From: an uncultured Chitinophagaceae bacterium
GTDB lineage: Bacteria; Bacteroidota; Ignavibacteria; UBA10030; UBA8401
Direction of reading: 5' to 3'
Assembly: GCA_964384415.1 (NCBI GenBank)
Contig: CAYLMV010000003.1
Location: 6,840 to 70,839 of the forward strand
Length of the DNA stretch: 64,000 nucleotides
Shown: piece after piece, positions 1 to 64,000 of the stretch
How the letters are laid out: every line of letters starts with the position of its first letter
How positions within the stretch are numbered: position 1 is the stretch's first letter
The notes under the pieces: model-generated
The model's database searches: none
Told to the model about the DNA's origin: nothing
Seen by the model: the letters and a program-made list of their open reading frames with translations, nothing else
Position numbers and translations under genes: made by a program

Positions 1-1786
1 TGAGGAGATCCTCATAAGCGTGGATCGCCTTTTCCTTATCCTTCAAACCATTCTGGTACAGATCCGCGATGCCGAATTCTGCCTTGTCCCGCAGTATGCT
101 CTTGGGATATTCAACGATTACTTTCTGATACGATGCGAGTGCATCCGAGTATTGTTTGATGACGATGGAGAGTTCCGCTTTTTTCATGAGAGCATCGTCG
201 GCAAGAGGCGCATCCGTATTGTTCTCAACAATGGAGGTCAAAAGAGGGATCGCCTCCGAAAGCCTGTTTTCTCTTTGGAGAAGCTCTGCGTGCGCATAGT
301 CTCTCAGCGCGTCGGCAAATCCAGACTGATTTTCTTTTATGAAATGGAGCAGGAGAAGGGCGTCGTTCGTTTGATCATCCGAGAGGGTCTGTGCGATCTG
401 CATGAGCAATGACGATGCAGTGTCAAACTCGCCCCGGAAATAGTGTATCTCCGCGATTCGATACTGGGCCTCCGTTTTCTCACCGGCCGGCGCAATCGGA
501 GAAGAAATGATGCCGGTGTATCGTTCGACGGCTTTGTCCAGCGATCCCTTCGCGACATTTATTTCGGCCGCCGTTCCAAGGAGTTTCGGCTTTAATAATC
601 GAGCCGTCGGGAGCGCGATGACTGAATCGATGATCCGCTCCGCCCCGTTCAGGTCCGAGAACCGCCTGTAGTATAGCAGGGCGGCCTGGTACAAAGCGTT
701 TACACTTATTTCAGAGTTTGGATACTCCTGGGCCAGTGCAAGAAACAGTCCCAGCGCGCCCCGGTAGCCGGCTTGCGTTTCTGAAGGGAAGAGACCTGAG
801 GCCGAACGGGTAGTATCGGAGGAATCAACCGCGGCACTCAATTTTTCTATCGCTTGCGCGTAGCCGAATTTTGCCTCCGGGAGCTGAGGCATGCGCGGAT
901 ACTTTTCAATGGAAAATTGGAACGCCTCCGCGGCTACGCGGTAGGCCTTCTCATTGTACGCTCGTTCGGCGAATGAAAGCATCTCCACGCCATTGGAATT
1001 GACTGCTGCGTCGATCTCTTTTGCGATGTGAAGCGCCCGATCGAAGTCCTTCGCCTCCAAGGTAAGCCAGAGGAGCAGTCTGCGGTAAACGATCTGGTGA
1101 TCATCCCTCTCAACAGCAGCTTCAACGACATTGGTCGCGGCTGACAGGCCTTCTTTCTTAGAGGTAATTCCGGCAAGTCTGGATTCAATGAACTCAAGCT
1201 GGCGCTCGTCCATCGAGAGGATGGCCATGTATTCGCGAGTCGCATCATCGTATTTCAAGAGCAGCGAGTAGAGCGCCGCCAGCTCGCCGGAAAAGAGAGT
1301 CGGGGTCCCGATTGCCCTTCTTCCCTGGAGATAGGTTGCGATCGATTTTTCGAAGAGCCTGTTTTCGGACTGAGCCGCCGCAACGATGGTATAGACCCCG
1401 ATGTTTCGCGGCATCAGCGCAAGCGTACTTTGCCACACAGAATCTGCGCGCTTCTCATCCCCCGCCTTGTAATAGATCGACCCAAGCGATACCAGCACGC
1501 CGAAATCGGCCGGCTGCAGCTTCAGACGTCTGAGGCTGAGTGAAATCGCACCGTCGTAATTCTTCACTTGCTCGTAACACCTGCGCAGTCCGTCGAAGTA
1601 GGAATAATTCAACGAGTCGCTGCGCGCCAGATCCTCATACAGCCGGCTCGCCCGTTCGTAGTCGCCCTCCTGCTCGAAGCTTTGAGCCAGTCGAAATTTG
1701 TTCTGTGCATCCTGAGCGTGAACAAACGACGGGGCGCATGCAGCGACGGCCAGCAGAACAAAAAGAAGATTTCGTTTTACGAACAT
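1..1786 (-). CDS. TPR-repeat protein with N-terminal signal peptide (partial; C-terminus runs off the window start)
   Basis: Hand translation of the minus strand from ATG at 1786 (MFVKRNLLFVLLAVAACAPSFVHAQ...) stays open to position 1. It is rich in TPR-like A/L/Y/E helical repeats. The plus-strand ORF 20..412 is antisense junk. The ORF is absent from the track because it is edge-truncated. Confidence 0.6.
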   Translation of the reverse strand, partial: MFVKRNLLFVLLAVAACAPSFVHAQDAQNKFRLAQSFEQEGDYERASRLYEDLARSDSLNYSYFDGLRRCYEQVKNYDGAISLSLRRLKLQPADFGVLVSLGSIYYKAGDEKRADSVWQSTLALMPRNIGVYTIVAAAQSENRLFEKSIATYLQGRRAIGTPTLFSGELAALYSLLLKYDDATREYMAILSMDERQLEFIESRLAGITSKKEGLSAATNVVEAAVERDDHQIVYRRLLLWLTLEAKDFDRALHIAKEIDAAVNSNGVEMLSFAERAYNEKAYRVAAEAFQFSIEKYPRMPQLPEAKFGYAQAIEKLSAAVDSSDTTRSASGLFPSETQAGYRGALGLFLALAQEYPNSEISVNALYQAALLYYRRFSDLNGAERIIDSVIALPTARLLKPKLLGTAAEINVAKGSLDKAVERYTGIISSPIAPAGEKTEAQYRIAEIHYFRGEFDTASSLLMQIAQTLSDDQTNDALLLLHFIKENQSGFADALRDYAHAELLQRENRLSEAIPLLTSIVENNTDAPLADDALMKKAELSIVIKQYSDALASYQKVIVEYPKSILRDKAEFGIADLYQNGLKDKEKAIHAYEDLL

Positions 1787-1827
1787 AATGCCCGCAAAAG
1801 CAGCAATTTTAGAAAATCGAACCAATC

Positions 1828-2724
1828 TCACAAATTAGGAAATTTTCCGAAGCGGCGCGCCGAATTCAATGTGTTCACCATCAGCATTGCGATTGTCATG
1901 GGGCCGACGCCTCCGGGAACGGGAGTAATCGCGCCGGCAACTTCCTTCACGGAATCAAAATTGACATCGCCTACGACACGGTAGCCGGATTTCTTGGAAC
2001 TGTCCGGGACGCGATTGATCCCGACGTCGATAACGACTGCTCCAGGCTTGACCATCGACGCGTCGACGGCTCCGGCCTTTCCGATTGCAACTATCAAGAT
2101 GTCCGCTTGCCGGGCATACGCTCCGAGATCGGGCGCCGCCGTGTGGGCAACCGTCACAATGGCATTACACCAGTCTCTCTTTTGGAGAAGGATATTCGCG
2201 ATCGGCTTTCCAACGATGTTGCTTCGTCCCAGAACAACGACGTGCTTTCCGGACGGATTGATTTCGCTCCGGCGGAGCAGTTCCCAGATACCGGCGGGGG
2301 TACATGGAAGAAGCGTATCGACACCGATGAGCATCCTCCCGAGCGTAATCGGGTGAAACCCGTCGACATCTTTATCGGGGGAAATCGACTCGATCACTTT
2401 CAATTCATTGATGTGTTTCGGGAGAGGAAGCTGAACAAGGATGCCGTGGATGTCGGGATCCCGATTGAAGGCATGGATCATTGCGAGAAGTTCCGCTTCC
2501 GATATCGAAGCAGGGACCTGCTCCGTGATGGAGTAAAACCCCAGCTCTTCGCATGCTTTGCCCTTGCTCTTAACGTACGATAACGATGCCGGGTTCTCGC
2601 CGACAAGGATGAACGCCAGACCGGGTACAATCTCCTTCTCAGCTTTCAAGCGCTGAGCCGACTCTGCTACTTCGCGTCGAATTCCATCGGCAATTTTCTT
2701 GCCGTCGATAATGATTGCAGACAT
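1828..2724 (-). CDS. folD: Bifunctional methylenetetrahydrofolate dehydrogenase/cyclohydrolase
   Basis: 298 aa with a FolD-like layout and motifs (KSKGKACEELG, GILVQLPLP, VVLGRSNIVGKP, VGINR). Confidence 0.9.
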   Translation of the reverse strand: MSAIIIDGKKIADGIRREVAESAQRLKAEKEIVPGLAFILVGENPASLSYVKSKGKACEELGFYSITEQVPASISEAELLAMIHAFNRDPDIHGILVQLPLPKHINELKVIESISPDKDVDGFHPITLGRMLIGVDTLLPCTPAGIWELLRRSEINPSGKHVVVLGRSNIVGKPIANILLQKRDWCNAIVTVAHTAAPDLGAYARQADILIVAIGKAGAVDASMVKPGAVVIDVGINRVPDSSKKSGYRVVGDVNFDSVKEVAGAITPVPGGVGPMTIAMLMVNTLNSARRFGKFPNL

Positions 2725-2828
2725 GCGATTATCCAGGGTTTGATGTGATGGCCCGAATGAGAAGAGCGAGAATCAGACTCCTCTCGCCCTTTCGTGTATC
2801 CATACCGATTGTCAACTAACGGAAATCT

Positions 2829-3641
2829 TCAAAACTTCGGGAAAATAATATGCTCTATCGAGAGAGCTTTCCCTGTCTCTGCCTCTATCCCTATAGCCAC
2901 TGCGCACAGATGCACGTCGTTGGTTGCGGTTTCGTACTTGTGCGGGGTCTGTTTCAGAAAACGCTGAACCGCCTGCTCTTTCTTCATTCCGATGACCGAA
3001 TCGTACGGCCCGGACATTCCCACGTCGGTCACGAACGCGGTACTTCGCGGAAGAATTCGTGCATCTGCCGTCGGCGTGTGGGTATGAGTCCCGAGCAGGG
3101 CGCTGACGCGTCCGTCAACATACCAGCCCATCGCCATTTTCTCGGCAGTTGCCTCGGCGTGAAAATCGATGACAGAGATTTTCGTCTGCTCGTTGATCTT
3201 TGCCAGCGCCCAATCAACCGCCTTAAAAGGATCGTCGAGGGGCTGCATGAATGTTCTTCCCTGCACGTTGATCACCCCTATCTTCGTCTTATCCTCCAGC
3301 TCAAATATTACAAAGCCGTTTCCCCCGTTTTCCCGAGGATAATTGATGGGCCGCAGAATGTTTCTGTTGCCGCCCAACACTTTTCGCGAGTCCCATCGAT
3401 CCCACACATGGTTGCCGGACGTGATCACGTGAACGCCGAGATCGAATACCTTCTTCGCGTCCTCCTCCGACAATCCCTTTCCGTCGGTGAGGTTCTCTCC
3501 GTTGGCTATACAAAAGTCGATCCGGTGCTTCTCCAACAGACCCTTGAGGATCGTTGAAGTCATCGCCAGGCCCGGCTGGCCGACAATATCGCCGACAAAA
3601 AGAACGTTGATAGTCTTGCTCACAATGATAGAGACCTGCAA
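2829..3641 (-). CDS. YmdB-like metallophosphoesterase (TIGR00282 family)
   Basis: 270 aa. N-terminal VLFVGDIVGQPG, GENLTDGKG, GNHVWD and HAEATAEK metal-binding motifs typical of YmdB-type calcineurin-like phosphoesterases. Confidence 0.75.
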   Translation of the reverse strand: MQVSIIVSKTINVLFVGDIVGQPGLAMTSTILKGLLEKHRIDFCIANGENLTDGKGLSEEDAKKVFDLGVHVITSGNHVWDRWDSRKVLGGNRNILRPINYPRENGGNGFVIFELEDKTKIGVINVQGRTFMQPLDDPFKAVDWALAKINEQTKISVIDFHAEATAEKMAMGWYVDGRVSALLGTHTHTPTADARILPRSTAFVTDVGMSGPYDSVIGMKKEQAVQRFLKQTPHKYETATNDVHLCAVAIGIEAETGKALSIEHIIFPKF

Positions 3642-3844
3642 TGATGGAATGAAGGAATGACTGCTTGGAATATACGAAGAATTTCGAGGGGAACAAAAAC
3701 GAACGGAAGCGGGAGCGGGTGGGCATTTTCAAAAAAAGTCATTGCGAGGAGCCCACTATCGGAGGTGGGAGTCGTTGTTCAGCGCGGATGCCCGCTGGAA
3801 GCATGCGGGCATGGCAATCCCGAAGAGCGTCGCACGCGTACAAC

Positions 3845-3871
3845 AAAAAAGGGCAGGATGTGATCCTGCCC
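3845..3871 (-). terminator. Rho-independent terminator downstream of ispG
   Basis: Minus-strand RNA folds as GGGCAGGAT-cac-ATCCTGCCC (9-bp stem) followed by UUUUUUG. It lies 22 nt after the ispG stop. Confidence 0.6.
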
Positions 3872-3892
3872 TTCATGAAACCGAGCAACTTC

Positions 3893-5023
3893 TTAAACAG
3901 CTGGTTGGAAATTCGCCACTTCTTCTACAATCGTCTCGACGATCTCACTCTCTTTGACGCGCTTCACCATGACTCCCTTGCGATAGAGAATGGCAACTCC
4001 TTTGCCTGCTGCAATGCCTATGTCTGCTTCGCTGGCTTCTCCCGGACCGTTCACGACACAGCCGAGGACCGCTATTTTAACGGGCTTCTTCACTCCCTGC
4101 AGCCGTTCTTCCAGTTGCGCCATGATGCTGAAGAGATCAACTTCGATCCGGCCGCATGTCGGGCAAGCGATAAGCTCGATGTTCCGGGATGCCAGGCCGA
4201 GCGAACGGAGAATTTCCTTTCCCACTTCCACTTCTTTCACCGGTTCATCGGTAAGCGATACGCGGATCGTATCGCCGATTCCTTCCGAGAGGAGCGTTCC
4301 GATTCCAACGGCGGACTTAATCGTGCCGATCCGGGTGAGACCGGCCTCGGTCACTCCAAGATGGAGTGGAATGTCCGTCCGTTGTGACACCAATCGATAG
4401 GCCTCAATCATCAATCGCACGTCGGTGGACTTCACAGAAATAATCACATCGCGAAAATTGAACTCGTCGCAAATCGCGACATGCCTCATCGCGCTTTCGT
4501 AGAGGGCTTCGGCTGTCGGATACCCGTGCTTCTCCAGGATATCTTCTTCAAGAGAACCGGAATTGACGCCGATGCGGATCGGGATACCCTTGTCCTTCGC
4601 AGCCGTCAACACTTCCCGGATCCGTTCTTTCGAACCGATGTTGCCCGGGTTAATGCGGACTTTCGCAACGCCCGCCTGAATCGCTTTCAGCGCAAAGACA
4701 TGATTGAAGTGGATGTCTGCAACGATCGGCACCGGCGATTCACGCACGATCGCTGCCATCGCTTCGGCCGCCTCTTTGTCGTTCACGGTCACGCGGACAA
4801 TGTCGCATCCTTCGTCCGCCGCCGCTTTGATTTGAGCAACCGTTCCGGCCACGTCATCCGTCTTTGTCTTCGTCATCGTCTGGACGGAAATAGGAGCGCC
4901 TCCTCCCACTTTTACCCCGCCGATATTCACCTGGCGCGTTTTTCTCCTCACCCCGACTTTGTAATGTGCGTGGGGAGTCTCCTGCATCGCGGGTTGTTCA
5001 AGAATCGGCAACATTGTTCCCAT
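3893..5023 (-). CDS. ispG: 4-hydroxy-3-methylbut-2-en-1-yl diphosphate synthase (GcpE)
   Basis: 376 aa with RRKTRQVNIGGVKVGG, a TIM-barrel A domain and a C-terminal CPTCGR...C [4Fe-4S] motif. The true start may be the internal Met at 4987. Confidence 0.9.
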   Translation of the reverse strand: MGTMLPILEQPAMQETPHAHYKVGVRRKTRQVNIGGVKVGGGAPISVQTMTKTKTDDVAGTVAQIKAAADEGCDIVRVTVNDKEAAEAMAAIVRESPVPIVADIHFNHVFALKAIQAGVAKVRINPGNIGSKERIREVLTAAKDKGIPIRIGVNSGSLEEDILEKHGYPTAEALYESAMRHVAICDEFNFRDVIISVKSTDVRLMIEAYRLVSQRTDIPLHLGVTEAGLTRIGTIKSAVGIGTLLSEGIGDTIRVSLTDEPVKEVEVGKEILRSLGLASRNIELIACPTCGRIEVDLFSIMAQLEERLQGVKKPVKIAVLGCVVNGPGEASEADIGIAAGKGVAILYRKGVMVKRVKESEIVETIVEEVANFQPAV

Positions 5024-5037
5024 TCGTCTCCCGAAAA

Positions 5038-5943
5038 TTAATTCAGTTTCTTGCTCGCTTCAAACAGCATCTTCTTCTCTTCGTCGCTCAAACTCTGATA
5101 TCCGGCTTTGCTGATTTTATCGAGGATTTCATCGATCCGCTGCTGAGTCACCTGTCCCTCTTCTTTCTGCTTGTATTCGTTGATATCGTACACCTTGGCC
5201 TCGGAAACGTTTTCGTATCGCGTCGGTGGACGAGGGGGCGTGTTCCATCCGCTGAACAGGCTTGACGAAGCGCGCGGGCTCTGCAATGCGGAGAAACGGT
5301 AGCCGTCGGCGAGGAGGTAAATGAGGCCGACAACGGCCCCGCCGATGTGTGCAAAATGGGCGATCCCATCCGTGCTGCTGACGGAGACAAATTCGATCAC
5401 CATGTACAGGACGACGAAATACTTCGCTTTGAGGGGAACGAAGAAGTAGACGAAGATCAAGCGGTCGGGGAACATCAAGCCGAACGCAAGAAGCACTCCA
5501 TAGATGGCTCCGGACGCGCCGATGGTCGGCCCGATGGTGGTGAAAAGGGGCGCGATCAGGATATTCGACAACCCGGCACCGATTCCGCAGATGAGGTAAT
5601 AGATAAAAAATTTCCGTGAGCCCCAGGTATTTTCCAATTCCATCCCAAACATCCAGAGCGCCAGCATGTTGAAGAAGAGATGGCTGAGGCCTGCGTGCAT
5701 GAACAAATAGGTGAAGAGCTGCCAGATTTCAAACCCCTGGCCGAGAGGCATCAGAGCGAACCATTCATTGAAGACCATATAGAGCGAATAGTCGCCGATG
5801 TGGAAGTTCCCGAGAAACATGATCCCCAGGAAGACGCCGATGTTGGAGATGAGCAGCGCTTTGATAACGGGGGGGAAGAAGCTAAACCCGCCGAAAAAGC
5901 TGGGACGGTAATAGTTGCCGTATTGATTGCGATTGGATGCCAT
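5038..5943 (-). CDS. Rhomboid-family intramembrane serine protease
   Basis: 301 aa, multi-TM, with GASGAIYG (catalytic Ser) and AHIGG (catalytic His) motifs plus a hydrophilic C-terminal tail. Confidence 0.8.
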   Translation of the reverse strand: MASNRNQYGNYYRPSFFGGFSFFPPVIKALLISNIGVFLGIMFLGNFHIGDYSLYMVFNEWFALMPLGQGFEIWQLFTYLFMHAGLSHLFFNMLALWMFGMELENTWGSRKFFIYYLICGIGAGLSNILIAPLFTTIGPTIGASGAIYGVLLAFGLMFPDRLIFVYFFVPLKAKYFVVLYMVIEFVSVSSTDGIAHFAHIGGAVVGLIYLLADGYRFSALQSPRASSSLFSGWNTPPRPPTRYENVSEAKVYDINEYKQKEEGQVTQQRIDEILDKISKAGYQSLSDEEKKMLFEASKKLN

Positions 5944-6044
5944 TTGTGCTTTTCTTCTCTCTCTTTACAATATAAACGACCGATGACTGAGAGGCAAATA
6001 TGAACCTCAGGGTGATGCGATCACTCTTCCGAGGTTTTCAGCAG

Positions 6045-6107
6045 AACCTTCCGAAGGTTTTCTCTTGAGGAGGATCGATTGGATCCCAGGCAAACCTTCG
6101 GAAGGTT
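6045..6107. repeat. Inverted pair of the 15-bp near-palindrome AACCTTCCGAAGGTT / AACCTTCGGAAGGTT (copies at 6045-6059 and 6093-6107)
   Basis: Read directly in the pgk-rhomboid intergenic region. The same pair arrangement recurs at 8663-8743 and 58970-59047. Confidence 0.7.
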
Positions 6108-6130
6108 TCGGCCATTTGCTCACCGATTCT

Positions 6131-7330
6131 CTATTTCCGGTCCGTCAGGGCTGCTACTCCGGGAAGAACTTTCCCTTCAAGGAATTCAAGCGACGCTCCG
6201 CCGCCGGTGGAAACGTGAGTGACTGACTTCGCCATGCCCGCCTGCGTAATCGCTGCTGCTGAATCTCCCCCTCCAACAATGGTCGTCGTCCCTCGCTTCG
6301 TTGCTTCTACCAACGCGCCGCCGATGGCGTTCGTTCCAACGGCAAAATTCGGAAATTCAAAAACGCCCATGGGACCGTTCCAAACAACGGTTTTTGATTT
6401 CTTTATTTCTGCTGAGAATAGCTCAATCGTCGCCGGCCCGATGTCGAGAGCCTGCCAATCGGCCGGTATCTTGTCTTTTGCAACAACCTTCCGCTCGGCA
6501 TCGTTCTTGAATTCTTTCGCAACGACGCAATCGACCGGCAGCAGTAGTTTCACGGTCCTATTTTTCATGCCGTGGAGGATCTGACCCGCAAGCTCAACCT
6601 TGTCGGCTTCGAGCAGCGATTTCCCGATCTCTAATCCCTGCGCTTTGAAAAATGTGTACGCCATGCCTCCGCCGATCATCAGGGTATCAACTTTCGACAA
6701 GAGGTTCTGGATGACGTCGATCTTGCCGGATATTTTGGCGCCTCCGAGAATCGCGGCAAACGGACGGACCGGGTTTTCAACCGCGGCTCCGAGGTAGTCA
6801 AGCTCCTTCTGCATCAGCAATCCTGCAACCGACACGGAAACGAATTTGGTGATTCCCTCGGTCGACGCGTGTGCACGGTGGGCGCTGCCAAACGCATCGT
6901 TCACGTACACATCTCCGAGCTTCGCAAGCGATTTCGCAAACGCAGGGTCGTTCGCCTCCTCTTCGTTATGATACCGCAAATTCTCAAGCAGAAGGCATTC
7001 GCCGTCTTTGAGTTTTGCAGAGGCAGATTCTGCCGGTTCTCCGATGCAGTCTGAGGCAAAAAATACTTTCTGACCCAGGAGATGTTCCAGGCGGGCTGCC
7101 ACGGGCTTAAGACTGAACTCCGGTTTGGGTTTTCCTTTCGGACGGCCGAGATGGCTCATCAAGATCGCCTTCCCGCCGGCGGAAAGTATCTTCTTGATCG
7201 TTGGGAGCGATTCAACGATGCGTGTGTCATCGGTGATATTCTGCTTCTCGTCGAGCGGGACGTTGAAGTCGACGCGAACGAGCACTTTTTTCCCTTTTAC
7301 GTCGATGTCGTTGATGGTCAGCTTTTTCAT
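6131..7330 (-). CDS. pgk: Phosphoglycerate kinase
   Basis: 399 aa with canonical PGK motifs ([30 protein letters not shown]). Confidence 0.95.
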
Positions 7331-7404
7331 GGTAGTTGTCGTCTGGTTGTGGTTTGAAGTAGAGAGAACTTCCTTCGGTAGGAGAGTTCACATCGTGTTG
7401 GAAA

Positions 7405-7442
7405 GCGCCGGAGAAACAAAAGGGCTGAACTCGCGCCACGAG
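7405..7442 (-). terminator. Rho-independent terminator downstream of gap
   Basis: The minus-strand transcript forms a stem GGGCUGAA(CUCG...CGAG)UUCAGCCC followed by UUUUGUUUCUCC. It lies ~30 nt after the gap stop. Confidence 0.6.
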
Positions 7443-7474
7443 ATTCAGCCCTTGTTCAATGATCGGACAGTACG

Positions 7475-8617
<1,143 letters not shown>

Positions 8618-8662
8618 TTACCAAGAAATCGACGCAAAGTCAAATTGTGCAGACAGGCCGGA

Positions 8663-8743
8663 AACCTTCCGAAGGTTCCATTACCCGGTGACTTGAATGA
8701 TTTGTGATTGTATCTCTGCGAGAGGGCAAACCTTCGGAAGGTT
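8663..8743. repeat. Second inverted pair of the AACCTTC(C/G)GAAGGTT palindrome (8663-8677 and 8729-8743)
   Basis: Read directly. It sits between the DHOD-like gene stop and the gap start. Confidence 0.7.
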
Positions 8744-8868
8744 CGTATTCCAGGCATAAATGCCAATCAGCAAAAAGATTGATCGCAGCGGGTTAAGGGA
8801 CGAAGAGGAAGGCTTGTTCGAAAGGAAAAGCGGCCGCCGTTGTTCAGCAGACGGCCGCTGTTTACACA

Positions 8869-9858
8869 TCACATATAACTGTTCAACGCTTTCATATAAT
8901 TGGCCCGCTCCAGCGCAGACGGATTGGCAACAGACTTGTGACTCATGCTGCCGCGCATCTGATCGAGCGACTCATATTCCCGCTCAATCATCCATTTCTG
9001 AGCGCCGTTAATGATCTCTGCGATGCGTTTCGCTCCATTGCGAAGGAGTGAAGAACAGACCATCGTGACGTTGGCTCCTGCCATCGTCAATTTGATGACA
9101 TCCTCTCCGGTGTGCACGCCTGTTGTAGCGGCCAAGTCTGCCTTTACTTTCTTATAAAGGATTGCGATCCACCGTAATGGCAGTCGCGTCGCTTCCGAAC
9201 TGCTCAGCACCACGCTGGGCTCGATCTCGAGCTCGTCCAGATTAACATCCGGCTGGTAAAATCGGTTGAAGAGGACCAATCCGTTCGCGCCCGCTTCATC
9301 CAGGCGTTTTGCCATATTCGCCATCGAGCTGAAGAACGGCGAAAGCTTGACGGCAACCGGGATCGTCACCATCGCTTTGACTGCCTGCAGAATTTCAAGG
9401 TAAAGCCGCTCAACATCGGCGGCGGAAGTATTGGGGTCGGTGGAGATGTGGTAGATGTTCAATTCCAGAGCATCCGCGCCAGCGTCCTGAATTTTTTTTG
9501 CGTACTCCACCCAACCTCCGACGGTGGATCCATTCAAGCTCGCGATAACCGGGATATCGACTGCCTTTTTTGTGTCCTGGATATGGCGCAAATATTCTTC
9601 GGGCCCGATGAAGTAATCTTCCTTCTTCGGAAAATAGGAGATCGCCTCTGCATAACTCTCAGTTCCGTAGGAGAGGAAATGATCGAGCTCGTTCATTTCA
9701 TGCCGGATTTGCTCTTCGAAAAGCGAGTAGAGAACAACCGCCGGAGCGCCGTAGTCTTCCATTGCCTTAATGCCCGAGACCGTTCTGGACATCGGAGAGG
9801 CAGACGGTACGACCGGATTTTTCAATTTGAAGCCGAGATACGTCGTGGAGAGATCCAT
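8869..9858 (-). CDS. Dihydroorotate dehydrogenase-like (PyrD/DHOD family) TIM-barrel flavoprotein
   Basis: 329 aa. Class-1 DHOD-like motifs ([23 protein letters not shown]) point to an FMN-binding barrel. The substrate is uncertain. Confidence 0.55.
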
Positions 9859-9938
9859 TGATTCCTCGTCCTGAGTAATACTTTACGATGGTGAGTAAAA
9901 CGGCGAGGCCGTTTGTCGGCCCCGCCGCTAGATTATTT

Positions 9939-12900
9939 TTATTTGTGCTGTTCGCTGGTCGCGCCGTCAAACTTCAACGATGCAAGCTGCTCATAATAGT
10001 GCCACCGAGACGTTACGTCCTCCTGGGCAAGCTTCATCAGCCGCTTGGCTTCCTCCGGAGCGCTCTTCGTGAGCATCTTGTAACGGATCTCCTTGTAGGC
10101 ATACTCTTCGAACCGCAGTTTCGGGCTCTTCGAGTCGAGCTTGAACGGATTCTGACCCTGCTTCGCAAGCTCAGGATTGTACCGGAACAACGGCCAATGC
10201 GCAGAATCGACAGCGGCTTTCTGACTATCCAGCCCGAACTTCATATTGATGCCGTGGGCGATGCAATGAGCGTAGGCGATGATCAATGAGGGCCCATCGT
10301 ATGCTTCGGCTTCCAAAAATGCCTTTACTGTATGGAGGTCGTTTGCTCCCATGGCAATCTGCGCAACGTAGACGTTGCCGTAGGTCATCGCAATCAATCC
10401 AAGGTCTTTCTTCTTAAGAGGCTTGCCGCCTGCCGCAAATTTCGCTACGGCTCCACGCGGCGTCGACTTGGACATCTGTCCGCCCGTATTCGAATAGACT
10501 TCGGTGTCGAGAACTAGAATATTGACGTTCCGCCCCGAGGCGATAACGTGGTCCAATCCTCCGTACCCGATATCATAGGCCCATCCATCGCCACCCATAA
10601 TCCACACGCTTTTCTTCACAAGAAAATCGGCTATGGAAAGGAGCTGTTGGGCATCCGTCGACTTGTCCCCTTTCAGTTTTCCTTTCAGGATCGCGATCCG
10701 TTCCCGCTGTTCGTAGATCTTCGCCTCGTCCGATTGATCGGCATTCAGAATTGCATTCGTCAACTCCTCGCCGAGAGTCGGCGAAAGTTTCTTGAGAAGT
10801 TCAGAGGCAAATTCCTTCTGCTTGTCGATCGAGAGACGGTATCCGAGGCCGAACTCCGCGTTGTCCTCGAAAAGCGAATTCGACCATGCAGGTCCGCGTC
10901 CGTCAGCATTCTTCGTCCAGGGAGTCGTCGGCAGGTTGCCTCCGTAAATCGACGAGCAGCCAGTCGCGTTCGCAACGATCGTTCGGTCGCCGAACAACTG
11001 CGTCACGAGTTTCACATACGGCGTCTCGCCGCAGCCCGAACATGCGCCCGAGAACTCAAACAGGGGCTGCAAGAACTGCGAGCCTTTGATGGTATCCACT
11101 TTTGCCGTGCGGCGGTCTGCTTCGGGAAGCGTCAGGAAGAAATCCCAGTTCGCCCGTTCCTGTTCCCGGACGGCCGGCTGAGGCACCATGTTGAGCGCCT
11201 TCAGTCTGGTCTCGGCTTTGTTCTTGACCGGGCATACTTCAAAGCAAAGCTCGCACCCCGTGCAATCTTCAGGCGCCACTTGAATTGAATAGCTCATTCC
11301 TTCGTACTCTTTGCCGCGGTAGGCTGTGCTCTTGAATGTTTTCGGGGCGCCGGCCAGGAGGCTCTTGTCATAGACTTTGATCCTGATGCTTGCATGCGGA
11401 CAAACCATCGCACACTTTCCGCACTGGATGCAAATTGAATCATCCCAGGCAGGAATATCGAGCGCAATATTTCTTTTCTCCCACATCGCTGTGCCCGTGG
11501 GGAATGTCCCGTCTGCCGGCATTGCACTCACCGGGAGGTCGTTGCCGTTTCCCTCGATGATCTTCGCGAGCACGTCCTTCACGAAATCCGGAGCGCTCTT
11601 CGAAACCACCGGCGGCAATTGCAGCACGCTGTCGGCCTTTGCCGGAACGGTGACTTTGAAAAGATTCGCGAGCGTCTGATCGACGGCGTCGAAGTTCATT
11701 TTCACAATATCTTCGCCCTTCTTGCCGTAGGTCTTTTTAATTGATTTCTTGATCGCCTCGATCGCTTCATCCTTCGGCAGAACGCCGGAGATTGCGAAGA
11801 AGCAGGTTTGCATGATGGTGTTGACCCTTCCTCCCATGCCGGTCTTCGCGGCAACTTCGTACCCGTCGATGACATAGAAGTTGAGTTTTTTCCTGATCAT
11901 CTCATCCTGCATCGTCCGAGGAAGTTTGCTCCACACTTCATCCTTGGAGTATTGACTGTTCAGCAGGAATGTTCCGCCCTCCACCAGATCGCGCAAGACG
12001 TCGTACTTTTCAAGAAACATCCACTGGTGACATCCGACAAAGTTCGCTTTGTCGATGAGGTAGGAAGACCGAATCGGCCTTGGACCGAAGCGAAGGTGAG
12101 AGACCGTCGTCGTGCCGGACTTCTTCGAATCATAGACGAAGTAGCCCTGGGCATAGTTCGGCGTGTCTTCTCCGATAATCTTGATGGAATTCTTGTTCGC
12201 CCCGACGGTACCATCCGAACCGAGACCGTAGAACATCGCACGAACGACATCGCTCTTCTCCGTTGTGAACGATGCATCGTAGGAAAGGCTCGTATGGGAA
12301 ACGTCGTCGTTGATCCCGACGGTGAAATGGTTTTTCGACTTTGCCGATTTTAGTTCGTCGTAGACAGCCTTGACCATTGCCGGAGTGAATTCTTTGGACG
12401 ACAAGCCGTACCGTCCGCCGATGACCCGCGGGAAAACCGTGAACGGCGCCAACCCATCGGCCATGGCTTCGCCGATGGCCGTAACGATATCCTGGTAGAG
12501 GGGCTCGCCCACTCCGCCCGGCTCTTTGGTCCTGTCCAGCACCGCGATCGACTTCACGGTTTTCGGAAGGGCTGCCACGAAATGCTTCACTGAGAATGGA
12601 CGGAAAAGATGAACTTTTACAACTCCGATTTTTTCACCTTTGGCGAGGAGTGCTTCCACCGTTTCGTGGACTGCCTCCGCTCCGGAACCCATGATCACGA
12701 TGACCCTTTCAGCGTCCGGCGCTCCGAAATATTCAAAAAGATGATACTGGCGGCCTACGATTCCTGCAAACTTATCCATCGCCCGCTGAACTGTTTCGGG
12801 GCACGCCGAATAATACGGGTTCACGGTCTCGCGCGATTGGAAGTACGTGTCCGGATTCTGCGCGGTGCCGCGTAGGACCGGAGCTTCAGGAGTCAACGCC

Positions 12901-13538
12901 CGCTTGCGGTGAGCAAACACCAGGTTGTCGTCGATCATTGCTCGGATGTCGGCGACCGTCAATTGCTCGATCTTCATAACCTCTGCCGATGTCCTGAATC
13001 CGTCAAAGAAATGAAGAAACGGAACTCTGGATTCAAGCGTTGCCGCCTGTGAAATAAGGGCAAAGTCCATGACTTCCTGAACGGAATGAGACGCGAGCAT
13101 TGCGAAGCCCGTGGAACGTACGGACATCACGTCACTATGATCTCCAAAAATCGACAACGTTTGAGTCGCGAGCGAGCGCGCTGAAACGTGAAAAACTGTC
13201 GAGGTCAACTCTCCCGCTATTTTGAACATGTTGGGGATCATGAGCAGCAAGCCTTGCGACGCCGTAAAGGTCGTCGTCATGGATCCTGTCTGCAATGCGC
13301 CATGGACAGCGCCCGACGCGCCTCCTTCGCTCTGCATCTCGGCAACCAGCGGTACGGTTCCCCAGATATTCTTCTTCCCTTCTGCGGACCACTGATCGCA
13401 CCATTCGCCCATTCCCGAGGAAGGGGTAATCGGATAGATTGCGATGACTTCATTCGTCTTGTGTGCAACGTATGCTGCAGCTTCGTTGCCGTCTATTGTG
13501 ACCATTTGTCTTTTGTCTGATGGAGCTTCACTAGCCAT
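9939..13538 (-). CDS. nifJ: Pyruvate:ferredoxin (flavodoxin) oxidoreductase, single-chain PFOR
   Basis: ~1200 aa. Two CxxCxxCxxxCP ferredoxin motifs (CIQCGKCAMVCP, CTGCELCFEVCP) and a TPP-binding GDGW...TGGQ domain. The start is set at 13538 (MASEAPSDKRQMVTIDGNEAAAY), which is preceded by an AAGGA RBS; the 54-codon upstream extension is judged to be 5'UTR. Confidence 0.9.
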   Translation of the reverse strand: MASEAPSDKRQMVTIDGNEAAAYVAHKTNEVIAIYPITPSSGMGEWCDQWSAEGKKNIWGTVPLVAEMQSEGGASGAVHGALQTGSMTTTFTASQGLLLMIPNMFKIAGELTSTVFHVSARSLATQTLSIFGDHSDVMSVRSTGFAMLASHSVQEVMDFALISQAATLESRVPFLHFFDGFRTSAEVMKIEQLTVADIRAMIDDNLVFAHRKRALTPEAPVLRGTAQNPDTYFQSRETVNPYYSACPETVQRAMDKFAGIVGRQYHLFEYFGAPDAERVIVIMGSGAEAVHETVEALLAKGEKIGVVKVHLFRPFSVKHFVAALPKTVKSIAVLDRTKEPGGVGEPLYQDIVTAIGEAMADGLAPFTVFPRVIGGRYGLSSKEFTPAMVKAVYDELKSAKSKNHFTVGINDDVSHTSLSYDASFTTEKSDVVRAMFYGLGSDGTVGANKNSIKIIGEDTPNYAQGYFVYDSKKSGTTTVSHLRFGPRPIRSSYLIDKANFVGCHQWMFLEKYDVLRDLVEGGTFLLNSQYSKDEVWSKLPRTMQDEMIRKKLNFYVIDGYEVAAKTGMGGRVNTIMQTCFFAISGVLPKDEAIEAIKKSIKKTYGKKGEDIVKMNFDAVDQTLANLFKVTVPAKADSVLQLPPVVSKSAPDFVKDVLAKIIEGNGNDLPVSAMPADGTFPTGTAMWEKRNIALDIPAWDDSICIQCGKCAMVCPHASIRIKVYDKSLLAGAPKTFKSTAYRGKEYEGMSYSIQVAPEDCTGCELCFEVCPVKNKAETRLKALNMVPQPAVREQERANWDFFLTLPEADRRTAKVDTIKGSQFLQPLFEFSGACSGCGETPYVKLVTQLFGDRTIVANATGCSSIYGGNLPTTPWTKNADGRGPAWSNSLFEDNAEFGLGYRLSIDKQKEFASELLKKLSPTLGEELTNAILNADQSDEAKIYEQRERIAILKGKLKGDKSTDAQQLLSIADFLVKKSVWIMGGDGWAYDIGYGGLDHVIASGRNVNILVLDTEVYSNTGGQMSKSTPRGAVAKFAAGGKPLKKKDLGLIAMTYGNVYVAQIAMGANDLHTVKAFLEAEAYDGPSLIIAYAHCIAHGINMKFGLDSQKAAVDSAHWPLFRYNPELAKQGQNPFKLDSKSPKLRFEEYAYKEIRYKMLTKSAPEEAKRLMKLAQEDVTSRWHYYEQLASLKFDGATSEQHK

Positions 13539-13782
13539 TTTGTATAATCCTTTGAGGCAATAATGTGGGTGTGAAATTAAGATCAACTGCTGCAAAAAAT
13601 ACAAATATCGTGCTACTTTTCGGTTCATAAAAAGGGGAGAAAAAAGTGTGTGGAGAATCTTATTTACCAATTGTGGAAATGGGCAAAGGTCGATTCTCAA
13701 AAGTGGGAACGTAGTGGAAAAAAATCAGGCGAGCGTCAGCGAAAGAGGTTTTTGAAAATCAATCGAGGGAGATAAAGATAAT

Positions 13783-14163
13783 TTATTCGGAGTCGAGAAT
13801 TTCCCGGATGCGCTCCAGGATCACTTGCGGAACATACGGTTTTTGAAAAACATCGGATGCACCTCGCTTCATCAAATCCTCCTTTACGGTGACATCGACA
13901 AAGCCGCTTGCCAGAATCACTTTTACCGCCGGCTTCATGTCACGGAGTTTTTGAAAAACTTCCCATCCCCCCAGTTTCGGAAGTCCCATGTCCGTCAAGA
14001 CGAGAGCGATGGATTTTCCCTCCGCTCGAAAAATCTCGACCGCCTGTTCGCCATCTTTTGCAGTAATAACGTTGTAGCCCTCTTCTTCAAACAAGGATTT
14101 CAACAAATCCAGAAGCATCGATTCATCTTCTACAACAAGCAGTGTCTCCCTTCTGCCATTCAT
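13783..14163 (-). CDS. Single-domain response regulator (CheY-like receiver)
   Basis: 126 aa with LLVVEDE, LVLTDMGLP and KP receiver signatures. Confidence 0.8.
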   Translation of the reverse strand: MNGRRETLLVVEDESMLLDLLKSLFEEEGYNVITAKDGEQAVEIFRAEGKSIALVLTDMGLPKLGGWEVFQKLRDMKPAVKVILASGFVDVTVKEDLMKRGASDVFQKPYVPQVILERIREILDSE

Positions 14164-14311
14164 GATGCCTTCTTCCGCCGGTTGAAAACGAAGCTTTGCT
14201 TGCGCGCATGTGGTCGATAATACGTCTGCTGTGTTCCTGCTACAAAATGATTGCCCAATGGCTGCTCATTCAAATTTTTCCCGGAACGATGCCGAGCGCA
14301 ATGCTTCGGGT

Positions 14312-14842
14312 TTACGTGCCGACCTGCTTGTGCAAGTGTTCAAGGAGGAGCGTTGATTGATAGACCTCGACATCTTTGATTGCATTGTGGATTCGTTGGA
14401 GCGATGCCTCAATCTGGTCGAAATGCCGGGCGTTTCGCGGGTCGGAGGGATAATGTTTGCGCATCTCTTCCGCCGTCGAGCCGATGATCGCAAGGGGGTT
14501 GTTGATCGCATCCTGAAGGAGTCGAATGACGTTTTGCAGCACGGCGGAGGCGACTGCCGATTTTTCGACTTCCGATAAAATCTGCTGACGGCCCGATTCG
14601 TTGGTTTCGTACTTTTGTTTCATCGCTTGCGTTCGGGAGACAACATACACGACCAGCCACATCCAGAACAACGAATCATATTGAAGGACGAAATCGAAAA
14701 GCGTCAGATGCGATACTTCAGACCGCTTAAAAAAATTCAGTGTCGTAAAGAGATAATAACCGTAGATACCCAAAACGGAAAAGACTAGGGGGTATTTGCT
14801 GATCCACTGCGACAACCTCTTCCATATGGATTCCATCTTCAT
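14312..14842 (-). CDS. Hypothetical membrane protein
   Basis: 176 aa with two N-terminal TM helices and a helical cytoplasmic domain. No recognisable catalytic motif. Confidence 0.4.
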   Translation of the reverse strand: MKMESIWKRLSQWISKYPLVFSVLGIYGYYLFTTLNFFKRSEVSHLTLFDFVLQYDSLFWMWLVVYVVSRTQAMKQKYETNESGRQQILSEVEKSAVASAVLQNVIRLLQDAINNPLAIIGSTAEEMRKHYPSDPRNARHFDQIEASLQRIHNAIKDVEVYQSTLLLEHLHKQVGT

Positions 14843-15095
14843 GGATTCTCCTGAACGGTGAGAGTATTTCCCGGGGCTCTGTCGGATTGGCCCGCAGGAT
14901 TGGTCAATAAAGCAATTTCAATGAAATGGTACAGCTTTTTCGGAAGAGACACAAGATAATGGACCTATCTTGTGATGAGGGGGGACCATAAGGCGGGCCG
15001 CAGCGGAGACGAGGTTTGTCTCGCCAGAATTCGCGATTGCTGCCCTCCCCCGCCATCAGGCGCGAGCGGGGGAGCAATCATCAGGATGATATGTG

Positions 15096-15428
15096 TTAAT
15101 GCGTCAACTGTTCCTGGTGCACTTCGTTAATGGCTCCGATGATAAGCGGGAAGTACCGATCAAGAGGGCAATCGAGCATATTCCGGACGTAGCATTGTCC
15201 CGCCGGGGTCTGTTCTTCGCAATGGGCGCACACTTCGCCGCGAAGAGCCGTTACATAGTCCAGCACGTTGTCGCTGCGCGTGGTCTGCACCACATGAACC
15301 ACTCTTGAAAAATATTTTTTTAAACCGCAGTCGAACTGCGGGGAAAGGCGACAGTTACCGTGGCGGTCCCCATCGATGCATTTGACGCACACTTTTTGTT
15401 GAACAGCGTTCCAATACTTGGCAAGCAT
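15096..15428 (-). CDS. Cysteine-rich hypothetical protein (8 Cys, CxxC x2)
   Basis: The start is set at ATG 15428 (MLAKYWN), 5 nt after a GAGGAGG RBS. The motifs CVKC...C...C...CAHC...C...C suggest a metal-binding protein. Confidence 0.45.
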   Translation of the reverse strand: MLAKYWNAVQQKVCVKCIDGDRHGNCRLSPQFDCGLKKYFSRVVHVVQTTRSDNVLDYVTALRGEVCAHCEEQTPAGQCYVRNMLDCPLDRYFPLIIGAINEVHQEQLTH

Positions 15429-15445
15429 GACCGTCCTCCTCGCTA

Positions 15446-15637
15446 TTATGAAAGCCAATCGTCAAACTCCGTTTCGGGTATGTCGATTGGGAATGAATTG
15501 AAATTTTTGTTCCAATGGTCTTTTGCACCGAACGCCAGCACATGCGGCCTCGAGCTGCTAACAACAACCCGTGTCACCGCGAAGGCAACTGTCATGGCGA
15601 TGACCGTCGTTAGCGCTATCCATATCCCTTTTTTCAT
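15446..15637 (-). CDS. Small membrane-anchored hypothetical protein
   Basis: 63 aa starting MKKGIWIALTTVIAMTVAFAV (a TM anchor). Start chosen at the internal Met of the track ORF. Confidence 0.35.
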   Translation of the reverse strand: MKKGIWIALTTVIAMTVAFAVTRVVVSSSRPHVLAFGAKDHWNKNFNSFPIDIPETEFDDWLS

Positions 15638-15785
15638 TGATGAAACCTGCCCATAGTCTATTTCAATATTCCGTGGCTTCAGTAGAATGCTTGTATCGTA
15701 GAGGAACGTTCCAGTGTTGCGTACCCTGCGCACTGCGGAACGACAGCGCGCGCTAAATAACGTTCGATGCGGCGCTCACAGCTTG

Positions 15786-16049
15786 TCAGAGCCACACGTC
15801 CGTCGCCGAATCTTCCATCATCGGCGATGTCTTGGGATGCTTCGCCTCGTCCAGCACCGCGGCAACGCCCTCCATGCGCGTATGCGCCTCCATCACCTTT
15901 CCGCGCACCTTGTCAAAATCCAGCGGGAAATGCGGATGGTCGCGGTACCAGTCGAGAACCTTCTCCATCTCCACCGTCAACACAAAGACCTGGTTGCATT
16001 CTTTTGCAACCCAGTCAAATTTTTCTTTTGAGATCTGAACACAATTCAT
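15786..16049 (-). CDS. Hypothetical small protein
   Basis: 87-aa ORF co-oriented with its neighbours. No motif recognised. Confidence 0.3.
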   Translation of the reverse strand: MNCVQISKEKFDWVAKECNQVFVLTVEMEKVLDWYRDHPHFPLDFDKVRGKVMEAHTRMEGVAAVLDEAKHPKTSPMMEDSATDVWL

Positions 16050-16081
16050 TGTCGAATTCCTTCATGGTCGTACAGTAAAAC

Positions 16082-17395
16082 CTACGAATGCGATTGATGC
16101 GTTTTGAATGTTACACGAGCGGCGTCGATGAGCTCATCGTGAAAATGAGGATGGGCGACCGCGATAAGGGCATCGGCCCGCTGCCTCATGTTCTTCCCAT
16201 GCAGCGACGCGACGCCGAATTCGGTGACAACATAATGGACGTCCGCGCGGGTCGTCACCACCCCCGCCCCCAATGCGAGCTGAGGGACAATGCGCGACAC
16301 CGTTCCGTTCTTTGCGGTAGACGGGAGAGCAATGATCGGTTTGCCCTGCTTCGAAGCAGCGGCCCCCCGAATGAAGTCGACCTGGCCGCCGAACCCGCTG
16401 TAAATTGTTTTTCCGATCGAATCCGCGCACACCTGACCCGTGATGTCAACTTCGATGGCCGAATTGATTGCGACCATTTTATCGTTGTGCGATATGATAA
16501 ACGGATTATTTGTGTAGCTGCAGGGATGGAGTTCAAAGTACGGATTATTGTGGACGTACTCGTAGAGCTCTTTTGTCCCGAGAACAAACGTCGCAATTAC
16601 TTTCCCCGGATGCAGCGATTTTTTCTGGTTCGTGATAATCCCTTTGTCAATGGCCTTCACGACGCCGTCGGACACCATTTCCGTATGAACGCCCAGGTTC
16701 TCTTTTCCGTCCAGATTCGAAAGAACCGCGTCGGGTATTCCGCCGATGCCGAGTTGGAGCGTCGACCCGTCTTCAATAAGTCCCGCGATGTGCGTGCCAA
16801 TCTTCATTTCAACTTCAGACGATCCGCTCCCGTGCTTCAAGGTCAGGAGCTCTTCCGAGCACTCGACGATCTTGTCGACGTGGGAGACATGGATGAACAC
16901 ATCGCCGAGGGTCCGGGGCATTTTTTCGTTCACCTGTGCAACCACCAGTTTCGCGCTCTCGGCAGCAGCCTTCGATGCCGCACATTCCACCCCAAGACTC
17001 ATAAACCCGTGATCATCGGGAGGAGAGAGATGGATGAAAGCGACATCCAGAGGAATTACGCCGTCGGTGAAGAGGGCGGGTATTTCCGAAAGGTGCACGG
17101 GAACCGCGTCGGCATTTCCTTCGGTGATTGCCTGCCGGTCCGCCGGACCCACAAAAAGCGAATTGTGCCGGAAGTGCGCCTCCATCCCCGGTTTCGAAAG
17201 AGGATCGTCTCCAAGCAAAAGGACATGGTTCACTTCAACGTGAAGCAGCTCATCACGGCGCGCAGCCATCCCATGCATCATCAGCAATGGCGTGGCAGCA
17301 TTGCCGCTGACAAAGATGCGATCTTCCGATTTGATCGTCGCGACCGCTTCTTCGACCGATGCAACCTTGGATTTATATTGTTCCAGCCAGTTCAT
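16082..17395 (-). CDS. Acetyl-CoA hydrolase/transferase family protein (4-hydroxybutyrate/succinyl-CoA:acetate CoA-transferase-like)
   Basis: 437 aa with an AcetylCoA_hydro N/C-domain layout. The plus-strand 458-aa ORF on the same span is an Arg-rich antisense artefact. Confidence 0.75.
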   Translation of the reverse strand: MNWLEQYKSKVASVEEAVATIKSEDRIFVSGNAATPLLMMHGMAARRDELLHVEVNHVLLLGDDPLSKPGMEAHFRHNSLFVGPADRQAITEGNADAVPVHLSEIPALFTDGVIPLDVAFIHLSPPDDHGFMSLGVECAASKAAAESAKLVVAQVNEKMPRTLGDVFIHVSHVDKIVECSEELLTLKHGSGSSEVEMKIGTHIAGLIEDGSTLQLGIGGIPDAVLSNLDGKENLGVHTEMVSDGVVKAIDKGIITNQKKSLHPGKVIATFVLGTKELYEYVHNNPYFELHPCSYTNNPFIISHNDKMVAINSAIEVDITGQVCADSIGKTIYSGFGGQVDFIRGAAASKQGKPIIALPSTAKNGTVSRIVPQLALGAGVVTTRADVHYVVTEFGVASLHGKNMRQRADALIAVAHPHFHDELIDAARVTFKTHQSHS

Positions 17396-17404
17396 AGTTC
17401 CCGT

Positions 17405-18547
17405 TCAGTTTCGAGACGGTTCGTGTGCGCTCGAGAGGAGGCGCAGCAAGTTGGTTCCCTGTAGATCGAATATTCTGGCAACGGACGCGTTCGTGCAATT
17501 CCCTTTAAACGTACAAACTCCATTCGCAAAACCGGGATTTGCGAGGATAGCCTTCTCCATTCCGACATCGGCGACCTGCAGAAGATAGGGAACGACGGCG
17601 TTCGTCAGAGCAGACGTCGCGGTGCGGCCGACAGCGGCCGTCATATTTGGCACACAATAGTGAACAACACCATGGCGAACGAATACCGGGTCGCTGAGCG
17701 TCGTCGGACGGCTTGTTTCTACGCAACCGCCCTGGTCAATCGAAAGATCGACGATCACAGAGCCGGGTTTCATCCCCTTCACCATCTCTTCGGAAACCAG
17801 GTGAGGAGTTTTTTCCCCTTTCAACAGGACAGCTCCGATCAGCGCATCGGCATATCCCACGGCACGTGCGATATTGTACTCGGAGGCAATCGCAGTTGTG
17901 ACCTTCCATTGAAGAAGTTCTTCTGCCTGGCGCAGGCGCGAAACGTCTCTGTCTAATAACGTGACGGAAGCGCCCATCCCTGTCGCTGTTCGGGCAGCGG
18001 TCTTGCCGACGGTGCCGGCGCCCAGAATGACAACCGACGCGGGGGGAATTCCGGGAATGCTTCCCAACAAGATGCCCCTTCCCCCCTCTTTGCCCTGCAG
18101 AAACTGAGCCGCCACCTGAACGGACATTTGCCCGCCGATTTCGCTCATCACCTGAAGCACCGAACACTCGCCCTGAGCGTTTTCGATAAGCTCATAGGCG
18201 ACAGCGGTGACTTCACGCTGCAACAGCGTCTCGATATGTTTCCGCTTGGAAATCGCTAAATGCAGGAAGGAGAAAATTGCCTGCCCCTTGGACATCTGGT
18301 GAAGCTCTTTCTCCGAGAGCGGAGAAATCTTCAGCACAATTTCCGATCTGTTGATGATCTCTTCTGCGCTGTAGGCGGTGACGCCGCCGGCGGCGATGTA
18401 GTCCTCATCACGAAAGAGCGCTGAGACGCCGGCTTGTCGTTCCACATGGACTGTATGCCCCGATGCCACAAGGGCTTGGACTCCGGCCGGCGAGAGCGCA
18501 ACTCTCCGCTCCAAAAGTCCGGTTTCTTTAAGTATTCCGATATTCAT
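17405..18547 (-). CDS. ald: Alanine dehydrogenase
   Basis: 380 aa with the NAD-binding VVILGAGTVG motif and an AlaDH N-terminal domain. Confidence 0.85.
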   Translation of the reverse strand: MNIGILKETGLLERRVALSPAGVQALVASGHTVHVERQAGVSALFRDEDYIAAGGVTAYSAEEIINRSEIVLKISPLSEKELHQMSKGQAIFSFLHLAISKRKHIETLLQREVTAVAYELIENAQGECSVLQVMSEIGGQMSVQVAAQFLQGKEGGRGILLGSIPGIPPASVVILGAGTVGKTAARTATGMGASVTLLDRDVSRLRQAEELLQWKVTTAIASEYNIARAVGYADALIGAVLLKGEKTPHLVSEEMVKGMKPGSVIVDLSIDQGGCVETSRPTTLSDPVFVRHGVVHYCVPNMTAAVGRTATSALTNAVVPYLLQVADVGMEKAILANPGFANGVCTFKGNCTNASVARIFDLQGTNLLRLLSSAHEPSRN

Positions 18548-18617
18548 AGTGACCGCGTTTCACACGTTCCGGTTGAACAATTGTTTGTTCACACCGAACG
18601 TTCTGAATGACCAAAGA

Positions 18618-18857
18618 TTAATTTCCTCGGTCTTTGATCGCGTCCATCGGGCAAACGGAGATCGCACGCTGCACATCTTCAAGCTCTTCGTTCCCCTCCG
18701 GTTGACGATAGATGTAATAAAAACAGGCCGAGTCGTCGAACGTGAAACTGTGAATTGCATACGACATGCAGAGACCGCATCCGTTGCAGCAGTCCATCAC
18801 ATAGAATCTTCCTGGCACATTTTCGACCAGCGGTTTTGGCAACGATTCCGTCATCAT
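18618..18857 (-). CDS. Small [4Fe-4S] ferredoxin
   Basis: Contains CCNGCGLC...CP. The start is set at MMTESL after a GGAGC RBS. Confidence 0.6.
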   Translation of the reverse strand: MMTESLPKPLVENVPGRFYVMDCCNGCGLCMSYAIHSFTFDDSACFYYIYRQPEGNEELEDVQRAISVCPMDAIKDRGN

Positions 18858-18910
18858 GGGTAGCTCCATCCAATTGTGAGATTAGTAACCGTGAATTTCT
18901 TTCTCTTCCG

Positions 18911-21142
18911 TCATGCCTCTTGTTTGCGGCGAAGCATGGAAATGATGAGTCCAAGAAACAACAGTATCGCACCCGACCAGACCAAATTCATGAACGGCTT
19001 AATGCTCGCTTCAACCATCAGCACTTCTCTCGGAGACGATTGTGAGTTTGGGCGAAGCACCTCGAGAGTCACCGTCGACTGATCGGAGCCCATTTGAACA
19101 TTCATACTCACCAGTTGTATCTTCGCCCCAAGGAGCTTCGACTCCGCCGGTTGATACGTCGTCCCGCCTTGTTGATCGTACACTGCAACCGGAGTTACCG
19201 TTTCCTTCCCCTGCGATGATGAGAGCGCCAGCACGGATCCAACCTGTACTCCGCCTCCTCCCGTCATCGCCTCCATCCCGTGCTTCCCCATGTCGAATTC
19301 CACGAACTTCGTCTGCACTCCCTGTATGTCGACGGTCTCTCCCTTCTTAATCGACACTCGCTCGCCGGCTTCTCCATTCGATCCGCCCGATTGTTCGAGC
19401 GAAACCGGAGACAGGTAAAGATCCCGTGTGATGAACGATTTGATATCGGGATTCCGCATGAGTCCCTGCTCACCCATGTCGGACATCACCGGAGAGAGTC
19501 TGAACTTTGCGCCGTCCCTTTCTGCATCCACATCGAAGGCGAACTTTTTTCCCCCTACAGGCCTGTTGCCCGTGTAGGTAAGATTGTAGCCGAAAACTTG
19601 CTGCGGCGAATTGAGCGTGAGGGCAACCTGCTGTTTGTGGCCGTACTTTCCCGATGCAAGAACCCCGAGGAAAAAGAGAGCCAATCCAATGTGGGCAATT
19701 TTGCCCCCCATCCATCGCGGGTCTCCCTTCGCGGTGACATACGCCATTTCGATATTGACAAAGAGCGCGAACGATGACGCGAACCCAAACAGAAGCATCA
19801 TAATATCATTAGCGCCGAGCTTAAACATGACGGCGGCAACGACAAGAGAAGCGGCGATCCATTTCAGAGACCTGCGAAAAGCGTGCGAACCCTCCTCGTT
19901 TTCCCATCGGAGAAGAAGGCTGTAGCCGATCAAAAGAGAAATGGCCACGGCGATGGGGAGGTTCATTGTATCGTAGAACGAACCCTCGACATTGGTTTTC
20001 GAGAAAAGGGGGAGACTCGTCCCGAACAAAACCACGGCCGATGAAGCCAGCAATGCGAACGATCCGAGGCTCGCCACAAAACCGCGTGAACGATATTTAA
20101 GGGGAGCCGGGTTGAGCCGAAGCCCGCGCCATCGGCTAAAGAACACTCCGAACCCGACAATCGCGAAGACTCCGAGAAAGGCAAGCAACAGAGAATAGAC
20201 CGCAGCGCCGGGGTCTGAAAACGAGTGGACGGATGAATCGCCAAGAACACCGCTCCTGGTAAGGAATGTGCTGTAGACGACCAAGAGGAATGCAAGGATC
20301 GCGAGGACAAAGTTCGTTCGAACAAGATTTCCGGTTCGCTTCTGTATCAACATCGTGTGCACGAGCGCCATCAGGACAAGCCATGGCACCAGCGACGAGT
20401 TTTCCACCGGATCCCAACCCCAGTATCCGCCCCATCCGAGGACACCGTACGCCCAATAAGCCCCGAGCATGATACCGAGCCCGAGAATCATGCCAGCGAA
20501 GAGAACCCAGGGGAAGGCGCTGCTCAGCCACTCGGTAAAATCCTTGCGCCACAACGCCGCTACCGCAAAACTGAACGGCACTGCCGTAACCGCAAAGCCG
20601 ATGAAGAGTACCGGAGGGTGGATAACCATCCAGAAATTCTGGAGAAGAGGATTGAGGCCTTTGCCGTCAAGCGGAACTTGGCCTGCCTGCATCTGTCCGG
20701 GAAAAGAATCCCATACGGTCCTGAACGGCGATTTGAAAAGGAGAAGCAGGACAAGAAACGTCTGTATCGAAACAAAAACGGCGAGGACGTGCGCCTCGAG
20801 TTTTCTCGACTTGGTGTAGTTCAAAAGGAAGAAACTCATGATGGCGGAACAGAAAGACCAGAAGAGAAAGCTTCCCTCCTGTCCTGCGTAGAATGTCGAG
20901 ACGAGATAATAAAGGGGCAGCGAGCGGTCGCTGTAGCTCCACACATACGCGAAGGAAAAATCGTGCAGAAGAATGCTCGACATCAGCAGCGCGCATGCTG
21001 CGATAACGCTTCCCCCGCTGAGGTAGAGAGCGTTTCTTCCGAGCTTTAAACGATCATGAACGCCGGAAGCAGTCTGATAGTACGACCACACCGCTACAAG
21101 ACCGCTCGCCAACGCTACTATGAGAACTGCCGTACCCGCCAT
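18911..21142 (-). CDS. ccmF: Cytochrome c-type biogenesis protein CcmF (system I haem lyase)
   Basis: 743 aa and polytopic. It carries the WWD-type motif WGGYWGWDPVENSSL and the conserved His residues of CcmF/NrfE. Confidence 0.85.
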   Translation of the reverse strand: MAGTAVLIVALASGLVAVWSYYQTASGVHDRLKLGRNALYLSGGSVIAACALLMSSILLHDFSFAYVWSYSDRSLPLYYLVSTFYAGQEGSFLFWSFCSAIMSFFLLNYTKSRKLEAHVLAVFVSIQTFLVLLLLFKSPFRTVWDSFPGQMQAGQVPLDGKGLNPLLQNFWMVIHPPVLFIGFAVTAVPFSFAVAALWRKDFTEWLSSAFPWVLFAGMILGLGIMLGAYWAYGVLGWGGYWGWDPVENSSLVPWLVLMALVHTMLIQKRTGNLVRTNFVLAILAFLLVVYSTFLTRSGVLGDSSVHSFSDPGAAVYSLLLAFLGVFAIVGFGVFFSRWRGLRLNPAPLKYRSRGFVASLGSFALLASSAVVLFGTSLPLFSKTNVEGSFYDTMNLPIAVAISLLIGYSLLLRWENEEGSHAFRRSLKWIAASLVVAAVMFKLGANDIMMLLFGFASSFALFVNIEMAYVTAKGDPRWMGGKIAHIGLALFFLGVLASGKYGHKQQVALTLNSPQQVFGYNLTYTGNRPVGGKKFAFDVDAERDGAKFRLSPVMSDMGEQGLMRNPDIKSFITRDLYLSPVSLEQSGGSNGEAGERVSIKKGETVDIQGVQTKFVEFDMGKHGMEAMTGGGGVQVGSVLALSSSQGKETVTPVAVYDQQGGTTYQPAESKLLGAKIQLVSMNVQMGSDQSTVTLEVLRPNSQSSPREVLMVEASIKPFMNLVWSGAILLFLGLIISMLRRKQEA

Positions 21143-21163
21143 CGCTTTACTCCGACTAATACA

Positions 21164-22441
21164 CTAGAAACTTCTTTCAGTCCCACCCACGTCGATTTTT
21201 CCGTTAATATGTTTCGTCGCATCTATGATGTTGCCATTCGCGTCAACAATTCCCTGATGACAACCTCCCACGCCGCCGCATGAGCTCAGGGGCAGTGGTC
21301 CCAAATGGCCCTTCGGAGGAAGTCCATGACACGATCCGCATGCTGCTTCGCCCATCCCGCCGGTCCACATTGGAGAATAGTTGTTTCCAGTCATAACAGA
21401 GTCAACAAACATTACTTGATCTTGCGGTGATGCTCCCGCTTTTGTCACCTGCCAATTTCCGTGACAATACGTATTGCTGCACTGAGTCGCGCTGGCATTG
21501 TATGACGGATTCGGAACGAACGTGCCGGCAGCGGTGACCAGGTTCGCAAGAGTGTCGCCCATAATAACTGTCGCCGGTCCGCTGTTCAAATGGCCTGCGG
21601 CAAACACTTGGGCCGGAACGTTATGGCATTCCTGGCATTTCAATACTTTGCCGAACGTCGACCGCAAGTGTCCCTGGTGAGCGCCGACTCCTCTCAAGCT
21701 TGTGGACGAGTCGCCAGTGATACTCCTCGGAGGCGCCCAGGACGCGATGTCGTTCGCAGCTCCCGTGAAGTTACCATGACACGTGTTGCACGCTTCGGGA
21801 GATTTTTGATTTCCCTTCGCATCCACGTGGCAGCCCGAAGTCATGCAGCCGATGTTGCTTCCCGTCGGGATCCCATTGTAATTTGTGCCGTGGCATGTCT
21901 TGCATCCATCCATATTCCAATTACTCGCCATGATTTCAGCCCCGTGAAATGCCGCCGACGTCGGCTGAGTCCAACCGCTGGCGTGCGGATAAGCGTTATG
22001 GCATGTGTAGCAACTTACGCCGCTCGTGCCTCCCTGGAAATTCTGAGCATGGCAGGTCTGGCATGACTGCAGGTTGAAGCCGACTGTCTTTAACGCAACA
22101 CCATGGAAATTTGCCGCCGTCGTATCGAGCCACCCTGTCTGGTGAGGATACTGCGTATGACACTTGAAACAGCTGACACCGCTCGTTCCCCCCTGATACG
22201 TCGGTGCGTGACATTGCTGGCAATTCTTTGCGTTGAAGCTCACGCTCTTTAAATACGCGCCATGGAAATCTGTGGAGAGGCTGTCATCCCAACCTGTGCC
22301 ATGCACGGAAAGCGCCGGACCGGTGGGTGTCAAACCGTCCTTGTTCTTTAAATCACTGCACCCTGTGACCGCCAAGGCGAGCAGAAGAATGGAAGCTCCG
22401 AAGTACAAATGTGTTTTCATAGTTCGCTCATTTCTTTCCAT
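21164..22441 (-). CDS. Multihaem cytochrome c lipoprotein with three internal repeats
   Basis: Lipobox LLALAVTGCSD. At least 8 CxxCH motifs plus atypical CMTSGCH, CSNTYCH and CGGVGGCH. A ~45-aa unit (FHGAxLK...NCQQCHA...GGTSGVSCFKCH) repeats three times. An alternative start lies at 22420. Confidence 0.8.
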   Translation of the reverse strand: MERNERTMKTHLYFGASILLLALAVTGCSDLKNKDGLTPTGPALSVHGTGWDDSLSTDFHGAYLKSVSFNAKNCQQCHAPTYQGGTSGVSCFKCHTQYPHQTGWLDTTAANFHGVALKTVGFNLQSCQTCHAQNFQGGTSGVSCYTCHNAYPHASGWTQPTSAAFHGAEIMASNWNMDGCKTCHGTNYNGIPTGSNIGCMTSGCHVDAKGNQKSPEACNTCHGNFTGAANDIASWAPPRSITGDSSTSLRGVGAHQGHLRSTFGKVLKCQECHNVPAQVFAAGHLNSGPATVIMGDTLANLVTAAGTFVPNPSYNASATQCSNTYCHGNWQVTKAGASPQDQVMFVDSVMTGNNYSPMWTGGMGEAACGSCHGLPPKGHLGPLPLSSCGGVGGCHQGIVDANGNIIDATKHINGKIDVGGTERSF

Positions 22442-23645
22442 GACAGTACCCGCAGAAACCTATGCCCGCAACTCCCCCCATGGTATGAGGCTTCGCATTG
22501 GGGTCGGTATGGCACGCAAAGCATGTTGCCCCGGGATCGGTCATCCAGTTGCCGTCGACATTGGCCATGAACCCGCTTGGATGCGTCCTGGGGTTAGTAC
22601 CTTTCACGCCGTCCGGATCTACGTGGCACTTCATGCACGTCGGATCGGCTCCTTCAACATCATGACAAGATTGACAACTCTCAATTTCTCTTCGTGCGAG
22701 GCGGGCATGCTCGCCGCCGCCAGACCCGACACCGATGGTCACAAATCCGGCCGCTTCGTGTGATGTAGGAATTACTCCGCCCAGGGCCGCACTGCCGTTC
22801 TGGTGGCAGTCGTTGCAGAACGCCTGTTCGTGATGGCACACCTGGCAATCGGCAGCGTGTCCCCGCGCTTCGATGCCATGGGTGAAGCGGAAATTCATGT
22901 CGTGCACTGCCTGTCCCTTGAGCGCCTGCGACTTGTCGTTCCCCATTGTGCGCGGGGAGATCATTCCGATCATCTCTTTGCTCGACAGCGCCGTGAGATT
23001 CGATCCGTCGTGGCACTGCGCGCAATAGTTCTCACTGTGGCACATCGAACACTGAGAATCCATGGCGTTCAACCTAGCAAGCGTCGAATGCCCCTTTAGC
23101 CAGTTGCCCTGGTTATGAGAGGCCGGCCGTAACGTCGCAAGGTTGGTATGGCAGGTCTCGCATTGATTGGATTCCTTCGTGTTGTTGTGGCACGTATTGC
23201 AGGTGGCCATTGCCGGCATATTGGCGGCCGTCGCATAGTCAACTTTATCGACACCGGCATGGCACGTCGCGCATTCCATCTTCCCGTCCGTCACGTGTTT
23301 CTTATGATTGAACCGAACCTCGCGGGCTTCGCGCGGGAACGGCACGGGATTCTTTTCGTCGGAATGGCAATAGCCGCACGTCTTGGCCACTTGCTCCTCG
23401 TGGCAAGTCTGGCAGACGGCATGTCCCGGAATCATCTTGTCGGAAGACGATTCGCTCGTCGCCGACTCTGCATGACACGTAGCGCACTCCACGCCCAACT
23501 CGGCAACATGCTTTTGGTGAGAAAACTTTATCACTTTATCCTGATCGACCGATTTCTGAGTGCCATCTGCCGACCAGCTCCCGCCCAGGGCAACGATGAA
23601 CGTCGCCGCAAGAAACAATCCAAACGTAAGAATTTTGATTCTCAT
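22428..23645 (-). CDS. Periplasmic multihaem cytochrome c (14 CxxCH)
   Basis: Signal peptide followed by 14 CxxCH motifs counted in the 405-aa translation. Confidence 0.85.
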   Translation of the reverse strand: MRIKILTFGLFLAATFIVALGGSWSADGTQKSVDQDKVIKFSHQKHVAELGVECATCHAESATSESSSDKMIPGHAVCQTCHEEQVAKTCGYCHSDEKNPVPFPREAREVRFNHKKHVTDGKMECATCHAGVDKVDYATAANMPAMATCNTCHNNTKESNQCETCHTNLATLRPASHNQGNWLKGHSTLARLNAMDSQCSMCHSENYCAQCHDGSNLTALSSKEMIGMISPRTMGNDKSQALKGQAVHDMNFRFTHGIEARGHAADCQVCHHEQAFCNDCHQNGSAALGGVIPTSHEAAGFVTIGVGSGGGEHARLARREIESCQSCHDVEGADPTCMKCHVDPDGVKGTNPRTHPSGFMANVDGNWMTDPGATCFACHTDPNAKPHTMGGVAGIGFCGYCHGKK

Positions 23646-23654
23646 AGAGTTTCC

Positions 23655-24938
23655 TTAAAACCAGCTGAGATGATCACTGAACCAGTAGTTTACTTTTGCG
23701 AAGACCCGCACGTCGTTTGAGTAGAGCGGATTGTGCATCCATTGCAGCTGCAAATCGGTCGACAAGAGCGGAGACGGACGGTATGTCGCTCCGATACTGC
23801 CGTTGATAACCGTATTCTTCGGAGCGTTGTCGGACAACTGGTAGCTTGCGTACCCGAACCCGAGGTTTGGTACTATTTGCCGGTTCATCATTGGATACAC
23901 TGCTTGCACGGAAACACCGTTGAGATCCCCGGCATATCCGAAATTCTTTGTGTACGAGATGTTGACAATATCGTATGTGCCGCCGACCGTCAACCGCTGA
24001 CTGTTGTCGTCGGTGTACTGAACATCCGCAAAACGCGCGAAAGTGCGGAAGAGCGGAGAGAATTCATATTCAAGTCCTCCTTCAACCTCCTGCGTACTGC
24101 TCGTGTTGAAGACCGAGAAGATCGAGTTATAGGCAACGCGCGGCTCGCGGAAAAGATAGTCGACCGTGGCGGTCAGCGAAGTCATGATGCCGGCTCGGGC
24201 TTCCGCTTGCGCGCGGGAGATTCGTTCGAAGTTGAAATCGTAATCGGACCTCCCGTAGAGATCGATTTTATTAAGGAGACTGTAGCGGGCGTCGAAGCTT
24301 GCGTATTCTTCTTCGTCGGGAGAATAGGCGATGACCACCACATAGGGATTGAACAGCGAGTCGGCGCGGACCGCCGTGAACGGCTCCGGTTTCCGCGTCC
24401 GGTTCATGAAGCTGAGTCCGACGACAGCATTCTCCGCAGGCTCGTAGGTCAGTTGTCCGCCGTAGAGAGAGTTGTCCGCAAAATCTCTTTTCAAGATGAT
24501 ATCCCGAGACTGGATGACATTGTATCCGCCGTATGCGGTCAGCCCCAGCCGTTTGTCGAAGAGCATCACCTTTGCCACACCGCCATCCATCAATCCATTG
24601 CCCACCCCCGCAAAAACGTATTGGCGGCCCACGGTAACATCCGCAACGTCGGCGATCCCTCGCGCTCCGACGGTCAATGATGAGAGACGCAGCTCCGGAT
24701 CCGTGCCGATGGTGGTACCGAAATCTTTGGAGTACTGGAAATTTGTGTTGAAGGCAAAATGCGGCTGAGCAACATTGAACTGGACGTTTTCAAAACCTCG
24801 CATGTAATTCTGGTTGTCCAGGTCGGCGCTTCGCCCCTGCCATCCATAGAACGACGTCGTGAATCGCCCCGACATGAACTGCGCCGAGGCCGTCGCTGCC
24901 ATGAGAAGAATACAGAAGAGTAGTATTGTATATTTCAT
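23655..24938 (-). CDS. Outer-membrane beta-barrel protein (porin-like)
   Basis: Signal peptide MKYTILLFCILLMAATASAQ, alternating amphipathic beta-strands rich in Y/G/N, and a C-terminal aromatic residue (...HLSWF). Confidence 0.65.
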   Translation of the reverse strand: MKYTILLFCILLMAATASAQFMSGRFTTSFYGWQGRSADLDNQNYMRGFENVQFNVAQPHFAFNTNFQYSKDFGTTIGTDPELRLSSLTVGARGIADVADVTVGRQYVFAGVGNGLMDGGVAKVMLFDKRLGLTAYGGYNVIQSRDIILKRDFADNSLYGGQLTYEPAENAVVGLSFMNRTRKPEPFTAVRADSLFNPYVVVIAYSPDEEEYASFDARYSLLNKIDLYGRSDYDFNFERISRAQAEARAGIMTSLTATVDYLFREPRVAYNSIFSVFNTSSTQEVEGGLEYEFSPLFRTFARFADVQYTDDNSQRLTVGGTYDIVNISYTKNFGYAGDLNGVSVQAVYPMMNRQIVPNLGFGYASYQLSDNAPKNTVINGSIGATYRPSPLLSTDLQLQWMHNPLYSNDVRVFAKVNYWFSDHLSWF

Positions 24939-25078
24939 AGCGACAATTTCCTTTGCTCGTGTGAGAACAATAAAGACAAGGATTGTGCCATTTGTCCCCG
25001 AAACATTTCTAAACGTTTTGCATGGTTTCTTTCAAGCATATGAAACTTCCTTCCAAGTATCAAGAACAATACTACCCC

Positions 25079-25096
25079 ATTCCATAAAATAGGAAT
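25079..25096. promoter_or_regulatory. Palindromic motif ATTCC-ataaaata-GGAAT upstream of the porin/cytochrome operon
   Basis: Read directly, ~140 bp upstream of the porin start. A near-identical TTCC-N9-GGAAT element lies at 33038-33056. Confidence 0.35.
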
Positions 25097-25230
25097 CCCG
25101 CCTCATCAGGATGATGAAGCGGGATTGGTTGCGGTCTGGAGGCTTTGCCGAGCCTCGTGGGATAGACGCCAGCATGTAGGGTGCCGGCGGGGGAAGTATC
25201 GCTCCCGTGAGGAAGCGAATACTGTCGTTG

Positions 25231-25767
25231 TTACTTAGCTGCGATGGGATGCTTGATCTTGTCCCACGCTTCTTTGTACTTAAATTCCTTGTATGTTGGA
25301 CTCTTGCTGTTGTGACATTTAACACAAAGCTTCGGATCGTCTGCCGCCAGAACCAGGCCTGCGGCTTCCGCCTTTGCCTTGTCTTTCATGACCGGGATCG
25401 ACTTATAATCGGACCCGGGACCATGGCATGTTTCGCACTGGACACCATCTTCCTGCTTCAATGCACCGCTGATCGCTTTATCAGCACCGTATCCTGTCAC
25501 ATGGCACTCGAGACATTCGGGAGATTCCGCAGCCTTCGTCTTGAGTCCCTTTCCCTTCGCTATCTCATCTGCCTTCGGAGTCTGAAGCGTCTTGAATGCA
25601 CTTGCGTGTGCCGAACCTTTCCAGATATCGAATTGCTTTCCTGCTTTTTCGGTCTTATGGCAGACCGAACACATCGTCACTCCAACATACTTGTGCTGCG
25701 CCATCGTGGGTAACGCGACGCATAGCACGAGCGTCAGAACAATTGCACTCTCCACTAGTCGTTTCAT
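25231..25767 (-). CDS. Periplasmic tetrahaem cytochrome c
   Basis: 178 aa with a signal peptide and 4 CxxCH motifs (CSVCH, CLECH, CETCH, CVKCH). Confidence 0.8.
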   Translation of the reverse strand: MKRLVESAIVLTLVLCVALPTMAQHKYVGVTMCSVCHKTEKAGKQFDIWKGSAHASAFKTLQTPKADEIAKGKGLKTKAAESPECLECHVTGYGADKAISGALKQEDGVQCETCHGPGSDYKSIPVMKDKAKAEAAGLVLAADDPKLCVKCHNSKSPTYKEFKYKEAWDKIKHPIAAK

Positions 25768-26046
25768 CTTCTGTTCAATTCCTTTCGTCTCTGCAATCTG
25801 ATACTGTGTTCAAATTCTCGACACTTTGACCATCAAATAATGTGCCGAGCCGGTTTGGTAGAATACCTCTATTTTTCGTCGATTTTCAGCAAATGCAATC
25901 TCAAATCCAAGAAGAGGAATCAGGGTGGTTTTGCAAGGATGGGAACAAATTGTTGTGGTAGCATCTCTGGAGACTTCCCTTCTCAATTCAACAGGCATTA
26001 TGCCTCATGGTACCCGGTTGGCCCTTCAATGGCAGCGATGTTGCAC

Positions 26047-27525
26047 TTACTTGTTCGCATGCTGTTTTCTCTCTATCCGTCTGATCAGCAGATACAGTGA
26101 CGTTGCTAAAATGGTTATGATGATCGTCGCAACGCCTAAACCAATTCGTCTGAAGTAATACTCGTCTATGGCTGATTGACCTTCGCCTGAGACGAGCACG
26201 GCAACGGCGAGCCCCTTATGCACAACGTCGCCGAATTTCTGTTCGTTGAAAGAGTGGACCATGGTCCGCGATTGCAGCCGAGCCTGCCTCACATCACGAA
26301 GCTTGAACTTCGCCTCCGAAATTTCCATCCCCTTCTGTTCGGCTTCGTCGACAAGGTTTCGTCCTTTTAGCTCCGCATCCTTAAGGCTGTCGGCGAGCTG
26401 CCGCATGGCAAGAGCGACTTTGTAACCGAGCGAATTATCGTCCCCTTTGTGGCACTTACCACACAATGCGCCTGGAGCAACTCCGAGGAGGCTATCAGTC
26501 GCAGCGAGGATTTCATGGTTGCCGTGGCATGTTTCGCACTCAGGCAGCTTACGATCGTCGAACGCTTTCTTGTGCGGACTCGATGAGAACAGGTCCGCGT
26601 TCAATGCATGGCAGGTCCCGCATACTTTGGAAACCGACTCAACTCCCGGAGGCGCGGCTCCGTGATTTCCGTGGCAGCTGTTGCATGCGGGAGCGGAGAC
26701 ATCATTTTTCTGAAGAAGTGCAATGCCGTGTACGCTGCGGGCAAATTTGACATACTGGTCGGATGGAATTCCGTATTTCTTCATCAAATCGGAATCACTG
26801 TGGCAATGGGCGCACGTCGACGGGATGTTGGTAGGATATACTTTTGACTTCAAGTCGGCCGCCGAGCGTATATCATGACTGCCGTGGCAGCTTGCGCATT
26901 CTGCGGTATGCGCGTCACCCTTGGCATTCCGCATTCCGTGAACACTCGTCTTGTACTTATCCAGCTGGTCGACTGCAATCGAAGGGTTATAGGTCCTCAT
27001 GTATGTTGCGTTCGCATGACATTTCGTGCATGTCTTGACCACGTTGAGCGGATAGACCGGAGAGGCAGCATCTTTCACGTGAACAATCCCGTGCGCCGAG
27101 TGACAGGTGATACACTGGACAATGTGTTCTCTCCCGTTCGTTGCGAGCTTGCCGTGAACGCTCGTCTGAAGGTCTTCCCACTGGTTCGTCGGGAGCTGCG
27201 AACCGTACCGCCTCATCGCTTCCCCATCCGCATGACAGCTTGCGCACATCTTCGAAATTTCATCGCCCTTGGGAACGCCGATGAATCCTTCCTTCTTGCT
27301 CATGGCGACTTCGGCATCATCGGATTTGGAATTCCCTCCGTGACAATCTGCACACGACAATCCCTTCGCTGCATGCACATCGTGCTTGAACATTTTCGAC
27401 GGAGCATCTTCCATCGCCTCATGGCATGTCACGCACTGGTCTCCGGCGAATAGCCTCGGCTGCGATGCAATGATGATCGCCGAGATCGGAATGAGCAGAG
27501 AAAGTTGAAGTCTCATGAGGCCCAT
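26047..27525 (-). CDS. Multihaem cytochrome c (11 CxxCH) with C-terminal TM anchor; subunit of the Rieske/cyt b complex
   Basis: 11 CxxCH motifs, an N-terminal signal peptide and a C-terminal hydrophobic helix ([18 protein letters not shown]). Its start overlaps the cyt b stop. Confidence 0.8.
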
Positions 27526-28592
27526 CCGATGATGGTGAGAAGAATAATGTAGAAGACGACAAACATTCCGATGTACGTTATGAAGCGGTTCTTCTCGCCC
27601 CGCGCGCTCTTCCTGTCCCAGAACGGAACGAGCATCCAGAGGAAGCCTGCAAGTCCGAAGAGCAGGATTCCGAACACTTCGCCGTCGATGAACCCCAATT
27701 TAGCGGGGATCATTTTGAGGGATTGAAACATAAAGAGGAAGTACCACTCCGGTCGTATGCCGGCAGGAGCCGCTGCAAACGCATCAGCTTTCTTCCCCAA
27801 TTCCCAGGGGAAAAATACTGCAAGGATGGCGAGAAGATTCAGAACGATGAGCCACAGAAGCAGATCACGGAGTACGAAATTCGGAAAGAAGGGCATCGTC
27901 TTCGGCGGTACGCCAGTCTGGGTTTCGGACGATTGCGGTTCGCTCATCCCCTGTCGTTGGATGAGCAACAAATGGATTCCGAGAAGGACGGTGAAAATCC
28001 CCGGAAAGACTGCTACGTGAAATCCGAAGAACCGCGAGAGGGTTGCGCCGGTAACTTCTTCGCCGCCGCGAAGGAACATCATGATCGGTTTTCCGACCAC
28101 AGGAACAACTCCGGCGATGTCGGTGCCGACCTTCGTCGCAAAATATGCCAGCTCGTTCCACGGCAAAAGATAGCCGCTGAACCCAAATCCGAGCATCAGG
28201 AAAAACATCAGCATCCCGGTAAGCCAAGTGAGCTCGCGCGGTTTCCGGTACGACTTCTCGAAAAAAACGCTGAACATGTGAATCATCGCCGTCAGGATAA
28301 AGAGGTTGGCCGTCCAGCTGTGGATGGACCGGATCAGCCATCCAAACTGCACTTTCGACATGATGAACTGGATGCTTTCAAACGCAAACTCCTCGCTTCC
28401 TTTGTAATACATCAGCAGCATTATTCCCGTAACAACCTGGATGATGAAAAGGAAGAGCGAAACGCCGCCAAAATAATACCAAATAGAGTGGCGGTGTACC
28501 GGCACGTATTTCTTTCCCATAAACTTAACGAGGTCGTCCAGCATGACCCGTTCATTGATCCAATCGTAGAGAGCCGTTAATCTTTTCTTCAT
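27513..28592 (-). CDS. Cytochrome b (bc/b6-type, fused cyt b + subunit IV)
   Basis: 359 aa and polytopic with cyt b signatures ([25 protein letters not shown]). A 4-bp overlap with the Rieske gene stop indicates translational coupling. Confidence 0.85.
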
Positions 28593-29044
28593 GATTTTTT
28601 CGATATAAAGACATCTCCCCCTTGAACGTTGACTTTGTACTCTTCAAGCGGCCGGGGAGGCGGACCGGAAACGTTCCTGCCGTTGAAATCGTACTTCCCG
28701 TTGTGACAGGCGCACCAGATCAGCCCGTAGTCTTTGCGGTATTGTACCGTACAATCGAGGTGTGTGCATGTTGCCGAGAATGCTCTCAGCTCATCCTTCG
28801 CGGTGCGCAGAAGAATCACCGGTTTCGTTCCAAACTTGATGATCGTTCCGCTGTCCTTGGGGATGTCGGTCAGCTTGCCGGCCTTCACGCTGGAAACTTC
28901 GGCTTCTGCCTGGGTCGGCGGCTTCAGGTATGCGAGAACGGGATAAAGGATGGCGCCAATCCAGGCCAGGAGACTTCCGCCGAGGACGAACTTCAGGAAA
29001 TCTCTCTTATTCTGTTTCAGGTCAACAGGAGGATGTTCGGTCAT
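28589..29044 (-). CDS. Rieske [2Fe-2S] iron-sulfur protein
   Basis: CTHLDC...CACHNG Rieske boxes and an N-terminal TM/Tat-like anchor. Confidence 0.85.
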
Positions 29045-29080
29045 GTCCCAGCCGCAATAATGATGGGAGTTCGTGAAGGA

Positions 29081-30565
29081 TCAGGAACCGCTGTGGCAAT
29101 CGCTGCAATTCATCTGCTTCCACGCATCGCCGACGTCGACAGGGTGCTTGTACTCGATGCCGGTGAGAGATATTCTAAGGCTGTCTTTCTCGAGCTTCTG
29201 AGCAAGAATCACGTGGCAGGTATTGCAGTCTCTCGACAGGACTTTCCCGTCGTCGCCGACATGCTTGCCGTCGTGACAGCGAAAACATCCCGCAGAATAC
29301 AAGTGACCGATGTTGTTCGGATAATGTTTCCACGAAACATTCATCTCGGGGAAGAAATTCTCGCCGTAGATTCGTTTCACGTGTTCGATGGCTGTATCAA
29401 TGCCGGCCGCCATCGTGCGGGAAATCTCGGGATAGCGCTGCGCGTAGAAATCGCGGATGGTGAAGCCGATGCTGTCCATCGCCCCCGCTTCTGTACCGTA
29501 CGGCCTCGTCAGCGCGTCGACGGCCGTCGCCTTGATGGAAGGAAGTGCGGGATCAATCCAACCCAGCGTCATTGCCTGGTTCACCGATTCGTTTGGCGGA
29601 TGATAGATGTGCGTCGGCCGGTTGTGGCAGTCGATGCAATCCATCCGCCGTTTTTCGCCTGCGGCGATCTGTGCGTCGGTCGCAGAGCCGTCGTTCATCG
29701 TATAGGTCACAACAGTCCCGTCGGGCCGCTTCGACTGGACCCACGGAATCACCTGGCGCTGCGAATCAATCGCAACGTAGGTGATTTTGTTGCTGATGTT
29801 CATGTGCCAATGAATGCCGGAGGTCGGACCCGTCTCGCTGTTTCCTCCGCCGATCTTCATCAGGAGCGAAATCCACCATTGAGTATTCTTTTCATCGGAA
29901 AGGAAATAGTTCTTGACCACCTGTTTTTCCGAATAAAATTGTTTCGGCCAGTGGCATCGTTCACAGGTCTCCTGAGCCGGACGAAGGTTTCGTACCGGCG
30001 TTTCGATGGGACGCGAATACTTATGGAAGATCACCGAATAGACCTGATATGCTCCGGACAATTTCGATTTGACGTACCAGTCGGCACCGGAGCCGACGTG
30101 ACATTCAGCGCAAGAGACTCTCGCATGGGGAGAGTAAAGATAAGCGGTGTATTCGGGCTTCATAACGCTGTGACAAACCTCGCCGCAGAACTGAACCGAC
30201 TCCGTGAATTCATACGCTTGATAGCTTCCAAACGCGGAACACATGAGGAGCACCAGGACAAGAGATCCGAAAAAGAGGAACATCGACCGCTGATGCGGGT
30301 CGTTAAGATCGATGCGGGGAAATCGGTTCGCCGTCGTTTGAACCCGTCTCCGCTCGAGAATGACGCCGACAATAGCGATCGCCAATCCCATAAGAAGAAA
30401 GCCGGGAAGAATGACGAAAGCTATGATTCCCATGTACGGGCTTTGGCGTCCGGCGAAGGCTTCCAGGAGAAAGAGGAACAGGATCAGCCCAAAGCTGACG
30501 AGCGCAATTCCTGCGCCGGCAAAACTCGTAGGGTTAAAAAAAGATTTTGGAACAAGCCTTTTCAT
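29081..30565 (-). CDS. Inner-membrane NapC/NirT-type multihaem cytochrome (7 CxxCH, 3 N-terminal TM helices; ImcH-like architecture)
   Basis: 494 aa with three hydrophobic helices in the first ~110 aa and then 7 CxxCH motifs. It lies 36 bp upstream of the Rieske gene. Confidence 0.7.
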   Translation of the reverse strand: MKRLVPKSFFNPTSFAGAGIALVSFGLILFLFLLEAFAGRQSPYMGIIAFVILPGFLLMGLAIAIVGVILERRRVQTTANRFPRIDLNDPHQRSMFLFFGSLVLVLLMCSAFGSYQAYEFTESVQFCGEVCHSVMKPEYTAYLYSPHARVSCAECHVGSGADWYVKSKLSGAYQVYSVIFHKYSRPIETPVRNLRPAQETCERCHWPKQFYSEKQVVKNYFLSDEKNTQWWISLLMKIGGGNSETGPTSGIHWHMNISNKITYVAIDSQRQVIPWVQSKRPDGTVVTYTMNDGSATDAQIAAGEKRRMDCIDCHNRPTHIYHPPNESVNQAMTLGWIDPALPSIKATAVDALTRPYGTEAGAMDSIGFTIRDFYAQRYPEISRTMAAGIDTAIEHVKRIYGENFFPEMNVSWKHYPNNIGHLYSAGCFRCHDGKHVGDDGKVLSRDCNTCHVILAQKLEKDSLRISLTGIEYKHPVDVGDAWKQMNCSDCHSGS

Positions 30566-30642
30566 CTGTGCTGGATATTACCGTTAATGCAACAGAGATG
30601 CAACGGGAATTAAGAAGTGAGAGTTAGGAATTATGAAACAGG

Positions 30643-30718
30643 GTTGTTGTCAGTTGTCAGTTGTCAGTTGTTAGTTTTTGGTTGTTGGTTGTTCATTGTT
30701 GATTGTTCATTGTTGATC
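30643..30718. repeat. Tandem repeat tract: (GTTGTCA)x3-4, GGTTGTT x2 and a 14-bp direct duplication GTTCATTGTTGAT(T/C) overlapping the CbcL-like stop codon
   Basis: Read directly: gttgtcagttgtcagttgtcagttgttagtttttggttgttggttgttcattgttgattgttcattgttgatcc. Confidence 0.7.
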
Positions 30719-32881
30719 CTTCTGCGTCGACCGGTCCCGATTAATGTCTTCCATCAACTTTCGCACTTCCTCCGCCTTGATCCGCTGCAATTCCAGCGGG
30801 TGTTCGTCGTGCATTTCTTCCTCTGTGATCGTCCCTTTGAAGAAGGCAAGGTTGATCGGATACACATCCGGATTGAAAATCACAAAATAGAAGTGCCATA
30901 TAATAATAGAGAGCGTCGCGAGCCAGGCTTCATAATAATGGACGGTGCCTGCAACATCCCACCAGAGCTTGCCTATAATTCCAAGAAATCTGTTGTCAAA
31001 CCAGAGAATGAAGCCCGTCGCTCCCATCACGATCGTCCCCCACACCAGCGCCCAGTACTCGCTCTTCTCCACATAGCTGAACCGGTCGAACTGCGGTCTG
31101 ACCTTGCTCAATCCGATATTGTACTTCGCAACTGCGATGGCGTCGTGAAGGTCTTTCAATTTCGGCAGTAAGTCATGGACGAGCTGTTTTCCCCTGGGGA
31201 CAAACAGCACATAATAGATGTGGTAAAGACCCGCCGCGATCAGGACCAGGCCGGCGGCGCGATGAAGGAGGCTTCGAATGCCGAATACCGCGGGGCTGAG
31301 CGAGCGGATCGGGCCGACCCACCACGCATCCGGGAACTTCAGCATGAAGCCTGTTATCACGAGCGTCGTGAAGCTGATGATCAACGTGCCATGTTGCAGC
31401 CGTTCGCTCAACGTCATCCGGACATACAGTGAATGGCCGAGTTCTTCTTCATAGAGCGTTCCCCGGCGTACTCGCAGCTTCCTTTTGGATTTCTTTACGA
31501 AGTCCAGGGCATTGTGAATGAACATTCCGCCGATCGTGATGACGATGAGGAGGATATATCCGGATGTTACATAATAGAGCATATCGTTGTCTTTGGCTGA
31601 GACGATGATATGCACCGAGCCCTTCGTGAAATTCTCGTTCGCTCCCGGGTGACATTTTCCGCATGTCACTGCAAGGTTGGCCTTATTCACCCTCGATTTG
31701 GGATTGCTCGACGGCAGGATATCATGGATCCCGTGACAACTCGCGCAGTTGGCGACTTCCACGCTTCCGGCTTTCGTCGCAAGACCGTGATAGCTATCGT
31801 CAAAACTTTTTCCGCGCTCCGCTGCAAGGCCGAATTTTTCGTTCAGCCGCACCGAGTTGTGGCACGGCGAACAGACCTGGGCAGATACATGAAGCCTTGA
31901 AACGGGCGAGTTCGGGTCCTTGGGCGCGAGAATCTTGTGCTCTCCGTGGCAATCGGTGCACACGGGCGCGTCTTTATTGCCGGCGAAGAACGCAGAGCCG
32001 TGAATGCTTCCTCTGTATTCCGTTGCAATCGAAGCATGACATTTCGCGCATGTGTTGGGAATATTCAGCCTGTTCACCCGCGATGTCGGGTCTCCCCCCT
32101 TCTTCATCTCGTGGCTCCCGTGGCAATCGACGCAATTGGCCGCTCTTCCATTCCCGCCCTTCAGGGCAACGCCGTGCACGCTTTGTTCATACGACAGGAC
32201 GAAGCTCGCTGTGGGGGCATCGGCCGGCGTCTGTTTGTTCTTCACATGACAGGTGATGCATACCTGCTCCTGCGCGATCTTCAGCTGCGCGGAATCGGTC
32301 CCCGCTTTGACTGCGGTGATATTCTTGGAATGGCAGGCAACGCATGTCGGGGCGTTGAGGTTTCCGGCGAAAAGAGATTTTCCATGAGCCGACGTCAGGT
32401 ATTTCTCTTTCTCAGCCGTGTGGCATTGGCCGCAGCTCTGCACAACGTTTGAAGAATTGAATTTTGTGCCGGGCGTTTTCGGGGACTGGACGTCGTGTTT
32501 TCCGTGACACTCCTTGCACATCTGGCTCTCGTTCCTGCCCGCCTGCAGAAGCAGCGTACTATGGAATGGATGCTTCGGTTCTACATTCTTATGGCATGTT
32601 TCGCACTGGACGGGAGTGATATGTTCCTTGTGCGGCACATTCCCGGGATCAAAACCCGTGTGGCAGGCGACGCAGACCAGTTTCTTGTGCGTCGAATGAC
32701 TCAGAACTTCATCGTTCACGAACAATGAAACAGTCTTTCCGTTGCGCTCGGTAGACAATGTGCTGTCGGAGTGGCAGGCTAAACACTCTTCTTTCGTCTG
32801 CGATCTCAGCAGCGAGGACGAAGCAAGGAGTAGGAGAAAGAGAATCAGAGATTGGAAGAAAAGAGTTCGGGTCTTAAGCAT
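30707..32881 (-). CDS. Fusion of a multihaem cytochrome c (13 CxxCH) with a C-terminal dihaem cytochrome b-type membrane domain (CbcL-like)
   Basis: 724 aa. A signal peptide is followed by 13 CxxCH motifs. The C-terminal ~270 aa has 5 TM helices with conserved His in TM1, TM2, TM3 and TM5, an FdnI/HydC-like arrangement. Confidence 0.75.
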   Translation of the reverse strand: MLKTRTLFFQSLILFLLLLASSSLLRSQTKEECLACHSDSTLSTERNGKTVSLFVNDEVLSHSTHKKLVCVACHTGFDPGNVPHKEHITPVQCETCHKNVEPKHPFHSTLLLQAGRNESQMCKECHGKHDVQSPKTPGTKFNSSNVVQSCGQCHTAEKEKYLTSAHGKSLFAGNLNAPTCVACHSKNITAVKAGTDSAQLKIAQEQVCITCHVKNKQTPADAPTASFVLSYEQSVHGVALKGGNGRAANCVDCHGSHEMKKGGDPTSRVNRLNIPNTCAKCHASIATEYRGSIHGSAFFAGNKDAPVCTDCHGEHKILAPKDPNSPVSRLHVSAQVCSPCHNSVRLNEKFGLAAERGKSFDDSYHGLATKAGSVEVANCASCHGIHDILPSSNPKSRVNKANLAVTCGKCHPGANENFTKGSVHIIVSAKDNDMLYYVTSGYILLIVITIGGMFIHNALDFVKKSKRKLRVRRGTLYEEELGHSLYVRMTLSERLQHGTLIISFTTLVITGFMLKFPDAWWVGPIRSLSPAVFGIRSLLHRAAGLVLIAAGLYHIYYVLFVPRGKQLVHDLLPKLKDLHDAIAVAKYNIGLSKVRPQFDRFSYVEKSEYWALVWGTIVMGATGFILWFDNRFLGIIGKLWWDVAGTVHYYEAWLATLSIIIWHFYFVIFNPDVYPINLAFFKGTITEEEMHDEHPLELQRIKAEEVRKLMEDINRDRSTQKDQQ

Positions 32882-33037
32882 TCTGGAATGGTGCCTTTGT
32901 TACCGCTTGACAAGTGAAAGTGTTGAATATTTCGGCAAGGATTGTGCCAATTTATTCGACAACAAAAGGGGGCGCTTTCGCAAAACTGTGCAGTTTCAAT
33001 TTACTTCTTTTTCAAGAATAATCACAAATTTCTTTCA

Positions 33038-33056
33038 TTTCCCAAAAAATAGGAAT
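33038..33056. promoter_or_regulatory. Palindromic motif TTCC-caaaaaata-GGAAT in the divergent cbcL-like/DUF362 promoter region
   Basis: Read directly. It matches the element at 25079-25096. Confidence 0.35.
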
Positions 33057-33179
33057 ATTCGCCATGATCTGCCACCGAATGGAGAGAATTGCGGGCATTG
33101 TGCGATGAAAAGCTGGCAGGAGAATTGTATCAAGACCATGCGTATTTAACCGATTACTTGAATTCATTTCGAGGCATTC

Positions 33180-34106
33180 ATGGATCGCAGATCATTTCTT
33201 CTTCGGGCCGGGGGAGTTGCACTTCTTGCCGGCACTCGCACTTCGAAAGCCAGTCTCAAATGGGTGGGGGAGAAATTGTCCGAGGACAAAGCGATGGCGG
33301 GTTATGACCTTGTTGCAGTAAAGGGAGGCGAGCCCGAGGTCATGTTCCAGAATGGAATTCAGGCCATGGGGGGGATGAGAGCGTTCGTCAAAAAAGGGCA
33401 GAAAGTTGTGATCAAGCCGAACATCGGATGGGATGTGTCCCCCGAACGCGGCGGAAACACAAATCCGAAACTTGTTGCTGAAATTGTGAAGCAATGCCGC
33501 GATGCGGGAGCAAAAGAAATTGTTGTCTTTGATCACACGTGCGATGATTGGCAGCGGACGTACAAAAACAGCGGAATATCTTCCGCGGTCTCGGATGCAG
33601 GCGGGAAAATGGCTCCGGGCAATACGGAAGGATATTTCCAGGAGGTTACGATAGCGGGGGCAAAGAACCTGACGAAAGCAAAAGTCCACGAGGTCATTCT
33701 CAGCTCCGATGTCTTCATCAACATCCCCGTCCTAAAGAATCACAACTCCGCCACGCTCACGATGTCTATGAAGAACCTGATGGGCGTAGTATGGGATCGC
33801 CGCGATTGGCATGCCAACGATCTGCACCAATGCATCGCCGACTTCCCCCTTTATCGGAAGCCGGACCTGAACGTGCTGGACGCTTACTACGTCATGACAC
33901 GAAACGGGCCTCGCGGCGTTTCGCAAGCCGACGTGATAACGATGAAAACTCAACTCATCTCCACGGACCTCGTAGCGCTTGATACTGCCGGCGCAAAGCT
34001 TTTCGGCCTTGACCCTCAGACGATTCGTTACATCCAGATTGCCGCCGAGCAGAAAATAGGCCGTGCCGATCTTGATCATCTCAACATCAAACGTATCTCT
34101 CTCTGA
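33180..34106 (+). CDS. DUF362 domain protein with Tat signal peptide
   Basis: A twin-arginine motif (MDRRSFLLRAGGVALLAG) followed by DUF362-like ferredoxin-associated domain features. Confidence 0.6.
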   Translation: MDRRSFLLRAGGVALLAGTRTSKASLKWVGEKLSEDKAMAGYDLVAVKGGEPEVMFQNGIQAMGGMRAFVKKGQKVVIKPNIGWDVSPERGGNTNPKLVAEIVKQCRDAGAKEIVVFDHTCDDWQRTYKNSGISSAVSDAGGKMAPGNTEGYFQEVTIAGAKNLTKAKVHEVILSSDVFINIPVLKNHNSATLTMSMKNLMGVVWDRRDWHANDLHQCIADFPLYRKPDLNVLDAYYVMTRNGPRGVSQADVITMKTQLISTDLVALDTAGAKLFGLDPQTIRYIQIAAEQKIGRADLDHLNIKRISL

Positions 34107-34109
34107 CCT

Positions 34110-35636
34110 GTGCGTCATCTCAGAACGATAAGAGTGAGCGTCGCGTCGGTAGTCTTCATACTCGCGGCGCTCTTTTTTTTGGATTTCATCGGCGCCATCC
34201 CGCCGCGGATCATCTCCGCCCTCCTCGCCTTCCAAATGGGCCCGTCGGTTCTCTCCGTAATCGGCGCGCGCAGCATCGCGTTGTTCGGTTTGCTTTTCGT
34301 GATAGGGACGACGCTGCTCATGGGGCGTGTGTATTGTTCACACCTTTGTCCGCTGGGTACGCTTCAGGATATTTTCATTTGGACCGCAAAGAAAAAGTAT
34401 ACGCACCGCCGCTACCCTTTTAGCAAGCCCGCGTACCTCATTCACTACGCACTCACCGCCATCATCGTCGGATGCGCAATCGGAGGGAGCATGGTGCTGC
34501 TGAATCTGTTTGAACCGTTCAGCAACTTTGGAAGAATTTCTACCGATCTTGCCCGTCCCCTCGTCATCCTGCTCAATAACGCCATTGCGTCTGTATTGTC
34601 GAGGAATCAGGTGTATTTGTTCTACGTAGTTCCGCTCGACGGACTCGCTATTCCCGTCATTATTGCGTCGGCAGTCTTTCTCGGGGGCTTGTACTTGCTG
34701 AGCTTCAAATACGGACGCTTCTTCTGCAATACGATGTGTCCCGTCGGAGGGATTCTGGGCCTTTTCTCTCGTGTTTCCTTCCTCCATATCACTATCAATC
34801 ATAAAGAATGCATCGATTGCGGTCTTTGCGAGAGGGTCTGCCGCGCGCGCTGCATTGACGCCAAGGACCGGAAGATTGATTTCGCGGCCTGTGTCGGATG
34901 CTTCGATTGCATTGCTTCCTGCCCGAATGAAGGCATGACGTACAGCGTGCGCTGGAATAAGACTACCCATCCTGAACCACTGAATGCCGGGAGACGAAAA
35001 GTCATGCTCGGGGCTGGGGCCGGAATGATGCTTTTATTGAAAGCTCCGCCTCCGATCTCTGAGATGAGCGTTGGAAATAGAACTCCGGTTGTACCCCCGG
35101 GCGCAAAGAGCATCGAGCGATTCACACACCATTGCACGGCATGTCATCTCTGCATAAGCTCATGCCCATCGCACGTCCTGCAGCCATCGTTCTTCGAGTT
35201 CGGCCTCGCAGGCATCATGCAGCCGAGGATGGACTATTCCGTCAACTATTGCACGTACGATTGCACTCTCTGCGGACAAGTGTGCCCCACCGGCGCCATC
35301 GCACAGCTCTCGCAGGCCGAAAAGAAACTGGTACAAATCGGAAAAGCGCATTTCACAAAAGAAGACTGCATCGTCGAAACGAAGAAGACCGACTGCGGAG
35401 CTTGCTCGGAGCACTGTCCAACGAAAGCTGTCCACATGATTCCCTATGGGAAGCTCTTCCTCCCGGAAGTTGACAATGAGTACTGCGTCGGATGCGGCGC
35501 GTGCGAGCATGCCTGTCCGACAAAACCGCGGAAAGCCATCTCAGTGCAATCGAATGTGATCCACGCCGTGGCAAAGAAGAGAGACGACGTTAAACTCCAG
35601 ATTCCCGCAGAAACCCCGCAAGATTTCCCGTTTTAA
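34110..35636 (+). CDS. Membrane-bound polyferredoxin, NapH/MauN/RdxA family ([4Fe-4S] x4)
   Basis: 508 aa. TM helices carry CSHLCP/CNTMCP motifs. Four CxxCxxCxxxCP clusters follow (CIDCGLCERVC, CVGCFDCIASCP, CTACHLCISSCP, CTLCGQVCP, CGACSEHCP, CVGCGACEHACP). Confidence 0.7.
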   Translation: MRHLRTIRVSVASVVFILAALFFLDFIGAIPPRIISALLAFQMGPSVLSVIGARSIALFGLLFVIGTTLLMGRVYCSHLCPLGTLQDIFIWTAKKKYTHRRYPFSKPAYLIHYALTAIIVGCAIGGSMVLLNLFEPFSNFGRISTDLARPLVILLNNAIASVLSRNQVYLFYVVPLDGLAIPVIIASAVFLGGLYLLSFKYGRFFCNTMCPVGGILGLFSRVSFLHITINHKECIDCGLCERVCRARCIDAKDRKIDFAACVGCFDCIASCPNEGMTYSVRWNKTTHPEPLNAGRRKVMLGAGAGMMLLLKAPPPISEMSVGNRTPVVPPGAKSIERFTHHCTACHLCISSCPSHVLQPSFFEFGLAGIMQPRMDYSVNYCTYDCTLCGQVCPTGAIAQLSQAEKKLVQIGKAHFTKEDCIVETKKTDCGACSEHCPTKAVHMIPYGKLFLPEVDNEYCVGCGACEHACPTKPRKAISVQSNVIHAVAKKRDDVKLQIPAETPQDFPF

Positions 35637-35706
35637 TCCTCCCCTAAAAAAGAAAAATCCCGCCAGGGTTGACGGGATTCAATTGCGCAACAACACAATA
35701 GATCGC

Positions 35707-36144
35707 TCAGTTCTTCGGCAGCGAAGTCGCTCCATTCCCTTTCCGATTTTTTTGCAGGCCAATCTCAAGAGCAATGGCCTCGAGGATTTGTTCTATCTGA
35801 ACCGGTTTGTACAAAACCTGGTTCGCCAGAGAGCGGATCTTTGTTTCCCACTCCGGCTTTCCCTGACGATACGCATAGAGGACGATGATAGGGGCATCCG
35901 AATTCTGCATGCGCCTGAATTCAAACTCTCCCAGAAGAGAGGGGATCGACCGTTCAAGGTCGACGACAAGAAGCGAGACACATTTATTGTCCCGCTGAAG
36001 TCCGAGATCCTCGACGGTCTCAGTCGTCACAACTTTGTACTGATTCTGCAGCAAGATCGATAAGCTCTTCGACAAATCCGCATCTGCCGAGTGAACCAGA
36101 ATCGTCTCTTTTTTGTTTGTCCCAGTCACTTTGTTCCGCTTCAA
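35707..36144 (-). CDS. Atypical receiver-domain protein (HSADAD in place of the DDE acidic pocket)
   Basis: 145 aa. LLVVDLE and KP receiver-like elements are present, but the N-terminal acidic motif is degenerate. Confidence 0.45.
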   Translation of the reverse strand: MKRNKVTGTNKKETILVHSADADLSKSLSILLQNQYKVVTTETVEDLGLQRDNKCVSLLVVDLERSIPSLLGEFEFRRMQNSDAPIIVLYAYRQGKPEWETKIRSLANQVLYKPVQIEQILEAIALEIGLQKNRKGNGATSLPKN

Positions 36145-36709
36145 CGATAAAATGAAATTGTAGTATGCGAACGCCTGAACATATAACTCAACTATTATGC
36201 CACCACGCTCCCCGTGCGGTTCGAAAAAATGGACAAGATTTCGAACAGTCGCGGGACAGAATCATGCAAATACCTCAGATTTTCACAAAAAGCGTAAAAG
36301 AAAACGCGGTTTTTCTCATTAATGGGAGGTTTGCAGGAAGCGCTTGAGGAGATAAATGGGGGCACCGCTCAAGGCTAACTTCGTATCGTGACTCTGGCGA
36401 AATTTTCCAAACGATCTATTCGAGGGTGGAAGAAAATCAACGAACAAGTTGTTTGGTTTTCCGACGGGATCTTTTTGCGCACCTTAGCTCGCAACAGGCG
36501 AGAGATTATTTATTGCCGCAGTTTGGCGCGGACGAATGAGGGAGTTTTGCGCGATCCGATGGCAAGGGGAATGCAATCGCACGGAGGATGAACGGGAGAA
36601 ATGGCAGAGCACCTATACACCTGAACCGGACAAACGCGCGAGCCTCCGTTCACAATTCGTTCAAGCATGGTGCCGTCGTTGAATACTCAGTACTTGCTCC
36701 CCCGTTGTG

Positions 36710-37933
36710 TCAGAACTTCGTCCATGAGAGAGTCCGAATAGTTACGCTCTCCCCTTTTTCAATCCGCTCTTTATTTTCTGAAAGTATAATGAGGCAGTTT
36801 GCTGCGGCGAGCCCCCCAACCATGTGCGAGCCCTGGCCGCTCACCGGCTTGACGCTGAAATGACCATCCGGCAATCGCGTTGCGACGGCCCGGACAAACT
36901 CTACTCTTCCGGGACTCCTCCGGAATTCCGATTCCATCAGCGCAAGATAATTCAATACCGCGCCGCGCGGGAGTCCCATTATTTTTTGGAGAGCCGGCAT
37001 CACCAGCACTTCAAGAGATACAAGCGCCGAAACCGGGTTGCCAGGCAATCCAAAGACCAGTTTGTTCCCCCGAGTTCCAAAATAGTTGGGCTTGCCGGGC
37101 TTCATCGCCACTCTCCAGAAGACGGTTTCCACGCGCAAATCGTTCAGCACCTCTTTGACAAAATCAAAATCTCCTACGGAAACTCCCCCGGCAGAAATGA
37201 CAACGTCTGCTTTTTTGATTGCCCGGGCGAAAGCCTTTGAGAGATCTTCCTTCCTATCGCGGACGTGCATTACCAGCGCTGGGTCAATTCCGATTGAACG
37301 CAGGATTGAGGATATAGAGAACGAATTCGAATCCCGAATCTCCCCCCGGCGGAGGCGGCGCGACGGAGACCGGACTTCATTCCCCGTGATAACCAGCGCT
37401 ACTGAAGGCTTCCGATACACTTTCACATCTTCATACCCGAGGGTTGCCATTAATCCAATTACCGGCGGCGTTATGACCGTCCCTTTTGAAAGAACACTCT
37501 CGCCCTTATAAAACTCCTCGCCCCGCTTTCGGAGATTCGCCCCTTCCATGGCCGCCGATTTGAAGATGATCTCTTTGCCTCTCACCTTCACGAGTTCCTT
37601 CATGACCACCGCGTCTGTTCCTCTTGGAAGAGGGGCGCCCGTCATGATTTTCATCGTCTGCAGGGGCTTCAACGTGCGGGGAGCGCTGCTTCCGGCAGCG
37701 ATCGTCAATGCAACCGGGAGCCTGACCTGATTCTGTTCCGAGGCATTCCTGAGATCACGAACTCGAACCGCGTATCCGTCAACCGATGATGAGTCGAACA
37801 GCGGGATTGCTTCGCGCGCCTTGATCTCCTGAGCGAGAGCGTATCCGAGCGAATCGCCGATTGACAACTTCACAGGCATTGAGCGACGCGAGTGTTTTAA
37901 TATCTTTTCTAAGGCTTCTCCGAATTCCAACAC
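36710..37933 (-). CDS. moeA: Molybdopterin molybdotransferase
   Basis: 407 aa with the MoeA domain order and a GGVSVGDFD motif. Confidence 0.85.
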   Translation of the reverse strand: MLEFGEALEKILKHSRRSMPVKLSIGDSLGYALAQEIKAREAIPLFDSSSVDGYAVRVRDLRNASEQNQVRLPVALTIAAGSSAPRTLKPLQTMKIMTGAPLPRGTDAVVMKELVKVRGKEIIFKSAAMEGANLRKRGEEFYKGESVLSKGTVITPPVIGLMATLGYEDVKVYRKPSVALVITGNEVRSPSRRLRRGEIRDSNSFSISSILRSIGIDPALVMHVRDRKEDLSKAFARAIKKADVVISAGGVSVGDFDFVKEVLNDLRVETVFWRVAMKPGKPNYFGTRGNKLVFGLPGNPVSALVSLEVLVMPALQKIMGLPRGAVLNYLALMESEFRRSPGRVEFVRAVATRLPDGHFSVKPVSGQGSHMVGGLAAANCLIILSENKERIEKGESVTIRTLSWTKF

Positions 37934-38096
37934 GTGTTTTTGCCGTCAATATTGTATTTGGGAATTATGGATGATAGTACATTCCGGCGAAAAAGACAAG
38001 TCTGCCATTCTGAATCGAGCCCCTCATCCGCCACTTGATCACCTCTTGAACGCGGCCAATCGATGGTCGATCTCGCCAGGATGAGTGAATGGTGCT

Positions 38097-38534
38097 TCAA
38101 CAATTGACCCCTTTGCCGGAGGACTCTTCCACATGGTCATTTATTGCCAGCCAGAAACATCCCGCTGAGAAGATCATATCGCGAATAATGGCTGCGGCGC
38201 CAACCTTCTCCGGAAACCACGTTCCAAAACATCCGCAATTCGCATTCTGATTGCGCAGAGCAAGAATAAGCAAGGCAATGGTGAACGTGCATGTCATCAT
38301 GCCTAAAAAAAACGCCATGAGGCTCGTCCGGAATTTGACGATCAGTGAAAGGCCGAAGAAAACCTCAGCTCCAATAATCCCAATCGCGGCTGGCACGAGA
38401 AAAGGAGCCGGCACCATCTCGAATTTGTTGAGGTCGTCAAGAAACACATAGAACTCCAGGGCCTTGAGGCAACCAGCTGCCAGGTAAGCCGCCCCCAGAA
38501 ACAAACGCAATGTATCGGCAAAGAAGGATTTCAT
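38097..38534 (-). CDS. MauE/DoxX-family redox-associated membrane protein
   Basis: Four TM helices and a conserved NCGCFG motif. The start is set at MKSFFADTL, the internal Met of a longer ORF. Confidence 0.55.
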   Translation of the reverse strand: MKSFFADTLRLFLGAAYLAAGCLKALEFYVFLDDLNKFEMVPAPFLVPAAIGIIGAEVFFGLSLIVKFRTSLMAFFLGMMTCTFTIALLILALRNQNANCGCFGTWFPEKVGAAAIIRDMIFSAGCFWLAINDHVEESSGKGVNC

Positions 38535-38590
38535 AGATCGAGCTGAATTCTCCTCCCAATTCCTTAACAAGTTGATTTGCTCCTGGAGGC

Positions 38591-39298
38591 TTAACCATAA
38601 AGAGAAAGCTTGAGGAACTGAGTGATTGACTCTTGAATAGCCGACACGAATATCCAATCAAAGAAAGCCACGAGTACCCTGGCGGAGAATCTGAGGGAAG
38701 AAAACGTGCCTGCCCCTATGGCCACCATGCCTATAAACCACGCCGCAAAGATATCTGCTTTTTCTAGAATCTGGAATACCGGCAAGTGAGCCAATGCAAG
38801 CAGATTATTTAAGTTCAGAAAAGTCACAACCGAAAAATTTGTCCCTCTTACCATGCAGACAATGCAACCGAGGACCACCGCCGAGACACCCTCCAACAAG
38901 ACAATGAAGTAAGAATAGACAACCACGGAGAGACATTGTCTATAGAGAAGCTCCGAGCGGCTTCCCGAAAGGACGGCGACATAATAAAGAAAAAGTGCAC
39001 CAGCGCCGAATCTTACACTCAACAGGGCTGCCACGAGTACAATGCTCCCCATCGTAATTTCCGCGGTAAGAGTTGAATGCTTCATCCAGAGGCAGAATAG
39101 GACAACGGTTGCCTGGGCCATCGAAACGCACGTCGCTGCCCGGAGAAAAACAGGCTGCCTCAATCGCCGTTCGAAGAACTTTCGAGGCCGAAGAATTAGC
39201 TCACAGACCTCCTGCAAAATCATCGGGGTCCCTCCACAATCCAGGAAAATCAGAGGTACAATAAGAATGTGAATCTCCATTGATCCAAGAGAATGCAC
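38591..39298 (-). CDS. Hypothetical polytopic membrane protein
   Basis: 235-aa ORF with ~6 hydrophobic helices, co-oriented within the peptide locus. The start is uncertain. Confidence 0.4.
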   Translation of the reverse strand: MHSLGSMEIHILIVPLIFLDCGGTPMILQEVCELILRPRKFFERRLRQPVFLRAATCVSMAQATVVLFCLWMKHSTLTAEITMGSIVLVAALLSVRFGAGALFLYYVAVLSGSRSELLYRQCLSVVVYSYFIVLLEGVSAVVLGCIVCMVRGTNFSVVTFLNLNNLLALAHLPVFQILEKADIFAAWFIGMVAIGAGTFSSLRFSARVLVAFFDWIFVSAIQESITQFLKLSLYG

Positions 39299-39343
39299 AG
39301 CCTCCCAACTTCCTTGATGCTCACCAAATGCATCGCCCTCAGT

Positions 39344-39877
39344 TCACTCCTCGGCGCTCTTTGGCATGAAGGTGAAGCTTAGCATGGAGATGGAACTCAT
39401 CTCCAACATCTGAACTGAGGTAGTCTTAAATGACCATATGCTCGTTCTTCCCATAAAAGGAATCGACTTCTCTTTCTCTGCTTTCCCGAGCCGGTCTGAG
39501 TACTTTTGGCGAAATCGTTCGATCTTATCATCGTCTTTCTGAAGTTGTTTGGTCACTGTGTCAATCGACATAGTGGTAACGATAACTGACTTGAGCAAAC
39601 TGTCCGCCTTGGCAAATTGAAGAGCAACAAGTACTCTTTGAGCATACATTGTATCGAGATAGTACTCGGTGAAATTGCCGCCTCCTCCAGATGGAAACGC
39701 ATGACCATCTGCATTCATCTGCTTAAGCTCTTTTGTGTGGAGTTTGGCACTTACGTCAACAAACTTCATTCCCCAGGATAGTTGCTCAAATGAAAAGAGC
39801 GGATCCTTTAACAATTGTGCGCTCGCCGGACTAAGAATAAGGAACAAGATCGACAAGATCTTCGCGAAAGGCTTCAT
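39344..39877 (-). CDS. Hypothetical secreted protein
   Basis: 177 aa from MKPFAKILSILFLILSPASAQ (a signal peptide). No catalytic motif. Confidence 0.45.
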   Translation of the reverse strand: MKPFAKILSILFLILSPASAQLLKDPLFSFEQLSWGMKFVDVSAKLHTKELKQMNADGHAFPSGGGGNFTEYYLDTMYAQRVLVALQFAKADSLLKSVIVTTMSIDTVTKQLQKDDDKIERFRQKYSDRLGKAEKEKSIPFMGRTSIWSFKTTSVQMLEMSSISMLSFTFMPKSAEE

Positions 39878-39988
39878 CGGGGTGTTCTCCGTTTGATGAA
39901 AGATTCTGTTTTCTTTTCTCACGCGCACTTTCTAAAACAGGAACATCGACCAGATTTTTCCAGGGGAGTGTATTATTATCCACTAAAC

Positions 39989-40021
39989 ATCCTCTGGGTC
40001 AGTTGACCCAACCCAGAGGAT
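39989..40021 (-). terminator. Strong hairpin (11-bp perfect stem) immediately downstream of the precursor-peptide gene; candidate attenuator/terminator
   Basis: ATCCTCTGGGT-cagttgaccca-ACCCAGAGGAT read directly. It lies ~20 nt after the peptide stop, with no clear U-run. Confidence 0.5.
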
Positions 40022-40041
40022 ATTTGGCAAGTATTCCAGAA

Positions 40042-40302
40042 CTAAAGGATCTGGCCGATGACGCATCCGACATAGATAATTGCATAGGTGACTGAACAGA
40101 CTGTCGTCCCCGCTCCGGTCAACAGACAAAAGAATTGTGCCAAGGATGCAGCCGCTCCGCAATCGACAGCTACCCTCCCGCCCGTGATCAGCCGCATCTC
40201 ATTTTGCGTGAGAGGCGATGAAGCGGTCGAGACGGGAAGGAGCGGTAGGATGAGAGTGATCAGGAGCATGCACACCAGCAGCTGTTTCAGGATCTTTTTC
40301 AT
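40042..40302 (-). CDS. Candidate RiPP/bacteriocin-like precursor peptide with double-glycine leader and 4-Cys hydrophobic core
   Basis: MKKILKQLLVCMLLITLILPLLPVSTASSPLTQNEMRLITGG|RVAVDCGAAASLAQFFCLLTGAGTTVCSVTYAIIYVGCVIGQIL. LTQNEMRLITGG fits the LSxxELxxIxGG leader consensus. A C39 peptidase gene lies directly upstream. Confidence 0.6.
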   Translation of the reverse strand: MKKILKQLLVCMLLITLILPLLPVSTASSPLTQNEMRLITGGRVAVDCGAAASLAQFFCLLTGAGTTVCSVTYAIIYVGCVIGQIL

Positions 40303-40450
40303 ATTGCCCCCATTAATTGAATGTGTGATGGTTGATTTTTTCCTGCTCACCGCGGGCTGTTTGCTGCGATCGGGATCGGGAGAGGTGCCTCGACGCCCGA
40401 GTCGAAGAACCATTCCTTCACCCAAACCCATCAAACCGGCGAGCAAGTTG

Positions 40451-40957
40451 TTATTTCTTGCAGAAAACCAGCGCCTCGCCATGCCAAATCCTGGCGAGAC
40501 TCTTTTCCGATAGCTTCAGCCGCCCAATCGCCGGATCGCGCAGGTAGACTTCCCCTTCGTGAACGCTGTCCGCAACGGCAAAATGATCGTTGTGAACGAA
40601 GAGGATCGCCGGGAATTGGTTTCTTCTGAATTCTTCCATAGTCAGCTTCAAGCCCTTCGCACTCAACCCGTTCCGTTCCGCATGATGAAGCAACTCCAGC
40701 ATCGTCGTGCCGTTCCCCGTCATCTCGATCGAACGTTCGATCTCCCTCTGGCCAGCTTCAATTCCGAAGGCATCATACACCATCGCCAGGGAAGCCGGCC
40801 CGCAGTTGTTTTCTCTGGATTGGAATCGAACGCCGTCACTTCCCAGATATTCTCCCCCATATTCCCAGGCCAGATATCTATGAAGACAAGAAGGGTAAAC
40901 TAGAAACACGATGATAAGAGAGAGAAGACCGATGCCCCATGACAATTTCATTTCCAT
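40451..40957 (-). CDS. Standalone peptidase C39 (bacteriocin-processing) domain protein with N-terminal TM anchor
   Basis: 168 aa. The Q...NNCGPASLAMV motif supplies the catalytic Cys, and the NDHFAVAD His and DP Asp motifs are present. No fused ABC transporter domain. Confidence 0.7.
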   Translation of the reverse strand: MEMKLSWGIGLLSLIIVFLVYPSCLHRYLAWEYGGEYLGSDGVRFQSRENNCGPASLAMVYDAFGIEAGQREIERSIEMTGNGTTMLELLHHAERNGLSAKGLKLTMEEFRRNQFPAILFVHNDHFAVADSVHEGEVYLRDPAIGRLKLSEKSLARIWHGEALVFCKK

Positions 40958-40998
40958 TCCCCCTTAACTATCTAGAGGCCACCCAAGGCTAAAGTGCT

Positions 40999-41529
40999 CT
41001 ATTGAGTGCCTGCAAACCCTGCGATCAGCAGCGAGTCCTTCTGGAAGGTGTTCTCCCCGGTGGATCGTTGGCGAAGCACACCATCTTCGTCTATACAATA
41101 GAGCGACGGGACTGCCGCGACCTTGAAGCTCTTCGCTAATTCGATACTGTTTCCTGCAAGAACTGGAAAAGATGGGGTGATACTTCCTTTCCTTCCGGTT
41201 GAGTCCGCAGAGCCGTCTATACAAACGCCGACGACGTCGAGCGTATTCGAAAAGATTTTATAAACGGAGTCGCAATTGACGATCTCAGTCCGGCAGTGAG
41301 AACAGGCCGGACTGTAAAAAAGGATGAGAAGTTTCCTGGTGCGGGGGGAATCGAAGGCGAACCTCCTTCCATCAGCGAAGGCCGCCGCAAACGGAGGCAT
41401 CCTCTCACCGATCGCGGGCGCACCGGCGTTCCGATGATATTCGATATAGAACGACGATGCGATCGGAAATGCGCAAAGAATTGCTAGCGAGATCGCTGCA
41501 AGCGATCTATGTTTGGACCGAGAGATCAT
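40999..41529 (-). CDS. TlpA-like thiol:disulfide oxidoreductase (thioredoxin fold, CxxC)
   Basis: N-terminal anchor, an ILFYSPACSHC motif and a redoxin-like domain of ~150 aa. Confidence 0.7.
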   Translation of the reverse strand: MISRSKHRSLAAISLAILCAFPIASSFYIEYHRNAGAPAIGERMPPFAAAFADGRRFAFDSPRTRKLLILFYSPACSHCRTEIVNCDSVYKIFSNTLDVVGVCIDGSADSTGRKGSITPSFPVLAGNSIELAKSFKVAAVPSLYCIDEDGVLRQRSTGENTFQKDSLLIAGFAGTQ

Positions 41530-41545
41530 TGGGCTCAGTTATGAT

Positions 41546-41567
41546 AGTCAAACGCGTCACGTTGACT
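41546..41567. promoter_or_regulatory. Inverted repeat AGTCAA-N10-TTGACT in the promoter region of the tlpA-C39-peptide operon
   Basis: Read directly, ~20 bp upstream of the TlpA-like start codon. Confidence 0.3.
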
Positions 41568-41701
41568 CCCCTTATCACACTGGCATGTTCAGATTGGATA
41601 GTTTCTACACTCAAAGATAGCGGAAGAGCACGGAGTTGTCAAGAAGATTCTAAAAAAATGTGAATTGCGGAGAAGCACTAAAAAATTTCCGGAACTTTTG
41701 A

Positions 41702-42610
41702 TCAGTGTCCTTCGCCCTTCAACATCTTGAACGCGTGAAGCAGCGTCGGGAAGAGCGCGTCGAGTCCGTCGGTCACCGCGCCTTTCGATCCGGGAAAACT
41801 TACGATAATTGTTTTTCCACGGATTCCGGAGATGCTTCGGGAGAGCATCGCAAGAGGAGTTCGCGCTTGCCCGTACGAACGCACCGCTTCTGTTACTCCC
41901 GGAATTTCCCGCTCGACAATTATCCTAATCGCCTCGGGGGTATGGTCGCGGGGCCCGAAGCCGGTCCCCCCGGTGGTGAGAATAAGATCAAGGTGGAGAG
42001 AGTCCGCAAAATGAATCAGCCTCTCTTCGATTTGTTTCACGTCGTCGGGGATAACTTCGTACGCTGCCACTTCAATTTTGTAATCTTGTAATCTTGCAAC
42101 GATCATCTTCCCCGACACGTCTTCCTTTTTTCCGCCCGCAACAGAATCCGACAGCACAAGGACTGCGGCGCGAAGGTGTTGTCCGTCCAGCTGTGCGAAA
42201 TCGGACTTGCCCCCTTTCTTGCTGAGGAGTTTTACTCCGAGGATTTCCATCTCATCGTCAAGCATTTTCATCATGTCGTACAACGTCAATGCGGCGACCG
42301 ACGCCCCCGTGAGCGCCTCCATCTCCACGCCCGTTTTGTAGATTGCCTTCACCTCAACCTTAGTCGTAATCTCATCTTTCCCGATTTGAAAATCTACTCC
42401 GACAAAGTCGACCGGCAGCGGATGGCAATACGGAATAATCTGGCTCGTGTTCTTCGCCGCTTGTATCGCGGCGACCTTCGCCACCGGGAGAGGATCCCCT
42501 TTGGGGATCTTGTTCTCGCGGATGAGTGCGATCGTTGCCGGAGAGACGCGTAAAATAGATTGAGCGACTGCAGTGCGAAGCGTTGTTATTTTTCGTGAGA
42601 TGTCACGCAT
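41702..42610 (-). CDS. moaC: Bifunctional molybdenum cofactor biosynthesis protein MoaC/MoaB(MogA)
   Basis: 302 aa with an N-terminal MoaC domain and a C-terminal MogA/MoaB domain (GGTGF). Confidence 0.8.
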   Translation of the reverse strand: MRDISRKITTLRTAVAQSILRVSPATIALIRENKIPKGDPLPVAKVAAIQAAKNTSQIIPYCHPLPVDFVGVDFQIGKDEITTKVEVKAIYKTGVEMEALTGASVAALTLYDMMKMLDDEMEILGVKLLSKKGGKSDFAQLDGQHLRAAVLVLSDSVAGGKKEDVSGKMIVARLQDYKIEVAAYEVIPDDVKQIEERLIHFADSLHLDLILTTGGTGFGPRDHTPEAIRIIVEREIPGVTEAVRSYGQARTPLAMLSRSISGIRGKTIIVSFPGSKGAVTDGLDALFPTLLHAFKMLKGEGH

Positions 42611-42634
42611 GTTTGCCTGCGATGGTCTGTTACG

Positions 42635-43927
42635 CTAAAAGACAAAATTCTTGATCTCCAGAGATTCCGGGTTCCCGATAATCACAAACTGAAGATTCTT
42701 TATGTATTTCTTGCATGCACTCTGGACATCCGCGGGAGTTACTTTTTTCACATCGGCAATGAACTTGCCCGCTTCCTGGTATCCGGCACCGGAGAGCTCG
42801 TAGCGTGCAAGGACAGCTGCCTGCGAGCGATTAGTTTCATTACGGAGGTAGTAGCTGGTAATAAACGTGTTCACAGTGTTGCGGAGCTCCTGTAGCGAGA
42901 CTTCCTGTTCCATCATCTTCCGCAGTTCTCCCGTCATCACTTTCATTGTTGTATCCGGACTGACGGCCGTGACGTAGATGTACCCGTAGTTGGAAAAATT
43001 CCCGCCGATACCTCCCCCGGGAGCGTATGACAGGCTTCGTTTCGTCCTGACCTCCTCGAACAACCTGTATCGCAGCACGGCGCCCGCAACAGCCATTGCA
43101 TAGTATTCATTCGAATTGAGCGAAGGAGAAGGAAAATAGCCTTGTATGTAATTCGTCGGCAGCTCGCGGTGAACGATTTTTACGGAAGGTTCACTGTGTT
43201 GCACCGCCGGGAGAACCTCTGCGGAATATACACCTGGGGCGAGCGAGCCGAACGAGCCAGTCACCAATGTTTCGACTTCCTCTCGAGTGACATTGCCCAC
43301 GACAATCAGAAGAAGCTGGGCCGATGTCGTCCGTTTTGCAAGGTATCCCTTCAACTGTTCCGGGGTGAACGAGGCAACTGTCTGCTCCTCTCCGTTGACG
43401 TTTGTTTCATAGGGATGGTTCGTGTAGAATGCCCTTCTTCCGAGGTCGCTGAGGTATGCATCCGGGTTGTCCCTCATTTGTCTTATCTGAGATAGCATTT
43501 GCTGCCGTTCAAGTTCGACATCCTCTTTCCCCATCGCCGGATGGAGAATGACGTCAGCGAACACGTCCCACGACCTGTCAAAGTGTTGTTTGACACACTG
43601 CAGGTCGACCGTCGAAAAATCCAGGGAGACGGAAGTCGTGATCGTAGTGTTCATCTGTTCCAGGGTGGCATTTAGCTTGTCCTTCGGGTAGCGTTCGCTC
43701 GCTTTAACGGCAACGGCGAGAGCAAGTTTTTCAATGCCGGCCTCATCGCTCGTCAGGACCGCTGCGCCGCCCCGGTAGCACATGCTTGCGGCGACAATTT
43801 CAGTCGACGTGTTCTGCTGGACGATGACTTTGAGGCCGTTCACAACGAACGATTGAGGATCGGATGCCGTCAGGATGGCCGGCAGGCCGATGACAAAGGC
43901 AAAGAGAATACATATTCTGAATTTCAT
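42635..43927 (-). CDS. M16-family peptidase, non-catalytic subunit (lacks HxxEH)
   Basis: 430 aa with a signal peptide and the M16 fold but no zinc-binding inverzincin motif. Confidence 0.65.
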   Translation of the reverse strand: MKFRICILFAFVIGLPAILTASDPQSFVVNGLKVIVQQNTSTEIVAASMCYRGGAAVLTSDEAGIEKLALAVAVKASERYPKDKLNATLEQMNTTITTSVSLDFSTVDLQCVKQHFDRSWDVFADVILHPAMGKEDVELERQQMLSQIRQMRDNPDAYLSDLGRRAFYTNHPYETNVNGEEQTVASFTPEQLKGYLAKRTTSAQLLLIVVGNVTREEVETLVTGSFGSLAPGVYSAEVLPAVQHSEPSVKIVHRELPTNYIQGYFPSPSLNSNEYYAMAVAGAVLRYRLFEEVRTKRSLSYAPGGGIGGNFSNYGYIYVTAVSPDTTMKVMTGELRKMMEQEVSLQELRNTVNTFITSYYLRNETNRSQAAVLARYELSGAGYQEAGKFIADVKKVTPADVQSACKKYIKNLQFVIIGNPESLEIKNFVF

Positions 43928-43957
43928 GACAAGTCTCCTTCTCTGGATTTTCGCTGA

Positions 43958-45294
43958 TTACAAACCTAGCTGCGTGCGCATCGCGGGAGATGCAAGAATC
44001 CCCATCACATACGGTTTGTCGGTGATGTAGGTTGTGAGATACCGCTTGATGTCGTCCCGCGACACTTTCTTGAGATTGTCAACATAGGTGAGGTAATAGT
44101 CCAGCCCTGCCACCGCCCACCAATAGCCGACGGTATGGGCATACTCCGACGCTTGTTCGCGTCCGTACTGTTCGCCGATGGCGAGAATCGTTTTGGCATT
44201 CTCGAGCTGGACGTCTGTGAAATACCCGGCTGACGTCATCTTGCCGAGTTCCTCGAAGATCGCTTTCCTGCACGCTTCATATTTTTCGGGCGACGTTTGC
44301 GCAAACAACGAGATCGGTCCGGTATGGTTGAGCGTATTGTATCCGAGGTTCACGCTGTATGCCAGGCCGCTTTCAACGAGAGCCTTATAAAAGACGGAGG
44401 TCTGCTGGCCGAGAATGAACGAGAACACATCTGCGGCATAGGTCGCTCGCGGGTCCCTGGATACACTCGGCCCCTGCCACTCAATCTCTATCGTCACGAC
44501 GTTGACCGGCTTTTCGACAACGACAGTCTCAGTGTTCCGAATAGGAGGATGTTCGGGAATGATCAGGGTCTTGAAAGGGTCGGGTCCTTTCTTCCACGAA
44601 CCAAAGTACTTCTGGGCAAGCTCAAATCCCTCATTCTCTGTGATGTCTCCCGCCAGGATCAGCGCGGAATTATTGGGGAGATAAAAACGATGTTGGATGG
44701 TATGCATTTTTTCCGGGGTCGCGGAGATAATCATCTTCCGGTCTCCGAGGACGAACTTGTAGCTGAAGTATTTCCACCAAACTTTCTCCTCCACTGCGCG
44801 ATAGAGATGAAAGGAGGGATTTGCCTCGTTGCGGTCGTACTCGCCGAGGACGACCGGCCTCTCCTTCACCAGTTCCTCCTCTTTAAAAAGCGGTCCGGTG
44901 ATCGCATCATACATAAACTGCATCCCCGGCTCAAGGCTGTCCCTTCCGAGGGTGATGAAGTAGTTTACCCGTTCCTGACTCGTTGTGCCGTTCCAGGTGG
45001 CGCCGAGTTCACGAAGCCTTTCCAGGTAACGTTCCTGATTCGGGATAGCCGCGTTGGCCTTGAAGAACATATGCTCGTAGAGATGCGACAGACCGTTGTA
45101 TTCCGGCGATTCCGTGTAGGATCCGTTCTTCACGTCAAGCTCGATGGTCACGAGGGGAACCGCAGGATTTTGGACGACGATCACATCCAGTCCGTTTTTC
45201 AGCGTTCTTTCGTAAATCTCATATTTTTGCGAAAAGGCCTGAAGGGAGAAGAGGATGAACGCCGTCATCCCAAAGAGAATTCGTTTTCGCATGC
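43958..45294 (-). CDS. M16-family zinc peptidase (HLYEH motif)
   Basis: Signal peptide plus HxxEH. The start is set at MRKRILFG, 5 nt after a GGAGG RBS. Confidence 0.75.
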
Positions 45295-45636
45295 CGACCT
45301 CCACTGTTTGATGGTAAACTCGATGATGCTAATTGTCCCGATCCGAACGATCATTTCCAAATCCGTCGAACATCTCAGCGGCAACCACGAAGAGAATAGC
45401 GACAACTTTTTTGTACTGCGGGGGATGATTCAGAAAGATAGGGAACGACAGGGAGAGATACAACCAGAAGTCCCCGCCACCGTGTGTTTAGTTTGACAAC
45501 GCGGGTTCTCTGCACGACCGTCATGCCGACGTCGCAAGGTGATCCCTTCGGCAACTCAGGACGACGACGGTGGACAGCAGCGACGCAGTCAAACTGTCAC
45601 ACCGCCAACCAAGGCGGTTTCGGACTAATGCCCTTC

Positions 45637-46107
45637 CTACGAGGCTTGCGAAAATTCAAGCAGGGTCGGCCGGGCAACGAGCAAATAATCTTCCGTCGAC
45701 ATCACGATCGAATCGGTCAAGGAACCGGCGTTAAAGGCGATGATTTCATTGCGAACGATGGAGCTGTCAACGTAGAGGTCAATGTCGAGGATCGGTTTCC
45801 CGAACGGGGGCACGGAACCGGGGACGAGTCCGGTCACAGCTGATAATTCTTCGGCCGAAGCGAAACGGAGCTTCTTCGCGCCGAAATGATTCTTTATCTT
45901 CTGCGAATCGATCCGCAGCGCTGCACTGAGGACAAAGAGTTTGTAGTCCCCGTCGATCTTCATCACAATAGCTTTTCCCCCGACGGAAATATCCTCGCCC
46001 CGGGCCTTTGCCGACGCCTCGGAGGTCGTAGTCGCTTCATGCTGAACAGTGCGAAACGAGACACCGCCGGCGCGCAGAAACTGAATGATTTTTTCGAGGG
46101 AAGTCAT
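45637..46107 (-). CDS. ybaK: YbaK/ProX-type aminoacyl-tRNA deacylase
   Basis: YbaK-like domain (GGKAIVMK, VPPFG). Start at the internal Met MTSLEKII. Confidence 0.65.
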   Translation of the reverse strand: MTSLEKIIQFLRAGGVSFRTVQHEATTTSEASAKARGEDISVGGKAIVMKIDGDYKLFVLSAALRIDSQKIKNHFGAKKLRFASAEELSAVTGLVPGSVPPFGKPILDIDLYVDSSIVRNEIIAFNAGSLTDSIVMSTEDYLLVARPTLLEFSQAS

Positions 46108-46147
46108 GCGCAGATGAAGAGGCCCGTGAACACGAATACAGACCGCA

Positions 46148-46429
46148 TCACTTCTCCATCCCGATCGAAAACATTCGTTCGAGGTCGTGTTTGGAATAGA
46201 CCCGGAACGCAATCAGGGTTTCAGACTTTTCTATGCCGTCCACCTGCCGTATATGGTCCGTCACGAGCTCGGCGAGCCGGTCGTTGTCTTTTACCCGGAT
46301 GATCACCACGAGGTCGTAACGCCCCGCCACGGAATGGACTTCTGTGATGCCGTCGATATCGGCGAGCTTCTCCGCCACGGGGTTTATTTTGTCGCGGGCG
46401 ACTGTTAACAAGACGATTGCAGTAACCAT
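46148..46429 (-). CDS. Lrp/AsnC-family C-terminal (RAM) domain protein
   Basis: ~93 aa ACT-like domain (GITEVHSVAGRYDLVVIIRV). The start is set at MVTAIVLL. Confidence 0.55.
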   Translation of the reverse strand: MVTAIVLLTVARDKINPVAEKLADIDGITEVHSVAGRYDLVVIIRVKDNDRLAELVTDHIRQVDGIEKSETLIAFRVYSKHDLERMFSIGMEK

Positions 46430-46439
46430 GCCTTCTCCT

Positions 46440-46889
46440 CTATTTTCTTTTATAGACCTCTGAGTCGTGAATTTCCATGTAGCGTGAGGGATTTCTGGAT
46501 GCATCGAAACCGAATTTTCGATACAAAGCGTGTGCGTCCCGCGTGAGAAGAGTAAAACGACGCAATCCCTGCAGATCCGGATGCTTCATCACGCACGACA
46601 TGAGCCACGTGCCCAGGCCCTTGCCGCGGTATGACTCCAGAACGTAGACATCGCAAAGATACGCATAGGTTGCATAGTCGGAAATTACCCGTGCAAATCC
46701 AATCTGCTTTCCGGAACCGAAGAGACCGAAACATAACGAGTTCTTCATCGCCCGATCAACAGTGCCACGGGGGATCCCCTCCGACCAATAGCAATGAGTG
46801 AGGAAGTCGTGAATCGCCGCCGGATCCATCTTTGACGGGTCGGCCGAAACGGTGAATTGATCGCGATGATATTCAGGATACGTTGTCAT
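46440..46889 (-). CDS. GNAT-family N-acetyltransferase
   Basis: 149 aa with RGKGLG and the acetyl-CoA binding motif. Confidence 0.75.
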   Translation of the reverse strand: MTTYPEYHRDQFTVSADPSKMDPAAIHDFLTHCYWSEGIPRGTVDRAMKNSLCFGLFGSGKQIGFARVISDYATYAYLCDVYVLESYRGKGLGTWLMSCVMKHPDLQGLRRFTLLTRDAHALYRKFGFDASRNPSRYMEIHDSEVYKRK

Positions 46890-46996
46890 AGTGAAAAATG
46901 ATTGTGCGGTAAGAATTGCCTTCGAAAAGAAACAAATGTTCGCGCAAACGCGAACTGTAAACGCATCAATCCCTCATCCCCCCCTCCCTCTTCCCT

Positions 46997-47662
46997 TCAA
47001 GCCGGCTTGTAGAGACCGGCCTTGTTGGCCCCAATCAGTCCCGCCTCATAGGTCCTTTGATCCACCGGAGAAAGCGAACGCGCCATGGCCGGCGTGATGA
47101 TCTTAGTAATTCGGATTTCGCTCAGCTTATCTCCGATCGCCTCCAACGCCTCGTCTGAAAAAGGCCAGTCGAGAGAATCGAAGGAGGTCAGATTAAGAGG
47201 ACGCGTGTATTGTCTCAGCGTCTTCTCGCGCGCGACATTATAGTATGATTCAAAATAAGACATCACCAATTCACGAAGCGATGCGTAGACCGGCTCGCGA
47301 TATCGCAGTCCGACAAAATTTGACTTTGCGATTGAGCCAAATCTTCCGTTCATCTTGAAGATGGCCAGAACATGATCGTCATCCCGGACACCATCCATAT
47401 CAATGATGAGCGGAGGAAAACCGAGCCGCCGAAGCGCCATGGCGGCGAACACCGCGCCGTCGTAGCAATGGGCGATGCGGTCCGAGAGCACGGTGCGCGG
47501 AGAACGGTAGCGGGAGTCGGAGCTGTATTTTAGAGAATCGAGGAATCTTTGAATCTTTACCGTGGATCCCAACCGGTCAAGCACTCGCAACTCGGCAGAA
47601 GACCAACCTCTGGATCCGGATTGAAGTTCAGACCGCTGTTGAGATTTCTTCACAGATGCCAC
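46997..47662 (-). CDS. Hypothetical protein, possible transglutaminase-like cysteine peptidase fold
   Basis: 221 aa with an HCYDGAVFAAMALRRLG Cys motif. Weak. Confidence 0.35.
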   Translation of the reverse strand: MASVKKSQQRSELQSGSRGWSSAELRVLDRLGSTVKIQRFLDSLKYSSDSRYRSPRTVLSDRIAHCYDGAVFAAMALRRLGFPPLIIDMDGVRDDDHVLAIFKMNGRFGSIAKSNFVGLRYREPVYASLRELVMSYFESYYNVAREKTLRQYTRPLNLTSFDSLDWPFSDEALEAIGDKLSEIRITKIITPAMARSLSPVDQRTYEAGLIGANKAGLYKPA

Positions 47663-47702
47663 GTGCCGCCGCGCTCCTGCAATAATGTGAGGTTGAAGTT
47701 CT

Positions 47703-48281
47703 TCAATCGAAGATCTGCTTGAGATGGTGTTTCAGATGACGCACATAATCCTGAACGAGAAACTCCAGCGTCACCGGCTCATGCTCATCGATAAATATGT
47801 GATTGCGGAGGACCGCCTCGGGGAGGACGGAAACCATATGGAGAAGGTGAAGGTTGTAAGACTTCCATAGCTGAACCAGATCGGACCATGGTTCATTCTG
47901 GTACTGCTGGGTTTTCACCCAGGATTCTTGCTCATATCCGGGGAGTTTCAGTTCAGCGCTTAACTGCGCCCGGACAAATCGCTGGTGATTGTTGGCGGCA
48001 GAATCGATGAGATGACCGAGAATTTCTTTCTTCGACCACTTTCCCGCAGCCCCGCGATCGGCGCTCTCCTTCTCCGATAACGCGTCAAGCGCTTTCGATG
48101 TTGCGGCGATGACCTGTTTAAATTCTTCGGCAACCTTCTTCATTTTTCTGTTTCCTTTCCAGGGAGTTGTGCGAAGCCATCCGGCCATCGCTGCCATCAG
48201 CCACAGGCTTCCGAGCAGCGCCAGAACAAGCGCGATCATGTCGAGGACGTTTGAGGTAGTCCCGCCGAAAAAATAGATCAA
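47703..48281 (-). CDS. DinB/YfiT-like (DinB_2) family protein, possibly with N-terminal TM anchor
   Basis: The His-rich motifs HLIDSAANNHQRF and HLKHH resemble the DinB_2 four-helix bundle. An alternative start lies at 48143. Confidence 0.45.
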   Translation of the reverse strand: MIYFFGGTTSNVLDMIALVLALLGSLWLMAAMAGWLRTTPWKGNRKMKKVAEEFKQVIAATSKALDALSEKESADRGAAGKWSKKEILGHLIDSAANNHQRFVRAQLSAELKLPGYEQESWVKTQQYQNEPWSDLVQLWKSYNLHLLHMVSVLPEAVLRNHIFIDEHEPVTLEFLVQDYVRHLKHHLKQIFD

Positions 48282-48523
48282 TATCGTACCGCCTCCCCGC
48301 TACAGCGGACAAAAATCAAGTCGTCTCCCGAAAATCCCTCGTACGGTCTTTTTGAGAAGCCCCGCTTAAGACGACGTAGACCCGCGACGAAGATACCAGA
48401 AAGCTGAATGCTTCGCTGCCCTCAGCATAAGAATCAATTGTGTGTGGTGCGCGGAACTGAATATTGAGCTACATCCAGTTTTAACGGTGATCAAAAGCGA
48501 GTCTCCTCTTGCCTGGTTACCGA

Positions 48524-50593
48524 TCACTTTTCAAATGCCTGGTTGCGAATCATCTTTAGCATGTCGTAGGGCGCGGGATCGCCGCCAAGGTATTTATGGA
48601 ACCAATCGAGATGCGCGTTATAGTAGACCGGCATCGACTTCACGGCGCTCGGCCAATGCCCGTCGTTCGGGAAAACGATCAGCCGCGACGGAACGTTCAT
48701 TTGCTGCAGGTCCGTAAAGAACTCGAGACTCTGGGTGTACGGAACACGGAAGTCCTTTTCGCCCGTGATCACGAGACACGGCGTCTTGAAATTCTTCACG
48801 AACAAATTAGGAGACCATCTACTATAGAGACTTGATTCCGATGGCCGGCCGCCGAGGTCCCACTGCGGGAACCACAATTCCTCCGTCGAGCCGTGCATTG
48901 CCGTGAGGTCGTACACTCCCATCATACAGGCTATCGCCTTGAACCGTGATGTATGCCCTTCGAACCACATCATCATGTAACCCCCAAAAGACCAGCCCAT
49001 CGCGCCGACCCGGGCGCTGTCGACATATGGCAGTTTTTCAAGAGAGTCGGTGACCGCCATCAGATCTTCGTATACTTTGCCTCCCCAATCCTTCGAAATC
49101 TCCGCTGTGAATTCCTGGCCGTAGCCGGTCGATCCATGGGGGTTCGGGAATGCAACGATGTAGCCGCAGCCCGGATACATCTGCCAGTCTCCCCGGAACG
49201 CGTCAGCCCATTGGGACTGCGGGCCGCCGTGAACGTTGAGAATGAGAGGATATTTCTTTGATGGATCGAACCCGTGCGGCTTAACGATAAAAGTATGAAT
49301 CTTCTTCCCGGTGGGAGAAGAAATCCACATCTCTTCCGCAGGCCGGATGTCGACGGCATCTTCTACGGGTTTGTTAAAATACGTCAGGCGCTGAGGATTT
49401 TTCCCCGTCGTCGAAACGCGCCAGAGTTCGGTCGGACTTCCAACCGAGCGCTCGACAAACGCTGCAAATTTTCCGTCGGGCGAAATATCGGTACCGTCGA
49501 TCTTCTTCATGTCGAACACCGGCGAGCATCGCCGCGTTTTGATGTCGACTTTATAGATGGGAGTATGCCCCAGGACGTCTCCCGTAAAATAGATGCTCTT
49601 CGAATCGGGCGCCCAGACGAAGTCGTTCACCCAATTGTCAAACTCCTGCGTCAGCACTGTCTTCTCACCGGTAGTCCGGTCGAACAGCGCGATGCGGAAA
49701 CAGTCGGACTCGTAGGCCGGTATCGACTGCATTCTGTACGCGATGAACTTGCCGTCGGGAGAATAACAGGGATCGCCGTCGTATGCTTTGTTTGCCTGCG
49801 TAATATCTTTCGGTTCACCGCCGGCAGTCGGCACAACAAAGAGATCCGCGTTGGTCGATTCGGCTTCGTTCGCATCATGGTTCGATGCATAGCAAAGTTC
49901 CTTGCCGTCCGGCGAGAGAGCAAATCCGCCGCCTCCCAGGGAGAAAACAGGCGCGTCGAAATCGCCGGGAGAGAGATCTGTGTATTTTTTGGTCTCGACG
50001 TCGAAGATCAGAATGTGTGACCTTCTTCCATCTTTCCACGATGTCCAATGGCGATACAAAAGCCGGTCGGCCATATGCGCATGGATCGGCCCGTCGCTCA
50101 CGCCGTTATCGTTCTTTTTGTTGCAGTCATTATCGGCTCCGCATTCGGGAAAAACATCGCTCGTAAAGACGATGTGCTTGCCGTCGACAGTCCACACTGC
50201 ATCCGAGACGCCGGCGGCAAAGTGGGTCAGCTGCACAGCCTCTCCGGAGTCGGCCGGGATCGACCACGCCTGGCTCCCTTCTTTTTGCGTGGAGAGATAG
50301 CGAAGCGTCTTTCCATCGGGCGACCAGCATGGATGGCCGCAACTAACGGAGTCGCTCGTGAGCCGGCGCAGGTTCCCGCCGTCAGCGTCGATGATGCATA
50401 CCTGGCCCCTCGATTTCCCCTCGGCGAGAGAGGAGCTCGTCACCGAGAAGGCGATTCTCTTTCCGTCGGGCGAGATTTTCGGATCGGCAACGCTCTTGAT
50501 CTTATAGAAATCTTCGATCGCAAAAGGTTTCTTCTGCGCGAAGCCGCTGCAGACCATGAATAGGGTGAAGAGGATGAAGGATACTTTTTTCAT
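48524..50593 (-). CDS. S9-family serine peptidase (prolyl oligopeptidase/DPP-like) with N-terminal beta-propeller
   Basis: Signal peptide, TolB-like propeller repeats and a GWSFGGYM nucleophile elbow. Start set at MKKVSFILF. Confidence 0.8.
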   Translation of the reverse strand: MKKVSFILFTLFMVCSGFAQKKPFAIEDFYKIKSVADPKISPDGKRIAFSVTSSSLAEGKSRGQVCIIDADGGNLRRLTSDSVSCGHPCWSPDGKTLRYLSTQKEGSQAWSIPADSGEAVQLTHFAAGVSDAVWTVDGKHIVFTSDVFPECGADNDCNKKNDNGVSDGPIHAHMADRLLYRHWTSWKDGRRSHILIFDVETKKYTDLSPGDFDAPVFSLGGGGFALSPDGKELCYASNHDANEAESTNADLFVVPTAGGEPKDITQANKAYDGDPCYSPDGKFIAYRMQSIPAYESDCFRIALFDRTTGEKTVLTQEFDNWVNDFVWAPDSKSIYFTGDVLGHTPIYKVDIKTRRCSPVFDMKKIDGTDISPDGKFAAFVERSVGSPTELWRVSTTGKNPQRLTYFNKPVEDAVDIRPAEEMWISSPTGKKIHTFIVKPHGFDPSKKYPLILNVHGGPQSQWADAFRGDWQMYPGCGYIVAFPNPHGSTGYGQEFTAEISKDWGGKVYEDLMAVTDSLEKLPYVDSARVGAMGWSFGGYMMMWFEGHTSRFKAIACMMGVYDLTAMHGSTEELWFPQWDLGGRPSESSLYSRWSPNLFVKNFKTPCLVITGEKDFRVPYTQSLEFFTDLQQMNVPSRLIVFPNDGHWPSAVKSMPVYYNAHLDWFHKYLGGDPAPYDMLKMIRNQAFEK

Positions 50594-50695
50594 CGTTGTG
50601 CTTTCTCGTTTGGTGGTCTGGCCGCCGGTGAGGATATGCATCGTGAGTCGTTCGGGGTTGCGATAGCGCCGGCGAGATGGGGAGTCGGGAAACCT

Positions 50696-51055
50696 TTACT
50701 TTTTCGTGACGCTTTCGATCGCACTAATCAGCTGCTGGGTGGAAAAACCCTTGTCGAGATAGGTAATGTTCGCTTCGGACTGCCACGCACCGGCAGCCTG
50801 CGCTGCGCCGGTCATCATAATAACGGGGATTCTCGCCGTGAGAGGTTCCGCCATGAGTTCTTCGACCATCATGAAGCCGTTCATGTTGTCCATGTTGACG
50901 TCGCTGAGGATGACATCGGGCCGGTATTTGGCCGCAGAATCGAGTCCCACCATTCCATCCTCCGCTTCGAGCGTGTTGTATCCCCGTACTTTCAACGAAG
51001 CGGCGAGGGCTTTTCGAAAAGCTGGTTCATCATCGACGATAAGAACGGTTTTCAT
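50696..51055 (-). CDS. Single-domain response regulator (receiver)
   Basis: 119 aa with LIVDDE, ILSDVNM and the conserved Lys. Confidence 0.8.
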   Translation of the reverse strand: MKTVLIVDDEPAFRKALAASLKVRGYNTLEAEDGMVGLDSAAKYRPDVILSDVNMDNMNGFMMVEELMAEPLTARIPVIMMTGAAQAAGAWQSEANITYLDKGFSTQQLISAIESVTKK

Positions 51056-51226
51056 TCAACATCTCCTGTAAATTGATTGTCGAAAGTAACAAAAGCAATG
51101 GAGAAAATCAATAAAGCGAGCGAGAAACGCGTCAAAAGCCAGTCAACACGCGAGCATCAAATGAAGAAGCCCCGGAAGGATTACCGACTCGCCAGGGCTT
51201 CAGAGAACAACTGAAAAAAGAAAGCT

Positions 51227-51895
51227 CTATTTTACCACCAGCATTTTCTTCCTGTAGAATTCCTTTTTCCCTTGTTGATTGCGCGTTTCCATGCGCCCCG
51301 AGTTGTTTGCGGGGTTGATTGTTAATTGATAAATGTACATCCCGCTCGCAACGTTCGAGGCGTTCCAAATCTCTTGGTGGTAGCCCGCAGACCGATCATC
51401 GTTGACCAAAGTCTTGACTTCTTGTCCTATTGAGTTATAGATCTTAAGTATCACTCTGGTGTCATTTGGAAGCTGATAGGAAATTGTTGTAGTTGGATTA
51501 AACGGATTAGGAAAATTCTGGAACAACTCAAAATGATCTGGTGGCTTAACGCTGATATCCAATTGCTTTGTCCACGCCTCGCCCGTCGAGCTTGTTATCG
51601 TAAAGGTCAGCGTTTGAGTCTTGTTGACGGGGGCAAGTTTATCTACGGAGAAAGAAAAAACAGTGATGGTGTCGCCTTTTGCTTTGAGCTGCGCAATCAT
51701 CTGCGTGGTCGATGCAAAGTGAAGCCATCCGGGAGTATCTCCTAATTGCACTTTCATGCCTGAGGCTGCAACCGTTGAGGTGTTGCGCACCGATAGCTGG
51801 ATGGAATTATCCTTTGATTCGAACGGGAGCTGGTGCTGGGAGAGTGCAAAGTTAAAAAGGAAAAGTGAAAATGTGAATATGTTAACTATCTTCAT
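51227..51895 (-). CDS. Secreted protein with T9SS C-terminal sorting domain
   Basis: C-terminal LFQNFPNPFNPTTTISYQLP...KIYNSIGQEV matches the Por secretion sorting signal. A signal peptide is present. Confidence 0.75.
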   Translation of the reverse strand: MKIVNIFTFSLFLFNFALSQHQLPFESKDNSIQLSVRNTSTVAASGMKVQLGDTPGWLHFASTTQMIAQLKAKGDTITVFSFSVDKLAPVNKTQTLTFTITSSTGEAWTKQLDISVKPPDHFELFQNFPNPFNPTTTISYQLPNDTRVILKIYNSIGQEVKTLVNDDRSAGYHQEIWNASNVASGMYIYQLTINPANNSGRMETRNQQGKKEFYRKKMLVVK

Positions 51896-51953
51896 ATACC
51901 CCTCTTTATAGGTCGTTGTGCATTGTTTTCTGTAAGAATTCTCGATTGAATGC

Positions 51954-53879
51954 TTATTGACTAACGTTCAGCGATATCACGACCAACGGATTCGTCGACA
52001 AGTCCTGCGTCTTGTTCTGCGACACGGATCCTGACGTGGCCCGGAATTGAAGATTTGCGGGGAGCAGTTCCTTGGTGATATTTCCGTTCACGGTATTTCC
52101 AAATTGCCTCCACGCGCCGGAATAGTAGGTTACGATGGCATTATTCACCGGACTATTTTGGGTATTTACCACGTTCACGGTTGCCAAGACCGTTTGAAAA
52201 GCCACAACGCTGTTCGAATTCAGGTCTTGCTGCTTGTCGTTACTCACATAGGCATAGGTCATCCGGAAGGAGTAATTATTCGGCAGCAACTCTTTGTTAG
52301 AAATGCCGTTTGAAGCAACGCCAAAGGTTCTCCATGCGCCCGAGTAATATTGAACAGAGCCCTGATCGATGAAAGCTCCGAGACTGTTTTTCAGTTGAAC
52401 TGTTGCTTTTACAGTGCTGAACACGACCGTCGCATTTGATCCTAAGTTCTGCTGTTTATCATTGCTGGCGTAAGCATACGTCATTCTGAAGGAATAATTA
52501 TTCGGCAGAAGCTCCTTTGTGGCAGTTCCGTTCAACGTAATCCCAAACGTTCGCCATGCGCCGGAGTAATACTGAACTGTGCCGGTATCCATTAACACGC
52601 CCTGACTATTGTGCAATTGCACGGTTGAATTCACGGTCTGGAATTCCACAACAGGATTGACGCTCAGATCCTGAGCTTTGTCATTGCTTCCATAGGCATA
52701 CGTCATTCTGAAAGAATAATTGACAGGCAACAATTCCATCGATGCCACGCCATTTGAAGTTGTCCCGAAAGACCTCCATGCTCCGGCATAATACTGAACC
52801 GAACCGGTATCCATTGCAATACTTTGACTATTCTGGAGTTTAACCTGCGCCGCGACTGTTTGGAAAACAACGGTGTCGGTTCCTACGGTCACGTTTGATT
52901 TTGTCTGTGCGCCGTAGGCATAAGTCATTCGCAGGCTGACGGTCTTGAGAGTTGTGTTGACGCTGAATGTGCCGTCGTTGTTGTTCACTGCGTCTTTCCA
53001 GCTACCATCATAATATTGAAGCGAACCGCCGGTGAGTTTTGTGCCGAGGCTGCTGACAAGCTTGACGGTGAACCCTGACGGAGGAATCGGCAACTGGGCC
53101 AATAAATATTGAGTGTTGTAATAAATGAGCGCATACGCTTCGCTGGTGAGATTGCTTGAACTGTCTGAGATTGCGTTGATCAAGACTGTTTGAAGAGTTG
53201 TGCGAGCTCCCGATATATCATTCTGTTGTAAGTTTGACTTGGCCGAGTTCAAAGAATTAAGATATCTATTTGCAGTGGTTTGATTTTTGATCCATCCCAA
53301 CAAAGCGGACTGTGCAACGTAGGAAGAAATTGTATCGAGAAAGCTCAATGCTGCAAATGGATGGGGCGGTGTTGCAGGTCCGATGGTTGTCCTGCAAAGG
53401 TGAGTTGCAAAGATATTAAATGATGCTGGATCGTATTGTCCTTCTTCGCTGGGGATTCGTTCGAATGCTCGGACCCAATACCGCAAAATCTTTGGTAAGC
53501 CAGCACTCTTCATTCCAAATCCAGTTAGAGATCTATTTGGAAGAATATAGTGAGTTGACAAATATGAGTCCCAAGTTACAACTTCAATTGTGTCGTAATC
53601 GTATTTACCAGCATTCCAATTTTGCGGGGCAGTGAAAGAGTCGACAGAATCTCGTAGTTCAATCATAAATCTCCAAATGCTCTGAGATGCATTTATCCCA
53701 TTGGCTAATCCATAATTATAGCTGTATCCTCTTTGTTGGACGAGAACGTTGGCGGTCACATTTGGAGCAATAAGATTCTTTACCGGGAGTGGTGGTAGAT
53801 TCTGAGCTTGTGAAAGCCCTTGCACAGAACACAGGACCTTCAACAGTAAAATTATGGACCATACTAAGTTATTTTTCAT
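51954..53879 (-). CDS. Secreted protein with five tandem ~75-aa repeats (YY(S/A)GAWR(T/S)FG...NYSFRMTYAY...)
   Basis: The repeats can be read directly in the 641-aa translation, and a signal peptide is present. Confidence 0.55.
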   Translation of the reverse strand: MKNNLVWSIILLLKVLCSVQGLSQAQNLPPLPVKNLIAPNVTANVLVQQRGYSYNYGLANGINASQSIWRFMIELRDSVDSFTAPQNWNAGKYDYDTIEVVTWDSYLSTHYILPNRSLTGFGMKSAGLPKILRYWVRAFERIPSEEGQYDPASFNIFATHLCRTTIGPATPPHPFAALSFLDTISSYVAQSALLGWIKNQTTANRYLNSLNSAKSNLQQNDISGARTTLQTVLINAISDSSSNLTSEAYALIYYNTQYLLAQLPIPPSGFTVKLVSSLGTKLTGGSLQYYDGSWKDAVNNNDGTFSVNTTLKTVSLRMTYAYGAQTKSNVTVGTDTVVFQTVAAQVKLQNSQSIAMDTGSVQYYAGAWRSFGTTSNGVASMELLPVNYSFRMTYAYGSNDKAQDLSVNPVVEFQTVNSTVQLHNSQGVLMDTGTVQYYSGAWRTFGITLNGTATKELLPNNYSFRMTYAYASNDKQQNLGSNATVVFSTVKATVQLKNSLGAFIDQGSVQYYSGAWRTFGVASNGISNKELLPNNYSFRMTYAYVSNDKQQDLNSNSVVAFQTVLATVNVVNTQNSPVNNAIVTYYSGAWRQFGNTVNGNITKELLPANLQFRATSGSVSQNKTQDLSTNPLVVISLNVSQ

Positions 53880-53891
53880 GTTGAGGCCTTT

Positions 53892-56618
53892 CTAATATTG
53901 AATATGAAAGTGATTTTTGTCCTCGACTTCATCGCCGGGTTCCGCGCCCGCCGATTTTACAATTAGAGCCTTAAGTATGTTAGTCCGGGCCGTGTCCGAT
54001 GACAGGCTTACTGCCTGTCCATTATAATAAATACCAACGTCGGCATTGACGCCTAAGCGATGCTCTTTATGGTCCGTATTTTCATCCCAACTTCCATCAA
54101 TATCAAACTTCCCACCATTCGGCAAGCTCATGTCATTAACTAGGAGCCTGTATCCCGGACAATACACAGCAAGACTATCTCCAACAGACTGTAAAATTTG
54201 AGTTAATCTTGCCGTACCGTAGTGATCATCATCCGGCGTTCTGCAATTCGGATAGCTATTGTCAATTCTTGGTCCATGATGTTCACAAAGACCACCGGTT
54301 TTGATGTAATTAGCTTCTTCGTTCAGAAATTTAAGGAACGGAACCCTGACTACTACAGAATCAGAGTCTGCAATCATGGGGAGGTTAAGTGCTGCAATAA
54401 TATGTTCATGGCCACCAAAAACAGAGGCTTGATAAGTCGCACGGATGGTATCTGGCCCTGTAGCGAACTCCTGACTGCTTGCTGGCCCCCCGCCTGTGAT
54501 AAAAATCCCAGATGGACGATTTCCTGTATGGTAATGTCCGCCAGAGCCCTCTACGGCCGCACTCGTGAGTATTACTCCGTAGGGTGGACCGGAATAGAGA
54601 AGCCCCGAAACTGTGACCGCCACTTTTACACTGGTCTGACTTTCATTTGACGAAGTATGATTTAAATAAAATGGCTGGATCGAATCAGCAACGACAATGA
54701 CTTTGATTTCGGGACGAACAAAGATGGTTCCTGTGGCGAACTTGGTAGCATCTGCAGACACAACTACTCTTACGATCGCCTGTGGATACTGATCCTGATA
54801 GCCTTGCGAAGTAACAGACGAGTTCGCCCCTATCTTATGGGATAGAGATTTTGCTACTGCGAATACGGGCGTAGAGGAGTTTCCTCGTGCGATTACTTTT
54901 ATCCGCCCTGAACGAAGTGTTCCATAAGAAACTCTTGGAAGAGTGGTTACTGTGTCATTGGACGGGGAAATAAAATCAACAAAATCCTGCCCTTGGTCAA
55001 ATGAGAGATCAATTGAAGTAGACGTGTCGAACGGGACTTCATTCCCATTGTTGTCTATGGCTATGACAGTCAAAGGAGCAGTTTTTCTATTGGAAAGCGT
55101 ATCTGGCACGACGTTGACGAGAAAATGATTTACGTTTTGACTCATAACTGTCACTGTTCCCATTCCAGAATGAGTTGTAACAAATCCGTCATATTGAGTT
55201 ATGCCGCTAATTGAGGCTTTCCTGTCCTTTGAAAGCGCGACAGCCAAATTGGGGGAGGCTGCAACTTTTTTCCAAAAAACCTGCAGGCTTTTCTTATAGA
55301 GTAACTCCCGCAAAGAAAGAGGTGATTTTCCGGCATTTTTGCTTGCACTGCTCTTGAGAACTTGAGGACGAAGGGTCTTGTTCCCGTGTACTGCGATTGT
55401 TGCTCCACAATCTAAACAGGGCTCGTCAGCTGAAACTACGATTTTGATCTTGGAGGATATTGAGGCATTAGTCATCGGGGGAACGTATAAATGCACAGAA
55501 TCTAGACCGTAAATGTCAGTTCCGACAACACTGCTGTCAGGCGAATAGAGGAATGCCGCCGAATCTCCTTCCACGATAGTAAACCTCGATGATACTAATT
55601 GGCCAGTCGAGGGAGTGCCATCTGACTTCTCCATTATAAATTTCAGGGCTGTCGTATCCCCGTACGAAATTGTATCTCGGTTTGAAAGCATCTTAAGGGG
55701 AGGATCGCCCGGTCTAACTTGGAAGGTTTGCGTCACGGGGGTAGAGCCTGGCAACGTCGACGATATTTTCAATCGCACAATTTGGGTCTGCGATACTTCA
55801 TCTCCCCAGGGCCGATAATCGAATGCCCCCTGACCAGCAATGATTGGTATCGAATCGATTACGGCACCATATCTGCCAGTCGCAGGGTCATGAAGGTCTC
55901 CCCATTGAAGTCCATCGAGAATTTCGGCACGAATAAAGTAGCCATCGCCGGGGGATACCATATCGCCGCAATTATCCTGAACGTAGGAGACCACATCTAG
56001 TGGATACGGTGATGGCTGATAGACGAAATCTAATTGAGGCACGGCCAATGTAAAACTGGTTGACGCACATTGTACGATCAAATCCCATGTTGCATCGCCA
56101 ACACGGAAAGGTGTATCTGGGATATAAGCAAAGGCTCCGCCGGCGTATGTTGCCTCCCCGAACGAGTTCCCGTCCACAATGATTCTGATCGGCAGTGCTG
56201 CATCGATGAACGAATCTTCCAAGGTATCTACCATCGTGAAAAAAAAATACTTGCCAGCCGGAGGGGCAAGCATGATCAATGTGGTTATGGTGTCTTTTGT
56301 ATTCTCGACATAACTGCTATTCATGTCTGTCAAAATATCTTGGCTATATGGGTCAAAACCCCATAGATTGTTCGCGGGATCGAGCACAAGAAGATGGATA
56401 CGTGCAGGAACCCCATTCGAATTCTGCTGCCACGTTATCTTAAATTCTACCACGCTAGGAGGGCTGGAAAAAGTGCTTTGCGGATGTATGGCTTGCTTCG
56501 GTCCTATTTCTACGGAATCCTTAATGACAACTTGAGCAATGGCAGATGAAAAAGTAATCAAGACTAGTAGGAGAACTGAGGAGAAGGCGTGAATAGTCTT
56601 ATTGTGTGGTTCTTGCAT
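53892..56618 (-). CDS. Large secreted hypothetical protein (~908 aa), likely Ig-like/beta-sandwich rich
   Basis: Signal peptide MQEPHNKTIHAFSSVLLLVLITFSSAIAQ. The composition is T/S/G/V-rich beta-strand-like, with no catalytic motif recognised. Confidence 0.45.
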   Translation of the reverse strand: MQEPHNKTIHAFSSVLLLVLITFSSAIAQVVIKDSVEIGPKQAIHPQSTFSSPPSVVEFKITWQQNSNGVPARIHLLVLDPANNLWGFDPYSQDILTDMNSSYVENTKDTITTLIMLAPPAGKYFFFTMVDTLEDSFIDAALPIRIIVDGNSFGEATYAGGAFAYIPDTPFRVGDATWDLIVQCASTSFTLAVPQLDFVYQPSPYPLDVVSYVQDNCGDMVSPGDGYFIRAEILDGLQWGDLHDPATGRYGAVIDSIPIIAGQGAFDYRPWGDEVSQTQIVRLKISSTLPGSTPVTQTFQVRPGDPPLKMLSNRDTISYGDTTALKFIMEKSDGTPSTGQLVSSRFTIVEGDSAAFLYSPDSSVVGTDIYGLDSVHLYVPPMTNASISSKIKIVVSADEPCLDCGATIAVHGNKTLRPQVLKSSASKNAGKSPLSLRELLYKKSLQVFWKKVAASPNLAVALSKDRKASISGITQYDGFVTTHSGMGTVTVMSQNVNHFLVNVVPDTLSNRKTAPLTVIAIDNNGNEVPFDTSTSIDLSFDQGQDFVDFISPSNDTVTTLPRVSYGTLRSGRIKVIARGNSSTPVFAVAKSLSHKIGANSSVTSQGYQDQYPQAIVRVVVSADATKFATGTIFVRPEIKVIVVADSIQPFYLNHTSSNESQTSVKVAVTVSGLLYSGPPYGVILTSAAVEGSGGHYHTGNRPSGIFITGGGPASSQEFATGPDTIRATYQASVFGGHEHIIAALNLPMIADSDSVVVRVPFLKFLNEEANYIKTGGLCEHHGPRIDNSYPNCRTPDDDHYGTARLTQILQSVGDSLAVYCPGYRLLVNDMSLPNGGKFDIDGSWDENTDHKEHRLGVNADVGIYYNGQAVSLSSDTARTNILKALIVKSAGAEPGDEVEDKNHFHIQY

Positions 56619-56867
56619 GGTAAGACTCCCTGATTGATCCCCAAAAGCGGGCATACGTGAGACGAATATTTGGGAAAGTGTCCCGGAATGACCCCCAACT
56701 GCGGCTTTACGTCTTGCGAAGATCTAGAAAGGTGCGAACATTGTCAAGCGGAATTTGCGGATAAGAAAATCCTCGGGAATGATTTTTACAGCACGGGAAC
56801 TTTTGGAACTCAGGTTTCTGATCCGTCAACCCGACCGACAACCCGAGAACTATAGATGCCATACCTT

Positions 56868-58688
56868 CTACCGCGAAACGGTTACCAGAATTTCATTCTC
56901 AAACTCGGCGAAGACGGAATTCAGCCGGGCGCGCTCCTTCTCGACGCAGGGTGGAATAGAAGCAAGGTTCTCTCCCGGGTACGGTTCTTTCTTCGCGAAG
57001 AGAAGACAAAGATCCATTCCATAATCGAGGTTGGTTTTGAATTCGCGCAGTTTTTTGACTTCCATGTCGGTGTATTTGCATTGCCGGACAAGATTCGCAA
57101 AATAGTCGACGTACATTTCTATTTCTTTGGCGAACATATGCGGCCGTTCCGGCGGAACGAGGGACTCGCCCCTGCCGTAAATATGATCCACCATTTCTTT
57201 CAGCGTATAGAGTTTCTTGAACCAGGCGATATTCGGGCCCGGACAGATTGCCTGGGGGGAATTCGTCGGCGGGACAATTCCGAGCGCGATGAGAGCCCCG
57301 TTGCCAAGGTGCTCGCAAAGGCAGGCCTTGTCTATGACCGTGGTGCGCGCTTCTACTTTTTCCTCATTCGATATAGGTAACGCGTCGATCACTTTGAGTT
57401 TTAATTCCTGATACTCTCTCGACGCAAGACAGATTGGAGCAGTAGTGAACTCGGTATTTGACACGAGAAACCCTTTTGGACACGCAGAACCAGGCTTCCC
57501 CTCCTCCGCTTTCTTACGAATCGAGATCTCGGATCCGGTCCGGCGTATGTTATTGAACGGAACTCCGAGGGGCGAAAATCCGCTCAGGTAGAGATCATCT
57601 TCACCGGCCTGCCGTAAGAGCTCGCGGGTTGCGTCGTCGACGCACGTTGCTTCCGGCACAAGGAGAAACGGGCTTGCCCATCCTGTGCGGTCCATTCCGA
57701 AATCTTCCATCATCCTTCGGGCTTCGCCGTTCGTGCCGATACCGCCTTGAACGGTAATGAGCGGCTTGGCATTCACATCCTTCGGGTACTCCCACCCCAT
57801 CGTCTCGTAGTACTTGTGTATGAGAGGTTGGAACTCCGCGACAAGTTCATCCCGCTTTTCCCGGAACTCCTTCAAGAGGCTCGGAAGGAGGTGGCCGTTC
57901 GATGCAAACGCATGCCCGCCGCAATTCAATCCGGACTCAATCCGGAATTCAAAAACTTCGAGCCCTTTCTTGGCGAGCAGCCTTCCCTGAATAAGTGTGG
58001 ATCGAAAATCAGTCACCTTCAAAATTATTTTTTTTCTCAGCTCGCCGGTTGCGTCCCTGTAAAAATCTTTGAAACGCGTCATGTAGCCGAACAGGCTCTG
58101 GTTGATCCCCGCGGAGAGAATAATGCTGGACTGTAACGTGCTGTTGGCGTACCCGCGGAAAGCAGCTTTAGCATCGCTGAACTCCTCACTTAGCGGCTTA
58201 CCGTGCTGGTCGAGATTGATGCGGTCCAGCTTCACCATGATGTTGACGTCGATCGAACCCGGCACCATGGCATCCGTCAGCGTCGCGGCAATCGCGTCGC
58301 GTTCCGGCCCCGGCTTCATGGCCACGAATTTCTCGTACATCGTTTTGGGCGGAGATCCGTCGGGCAGCAGTTCGAAATATTTCTTCTTGTCGTTGTCGGC
58401 GAAGAACGGAAGGGACTTCACCGCATCCATTTTTCGACGGACGATCTCACCGACCGTGTCGAGATAGGCCGTGATCCTTCGCGCTCTTCCGTCCGGCGAA
58501 TAACGTGGAATTTTTTCGTACGCGATCGCGTACTTCTCGCTGTAGTGTTTGCGGATTCTTTCCAGCAAAAGGTCATCCACGATCGAGATGACGGAGGTAA
58601 TGCCCAACGGAGCGACGCGGATCGGCGTGTCGACCGAGTGTCCGGTGCCCATCACGGGGATATGAAAGGAATGATAATAGCTATTCAC
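56868..58688 (-). CDS. Uncharacterised 606-aa protein, possible FMN-dependent TIM-barrel (NPD/FabK-like ESGxxCGGH and GGIG signatures)
   Basis: The motifs RIESGLNCGGHAF and ITVQGGIGTNGEARRM resemble nitronate monooxygenase/FabK-type FMN barrels. Weak assignment. Confidence 0.3.
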   Translation of the reverse strand: MNSYYHSFHIPVMGTGHSVDTPIRVAPLGITSVISIVDDLLLERIRKHYSEKYAIAYEKIPRYSPDGRARRITAYLDTVGEIVRRKMDAVKSLPFFADNDKKKYFELLPDGSPPKTMYEKFVAMKPGPERDAIAATLTDAMVPGSIDVNIMVKLDRINLDQHGKPLSEEFSDAKAAFRGYANSTLQSSIILSAGINQSLFGYMTRFKDFYRDATGELRKKIILKVTDFRSTLIQGRLLAKKGLEVFEFRIESGLNCGGHAFASNGHLLPSLLKEFREKRDELVAEFQPLIHKYYETMGWEYPKDVNAKPLITVQGGIGTNGEARRMMEDFGMDRTGWASPFLLVPEATCVDDATRELLRQAGEDDLYLSGFSPLGVPFNNIRRTGSEISIRKKAEEGKPGSACPKGFLVSNTEFTTAPICLASREYQELKLKVIDALPISNEEKVEARTTVIDKACLCEHLGNGALIALGIVPPTNSPQAICPGPNIAWFKKLYTLKEMVDHIYGRGESLVPPERPHMFAKEIEMYVDYFANLVRQCKYTDMEVKKLREFKTNLDYGMDLCLLFAKKEPYPGENLASIPPCVEKERARLNSVFAEFENEILVTVSR

Positions 58689-58969
58689 TGGTCTCCAGAG
58701 AGGTGTTGTGTAAACACGGTGTGGACTATTCTGCTTCCAAAAATCTCTTCAAGTTTCCGTCAAAGCAGATATGGAGAAAACCATTCGATGTGCCATCGAA
58801 TGGAGACGCACGGCGATAGCGTGCATTTTCCAGTGGGGCGAATGATCAGCAGATATCCAATGGGTCTGGAAACTGGAAGCCGGCAGAGCTACGAGACATG
58901 AGCCATTGTATCAATGTACTGATTTTTCTTCCCGTTGCCAACTTATTTTCTGTTATTTCGGCGGGGGGA

Positions 58970-59047
58970 ATCCTTCCGAAGGTTATCGGGAAAGACCGTA
59001 CAAGGCTGAAGAGACTTCCGTGCTAATCATGTAACCTTCGGAAGGTT
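58970..59047. repeat. Third inverted pair of the (A)ACCTTC(C/G)GAAGGTT palindrome (58970-58984 and 59033-59047; the second copy extends to the perfect 19-bp palindrome GTAACCTTCGGAAGGTTAC)
   Basis: Read directly, between the trpF stop and the 606-aa gene start. Confidence 0.7.
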
Positions 59048-59710
59048 ACGAGAACGCACTTCCTGGAAGAACCGGGAGAGCTTAGCTTCGTCCAGCTTTC
59101 CGTTCGTCCGGACGCCGCTGCAGACATCCACGGCAAAAGGGGCGACTTCCGAAATTGCTTTGGCGACATTCTCGGGAGTAAGTCCTCCCGCCAGAAAGAC
59201 CGGGATATCGAACGACTCTTTGATTGTTTTACTGATACTCCAATCGTGAACGCGCCCCGTGCCGCCAAGTTCTTTGATTTTGGCCGTCGGGTTTCCCGAA
59301 TCAAGGAGGAATGCATTGACATAAGGGGCGGCATATCGGGCAGCCTCAACCGATTCGGGCCCGGTGACGTGAATGACCTGGACGAGAGCGATCCCCGGCA
59401 AAGCAGTCCGCAAACGCTGAAGCTCCATCGTATCCATCCGGTCGCAGAGCTGGATCGTGTTCGTCCCGCATTTCTTCTGTTGAGCGACGACGGCCTCTGC
59501 CTCCTGCCTGCTCGTCAGCAGAAATGAGGCGACAGGCGGAGGTACCAACGCGGCGATCGCGGCTATTTCTTCTTCCGAGATCGGACCAGGTCCGCTCGGC
59601 ATGGCCGAAACAAGCCCGACGGCCGATGCGCCGCAGCGGACGGCGAGACGCATTTCTTCCGGCGAAGCGATGCAGCAGATCTTTACTCTCGGGAATTGAG
59701 TCGTGTGCAT
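59027..59710 (-). CDS. trpF: Phosphoribosylanthranilate isomerase
   Basis: 227 aa with the TrpF TIM-barrel motifs (VKICCI, FLLD, GGTGRVHDW, FLAGGL). Confidence 0.8.
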   Translation of the reverse strand: MHTTQFPRVKICCIASPEEMRLAVRCGASAVGLVSAMPSGPGPISEEEIAAIAALVPPPVASFLLTSRQEAEAVVAQQKKCGTNTIQLCDRMDTMELQRLRTALPGIALVQVIHVTGPESVEAARYAAPYVNAFLLDSGNPTAKIKELGGTGRVHDWSISKTIKESFDIPVFLAGGLTPENVAKAISEVAPFAVDVCSGVRTNGKLDEAKLSRFFQEVRSRNLPKVT

Positions 59711-59820
59711 GACCTTTTGGATTTCGGGTTAGGAGACAAAATGCCCCGCCAATGCGGAAAGAACACTAAGAAAAATGTTTCATCTTCATCTTGGCGTCCT
59801 TTGCGTCTTCGCGGTGTTCT

Positions 59821-60279
59821 CTAGCTTCCTTCAGTTCCGCCGAAAAGAGACTGCATGTTGAGCGAGGGAGCTTTCGACTTGCTCGCCAGCGAAACATATG
59901 TTCGTGCAAGCTTGTCTTTTCCAGCGCCCAGTACGGTGCTGATCAATCCAAGCGCTTCTCCCAGATCGGACGGGGTAAGATTCTTGAGCACGTGCACCCA
60001 CATTGTCTCTTCCAGCACATTGAAAGCGGTCTGGACCTCGGAGAGATCGAAGCCCGCTTCAAATCGCTCCCTGGCTACCGTTTCGGCGTGCGCGATCATC
60101 GGACCAAGGTTTTTTTCTTTCACTGCCTTCGCCGTCAGGGTGTAGAGGGCTTTCACTCTTTGATGGGTGTGTTCACTCCCCGATTTTTCATAGTGAGCCA
60201 AACGTGCGCGTTCAATTGCAGCCTGGGCTTCGGAAATGATGTCGGCGGATTGTTCATGGAGAAGTTGGTTGAGATTCAT
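59821..60279 (-). CDS. Hypothetical protein, RsbRD N-terminal-like helical domain
   Basis: 152-aa all-helical protein. Its resemblance to the RsbR/RsbRD N-domain is weak. Confidence 0.3.
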   Translation of the reverse strand: MNLNQLLHEQSADIISEAQAAIERARLAHYEKSGSEHTHQRVKALYTLTAKAVKEKNLGPMIAHAETVARERFEAGFDLSEVQTAFNVLEETMWVHVLKNLTPSDLGEALGLISTVLGAGKDKLARTYVSLASKSKAPSLNMQSLFGGTEGS

Positions 60280-60341
60280 AAGAGGGCTTCCTTCAAAGTC
60301 TTGATTGGAGAGATCGACGACCTAATGACTCTATCGGGATG

Positions 60342-61760
60342 CTACAGCTCGGTGTGCACCCGCGCAGCGATAACATGCACCGGACCGCGATCACGATTGT
60401 ACGCAGGATTGAGAACAAACTGATAGTCAACACTCATCGATGCGCCCCGAACGATTTGCGCCGAGTAATATGCCTCCGTAATTGCCTCCGGAGCGTAATG
60501 CAAAGTCCCGTCGCCGATGAGAAATCCGTAGCCGCCTTTCGACAAATATTCTTCGTGGTCTGGGGAAAGGGAGTTCAGGACAATCGCAAGTCCGGCGGCA
60601 TCGTCGGTCCGGTTCCAGGAAGCGCCTTTGAGAGACCCGCCGACGCTCACCGTCCGGTCAATTTCCGTGAACGCCCATGTTTCGGTCTTCCCGTCATTCC
60701 AACCGGCCCGCAGAAATAGGCCCGCTTCGCCGTTCAACTCCTGCTCAACGTTTATTCCAAGGCCGAACTTTGGAGTGCCGTATTTTCGAGACCGGGTAAC
60801 ATCCATGTCGAACGAGGGAGTGTTGATGGTTTCTCGGTAGTCACCGGCATCCGACATATTTCGATAGACGAAGACGCGTGCTGTCCCGGGGCGGCCGTTG
60901 TACGAATACGAATGTTCATACTCCGCCGAAATCTCGTTGTCTTCGGCGACTCGCGTATCCAGCGTCTCTCCGTTTGCCTCGGCGGGGACCATGACCGCCG
61001 CAAAGCGCAGTGCCCAAAGTTCCCGGAAGATTTCTAGAACTCCGCCGAAAGTATAGCCGCGAGTATCCGCAGCATAGTCCCACGCCCCGTTGTCCATGAT
61101 TGACCAATTCAGAAATTGCGTCCGTGCGTCGTGACTGTACTTGTTATTGTCGAAAAAATCGGTAACCGAGAACTTACCAAGAGTCACAACCGTTCGGTTC
61201 AGGTTTCTCTCTCCGCGAAGTTGATTCTCGTCGTCGTCCATCTCCTGTGTTGGTCCCCCTTCACTGAAAGTCTGCTGAACGTACGCCCGGGCTACATAGA
61301 CCTGCGGGCCCGGGGTGGATACGCGATAGATTTCGCCGTTCGGAAAACCGGCGATACCGAGAGTCCTACTGAAACCTGCTCCACCAGAGACTTCCGGATT
61401 GAAGTAGGCCTCAGCTCCATTCCAAAGTCGTGCGCCGAAATACAATGTAGAGGTAAGCGACATCTTGGTTTCCGCAGCGCTGGTCAAACTATTCATGCCG
61501 GAATATTTCGCAGCGAATGCCGGATGATATTGATCTACGATAGTCTCTTGAAAATGAACGTTGAATTGCTGCGACTTGCCTGTACTATCCGATTGTCCTC
61601 CAAGAAGAGATATGGAGGACATCATCAGAGAAAGCACAATTGAACTAAGTAAGCTTGTGCATCGTAAGACGCTATGTATCGAGTGGCTTGAAGAGATCAG
61701 GCGAAGTTTCCTTGAATTGGCAAAAGCATCTTCCTCTCTTTTGTCTATGCTGTTCGTCAT
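60342..61760 (-). CDS. oprB: Carbohydrate-selective porin, OprB family
   Basis: OprB-like beta-barrel ending in an aromatic residue (...VHTEL). The N-terminal start is uncertain, with a possible Met near 61625. Confidence 0.6.
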   Translation of the reverse strand: MTNSIDKREEDAFANSRKLRLISSSHSIHSVLRCTSLLSSIVLSLMMSSISLLGGQSDSTGKSQQFNVHFQETIVDQYHPAFAAKYSGMNSLTSAAETKMSLTSTLYFGARLWNGAEAYFNPEVSGGAGFSRTLGIAGFPNGEIYRVSTPGPQVYVARAYVQQTFSEGGPTQEMDDDENQLRGERNLNRTVVTLGKFSVTDFFDNNKYSHDARTQFLNWSIMDNGAWDYAADTRGYTFGGVLEIFRELWALRFAAVMVPAEANGETLDTRVAEDNEISAEYEHSYSYNGRPGTARVFVYRNMSDAGDYRETINTPSFDMDVTRSRKYGTPKFGLGINVEQELNGEAGLFLRAGWNDGKTETWAFTEIDRTVSVGGSLKGASWNRTDDAAGLAIVLNSLSPDHEEYLSKGGYGFLIGDGTLHYAPEAITEAYYSAQIVRGASMSVDYQFVLNPAYNRDRGPVHVIAARVHTEL

Positions 61761-61934
61761 CCCGACGTGCCAAAGGCATCTTTTCGGGAAAAGTCGGAAG
61801 CTGGTCTTCCAGCAAACACTTGAGGTAGACCCTGAATAAAAACGTTTCAGGGTGACGTATTTGCAGCGACGACGTATATCAGTAGCTCGTCATCCCGAAG
61901 CAAGTCGGGATCTGTTCTTCAAGGTGTGTGAATA

Positions 61935-63617
61935 TCACCCCTCGTCGGTCACGCAACCCTCGGAGGCAGACGAAACGTTCAAAATGTATTTATAGAGCAT
62001 CCCATGCTTCGCCTTGTAGGGAGGCGCCTTCCACTTCTTCAGGCGCTGGGCAATGATCTTCGCCGGTACCTTCAGCGCAATCGTGTTCTTTTCGCCGTCC
62101 AGCGCGATGACGTCGCCATTCTTAACAATCGCCAGCACTCCTCCCACCTGCGCTTCGGGAGTGATATGCCCTACCACAAAGCCGTGGGTGCCGCCTGAAA
62201 ACCGGCCATCAGTGATAAGCGCTACGCTTTTTCCTAAACCAGCCCCCATGATCGTAGAGGTTACCGTCAGCATCTCCCGCATTCCGGGACCTCCCTTCGG
62301 TCCCTCATAGCGAATGACCACAACGTCGCCGGCCACGATTTTCTTTTTCTCAAGCGCGGTCAGCGTTTCTTCCTCAGAGTCGAATACCTTTGCCGGCCCG
62401 GAGAAGCGGAGCCCTTCTTTTCCCGTAATCTTGGCGACAGCCCCGTCTTTCGCGAGGTTACCGTAGAGAATCTGGATGTGCCCCGTTTTTTTGATGGGAT
62501 TCGAGAGCGGGAAGATTATTTTCTGTCCTTCCTTAAGTCCAGGAAGTCCCTCGAGATTTTCTTCGAGAGTCTTTCCGGTTACAGTCAGGCATCGCCCGTC
62601 GAGGAGCTTTTCCTTCAGCAGCATTTTCTGCAACGCCGGGACTCCGCCAACCGTCTGCACATCTTCCATGACGTATTTGCCGCTCGGTTTCAGGTCGGCG
62701 ATTGTTGGAACCCGGTCACTCACTGTCTGGAAATCGTCGATCGTCAGCTTCACTCCGACCGACTTCGCCATTGCGATGAGATGCATGACGGCATTCGTCG
62801 AACCGCCGAGCGCTATGACAACGGTGATGGCGTTCAGAAACGCTTTGCGCGTCATGATGTCTCGCGGCTTGATGTCGCGTTCAAGCAAATTCAGGATCGC
62901 CTTTCCTGCATTCCTGCATTCGGTGATTTTCTCTTCGCTTGCCGCTGGAGTCGATGAGCTGTACGGAAGGCTCATGCCGAGCGTCTCGATCGCAGAGGCC
63001 ATCGTGTTCGCGGTATACATTCCGCCGCATGCGCCTTGTCCGGGGCAGGCATGATGGAGAACTTCGCTCAGTTCTTTTTCATTCACCTTTCCTGCAATGT
63101 ACTGCCCGTAACATTCGAAAGCGGAGACGACGTCCAGAGCACGGTCGCCGAGATGTCCTGCGCGGATCGTTCCCCCATAAATCATGATACTTGGACGATT
63201 GAGACGTCCCATGGCGATGACCGAGCCGGGCATATTCTTGTCGCAGCCAGGGAGAGAGATGTTTGCGTCATACCATTGCGCATGCATGACGGCTTCAATC
63301 GAATCCGCGATGATCTCCCTTGACGGCAGAGAAGATTTCATCCCCGCGGTCCCCATCGCTATACCGTCGCTGACGCCGATCGTATGAAAAATCAATCCGA
63401 CGAGGCCCGCTTCCTGAACTCCCTGTTTCACAATTTTCGCAAGCTCATTGAGGTGCATGTTGCAGGTATTTCCCTCCCAGCCCATGCTGGCAATGCCGAC
63501 CTGCGCCTTTTTCATATCATCGTCCGTCAGGCCGATGCCGTACAACATCGCCTGGGAACCGACCTGAGATTTCTTCTGGGTTAATTGCGAGCTATACTTA
63601 TTCAATTGATTGGCCAC
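61935..63617 (-). CDS. ilvD: Dihydroxy-acid dehydratase
   Basis: 560 aa with the [2Fe-2S] Cys motifs and SDGRFSGG typical of the IlvD/EDD family. Confidence 0.95.
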
Positions 63618-63728
63618 CGTATACTTCTCCTTTTGGAATTTCGGGATCTGACATTGTGCGGTACGAATACAAAGTATTGAAACTCTCGTTCAGCATCAAG
63701 TGGATTTATCCGCTATAAAAGGCCGTAC

Positions 63729-63758
63729 AAAAAAAGACCGCTGCGTCAAACAGCGGTC
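63729..63758 (-). terminator. Rho-independent terminator downstream of the dienelactone-hydrolase-like gene
   Basis: The minus-strand RNA folds as GACCGCUG-uuugacg-CAGCGGUC followed by UUUUUUUG. Confidence 0.65.
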
Positions 63759-63819
63759 GAGAACAGACTTTTCAATCACCGGAGGGTACAGGAGGTCGTA
63801 AATTGTCCCGCCTCATCCT

Positions 63820-64000
63820 TCAAAAGTATTTTTTCAGGAATGCCAACATCCTGGGCCAGGCCATTTGGGCAGCCTTGAGGTTCGCGCCATTGCGGCCTTC
63901 CTGGTCCCGCAAGAAACCATGTCCGGCTCCGTCGAACATTTCGTACTCAAACGTTTTGCCAAGAGACTTGACTTGTGCAAAAGCCGGAGGAACTGTGGCG
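63820..64000 (-). CDS. Dienelactone hydrolase-family protein (C-terminal fragment; gene continues beyond window end)
   Basis: Hand translation of the minus strand gives ...TVPPAFAQVKSLGKTFEYEMFDGAGHGFLRDQEGRNGANLKAAQMAWPRMLAFLKKYF*, a DLH-like C-terminus with catalytic His. Confidence 0.5.
   Translation of the reverse strand, partial: ATVPPAFAQVKSLGKTFEYEMFDGAGHGFLRDQEGRNGANLKAAQMAWPRMLAFLKKYF

Follow-up and report, generated by a model that had tools for sequence, protein, structure and literature searches.

The point at which electrons leave the quinone pool sets the energy yield of a metal-respiring cell, and to our knowledge these exit routes have been approached genetically only in Geobacter, through ImcH, CbcL and CbcBA. 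The cbcL and imcH genes are not known to be linked in Geobacter, and imcH is monocistronic there. CbcL (Zacharoff et al. 2016; Antunes et al. 2022, PMC9129911) is part of the CbcL/MtrH/MtoC family delimited by Zhong & Shi (2018, PMC6295460), in which known members carry 3–23 CX2CH haem motifs, within-family identity ranges from 28.6% to 100%, and six transmembrane (TM) helices are present in 133 of 138 published members. ImcH is recognised by three TM helices at its N-terminus, a region like NapC/NirT, and seven haem motifs of which the first is CX3CH and the other six are CX2CH (Levar 2014; Zhong & Shi 2018).

The window, by which we mean the whole 64,000-nucleotide stretch of DNA analysed here, contains a complete gene for a fusion of a multihaem cytochrome c with a dihaem cytochrome b (Table 1). 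A reading made from the sequence alone had proposed a single 724-aa polypeptide without stating its strand; the ORF is intact, starts with ATG and lies on the minus strand, and the exact protein sequence is present in NCBI (P0001). The same reading had raised the prospect of a frameshift artefact joining two genes, and this can be ruled out because an alignment of 54 full-length homologues, like the CbcL clade, preserves the c/b junction (last haem, TM0 and TM1), and because over 100 full-length homologues, drawn from assemblies made independently (NCBI, ENA, JGI and Logan), have the same fusion architecture. At least ~120 full-length relatives of 671–765 aa share this c/b architecture, and the database matches scored by a word-based search number more than 7,400, some of which may be multihaem proteins that lack a b domain. 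Scans for sigma-70 promoters and terminators around the gene gave counts at or below shuffle expectation, and the terminator scan found no minus-strand terminator between the CbcL-type gene and the ImcH-like gene that follows it.

Table 1. Features of the fusion gene and of the co-oriented genes downstream (coordinates within the window; residues are those of the 724-aa protein).
Feature	Coordinates	Strand	Basis or remark
Multihaem c / dihaem b fusion gene, complete	30707..32881	minus	ORF, 724 aa; stop codon 30707-30709
Predicted Sec-type signal peptide, residues 1-27 (MLKTRTLFFQSLILFLLLLASSSLLRS)	32801..32881	minus	Hydropathy; AF2 helix 2-22
Periplasmic haem domain, residues 28-430, 13 CxxCH	31592..32800	minus	Motif scan, alignment
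Linker helix TM0, residues 433-457, ends in conserved H456	31511..31585	minus	Hydropathy, AF2, profile comparison
FdnI/HydC-type four-helix dihaem cytochrome b, TM1-TM4, residues 488-671	30869..31420	minus	PF01292, profile, Foldseek
Predicted cytoplasmic C-terminal tail, residues 672-724 (NPDVYP..GTITEEEM.DEHP..)	30710..30868	minus	FdnI-tail homology
ImcH-like gene, 494 aa	29081..30565	minus	TM and haem fingerprint, NapC/NirT Pfam; 141 bp downstream of CbcL-type gene
Rieske protein	28589-29044	minus	Domain and motif scans
Cytochrome b6-like protein	27513-28592	minus	Domain and motif scans
11-haem cytochrome c with C-terminal TM anchor	26047-27525	minus	Domain and motif scans
Tetrahaem c554-like protein	25231-25767	minus	Domain and motif scans
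427-aa secreted protein, no Pfam match, ends ...SWF; porin candidate	23655-24938	minus	Position, synteny
14-haem cytochrome	22428-23645	minus	Motif scan
8 CxxCH + 2 CxxxxCH cytochrome	21164-22441	minus	Motif scan

The N-terminal 27 residues look like a signal peptide, with a basic n-region, a hydrophobic stretch and a putative cleavage site, and the earlier assignment agrees with this and with the helix in the AF2 model. The 13 CxxCH motifs of the earlier count are all present, and there are exactly 13 of them, at residues 33, 70, 93, 122, 150, 180, 208, 250, 278, 308, 337, 379 and 407, with no CxxxCH or CxxCK variants detected in the 724-aa protein by motif scan. From the rarity of Cys and His we estimate roughly that far fewer than one CxxCH motif would occur by chance in a protein of this length. 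The 54-sequence alignment contains a further 13 invariant histidines (H65, 84, 104, 107, 129, 166, 236, 257, 294, 315, 365, 386 and 424), which would suffice to give each c haem a second axial His, and all 13 haems are probably bis-His ligated.

Five hydrophobic helices follow the haem domain (residues ~435–457, 498–518, 541–562, 610–629 and 651–671; hydropathy and AF2 helices), so the five TM segments noted previously are present, but only the last four form the cytochrome b fold and the first is the linker helix TM0. TM0 is predicted to bring the polypeptide back across the membrane into the cytoplasm, where a K/R-rich loop comes next; another K/R-rich loop follows TM2, and both bear on topology. 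The four-helix segment matches Pfam PF01292 (Ni_hydr_CYTB; residues 488–671, E 4.7e-13; 49.7 bits, gathering cutoff 30.1), and a profile of the family aligns with full-length FdnI, the cytochrome b556 gamma subunit of Escherichia coli formate dehydrogenase-N (PDB 1KQF chain C; 1kqf_C residues 4–215, E 1.2e-15). The AF2 model of the membrane domain has moderate confidence (block-mean pLDDT about 44–82), and its sole significant Foldseek match is again 1kqf_C (TM-score 0.71, probability 1.00).

That the histidines are placed as in FdnI was checked by profile alignment, and all four of the ligands have counterparts: H497 in TM1, H540 in TM2, and H648 and H663, 15 residues apart in TM4, align with FdnI H18, H57, H155 and H169. 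Among representatives clustered at 50% identity these positions are 96–100% conserved (H648 and H663 in 151/151, H540 in 143/144 and H497 in 136/141), and the domain is by sequence an FdnI/HydC-type cytochrome b with four ligand histidines. We predict that H540 and H648 bind the b haem on the periplasmic side and that H497 and H663 bind the one on the cytoplasmic side. A conserved motif, RFSYxEKxEYW, lies at residues 600–610, and H554 is also conserved; ERWTYWEKFDF is a motif of CbcL. Residues 600–610 align with FdnI 108–118, a loop that, as Jormakka et al. are said to have described in 2002, reportedly lines the HQNO/menaquinone pocket at haem bC. Hydropathy and alignments show no sixth TM helix, and a hydrophilic tail occupies the place of TM6 of the CbcL clade, so that the C-terminus is predicted to be cytoplasmic, as in FdnI.

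The comparison with CbcL used P0447, a 621-aa Desulfuromonadales orthologue chosen by its haem fingerprint in place of the GSU0274 sequence; its nine CxxCH spacings equal those of GSU0274 in Table S2 of Zhong & Shi (2018). It was found by cluster look-up, and when the CbcL-clade fragment P0311 was used as a seed only fragments of ≤394 aa were among the matches listed. BLASTP aligns the 724-aa protein with P0447 across 562 columns that take in the haems as well as the b domain (30% identity, E 2e-69), and hhalign of the b domain with the CbcL clade gives a probability of 100% (E 5.9e-48), so that the CbcL likeness seen by the sequence-only reading holds in pairwise and in HMM comparison. Like the family, the protein has a multihaem N-terminal periplasmic domain (13 CxxCH, residues 33–407), a PF01292/FdnI-type b domain (49.7 bits; E 1.2e-15; TM-score 0.71), and full-length similarity to CbcL by way of the fingerprint-identified orthologue; H497, H540, H648 and H663 match histidines that are invariant in the CbcL clade, as does H456. 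It departs from the family in having five TM helices and not six, and this 5-TM layout is found in all of the fused proteins checked among the 150 nearest b-domain representatives. The protein does have more haems than CbcL, as previously remarked (13 against 9), but with published members ranging from 3 to 23 haems this is nothing out of the ordinary. There is no 13-haem/5-TM member among the 138 homologues of the 2018 survey (Zhong & Shi 2018, PMC6295460), and on sequence grounds the protein is a diverged CbcL relative in a large 5-TM subclade without a listing there.

The neighbouring gene had been called ImcH-like, and its fingerprint bears this out. All three TM helices (~20–38, 47–65 and 95–113) are N-terminal, a CX3CH motif at residue 127 is followed by CX2CH motifs at 152, 201, 310, 427, 447 and 487, and the match to PF03264 (NapC/NirT) scores 37.2 bits against a cutoff of 24.1. 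The seven motif positions are within 1–2 residues of those in the published Ignavibacteria ImcH homologue PIP78050.1, and their spacing is nearly identical to that in GSU3259 (132, 156, 205, 311, 428, 448 and 486 there; 127/128, 152, 201, 310, 427, 447 and 487 here). Beyond it, the Rieske, cytochrome b6-like and 11-haem genes (26047..29044), whose order recurs in relatives, constitute by their domain content a predicted bc-type quinol:cytochrome c module. The genes at 21164..25767 are candidates for an outer-membrane conduit, in which position and synteny suggest a porin role for the 427-aa protein. Synteny of the CbcL-type gene with ImcH-like, Rieske/cytochrome b and porin-cytochrome genes is kept in five related loci; a study of Melioribacter respiration (Gavrilov et al. 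2017) contains nothing on this gene cluster.

We consider it likely that the protein is a CbcL/MtrH/MtoC-type enzyme of the inner membrane, in a diverged 5-TM subclade, that works as a menaquinol:cytochrome c oxidoreductase; its haem complement, the quinone it uses, the face of the membrane at which quinone binds, the direction of electron flow and the physiological role are all predictions. The signal peptide would export the 13-haem c-type domain to the periplasm, TM0 would lead the chain back to the cytoplasm, and the FdnI-type bundle would hold one b haem above the other across the membrane. Homology with FdnI leads us to expect the quinone site on the cytoplasmic (N) side beside the inner b haem, where H663 and the invariant RFSYxEKxEYW loop would form it, probably together with H554. 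Oxidation of menaquinol there would release protons to the cytoplasm, and electrons would traverse the membrane by way of the two b haems and then the 13-haem wire, which would hand them to the periplasmic and porin-associated cytochromes encoded downstream. Because the electrons would move from the N to the P side, the membrane potential would aid the reaction, which would suit low-potential acceptors at a cost in proton-motive force; menaquinol oxidation on the N side has been argued independently for CbcL by Pimenta et al. (2023; 10.1101/2023.05.03.539133). The adjacent ImcH-like protein could then be an alternative, P-side and electroneutral quinol oxidase. As judged by gene context, the protein may serve low-potential extracellular acceptors like CbcL, or Mtr/Mto-type conduits like MtrH and MtoC, and the redox-potential-specific exit routes suggested for this locus would be an extrapolation from Geobacter genetics.

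Electron flow could instead run in the opposite direction, with the protein acting as a quinone reductase, either MtoC-like or in the native direction of FdnI, the closest solved homologue, which reduces quinone. Donors in the periplasm or outside the cell, such as Fe(II), a cathode or a periplasmic dehydrogenase, would then feed electrons along the 13-haem wire to menaquinone, which would be reduced at the cytoplasmic side, generating proton-motive force as one arm of a redox loop. Such electron uptake is equally compatible with the structure because one family member, MtoC, comes from Fe(II) oxidisers, and the oxidases and reductases cannot be told apart by any feature of sequence (Zhong & Shi 2018, PMC6295460). 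We nonetheless regard this direction, the donors and the redox-loop arm alike as unlikely, given a linked gene of the ImcH type, a family so far known only from Fe(III) reducers (Zhong & Shi 2018, PMC6295460), the porin-cytochrome-like set that is also linked, and the reports of Ignavibacteria as Fe(III)/As(V) reducers and members of anode biofilms; these points may leave room for reversible electron flow. There is a slim chance that menaquinol oxidation serves a soluble periplasmic reductase of nitrite, arsenate, selenite/tellurite or sulfur compounds and not extracellular electron transfer. The haem modules have a weak NCBIfam likeness to those of NrfB and DmsE type, the neighbouring cytochrome b resembles ExtP of the selenite/tellurite operon (213 bits, below the 290 cutoff), and molybdopterin biosynthesis genes lie a few kb upstream; however, the ORFs and domains examined in the window at ~18.9–42.6 kb include no catalytic reductase gene (NrfA, Arr, Psr or Mo-enzyme), and the downstream layout, with multihaem cytochromes and a Pfam-less signal-peptide protein with an OMP-like C-terminal Phe, is like that of porin-cytochrome conduits.

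A different question is whether the membrane domain of this CbcL-type enzyme could hold three b haems, the third on H456 (TM0) and H554 (TM2) with an H-x13-H pattern in TM2 like that in helix B of cytochrome b6/bc1. Both histidines are invariant in the close family (54-sequence alignment) and TM2 weakly matches cytochrome b6 helix B profiles (E 0.011–0.4), but in a set of 151 diverse relatives 10 have Q or N in place of H554 and ~20% have Y, L, F or W in place of H456, the two vary independently, and stand-alone b subunits without TM0 still keep H554. We consider a third haem highly improbable because of these substitutions and the missing co-variation; the pattern fits better with a hydrogen-bonding or quinone-site residue than with a pair of haem ligands.

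We suggest tentatively that one co-oriented gene string, in this locus and in its relatives, may encode a full set of energetically distinct quinol exits that share a single outer-membrane conduit. These may comprise an N-side, potential-driven CbcL-type enzyme, here from an undescribed 5-TM subclade in which H554 and K606 would be distinctive conserved residues of the quinone site; an enzyme of ImcH type that is electroneutral and works on the P side; and a Q-cycle-type Rieske/cytochrome b module. Were these exits used according to acceptor potential, Ignavibacteria would possess a compact, co-localised 'gearbox', and the Geobacter hypothesis of redox-potential routing would be testable beyond the Desulfuromonadia. 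In Ignavibacteria-type bacteria, frequent inhabitants of sediments, aquifers and anode biofilms, there is a diverged and very abundant CbcL-type enzyme with predicted FdnI-like topology, and its gene lies together with one of ImcH type, with a Rieske/cytochrome b module and with a porin-cytochrome conduit that is putative. The assignment provides a label for proteins now annotated as 'cytochrome b/b6 domain-containing protein', widens the CbcL family by a 5-TM subclade, and offers a compact locus in which potential-dependent routing could be tested. It introduces no new principle, as this type of fusion, variable haem number and occurrence in Ignavibacteriae have all been published before, and a fused c/b cytochrome in a metal-respiring Ignavibacteria-like bacterium is a solid find that is largely expected.

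Among known systems, FdnI has the same four-helix bundle and four ligand histidines, a loop on the cytoplasmic side where TM3 begins and a cytoplasmic C-terminal tail with an HP motif, and the FdnI/HydC distribution of single histidines in TM1 and TM2 and a pair in TM4 (~14 residues apart) is found here. FdnI is, however, a separate 217-aa subunit fed by an Fe-S subunit, whereas the b domain here continues, by way of an additional helix, from a 13-haem cytochrome c in the same chain and is not a separate anchor subunit of a formate dehydrogenase or [NiFe] hydrogenase. Its scores are far below the cutoffs of the NCBIfam equivalogs (37.6 against 115.9 for FdnI, and 24.6 against 121.5 for hydrogenase cytochrome b), and no fdh or hyd catalytic genes are among the ORFs and domains examined in the window at ~18.9–42.6 kb. 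In CbcBA and other Geobacter Cbc complexes, too, a multihaem cytochrome c is paired with a cytochrome b of the PF01292 type, but CbcBA consists of two polypeptides, of which the c subunit is anchored by its own C-terminus, whereas here c and b form one chain; the loci of relatives also hold a split version beside the fused gene, with a cytochrome c of 677–694 aa and a cytochrome b of 288–305 aa. ImcH (GSU3259) is 507 aa long against 494 aa for the neighbour, with close motif spacing as compared by fingerprint, and in contrast to the monocistronic Geobacter imcH the gene here is linked to the CbcL-type gene on one side and flanked by the Rieske/cytochrome b operon on the other. CbcL shares the order of parts (signal peptide, multihaem c, linker TM helix and FdnI/HydC-type dihaem b), and its haems 4–9 correspond to haems 8–13 here, the last six haem modules being collinear. 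The histidines of TM0, TM1 and TM2, both of those in TM4, and the segment after TM4 (FP..F.G....EE..EE) are also shared. The two differ in that seven haems precede the shared six-haem core here and three do so in CbcL, H554 is specific to the 5-TM subclade, and TM6 of the CbcL clade (YDFFIKGFGF...LLLMVYAY) is absent, leaving five TM helices against six.

The c/b fusion gene, a multihaem cytochrome c joined to a dihaem cytochrome b, is one intact ATG-started ORF, on a strand that the sequence-only reading did not state, and its product has the proposed composition: an N-terminus resembling a signal peptide, exactly 13 CxxCH motifs, and five hydrophobic helices after the last haem. A motif scan of the protein finds no variant haem motifs. 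Pfam analysis places PF01292 (Ni_hydr_CYTB, FdnI/HydC family) on residues 488-671 with a score above gathering, and the N-terminal part matches several multihaem families. NCBIfam matches to FdnI and hydrogenase cytochrome b are both sub-threshold only, and we therefore do not regard the protein as an orthologue of either. PDB chain 28pb_A, a 278-aa ‘Cytochrome c’, matches haem-domain residues 30-186 (E 1.2e-4) with similar motif spacing, possibly making it the nearest structural template for the N-terminal haem modules.

Features of the c/b fusion, its neighbours and related loci
Feature	Position	Strand	Details
Porin candidate, 427 aa	23655-24938	minus	signal peptide; C-terminal ...HLSWF
c554-like tetrahaem protein		minus	downstream of Rieske module
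Two more multihaem cytochromes, CcmF-type haem lyase		minus	further downstream
Rieske protein, cytochrome b6-like protein, 11-haem cytochrome c	26047-29044	minus	downstream of ImcH-like gene
ImcH-like ORF	29081-30565	minus	141 bp downstream of c/b fusion; three N-terminal TM helices; CX3CH at 127; CX2CH at 152, 201, 310, 427, 447, 487
Heptamer tandem repeat	30646-30717		in 141-bp spacer
c/b fusion gene	30707-32881	minus	single ATG-started ORF, 724 codons
CxxCH motifs of fusion	residues 33, 70, 93, 122, 150, 180, 208, 250, 278, 308, 337, 379, 407		13 motifs
Hydrophobic helices of fusion	residues ~435-457, 498-518, 541-562, 610-629, 651-671		five, after last haem
H497	residue 497		on FdnI H18; conserved in 136/141 b-domain relatives
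H540	residue 540		on FdnI H57; conserved in 143/144
H648	residue 648		on FdnI H155; conserved in 151/151
H663	residue 663		on FdnI H169; conserved in 151/151
DUF362 protein, 508-aa membrane polyferredoxin	33180-35636	plus	divergent, just upstream of c/b fusion
Molybdopterin biosynthesis region	36710-42610	minus	upstream; ordered as in L001
Second c/b unit, L003	11396-14324		related locus
Second c/b unit, L008	11198-14075		related locus
Second c/b unit, L010	11118-13907		related locus

The exact protein sequence is present in NCBI, and a homologue search yields >7,400 matches, which may include multihaem proteins without a b domain. The best 120 of these, drawn from NCBI, ENA, JGI and Logan assemblies of Ignavibacteria/Bacteroidota-type MAGs, are all 671-765 aa long and 58-86% identical to the window protein, and every one has both the haem domain and PF01292. 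Aligning 54 sequences shows no variation in haem motifs 2-13 and at least 90% conservation of motif 1 (C33/C36/H37). Another 13 histidines of the periplasmic domain never vary, which would suffice to give every haem a bis-His pair. The junction from the last haem through the linker helix (TM0) to the first b helix (TM1) is likewise conserved. Because the architecture recurs in full-length homologues from independent assemblies and the c/b junction is conserved, a frameshift artefact joining two genes is excluded.

The histidines of the membrane domain are positioned as in FdnI, as had been proposed. A profile built from 22 diverse relatives matches residues 4-215 of the 217 in E. coli FdnI (1kqf_C; E 1.2e-15) and pairs all four ligands (see table); their conservation was counted over 151 b-domain relatives (representatives clustered at 50% identity). 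FdnI H18 and H169 reportedly ligate the cytoplasmic-side haem, and H57 and H155 the periplasmic-side haem. Alignment with FdnI extends to the cytoplasmic C-terminal tail, its HP motif included. The AlphaFold2 model has a mean pLDDT of 73.6, lower in the membrane part, and Foldseek against the PDB returns 1kqf_C as its only significant match (TM-score 0.71 normalised to FdnI, probability 1.00). Lys/Arg-rich loops follow TM0 and TM2, consistent with an outside N-terminus and an inside C-terminus.

Other residues of this domain are also conserved. A near-invariant motif among the b-domain relatives, R600-F-S-Y-x-E-K-x-E-Y-W610 (K606 in 149 of 151), aligns with FdnI 108-118, a loop that we take to line the HQNO/menaquinone pocket beside the inner haem. 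Two conserved histidines lie at the cytoplasmic end of TM0 (H456, invariant in the CbcL clade too) and in TM2, 14 residues past H540 (H554). A third haem ligated by this pair is disfavoured: H456 is replaced by Tyr, Leu, Phe or Trp in ~20% of relatives and H554 by Gln or Asn in 10 of 151, the two vary independently, and stand-alone b subunits without TM0 still keep H554. These substitution patterns make haem ligation less probable than a part in hydrogen bonding or the quinone site.

We envisage that menaquinol would be oxidised at an N-side site adjoining the inner b haem, with its protons going to the cytoplasm; the two b haems would carry electrons across the membrane, assisted by the membrane potential, and the 13 c haems would pass them to periplasmic and outer-membrane cytochromes. 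Pimenta et al. 2023 (10.1101/2023.05.03.539133) argue for the same N-side model in CbcL, as against a P-side electroneutral one for ImcH. Antunes et al. 2022 (PMC9129911) describe a periplasmic domain of CbcL whose haems are all bis-His, whose apparent Em is -194 mV and which reduces PpcA. Electron flow in the opposite direction, reducing quinone, has precedents in FdnI and in the proposal for MtoC; it would be compatible with the sequence here, if less likely than menaquinol oxidation.

The adjoining gene is ImcH-like, as had been suggested. It has the ImcH signature of three N-terminal TM helices and a CX3CH followed by CX2CH motifs (Levar et al. 2014; Zhong & Shi 2018, PMC6295460) and an above-threshold NapC/NirT Pfam match; its seven motif positions lie within 1-2 residues of those in a published Ignavibacteria ImcH homologue, with spacing close to GSU3259. 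A scan found no terminator-like site between the two genes. The spacer contains GTTGTCA x4.4, then GTTGTTG x7, and a 14-mer, TTGTTGATTGTTCA, x2.6; the heptamer repeat extends into the final codons of the fusion gene.

Beyond the ImcH-like gene, the Rieske, cytochrome b6-like and 11-haem proteins form a bc-type module in which a multihaem protein replaces the monohaem cytochrome c. The cytochrome b6-like protein (359 aa) has its best NCBIfam matches, both below cutoff, to cytochrome b6 and ExtP, and the 11-haem cytochrome has a C-terminal TM anchor. The 427-aa porin candidate, between the c554-like cytochrome and a 14-haem cytochrome, has no Pfam or NCBIfam match; judged from its sequence and position, it is likely the porin of a porin-cytochrome conduit. 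The order of c/b fusion, ImcH-like gene, c554-like protein and porin candidate is kept in all five related loci, where the fusion proteins show 58-82% identity to the window protein. Four (L003/L004, L008, L009 and L010) have a Rieske/cytochrome b/~490-aa cytochrome module downstream of the ImcH-like gene; L001/L002 has a sensor kinase in its place. The same four carry a second multihaem c plus PF01292 b unit between fusion and ImcH-like gene, which is absent from the window; it is split in some loci (677-694 aa + 288-305 aa) and fused in another (929 aa), a natural series of split and fused forms.

The DUF362/polyferredoxin pair, the latter with several 4Fe-4S motifs, is absent at this position in L001, the closest related locus, and may therefore be an insertion. 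The region at 36710-42610 includes MoeA, a 302-aa ORF assigned to MoaC/MoCF from synteny with L001 only, a domain-checked MauE/DoxX-like protein, and ORFs matching the Yip1-like, peptidase C39 and redoxin genes of L001 by position only; the neighbourhood showed no catalytic gene for a molybdoenzyme.

An exhaustive b-domain search gave 2,183 representatives (E <=1e-3). The nearest 150 are 5-TM proteins (fused ones checked) with 0 to 19 haems, most commonly 11, and none has the CbcL fingerprint, which places the window protein in a large 5-TM subclade; we found no description of it in the accessible literature. Among the b-domain relatives, P0244 and P0245 have the reversed order, with cytochrome b N-terminal and 8-16 CxxCH C-terminal, and P0209 and P0263 have additional TM helices following the b domain.

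Fragments machine-read from a published alignment of CbcL seeded a first homologue search, its Geobacteraceae and Desulfuromonas matches a second, and cluster look-up then gave P0447, a 621-aa Desulfuromonadales protein. Matches listed for the search seeded with a CbcL-clade fragment are all <=394 aa, with 621-aa members in the same clusters. The nine CxxCH motifs of P0447 are spaced (23, 25, 23, 24, 29, 28, 43, 28) exactly as in GSU0274, a 619-aa protein with motifs at 34, 57, 82, 105, 129, 158, 186, 229 and 257 and with TM helices that begin at 285, 351, 399, 477, 511 and 589 (PMC6295460 Table S2). With P0447 standing in for GSU0274, BLASTP aligns window residues 180-708 with P0447 residues 38-580 (30% identity, 562 columns, E 2e-69), an identity inside the published family range. 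CbcL haems 4-9 pair one-to-one with window haems 8-13, and the last-haem/TM0 junction, TM1-TM4 and the post-TM4 segment are collinear. Profile-profile comparison of the b domains gives 100% probability (E 5.9e-48, 27% identity). Together these matches argue that both fusions descend from a common fused ancestor, and the likeness to CbcL drawn by the sequence-only reading, like its observations generally, is essentially correct.

The window protein differs from CbcL in having seven rather than three haems ahead of the shared six-haem core, in missing the hydrophobic TM6, and in H554, which is peculiar to its group; the His of the CbcL clade lies one helical turn further on and is not invariant. 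Its haem excess over the nine of GSU0274 is real, within a CbcL/MtrH/MtoC family already spanning 3-23 haems, with six TM helices in nearly all of its 138 proteins from 15 phyla, two Ignavibacteriae and five Bacteroidetes members included (Zhong & Shi 2018, PMC6295460); Table S2 of that study has no 13-haem, five-helix entry of ~724 aa. The protein thus adds a divergent member to an established family rather than a new kind of system; earlier publications had already reported that haem number varies, that Ignavibacteriae have members and that these can share a genome with ImcH. Two modest points are new. One is a 5-TM subclade that is very populous, resembles FdnI in the topology of its C-terminus and has conserved residues of its own; the other is a tight linkage, kept in related loci, that joins CbcL-type, ImcH-type and Rieske/cytochrome b modules to a putative outer-membrane conduit.

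Follow-up and report, generated by a model that had tools for sequence, protein, structure and literature searches.

The locus occupies positions 38097-41529 on the minus strand of the window, by which we mean the whole stretch of 64,000 nucleotides that was analysed, and consists of six genes, all in the same orientation. From top to bottom these encode a thioredoxin, a C39 peptidase, a small peptide, a secreted protein, a Yip1/YknW-like protein and a MauE-family protein (Table 1). The first-pass annotation of this DNA had described six co-oriented genes, including a TlpA-like CxxC thioredoxin, a standalone C39 peptidase without an ABC fusion and an 86-residue peptide with a double-glycine leader and a hydrophobic four-cysteine core. 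These observations are confirmed by our analysis, which adds a Sec-type signal peptide ahead of the leader.

Table 1. Features of the six-gene locus, with positions in the window.
Feature	Position	Strand	Details
Candidate operon promoter	41612..41642	(-)	TTGACA, 17 nt, TATCTT; consensus scan
Membrane-anchored thioredoxin-fold oxidoreductase	40999..41529	(-)	176 aa; AhpC-TSA 1e-11, Redoxin 2.4e-8
Standalone C39 (double-glycine) cysteine peptidase	40451..40957	(-)	168 aa; PF03412 1.4e-28
Peptide gene	40042-40302	(-)	86 aa; ...LTQNEMRLITGG then 4-Cys hydrophobic core
Sec-type signal peptide, residues 1-27	40222..40302	(-)	MKKILKQ, hydrophobic stretch, VSTA|SS; read from sequence
Double-glycine propeptide, residues 28-42	40177..40221	(-)	SSPLTQNEMRLITGG; L-12, E-8, M-7, I-4, G-2, G-1
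Core, residues 43-86, and stop codon	40042..40176	(-)	44 aa, neutral, very hydrophobic; helix-turn-helix hairpin predicted
GC-rich stem-loop directly after peptide gene	39980..40030	(-)	-30.4 kcal/mol, z = -5.6
Secreted protein	39344..39877	(-)	177 aa; signal peptide, conserved SWGM motif
Yip1/YknW-like membrane protein	38591..39223 (ORF open to 39298)	(-)	210 aa from MILQ; about 5 TM
MauE-family membrane protein	38097..38534 (ORF open to 38657)	(-)	145 aa from MKSF; PF07291 8e-18

The peptide ORF is a real gene. It is also predicted by independent gene callers and is under strong purifying selection over its whole length (dN/dS 0.07 in comparison with locus L162), in agreement with the earlier expectation that the small ORF would be conserved in relatives. 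The segment read as a signal peptide has a hydropathy of 2.8-3.3, signal peptides and topology being judged here by hydropathy and charge rules only, and the combination of a signal peptide with a double-glycine leader is found in all 29 curated homologous peptides. The leader consensus of these 29 peptides from five phyla consists of L/M/I at position -12 (25/29), E/D at -8 (18/29), M/L at -7 (23/29), I/V/A/L at -4 (22/29), G at -2 (26/29) and G/A/S at -1 (29/29). In a seven-sequence family alignment, MRLITGG is unchanged throughout and all four core cysteines are invariant. These are located at core positions 6, 17, 27 and 38, and the resulting C-x10-C-x9-C-x10-C framework is common to the window peptide and its counterparts in L001, L161, L162 and L164.

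Across the homologous peptides the leaders are conserved, whereas the cores are hypervariable, and pN is 0.027 in the signal-plus-leader part versus 0.118 in the core. The window core is not cationic, and many of the homologous cores are likewise neutral and rich in Gly/Ala. AlphaFold2 (AF2) places a leader helix at residues 33-40 and core helices at residues 48-61 and 66-85, with a pLDDT of about 81 for the core in a whole-prepropeptide model of low overall confidence (pLDDT 66). In the predicted helical hairpin, the cysteines are 11 residues apart on each arm. The product would be a disulfide-only, class II-like peptide; of the earlier label "RiPP/bacteriocin-like" we retain the second half, but not RiPP in the strict sense.

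Two putative regulatory elements accompany the genes. The candidate promoter is predicted to run on to TATCTTTG, matching TAnnTTTG, the -7 motif of the Bacteroidota. The stem-loop behind the peptide gene is a candidate attenuator or terminator within the operon: none of 200 shuffled sequences folds equally well, and L162, L161, L001, L002, L008 and L004 have a hairpin of other sequence in the corresponding place. The window copy has no clear U-tract. Such a hairpin would probably result in more transcript of the peptide gene than of the genes downstream.

The C39 protein scores 99.8 bits against PF03412 (cut-off 22) and contains no ABC domain, and almost all of its best 150 library representatives are similarly short (160-235 aa). 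Its best relatives of known structure, LahT150 (6mpz, 1.4e-9), PCAT1 and ComA, are double-glycine proteases and can be aligned with it in register. Furthermore, the catalytic residues, on which the original proposal depended, are intact (Q46, C52, H125 and D141) and invariant in 21 homologues. A single signal-anchor at residues 9-25 suggests that the catalytic domain faces the periplasm. In the homologues, three to four Lys/Arg precede the single transmembrane segment, a clear positive-inside bias that places the N-terminus in the cytoplasm. Thioredoxin and C39 are also fused in five independent natural proteins; the three of these whose N-terminus is complete are each anchored by one N-terminal transmembrane segment, and no transmembrane segment separates the two domains in any of the five. 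The two domains should therefore share one side of the membrane and be functionally coupled.

We also considered the possibility that the C39 peptidase is cytoplasmic, with the hydrophobic stretch of the peptide serving as the membrane-targeting part of a long leader that is cut at the inner face before an unlinked transporter exports the core. Every bacteriocin C39 domain characterised to date works in the cytoplasm, and the window's own C39 protein shows little charge bias, with only one Lys ahead of the transmembrane segment. Against this stand the charge bias in the homologues and the fusion, with no second transmembrane segment, to an anchored TlpA-type thioredoxin, which is classically a periplasmic domain. 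Moreover, no PCAT (peptidase-containing ABC transporter) or other exporter was identified, either within the locus or elsewhere in the 64-kb window, in line with the lack of an ABC export gene reported earlier, and the products of the neighbouring genes are predicted to be secreted or to face the periplasm. We consider a cytoplasmic cut very unlikely. Since the signal peptide precedes the double-glycine site, the export signal would be lost if the cut were made in the cytoplasm, and cutting should therefore follow export. The unconventional export route that had been suggested is probably not needed for the inner membrane, which would simply be crossed via Sec.

The thioredoxin combines an N-terminal transmembrane segment (residues 9-25) and a TlpA/AhpC-TSA scaffold with the active site C-S-H-C; among the NCBIfam models it matches ResA weakly and MauD at 3.4e-5 (23 bits, cut-off 189). 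CxHC is present in 15 of 18 homologues of the Bacteroidota type, in eight of them as CPHC. A C-x-H-C dipeptide is DsbA/PDI-like, with CPHC as in DsbA itself, and is typical of oxidases and isomerases. The MauE protein, which also matches DoxX at 6.5e-5, contains an NCGCFG motif with its C-G-C in the loop between the last two hydrophobic stretches, and these columns hold the sole cysteines conserved across 10 MauE homologues. MauE is the final cassette gene in the loci of the Bacteroidota type. In L009 and the Acidobacteriota loci, no MauE gene was detected over a distance of 6 kb, so such a partner is not strictly required.

These two proteins could be involved in the oxidative folding of the peptide, or alternatively they could keep the catalytic cysteine of C39 reduced, comparable to the action of DsbG/DsbC against sulfenylation. 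In an oxidising compartment, a cysteine protease has to be protected, and the thioredoxin gene is situated directly upstream of the C39 gene in all Cys-core loci with upstream DNA present, and is sometimes fused to it. The TlpA/ResA/AhpC-type scaffold is usually reductive, which is also a counterpoint to the folding step. However, L005 and L010, which have Cys-free cores, retain C39 and Yip1 while thioredoxin and MauE are both absent, a link that comes from two related loci and is effectively one event. The C-x-H-C active site and the strict retention of the cysteine positions in all Cys-containing cores also speak for folding, and we find a role confined to C39 protection rather unlikely, although the two functions could coexist. 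Leader removal and oxidative folding in the periplasm, as the first-pass annotation envisaged, are also supported by the predicted topology, the thioredoxin-C39 fusions and the CxHC motif.

The remaining two genes are candidates for the immunity function that had been reported as missing, a statement that is probably wrong. The secreted protein has no family match, and we regard it as a candidate periplasmic immunity or handling protein; an immunity-like fold match to its model, which is of low overall confidence (pLDDT 62), is only suggestive. The fifth gene had been interpreted, like the last one, as encoding a MauE/DoxX protein. This holds for the last gene, but is ruled out for the fifth by its match to the NCBIfam YknW_fam model (4.5e-5, below cut-off) and by the Yip1 matches of its positional homologues. 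Those in L002 (6.9e-11), L005 (8.8e-16) and L015 (1.7e-8) pass the Pfam Yip1 cut-off, the one in L161 is just under it (4.7e-6), a Yip1 match is listed for L164 as well, and one iterated HMM connects all of them. Related loci additionally encode a CPBP protease or, beside Yip1, an ABC ATPase together with a membrane fusion protein of the YknX type. The Yip1/YknW-like protein is a candidate immunity or efflux accessory.

The arrangement is not due to chance, because an identical gene order recurs in over 35 loci spread across five phyla, the kind of synteny for which a search of related genomes had been proposed. The cassette order recurs in MAGs of the Bacteroidota, Ignavibacteriota and Acidobacteriota, and a Cys-free version lacking both redox genes is present in one Latescibacterota and one Poribacteria MAG. 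The flanking neighbourhoods are unrelated between phyla. An adjacent gene for a peptide with a signal peptide and a double-glycine leader is present beside every close C39 homologue with downstream DNA available, and the locus is therefore not a generic redox operon. We weighed the latter interpretation, a thiol-redox or cytochrome-maturation operon with an incidental small ORF, in view of the TlpA/ResA-like thioredoxin, the CcmF and multihaem cytochrome genes located 6-20 kb away within the window and the molybdenum cofactor genes that flank the cassette. It is contradicted by the conservation data, that is, the purifying selection on the small ORF and its persistence beside C39 in phyla with unrelated flanks. 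Furthermore, C39 peptidases are not known to take part in cytochrome maturation, and the redox genes are missing where the peptide is Cys-free. We consider this interpretation extremely improbable.

In one lineage the cassette is fixed in the chromosome between moaC and moeA, and here the cassette evolves much faster than its surroundings: the flanks are 61-83% identical, versus 31-59% or undetectable identity for the cassette proteins. In L002, L004 and L008 the peptide core has been swapped at the same chromosomal site, and the Acidobacteriota loci contain three to four peptide genes in tandem. Together with the CPBP, ABC and YknX-like genes in relatives, the fast cassette, the replaced cores and the tandem peptide genes are signs of a conflict locus.

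We hypothesize that the product of the cassette is a small hydrophobic peptide, stapled by disulfides, whose maturation takes place outside the cytoplasm. The prepropeptide would enter Sec via its N-terminal signal peptide, and C39, tethered to the inner membrane through a single N-terminal helix and with a catalytic domain predicted to face the periplasm, would recognise the amphipathic double-glycine propeptide and cut after Gly42 to free the 44-residue core. The CSHC thioredoxin may then oxidise the four cysteines, giving two disulfides between the helices (probably C6-C38 and C17-C27 in core numbering), and may itself be re-oxidised by MauE through its CGC, like a DsbB/VKOR-type partner. 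The secreted 177-residue protein and the Yip1-like protein would most likely serve in producer protection or peptide hand-on, which is the weakest step of the scheme. We found no published description of a peptide with a signal peptide and a double-glycine leader beside a periplasmic C39 peptidase and a redox pair.

As judged from the sequence, the mature form is probably bacteriocin-like, membrane-active and antagonistic. The neutral core and the absence of an outer-membrane export component from the locus are counterpoints to a bacteriocin. The same maturation could instead yield envelope components or signals, for example surface-fibre or amyloid subunits or primers, comparable to the systems of the periplasmic C39 peptidases FapD and FilB, or membrane-resident regulators or pheromones. 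Such a product would be consistent with the many neutral, Gly/Ala-rich cores, the stable moaC-moeA position in one lineage and the lack of an outer-membrane exporter or a proven immunity gene in the locus. In addition, FapD, the one C39 peptidase that has been characterised in the periplasm, functions in amyloid secretion, and the C39 protein has weak, sub-threshold NCBIfam matches to FapD (1.2e-8, 34.5 bits, cut-off 330) and FilB (9.7e-7). However, these scores are far under the family cut-offs, and the neighbourhood of the locus contains neither a barrel nor an usher gene of the Fap or Fil type. The replacement of hypervariable cores at one site between conserved leaders and flanks, the tandem peptide arrays and the bacteriocin-associated CPBP, ABC and YknX/Yip1 genes in relatives also argue against a non-toxin product, which we consider possible but unlikely.

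Several known systems resemble parts of the cassette. MauD and MauE, which function in methylamine dehydrogenase maturation, are a periplasmic thioredoxin-like protein and a membrane protein that serve a small exported disulfide-rich polypeptide. The cassette likewise pairs a thioredoxin (weak MauD match) with MauE (Pfam), but it contains no mau genes or TTQ cofactor enzyme, and its substrate is a double-glycine leader peptide. In Pseudomonas, the C39 cysteine peptidase FapD of the Fap amyloid system is active in the periplasm, where it acts on material exported by Sec (PMC5557850). It differs in being soluble with a cleaved signal peptide, in acting on a substrate without a canonical double-glycine leader and in being encoded in an operon for amyloid secretion that also includes an outer-membrane barrel.

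The SDP cannibalism toxin (SdpC) of Bacillus subtilis is a Sec-exported precursor that is processed after export to a 42-residue, disulfide-containing, membrane-active toxin. YknWXYZ, in which the Yip1-family protein YknW cooperates with an ABC pump and with YknX, a fusion protein, shields Bacillus from SDP (PMC4887032), and relatives of the cassette have Yip1 beside an ABC ATPase and a YknX-like protein, whereas the window has the Yip1-like gene only, with no ABC or fusion-protein genes. SDP is matured by SdpA/SdpB and signal peptidases, with no C39 or double-glycine leader. These features are instead shared with PCATs of class II bacteriocins and microcins, such as PCAT1, ComA, LahT and CvaB, which have the same C39 fold and Gln/Cys/His/Asp set and substrates with the same leader consensus (L-12, E-8, L/M-7, I-4, GG); the hydrophobic, Gly-rich disulfide cores are also reminiscent of class II microcins and class IIb bacteriocins. 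PCATs cut the leader in the cytoplasm and couple this step to ATP-driven export, whereas the C39 protein of the cassette has no transporter attached and would, as predicted, cut only once the peptide has passed through Sec.

Of the described systems, the bacteroidetocin (class IIf bacteriocin) cluster of the Bacteroidales comes closest, a likeness that concerns the published description of the gene cluster. These clusters, from the same phylum, encode a double-glycine leader peptide with four cysteines, a C39 peptidase domain, a dedicated thiol oxidoreductase thought to form disulfides and a 5-TM membrane protein without an assigned role, and have no classical immunity gene (Coyne et al. 2019, PMC6671954). 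Their leader is 15-16 residues long with no signal peptide, whereas the cassette peptide has a Sec signal before its leader. Bacteroidetocin clusters encode C39 as the N-terminal part of an ABC exporter (PCAT); the cassette has no such exporter, and its C39 is a 168-residue signal-anchored protein. Furthermore, the cassette splits the oxidoreductase function into thioredoxin and MauE and has an extra secreted protein. The apparent novelty is a bacteriocin-like peptide that would mature outside the cytoplasm, and not inside an ABC exporter.

The cassette consists of six genes, all on the minus strand between 38097 and 41529 and separated by short gaps or small overlaps, and the six co-oriented genes described in the first-pass annotation agree with the domain matches and coordinates obtained here. 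The thioredoxin-fold protein carries a single N-terminal hydrophobic anchor and the active site CSHC, and its matches to ResA and MauD are weak. The secreted protein had no family match. Of the two membrane proteins that had been labeled MauE/DoxX, the last in the cassette is indeed a MauE protein, but the fifth appears instead to be Yip1/YknW-like. Upstream of the thioredoxin gene is a promoter-like site (TTGACA, 17 nt, TATCTT, continuing to TATCTTTG), and the peptide gene is followed directly by a strong hairpin (-30.4 kcal/mol, z = -5.6; central stem of 18 bp). Hairpins of different sequence occupy the same position in six other loci; a hairpin after the structural gene is a common arrangement in peptide operons.

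Positions of the features discussed, in the window and in related loci (L-numbers) from other genomes and metagenome contigs
Feature	Locus	Position (strand)	Length	Details
Gene 1, thioredoxin-fold protein	window	41529-40999 (-)	176 aa	AhpC-TSA 1e-11, Redoxin 2.4e-8
Gene 2, C39 peptidase	window	40957-40451 (-)	168 aa	PF03412 1.4e-28
Gene 3, peptide	window	40302-40042 (-)	86 aa	MKKILKQLLVCMLLITLILPLLPVSTA (signal peptide, 1-27), SSPLTQNEMRLITGG (double-glycine leader, 28-42), RVAVDCGAAASLAQFFCLLTGAGTTVCSVTYAIIYVGCVIGQIL (core, 43-86)
Gene 4, secreted protein	window	39877-39344 (-)	177 aa	Signal peptide
Gene 5, membrane protein	window	39223-38591 (-)		About 5 transmembrane segments
Gene 6, MauE protein	window	38534-38097 (-)		PF07291 8e-18, motif NCGCFG
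Interrupted molybdenum cofactor gene string	window	36710-37933 and 41702-42610		moaC-mog upstream, moeA downstream
ORF just beyond moeA	window	35707-36144	145 aa	No Pfam match at 1e-4
CcmF-type cytochrome c assembly gene and several multihaem cytochrome genes	window	18911-32881
Haem domain-cytochrome b561-like fusion	window	30707-32881		c7/c3-type haem domains
Three large co-oriented ORFs	window	51954-58688	641, 920, 606 aa	No Pfam match at 1e-5
Degraded cassette	L046	1-4200
Sole small secreted peptide	L046	1822-2037		8 Cys, signal peptide, no GG leader
First secreted peptide after C39	L014	6448-6774
First secreted peptide after C39	L015	6568-6888
CPBP/Rce1-like intramembrane protease	L005	7126-7965		PF02517 7e-12
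Gene upstream of cassette	L001	3811-4515	234-238 aa	Bacteroidota
Gene upstream of cassette	L011	4353-5069	234-238 aa	Ignavibacteriae

The peptidase belongs to the C39 family (99.8 bits for PF03412 against a cut-off of 22), and an alignment of 21 homologues showed Gln46, Cys52, His125 and Asp141 to be invariant, so that the catalytic Cys and His are in place. Gln46 is the oxyanion glutamine and the other three are the catalytic residues of double-glycine peptidases. The nearest solved structures, LahT150 (6mpz, 1.4e-9), PCAT1 (4ry2) and ComA, align in register over the Gln, Cys, His and Asp positions. As first proposed, the protein is free-standing: its 168 residues hold only a transmembrane anchor and the C39 domain, not the PCAT architecture of about 700 residues in which C39 is joined to ABC transmembrane and ATPase domains. 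The earlier statement that ABC export genes are missing also stood up, in that neither a PCAT nor any other ABC exporter was found in the 64-kb window. A full-library search returned 3765 relatives at E <= 1e-3, of which 383 reach E <= 1e-10, and nearly all of the best 150 of the 3765 are 160-235 aa long. The anchored, standalone C39 proteins are thus a sizeable family in themselves rather than pieces of ABC transporters. Many further standalone C39 ORFs, about 155-220 aa long and located in MAGs of Patescibacteria (CPR) and DPANN archaea (L031-L080, L090-L160), have no thioredoxin, Yip1 or MauE neighbors.

A candidate substrate with a canonical leader adjoins the C39 gene in every locus for which downstream DNA was available, and the peptidase is predicted to cut it after the Gly-Gly leader. 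A double-glycine leader was defined by hydrophobic residues at -4, -7 and -12, an acidic residue at -8, and GG, GA or GS at -2/-1. The GG-type leader noted at the outset in the window peptide fits this consensus at every position (L-12, E-8, M-7, I-4, G-2, G-1). Among 29 curated peptides the frequencies are 25/29 for L/M/I at -12, 18/29 for E/D at -8, 23/29 for M/L at -7, 22/29 for I/V/A/L at -4, 26/29 for G at -2 and 29/29 for G/A/S at -1, which is the classical double-glycine pattern. In their cores these peptides are hypervariable, with lengths of 21-53 aa and differing cysteine patterns. To the original description we can add that the peptide is tripartite, with a classical Sec signal peptide ahead of the leader. 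In the window peptide and in all 29 relatives the leader comes after a signal peptide of about 27 aa, and the small ORF of every locus combines a positive N-terminus, a hydrophobic stretch and a small-residue cleavage site with a GG-type leader and a hydrophobic core. The window peptide thus departs from the classical form, in which the leader is itself the N-terminus, measures 15-30 aa and lacks a Sec signal.

Several observations bear on whether the small ORF is a gene. An identical peptide is encoded on a metagenome contig with 99.3% DNA identity, and independent gene callers also predict an 86-87-aa gene at this position. Relative to the orthologue in L162, dS is 1.06 and dN 0.074, giving a dN/dS of 0.07 (Nei-Gojobori), with pN lower in the signal peptide plus leader (0.027) than in the core (0.118). 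A seven-member family alignment shows no variation in the sequence MRLITGG, in the Asp ahead of the first Cys or in any of the four Cys. The ORF is thus kept in related genomes and, on sequence grounds, is a real gene. Two other readings were rejected: a 146-aa ORF extended upstream, because the extension is neither open nor conserved in more distant loci; and a lipoprotein signal, because the Cys within the hydrophobic stretch is not conserved. A match of the related peptides to "JUQZ-1/BLB8" spans only the signal-peptide region and concerns an unrelated Brevibacillus bacteriocin. The window peptide had no Pfam match and only weak, unrelated NCBIfam matches far under the cut-offs, and none of the NCBIfam and Pfam families scored above cut-off on ten related peptides; the leader of the relatives gave sub-threshold matches to TIGR03949 and TIGR04149 only.

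The four core cysteines lie at positions 6, 17, 27 and 38, eleven residues apart on each arm, a framework also found in L001, L161, L162 and L164. An AlphaFold model built on the seven-sequence alignment contains a signal-peptide helix, a short leader helix (33-40) and a core of two helices (48-61 and 66-85) joined by a turn, the core having a pLDDT of about 81. The modeled geometry would fit two inter-helix disulfides, 6-38 and 17-27. In most other cores the first Cys is at positions 2-8 and the last one close to the C-terminus, suggesting a stapled hairpin there as well.

The position of the leader has consequences for where it is removed. Since the signal peptide precedes the GG site, a cut in the cytoplasm would discard the export signal, and the arrangement is therefore sensible only with cleavage after translocation. 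In the C39 homologues the short tail ahead of the single transmembrane helix holds 3-4 Lys/Arg residues, which predicts that the N-terminus is inside and the catalytic domain outside; this bias is weak in the window protein. The strongest argument on where cleavage happens comes from five natural fusions among the library representatives, in which an AhpC/TSA-type thioredoxin is followed by a C39 domain with no transmembrane segment between them, so that both domains should reside on the same side of the membrane and be functionally linked. Three of the five have CPHC or CSHC, and the three with a complete N-terminus begin with a single transmembrane anchor. Anchored thioredoxins of the TlpA/ResA type are periplasmic proteins. 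FapD is a precedent for a C39 peptidase with periplasmic activity, although its class of C39 peptidases is described as uncharacterized and its substrate as unknown (PMC5557850).

The window thioredoxin is a candidate DsbA-like periplasmic thiol oxidase, though its scaffold is TlpA/AhpC-like. It has an N-terminal anchor, and its CSHC belongs to a C-x-H-C pattern found in 15 of 18 Bacteroidota-type thioredoxins, eight of which have CPHC; the thioredoxins of the Acidobacteriota have CGNC. A His before the second Cys is associated with oxidizing potentials, CPHC being the motif of DsbA and CGHC that of PDI. The MauE protein scores 65.4 bits for PF07291 (cut-off 27), and only its CGC motif is invariant among 10 homologues. 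The loop that joins the last two hydrophobic stretches contains this motif and by eye appears to be periplasmic. Every locus with a Cys-containing core has a thioredoxin wherever upstream DNA is present, whereas L005 and L010, which have a Cys-free core (ILPWALVGW...), encode C39 and Yip1 but no thioredoxin or MauE in 12 kb in any frame. This favors the peptide, rather than the protease, as the redox client, with the two loci representing only one evolutionary event. MauE is not universal: none turned up close to the Acidobacteriota loci, nor in L009. Taken together, topology, fusions and the CxHC motif support, at the level of comparative genomics, the earlier proposal of periplasmic leader removal and oxidative folding.

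The secreted protein has only seven close homologues and is distantly related to the equivalent gene of the L002-type loci (hhalign 71%, E 3.6e-5). It appears from pairwise comparisons to track the type of peptide core rather than the C39 tree: the window and L001 have the core framework and a detectable secreted protein (31% identity) in common, and the window and L002 have neither, though their C39 proteins are slightly closer. The fifth protein had no Pfam match and a YknW match in NCBIfam of 4.5e-5 (23 bits, cut-off 110). Its positional homologues match Pfam Yip1 at 6.9e-11, 8.8e-16 and 1.7e-8 (42.8, 58.7 and 35 bits; cut-off 28.6), with a fourth just under the cut-off at 4.7e-6, and an iterated HMM ties it to them at 1e-33. 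The Yip1-like protein recalls YknW, the assembly factor of the YknXYZ pump, by which Bacillus is protected from SDP, a peptide toxin (PMC4887032). In L003 and L007 the neighbors of Yip1 include an ABC ATPase and membrane proteins, and in L167 there is a YknX-type fusion protein as well. In L005 Yip1 occurs with a CPBP/Rce1-like protease, a family often linked to bacteriocin immunity; in L005 and L010 this gene sits between the peptide and Yip1, and a large glycosyltransferase-like gene lies upstream of these cysteine-free cassettes.

C39-profile scans of species-representative genomes and metagenomes, plus contig look-ups for individual homologues, gathered more than 35 loci with the same gene order: thioredoxin, C39, at least one small ORF, and Yip1-like. 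In the Bacteroidota-type loci a secreted protein of about 180 aa precedes Yip1 and MauE follows it. The host MAGs belong to the Bacteroidota, Ignavibacteriota and Acidobacteriota (Thermoanaerobaculia, "Multivorans"), and a reduced, redox-free cassette occurs in one MAG each of the Latescibacterota and Poribacteria. As naive ORF calling is noisy in the high-GC Acidobacteriota loci, HMM matches in six-frame translations and a signal-peptide filter were used there. These loci carry 3-4 tandem peptide genes. The first gene after C39 (L012-L024) encodes another kind of secreted peptide, which has no GG motif but does have a signal peptide, the conserved junction ...ELAVY(S/W)PCGC... and a tail rich in Pro and Cys (PIPGCPFPIPWP...CxCP). 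This gene precedes two to three GG-leader hairpin peptides. A degraded copy was found in a Nitrosomonadaceae MAG (L046), in which C39 is truncated to about 86-113 aa and MauE is fused to a long C-terminal extension; its small secreted peptide may represent a natural case in which the GG leader was lost together with C39. Homologous genes upstream of the cassette in different lineages (L001, L011) look like SAM-dependent methyltransferases by eye, and an AraC-type regulator lies upstream in L001 (by eye) and in L167 and one further contig (both Pfam HTH_18). Both may be accessory or regulatory parts.

In the window lineage the cassette is inserted between a moaC-mog fusion gene and moeA, a placement kept in L002, L004, L008, L161, L163 and L164 despite differing cores; the flanks are unrelated in other phyla. 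Between the window and L164, L161, L002, L008 and L004, identities are 73-83% for the flanking MoaC-Mog (not found in L002) and 61-66% for MoeA, compared with 50-59% for C39, 31-44% for the thioredoxin and 32-43% for MauE. The Yip1-like protein (35-44%) and the secreted protein (about 50%) are detectable in L164 and L161 only. In L002, L004 and L008 the core is replaced by an unrelated core with 5-6 Cys, while the signal peptide and leader still align. Fast evolution, core replacement and tandem arrays would be expected of a locus involved in antagonism. The ORF just beyond moeA is 67-75% identical in L002, L004, L008, L161 and L164, where it always has this same position. Elsewhere in the window, the three large ORFs lie in the part of lowest GC content (0.456-0.465 vs about 0.52-0.53), a gene similar to the haem domain-cytochrome b561-like fusion flanks the cassette in L164, and Rfam and tRNA scans were empty.

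As the most likely mechanism, we hypothesize that the precursor would cross the inner membrane by Sec, that C39 would cleave it after Gly42 in the periplasm, that the thioredoxin and MauE would staple the core by disulfides, and that protection or handling would fall to the Yip1-like and secreted proteins. We consider this mechanism as a whole moderately probable, with more confidence in the processing steps and less in a toxin function. Antibacterial activity with cognate immunity is a candidate function, to which the hypervariable cores, the fast-evolving cassette and the CPBP, ABC and Yip1 neighbors in relatives give indirect signs. The broader proposal, to which we would give an even chance, is that the cassette exemplifies a widespread and undescribed route in diderm bacteria, in which "prepropeptides" are exported by Sec and lose the GG leader to an anchored, extracytoplasmic C39 family that cooperates with, and in some cases is fused to, a private disulfide-forming system.

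If so, this C39 family would be the first outside the cytoplasm for which GG-leader substrates can be identified, and the hundreds of orphan C39 proteins of 160-235 aa in metagenomes would gain a likely substrate. The peptides would form a new reservoir of disulfide-stapled helical-hairpin antimicrobials in the Bacteroidota, Ignavibacteriota, Acidobacteriota, Latescibacterota and Poribacteria. Double-glycine leaders are the textbook signals for cytoplasmic cleavage coupled to ABC export; cutting in the periplasm would make the leader and its protease a portable module independent of transport. Genome-mining tools that depend on a PCAT or on a short leader at the N-terminus would then overlook an entire class of peptide loci in soil and sediment phyla that are poorly represented in culture. 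Likewise, the thioredoxin and MauE pair would offer a tractable private oxidative-folding system and a testable function for the MauE family outside methylamine metabolism.

In the open-access literature we found no account of such a cassette, and neither a Bacteroidales RiPP-mining paper nor a 2025 microcin survey mentions one. Parts of the cassette resemble known systems. As with MauD and MauE, a thioredoxin and a MauE protein would serve a small disulfide-rich exported protein, and as with SDP, maturation of a toxin would follow its export by Sec, and a Yip1 protein would assist resistance. Among described systems the bacteroidetocin cluster comes closest; its four components are a protein with five transmembrane segments, a peptide with four Cys and a GG leader of 15-16 aa, a thiol oxidoreductase and a C39-bearing ABC transporter (PMC6671954). 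Compared by gene content, not by sequence, the cassette has analogues of three of these four components; it falls short of the full four-gene set in having no ABC transporter, its leader is bipartite, and its additional elements are a Sec signal, an anchored C39 encoded separately, a MauE partner and a secreted protein. Since it has neither a PCAT nor an N-terminal leader, we do not classify it as a bacteroidetocin or classical class II system. Instead, the cassette appears to work like such a system with its processing moved to the periplasm.

Follow-up and report, generated by a model that had tools for sequence, protein, structure and literature searches.

Double-glycine (GG) leaders are understood as cytoplasmic tags for export and cleavage, read by C39 peptidase domains that are fused to ABC transporters. 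In the class II GG bacteriocins and microcins served by PCATs such as LahT, PCAT1 and ComA, the leader forms the extreme N-terminus of the precursor, and its cleavage in the cytoplasm is coupled to ABC export. A GG leader, of 15-16 aa, likewise opens the precursors of the bacteroidetocins of Bacteroidota (Coyne et al., 2019, PMC6671954), for which class IIf has been proposed, and their cleavage and export fall to an ABC transporter that carries a C39 domain; Bacteroides is without a general disulfide machinery, and the bacteroidetocin loci bring their own thiol oxidoreductase (PMC6671954). In the methylamine dehydrogenase system, the membrane protein MauE and the periplasmic thioredoxin-fold protein MauD are devoted to making the disulfides of one small Cys-rich exported client, the MauA subunit. 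SdpC of Bacillus subtilis is a Sec-exported precursor without a GG leader, and its further processing, with SdpA/SdpB, yields a toxic peptide of about 42 aa that is hydrophobic and contains a disulfide. Efflux of and protection against the SDP toxin in Bacillus are provided by YknWXYZ, of which YknW is a Yip1-family member (PMC4887032). The proteins of the Pseudomonas Fap amyloid system carry no canonical GG leaders, and the C39 peptidase of that system, FapD, stands alone in the periplasm and acts with Sec-exported partners. To our knowledge, FapD is the sole characterized periplasmic C39 peptidase. Its authors report the substrate of this periplasmic enzyme as unidentified and its class as uncharacterized (PMC5557850).

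The locus described here lies within a 64-kb stretch of DNA, referred to below as the window, and consists of six co-directional genes on the minus strand, in the order redoxin, C39 peptidase, precursor peptide, X, Yip1-like protein and MauE, with the peptide gene as the third. It is flanked by moaC/moaB (41702-42610) and moeA (36710-37933), and the large ORFs of the window include those for CcmF, multihaem cytochromes, an S9 peptidase and similar proteins. A possible operon promoter, TTGACA-17-TATCTT (41614..41642, minus strand), is suggested by a sigma-70-like consensus match upstream of the redoxin gene, sigma-70-like sites in the window being no more numerous than expected from shuffling. 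In what was searchable of the literature, a cassette joining a Sec signal, a GG leader and a periplasmic C39 peptidase is undescribed, by which its novelty is not proven, and no system combining C39 with MauE or with VKOR is described there. The cassette, the missing ABC exporter and the structured RNA extend beyond what the original prediction saw.

The precursor gene (40042..40302, minus strand) runs from an ATG at 40300-40302 to a TAG at 40042-40044 and encodes 86 aa plus stop; the earlier translation of this interval, MKKILKQLLVCMLLITLILPLLPVSTASSPLTQNEMRLITGG followed by RVAVDCGAAASLAQFFCLLTGAGTTVCSVTYAIIYVGCVIGQIL, was reproduced exactly. A Shine-Dalgarno-like GGGGG (40307..40311, minus strand) lies 4 nt 5' of the ATG and is kept as GGGGG or GGAGG in every aligned peptide locus. 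Homologues share 26-85% identity with the peptide, and the one in L006 (85%) served for a test of substitutions by codon position. Between these two genes, substitutions number 10/5/38 at codon positions 1/2/3, with 31 codons changed only synonymously and 13 non-synonymously, whereas the 147 nt 5' of the gene show 6/8/9 by codon phase and no such bias. As the bias is found inside the 86 codons and not 5' of them, the ORF is real, has its start at 40302 and evolves under purifying selection on the protein, and it is thereby confirmed as a genuine gene. A longer ORF from an ATG at 40482 (146 aa) was ruled out, its 5' part being without codon-phase bias, and the public gene calls P0001, P0002 and P0005 (129-145 aa) are too long, running over a non-coding RNA element.

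That the frame is untranslated or fortuitous and the GG motif a coincidence is the least probable of the explanations considered, and it has already been refuted by the family alignment and the codon-position bias. In its favor, the six frames of the window contain two copies of a relaxed leader pattern, [LMIV]xxx[EDQ][LMIV]xx[IVL]xGG, where shuffling predicts 0.5, so that the motif by itself is weak evidence, and the peptide is covered by no Pfam or NCBIfam family. Chance is nevertheless excluded by the C39 gene lying 149 nt upstream, by the invariance of the GG and the four Cys over 13 clusters and by the third-position substitution bias; the ribosome-binding site is conserved as well, and the peptide gene adjoins a C39 gene at all loci examined.

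The family to which the peptide belongs is small. A word-indexed search recovered 7 close relatives, and 1.84 billion cluster representatives, searched with a profile, gave 15 matches at E<=1e-3, of which 13 are family peptides of 80-91 aa (one of them over-extended to 129 aa in its public call), that is, about 13 clusters at 50% identity among ~1.8 billion representatives. When GTDB species genomes were scanned with the peptide alignment, true loci appeared in 2 of 185,579; the family is thus rare, and all of its members come from uncultured Bacteroidota-type MAGs. Scans of the peptide against Pfam, NCBIfam and PADLOC assigned it to no family. The window peptide has no match to PF10439 (Bacteriocin_IIc), and 3 of the 13 members match that model below threshold (best E 0.0066, 16.9 bits vs 27.1), the best of these sub-threshold matches starting directly past the signal peptide.

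The precursor is composed of three parts. Residues 1-27 (40222..40302, minus strand) form a Sec-type signal peptide by their sequence features, MKKILKQ being followed by the 17-aa hydrophobic stretch LLVCMLLITLILPLLPV and by S-T-A, with the basic n-region, the h-region of 10-20 aa and the small residues at -3/-1 that mark type I signals. An n-region with basic residues, some 17 aa of hydrophobic sequence and a c-region of small residues recur in 13/13 representatives, where a signal peptide of 27-29 aa stands ahead of the GG leader in every member, and the same build returns in precursors with other cores (for example MKK / AISLLMVFLVVLTLLG / PVSA/QP). By the -3/-1 rule, signal peptidase I is predicted to cut after A27. 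A lipoprotein reading was ruled out, Cys11 not being conserved and a lipobox being absent. The second part, a GG leader or propeptide of residues 28-42 (SSPLTQNEMRLITGG, 40177..40221, minus strand), carries L-12, E-8, M-7, I-4, G-2 and G-1, and its segment LTQNEMRLITGG agrees with the LSxxELxxIxGG consensus in the hydrophobic residues at -4/-7/-12 and in Gly at -1/-2. The alignment of 13 representatives keeps M1, G41, G42 and all four Cys without exception down to 26-35% identity; M-7 is nearly invariant (V in one), -4 is occupied by I/V/L in 12 of 13 (H in one) and -12 by L/M/I.

The third part is a hydrophobic core of 44 aa (40045..40176, minus strand; GRAVY 1.42) with Cys at core positions 6, 17, 27 and 38, hence spaced 11/10/11, and a monoisotopic mass of 4433.23 Da if two disulfides are assumed. 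AF2, working from a shallow alignment, places core helices at residues 48-61 and 66-85 with pLDDT about 80, a predicted helix-turn-helix hairpin. Each helix holds two Cys 11 residues apart, which puts both on one helix face, and in this model the most likely pairs, C48-C80 and C59-C69, would staple an antiparallel hairpin. Such a stapled antiparallel core would resemble the twin-CxnC hairpins; a Foldseek search with the peptide model gave no significant match. The original prediction had claimed a GG leader, a core able to form two disulfides and an unusual dual arrangement in which a possible membrane anchor or Sec signal precedes the GG leader. The leader claim is supported, its positions being kept in the family and a catalytically intact C39 gene lying directly upstream. 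Four invariant Cys, together with a dedicated thioredoxin-fold protein and a MauE in the operon, speak for the second claim, and the third, read as a Sec signal before the leader, is supported by n-, h- and c-regions with an AXA-like site in all members and in three other core types. For a putative pore-forming bacteriocin, the pointers are indirect: the exchangeable cores, the neighbors that vary with them, the links to YknW and ABC proteins and the sub-threshold PF10439 matches. The conservation of the GG and the Cys among small ORFs of relatives, which had been put forward as a check, was likewise found in all 13 representatives.

Beyond this core type, the same signal and leader are joined to unrelated cores. 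In L012, L013, L074, L080, L119, L123 and L124, the design MKKAISLLMVFLVVLTLLGPVSA / QPKMSAQLDSNEMLQITGG is kept ahead of an unrelated six-Cys core of 28-32 aa, such as KTGCGYFGAISCCCLDLWIIQLCLCAYTG. In L136, the signal peptide is followed by a longer spacer, LTAAEMNAIIGG and a CCLDLW-type core, and in L014 by LSIESMQINYGG and a hydrophobic two-Cys core of 53 aa. The occurrence of unrelated cores behind one signal and GG design indicates that the arrangement is a conserved platform for diverse Cys-containing hydrophobic cores. In L014, this design is joined to a MacA-like adaptor, an ABC ATPase of the DrrA/lantibiotic-protection type and a protein of the YknW family (75 bits).

The C39 gene (40451..40957, minus strand; PF03412, 99.8 bits vs a cut-off of 22) encodes a stand-alone cysteine peptidase with a single N-terminal anchor helix. 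In alignments to LahT150 (6mpz) and PCAT1 (4ry2), Q46, C52, H125 and D141 occupy the catalytic positions, and all four are invariant in 17 C39 homologues. Its close homologues (28/28) are proteins of 110-201 aa, none of them of ABC-transporter length; some sources label such short homologues 'ABC-type bacteriocin exporter'. Most homologues begin with a basic N-terminus (RKR, RRRK and similar) followed by one TM helix, from which, by the positive-inside rule, the catalytic domain would face the periplasm. The N-terminus of the window protein, MEMK, is less clearly basic than those of most homologues. With 34.5 bits against an equivalog cut-off of 330 for the FapD model NF058616, the window C39 is not a FapD orthologue; it also weakly matches the FilB model.

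Upstream of the C39 gene lies that of a membrane-anchored, TlpA/ResA-like thioredoxin-fold protein with a CSHC site (40999..41529, minus strand). Its active site is CSHC, CEHC or CGHC in most loci, and its score against the MauD model is 23.4 bits (cut-off 188.6). The oxidizing sites of DsbA (CPHC) and PDI (CGHC) have as their hallmark a His ahead of the second Cys, and by analogy we infer from CSHC that the redoxin may be oxidizing rather than reducing; TlpA/ResA-type proteins are usually reductants, which leaves its redox direction uncertain. At the other end of the cassette, the MauE/DoxX-family membrane protein (38097..38534, minus strand; PF07291, 65.4 bits vs 27) has a C-x-C-FG motif that is invariant in 5 loci. 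The two genes between peptide and MauE encode X, a secreted, family-less protein of 177 aa (39344..39877, minus strand), and a Yip1/YknW-like polytopic membrane protein (38591..39280, minus strand) that matches YknW_fam at E 4.5e-5, below the cut-off (23 bits vs 110), and whose homologues in L001 and L012 carry PF04893. X varies together with the core type and is a candidate cognate immunity or handling protein. Its model resembles YjgB (DUF4309) and the immunity proteins TsiN and RhsI1, a likeness that is weak given the low confidence of the model (pLDDT 62). Export signals are present on the redoxin and X as well as on the precursor.

The order redoxin-C39-peptide-X-Yip1(-MauE) recurs in L001 (58% peptide identity to the window), L009/L010 (35%), L012, L013, L119, L136 and one ENA contig, and partly in L011, with MauE not called in L009 and L136. 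The chromosomal neighborhood differs in L009, L136 and the ENA contig, so that the cassette is to be regarded as a unit. A functional tie to the flanking molybdenum-cofactor genes was ruled out, the cassette being located elsewhere in L009, L014 and L136. We compared the window proteins with those of L001, which has the same core type, and of L012, which has another. Identities to L001 and L012, respectively, are 63 and 65% for the flanking MoeA and 83 and 76% for MoaC/B, against 56 and 47% for C39, 43 and 38% for the redoxin, 42 and 33% for MauE, 51 and 24% for X, 44 and 20% for the Yip1-like protein and 45 and about 20% for the core. The cassette thus evolves faster than its housekeeping flanks, and X and the Yip1-like protein, whose identities drop with that of the core, both track the core in the manner of toxin-immunity pairs, whereas C39, redoxin and MauE fall less between core types.

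Compared by gene make-up, the system is most closely akin in its presumed function to that of the bacteroidetocins. The two have in common a phylum-level host group, a GG leader, a four-Cys mature peptide of ~42-44 aa, genes for a thiol oxidoreductase and a multi-TM protein beside the peptide gene, and the lack of an obvious classical immunity gene. Three of the four genes in the bacteroidetocin unit have analogues here (Yip1-like, peptide, redoxin/MauE), whereas the ABC transporter is replaced by a stand-alone, anchored C39 peptidase, a Sec signal precedes the leader and the core is far more hydrophobic. With the PCAT systems, the locus shares the leader pattern L(-12)/E(-8)/L,M(-7)/I,V(-4)/GG, the C39 fold with its Q/C/H/D set and a hairpin after the precursor gene. 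However, its leader sits inside the precursor, preceded by a Sec signal, where class II precursors have theirs at the extreme N-terminus without one, and its peptidase is uncoupled from a transporter: the PCAT and accessory protein of class II loci are absent from the 64-kb window and six related cassettes. More specifically, neither a peptidase-ABC exporter nor a HlyD-type adaptor is encoded within the window, and the cassettes of L001, L009, L012, L013, L119 and L136 hold no peptidase-ABC exporter, which nearly all related loci lack as well.

The remaining systems each illuminate one part of the cassette. FapD is likewise a stand-alone C39 peptidase that acts with Sec-exported partners, and its precedent makes C39 activity outside the cytoplasm feasible; unlike the Fap proteins, the presumed substrate in the window has a textbook GG leader. 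The SDP system shares a Sec-exported, hydrophobic, disulfide-containing peptide and, in YknW, a Yip1-family protein engaged in self-protection, but it belongs to a Gram-positive host and relies on SdpA/SdpB instead of C39, and the window protein scores below the YknW family cut-off. The pairing of a MauE membrane protein with a periplasmic thioredoxin-fold protein is that of MauE/MauD, with the difference that the presumed client is a GG-leader peptide.

The precursor gene is also associated with two RNA elements on the minus strand. The 149-nt spacer between the C39 and peptide genes is conserved at the DNA level even across cassettes with unrelated cores, and between the C39 stop and the peptide ribosome-binding site it contains a structured RNA, an extended hairpin of 106 nt (40338..40449), supported by covariation. 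Twelve distinct spacer sequences share this one hairpin of 37 pairs, with 93% of alignment cells paired compared with 39-48% when the partners are slid, and compensatory changes at 18 pairs; none of 500 shuffles reached any of five measures. Conserved G-U pairs tie the structure to the sense strand. Invariance is complete in the 3' bulge ACAGCCC and nearly complete in the basal helix and in the terminal loop UCGGGC, which L009 has as UUGGGC. An invariant loop and bulge would suggest a specific ligand, a protein or a tertiary contact, the last being conceivable since GGGC of the loop and GCCC of the bulge are complementary. A scan of the hairpin region against Rfam 15 gave only spurious miRNA-type matches (E>2), far under the gathering scores. 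Covariance model R1 has one match in the window and elsewhere matches only upstream of these peptide genes; the element is absent from L011 and L014. In a metagenome scan with a degenerate 20-mer, chance matches predominated, and seven new loci passed the 5'-arm filter (L041, L074, L080, L093, L119, L123 and L124). The covariance-model searches recovered all seven, of which L041 is identical to the window, and a truncated copy in L029.

The second element, a terminator- or attenuator-like stem-loop of 18 bp (39985..40025), lies directly past the peptide stop codon, where a G+C-rich stem-loop of 11-18 bp is found in 9 of 9 loci checked. The 91-nt segment that holds it folds at -32.8 kcal/mol (z -3.6), with a centroid of the hairpin and a small stem at -30.4. 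Hairpins around a short precursor mRNA are common for peptide-precursor genes. By analogy, the two hairpins would bracket an mRNA in the operon that is short and abundant and encodes the precursor, and would probably stabilize or process it; in so doing, the 5' 106-nt hairpin and the 3' terminator-like one would probably raise the supply of precursor.

From these features, we infer a maturation route of four steps. Sec would take the precursor out of the cytoplasm, and the cut by signal peptidase I after A27 would leave SSPLTQNEMRLITGG and the core in the periplasm. The CSHC redoxin, re-oxidized by the MauE/DoxX-type protein, would then make two disulfides. The anchored periplasmic C39 would read the GG leader and cut past G42, freeing the 44-aa core of 4433.2 Da. 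Lastly, the freed peptide would be antagonistic and membrane-active, and X and the Yip1/YknW-like protein would be its cognate protection or handling factors. The best reading of the locus, and one we regard as reasonably probable, is therefore a ribosomal, disulfide-stapled, hydrophobic and bacteriocin-like peptide that is matured outside the cytoplasm without a peptidase-ABC exporter. Its parts differ in strength: we are confident of the identity of the precursor and of its periplasmic processing, and we lean only slightly to moderately towards an antagonistic function of the core. More tentative, and a little short of an even chance, is the wider proposition of a transporter-independent maturation pathway for polymorphic peptides in diderms, with modular exchange of the core and of X/Yip1 and with the 106-nt hairpin as a new structured RNA that governs how stable the precursor mRNA is or how it is translated.

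The function is where a different account has the most room. The peptide could follow the route just described and be no weapon, serving the producer instead, for example as a small subunit in the membrane or periplasm, a Cys peptide that is redox-active or binds metal, a signaling peptide or a surface or fibre subunit, which we consider unlikely and yet worth serious attention. The cassette loci inspected encode no outer-membrane export component, and a core as hydrophobic as this one could stay in the inner membrane; the weak matches of the C39 lead to FapD and FilB, which belong to surface and fibre systems, and MauE and MauD serve the maturation of an enzyme subunit. Five genomes, moreover, place the cassette between molybdenum-cofactor genes, near genes for a multihaem cytochrome and CcmF, but its other positions in L009, L136 and L014 turn this link into one of lineage synteny. 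Unrelated cores are exchanged at one chromosomal site, with the leader conserved and X/Yip co-diverging, and such core swapping, together with evolution faster than that of the flanks, is typical of conflict systems and not of housekeeping subunits. The related cassette of L014 has links to YknW and to an ABC transporter of the protection type. The route itself can also be drawn differently, as a conventional class II or microcin-type system with a cytoplasmic C39 that removes the whole 42-aa leader, ABC export encoded elsewhere and the hydrophobic N-terminus as a tether. All characterized GG-leader peptidases of bacteriocins are on the cytoplasmic side, as this would have it, the MEMK... N-terminus of the window C39 is not clearly basic, and L014 has an ABC ATPase close by, which is, however, of the DrrA/protection type and not of the PCAT type. 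Since the RKR-type N-termini before the TM helix of most homologues imply an N-in/C-out topology, the peptides open with Sec signals of textbook form that have AXA-like sites (e.g., VSA/QP), the redoxin and X partners are exported too and the window and core cassettes are without a peptidase-ABC exporter or HlyD, this arrangement appears distinctly improbable.

If processing in the periplasm is true, a GG leader and a C39 peptidase can work as a pair after translocation, and for the periplasmic C39 class there is a clear prediction of both substrate and cleavage site. The locus would then represent a compact and possibly portable six-gene cassette for disulfide-stapled hydrophobic peptides in Gram-negative hosts, and its precursors come with a new candidate cis-acting RNA motif of strong covariation that is tied to peptide-precursor genes. 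For the family as a whole, the soil and sediment Bacteroidota would have a range of unexplored Cys-rich cores on offer.

The cassette of redoxin, C39, peptide, protein X, Yip1/YknW-like and MauE genes is inserted among molybdenum-cofactor genes in at least five genomes, namely that of the window and those of the related loci L001, L012, L013 and L119, with moeA downstream and moaC/moaB upstream wherever the upstream side was read (window 36710-37933 and 41702-42610). Identity between genomes is 20-56% for the cassette proteins vs 63-83% for the flanking molybdenum-cofactor proteins. In the same genomes, a small protein of 137-160 aa is conserved just 3' of moeA (window 35707-36144, minus strand; L119 6925-7407; L001 11693-12106; L012 9545-9961), and its match to a receiver domain is weak and sub-threshold. 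A big block of respiratory genes occupies 18911-32881 and 34110-35636 of the window, encoding a CcmF-type cytochrome c assembly protein, a NapC/NirT-like protein, several multihaem cytochromes, one of them with a fused cytochrome b561-like domain, and a protein rich in Cys in which ferredoxin-like CxxCxxC motifs recur; similar cytochromes lie downstream of the cassette in L001.

The same chromosomal site before moeA also harbors a second precursor type (L012 5686-5904; L119 3339-3557; also L013, L074, L080, L123 and L124), which shares with the first the signal peptide and the leader LDSNEMxQI[TS]GG. Its core of 28-32 aa has six Cys in the pattern C-x8-9-CCC-x8-C-x-C, reduced in L013 and L123 to five, with CC in place of the triplet, and contains a conserved CCLDLW motif; a family search with this precursor type gave no match. 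At a further locus, L014 (5001-10591), a stand-alone C39 gene precedes the gene of a signal-peptide/GG precursor whose core of 53 aa is Ala/Gly-rich and has two Cys. Next come genes for two membrane proteins, an ABC ATPase of the DrrA/lantibiotic-protection type, a member of the YknW family and an adaptor resembling MacA, and the layout recalls YknWXYZ, the SDP-protection pump of Bacillus.

Between the C39 and peptide genes lies a conserved, extended RNA hairpin of 106 nt (window 40338-40449, minus strand; L001 7853-7964; L009 5851-5960; L012 5540-5650; L119 3193-3302; and further loci), which is present also where the peptide core downstream is unrelated. Compensatory changes are found at 18 of its 37 pairs, its nearly invariant loop UCGGGC and its invariant bulge ACAGCCC are complementary to each other (GGGC/GCCC), and Rfam returned no match for it. 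Public gene calls (protein records P0001, P0002 and P0005) run through this hairpin and lengthen the peptide ORF to 129-145 aa; a coding status of the upstream extension (40303-40482, minus strand) was rejected, its seeming conservation being that of the RNA/DNA.

On the 3' side, a strong, G+C-rich stem-loop directly follows the peptide stop codon (39985-40025, minus strand). It was found in all loci checked (window, L001, L006, L009, L011, L012, L013, L014 and L119), its position being kept and its sequence not, a pattern like that of a terminator or attenuator by which expression of the precursor is uncoupled from that of the downstream gene.
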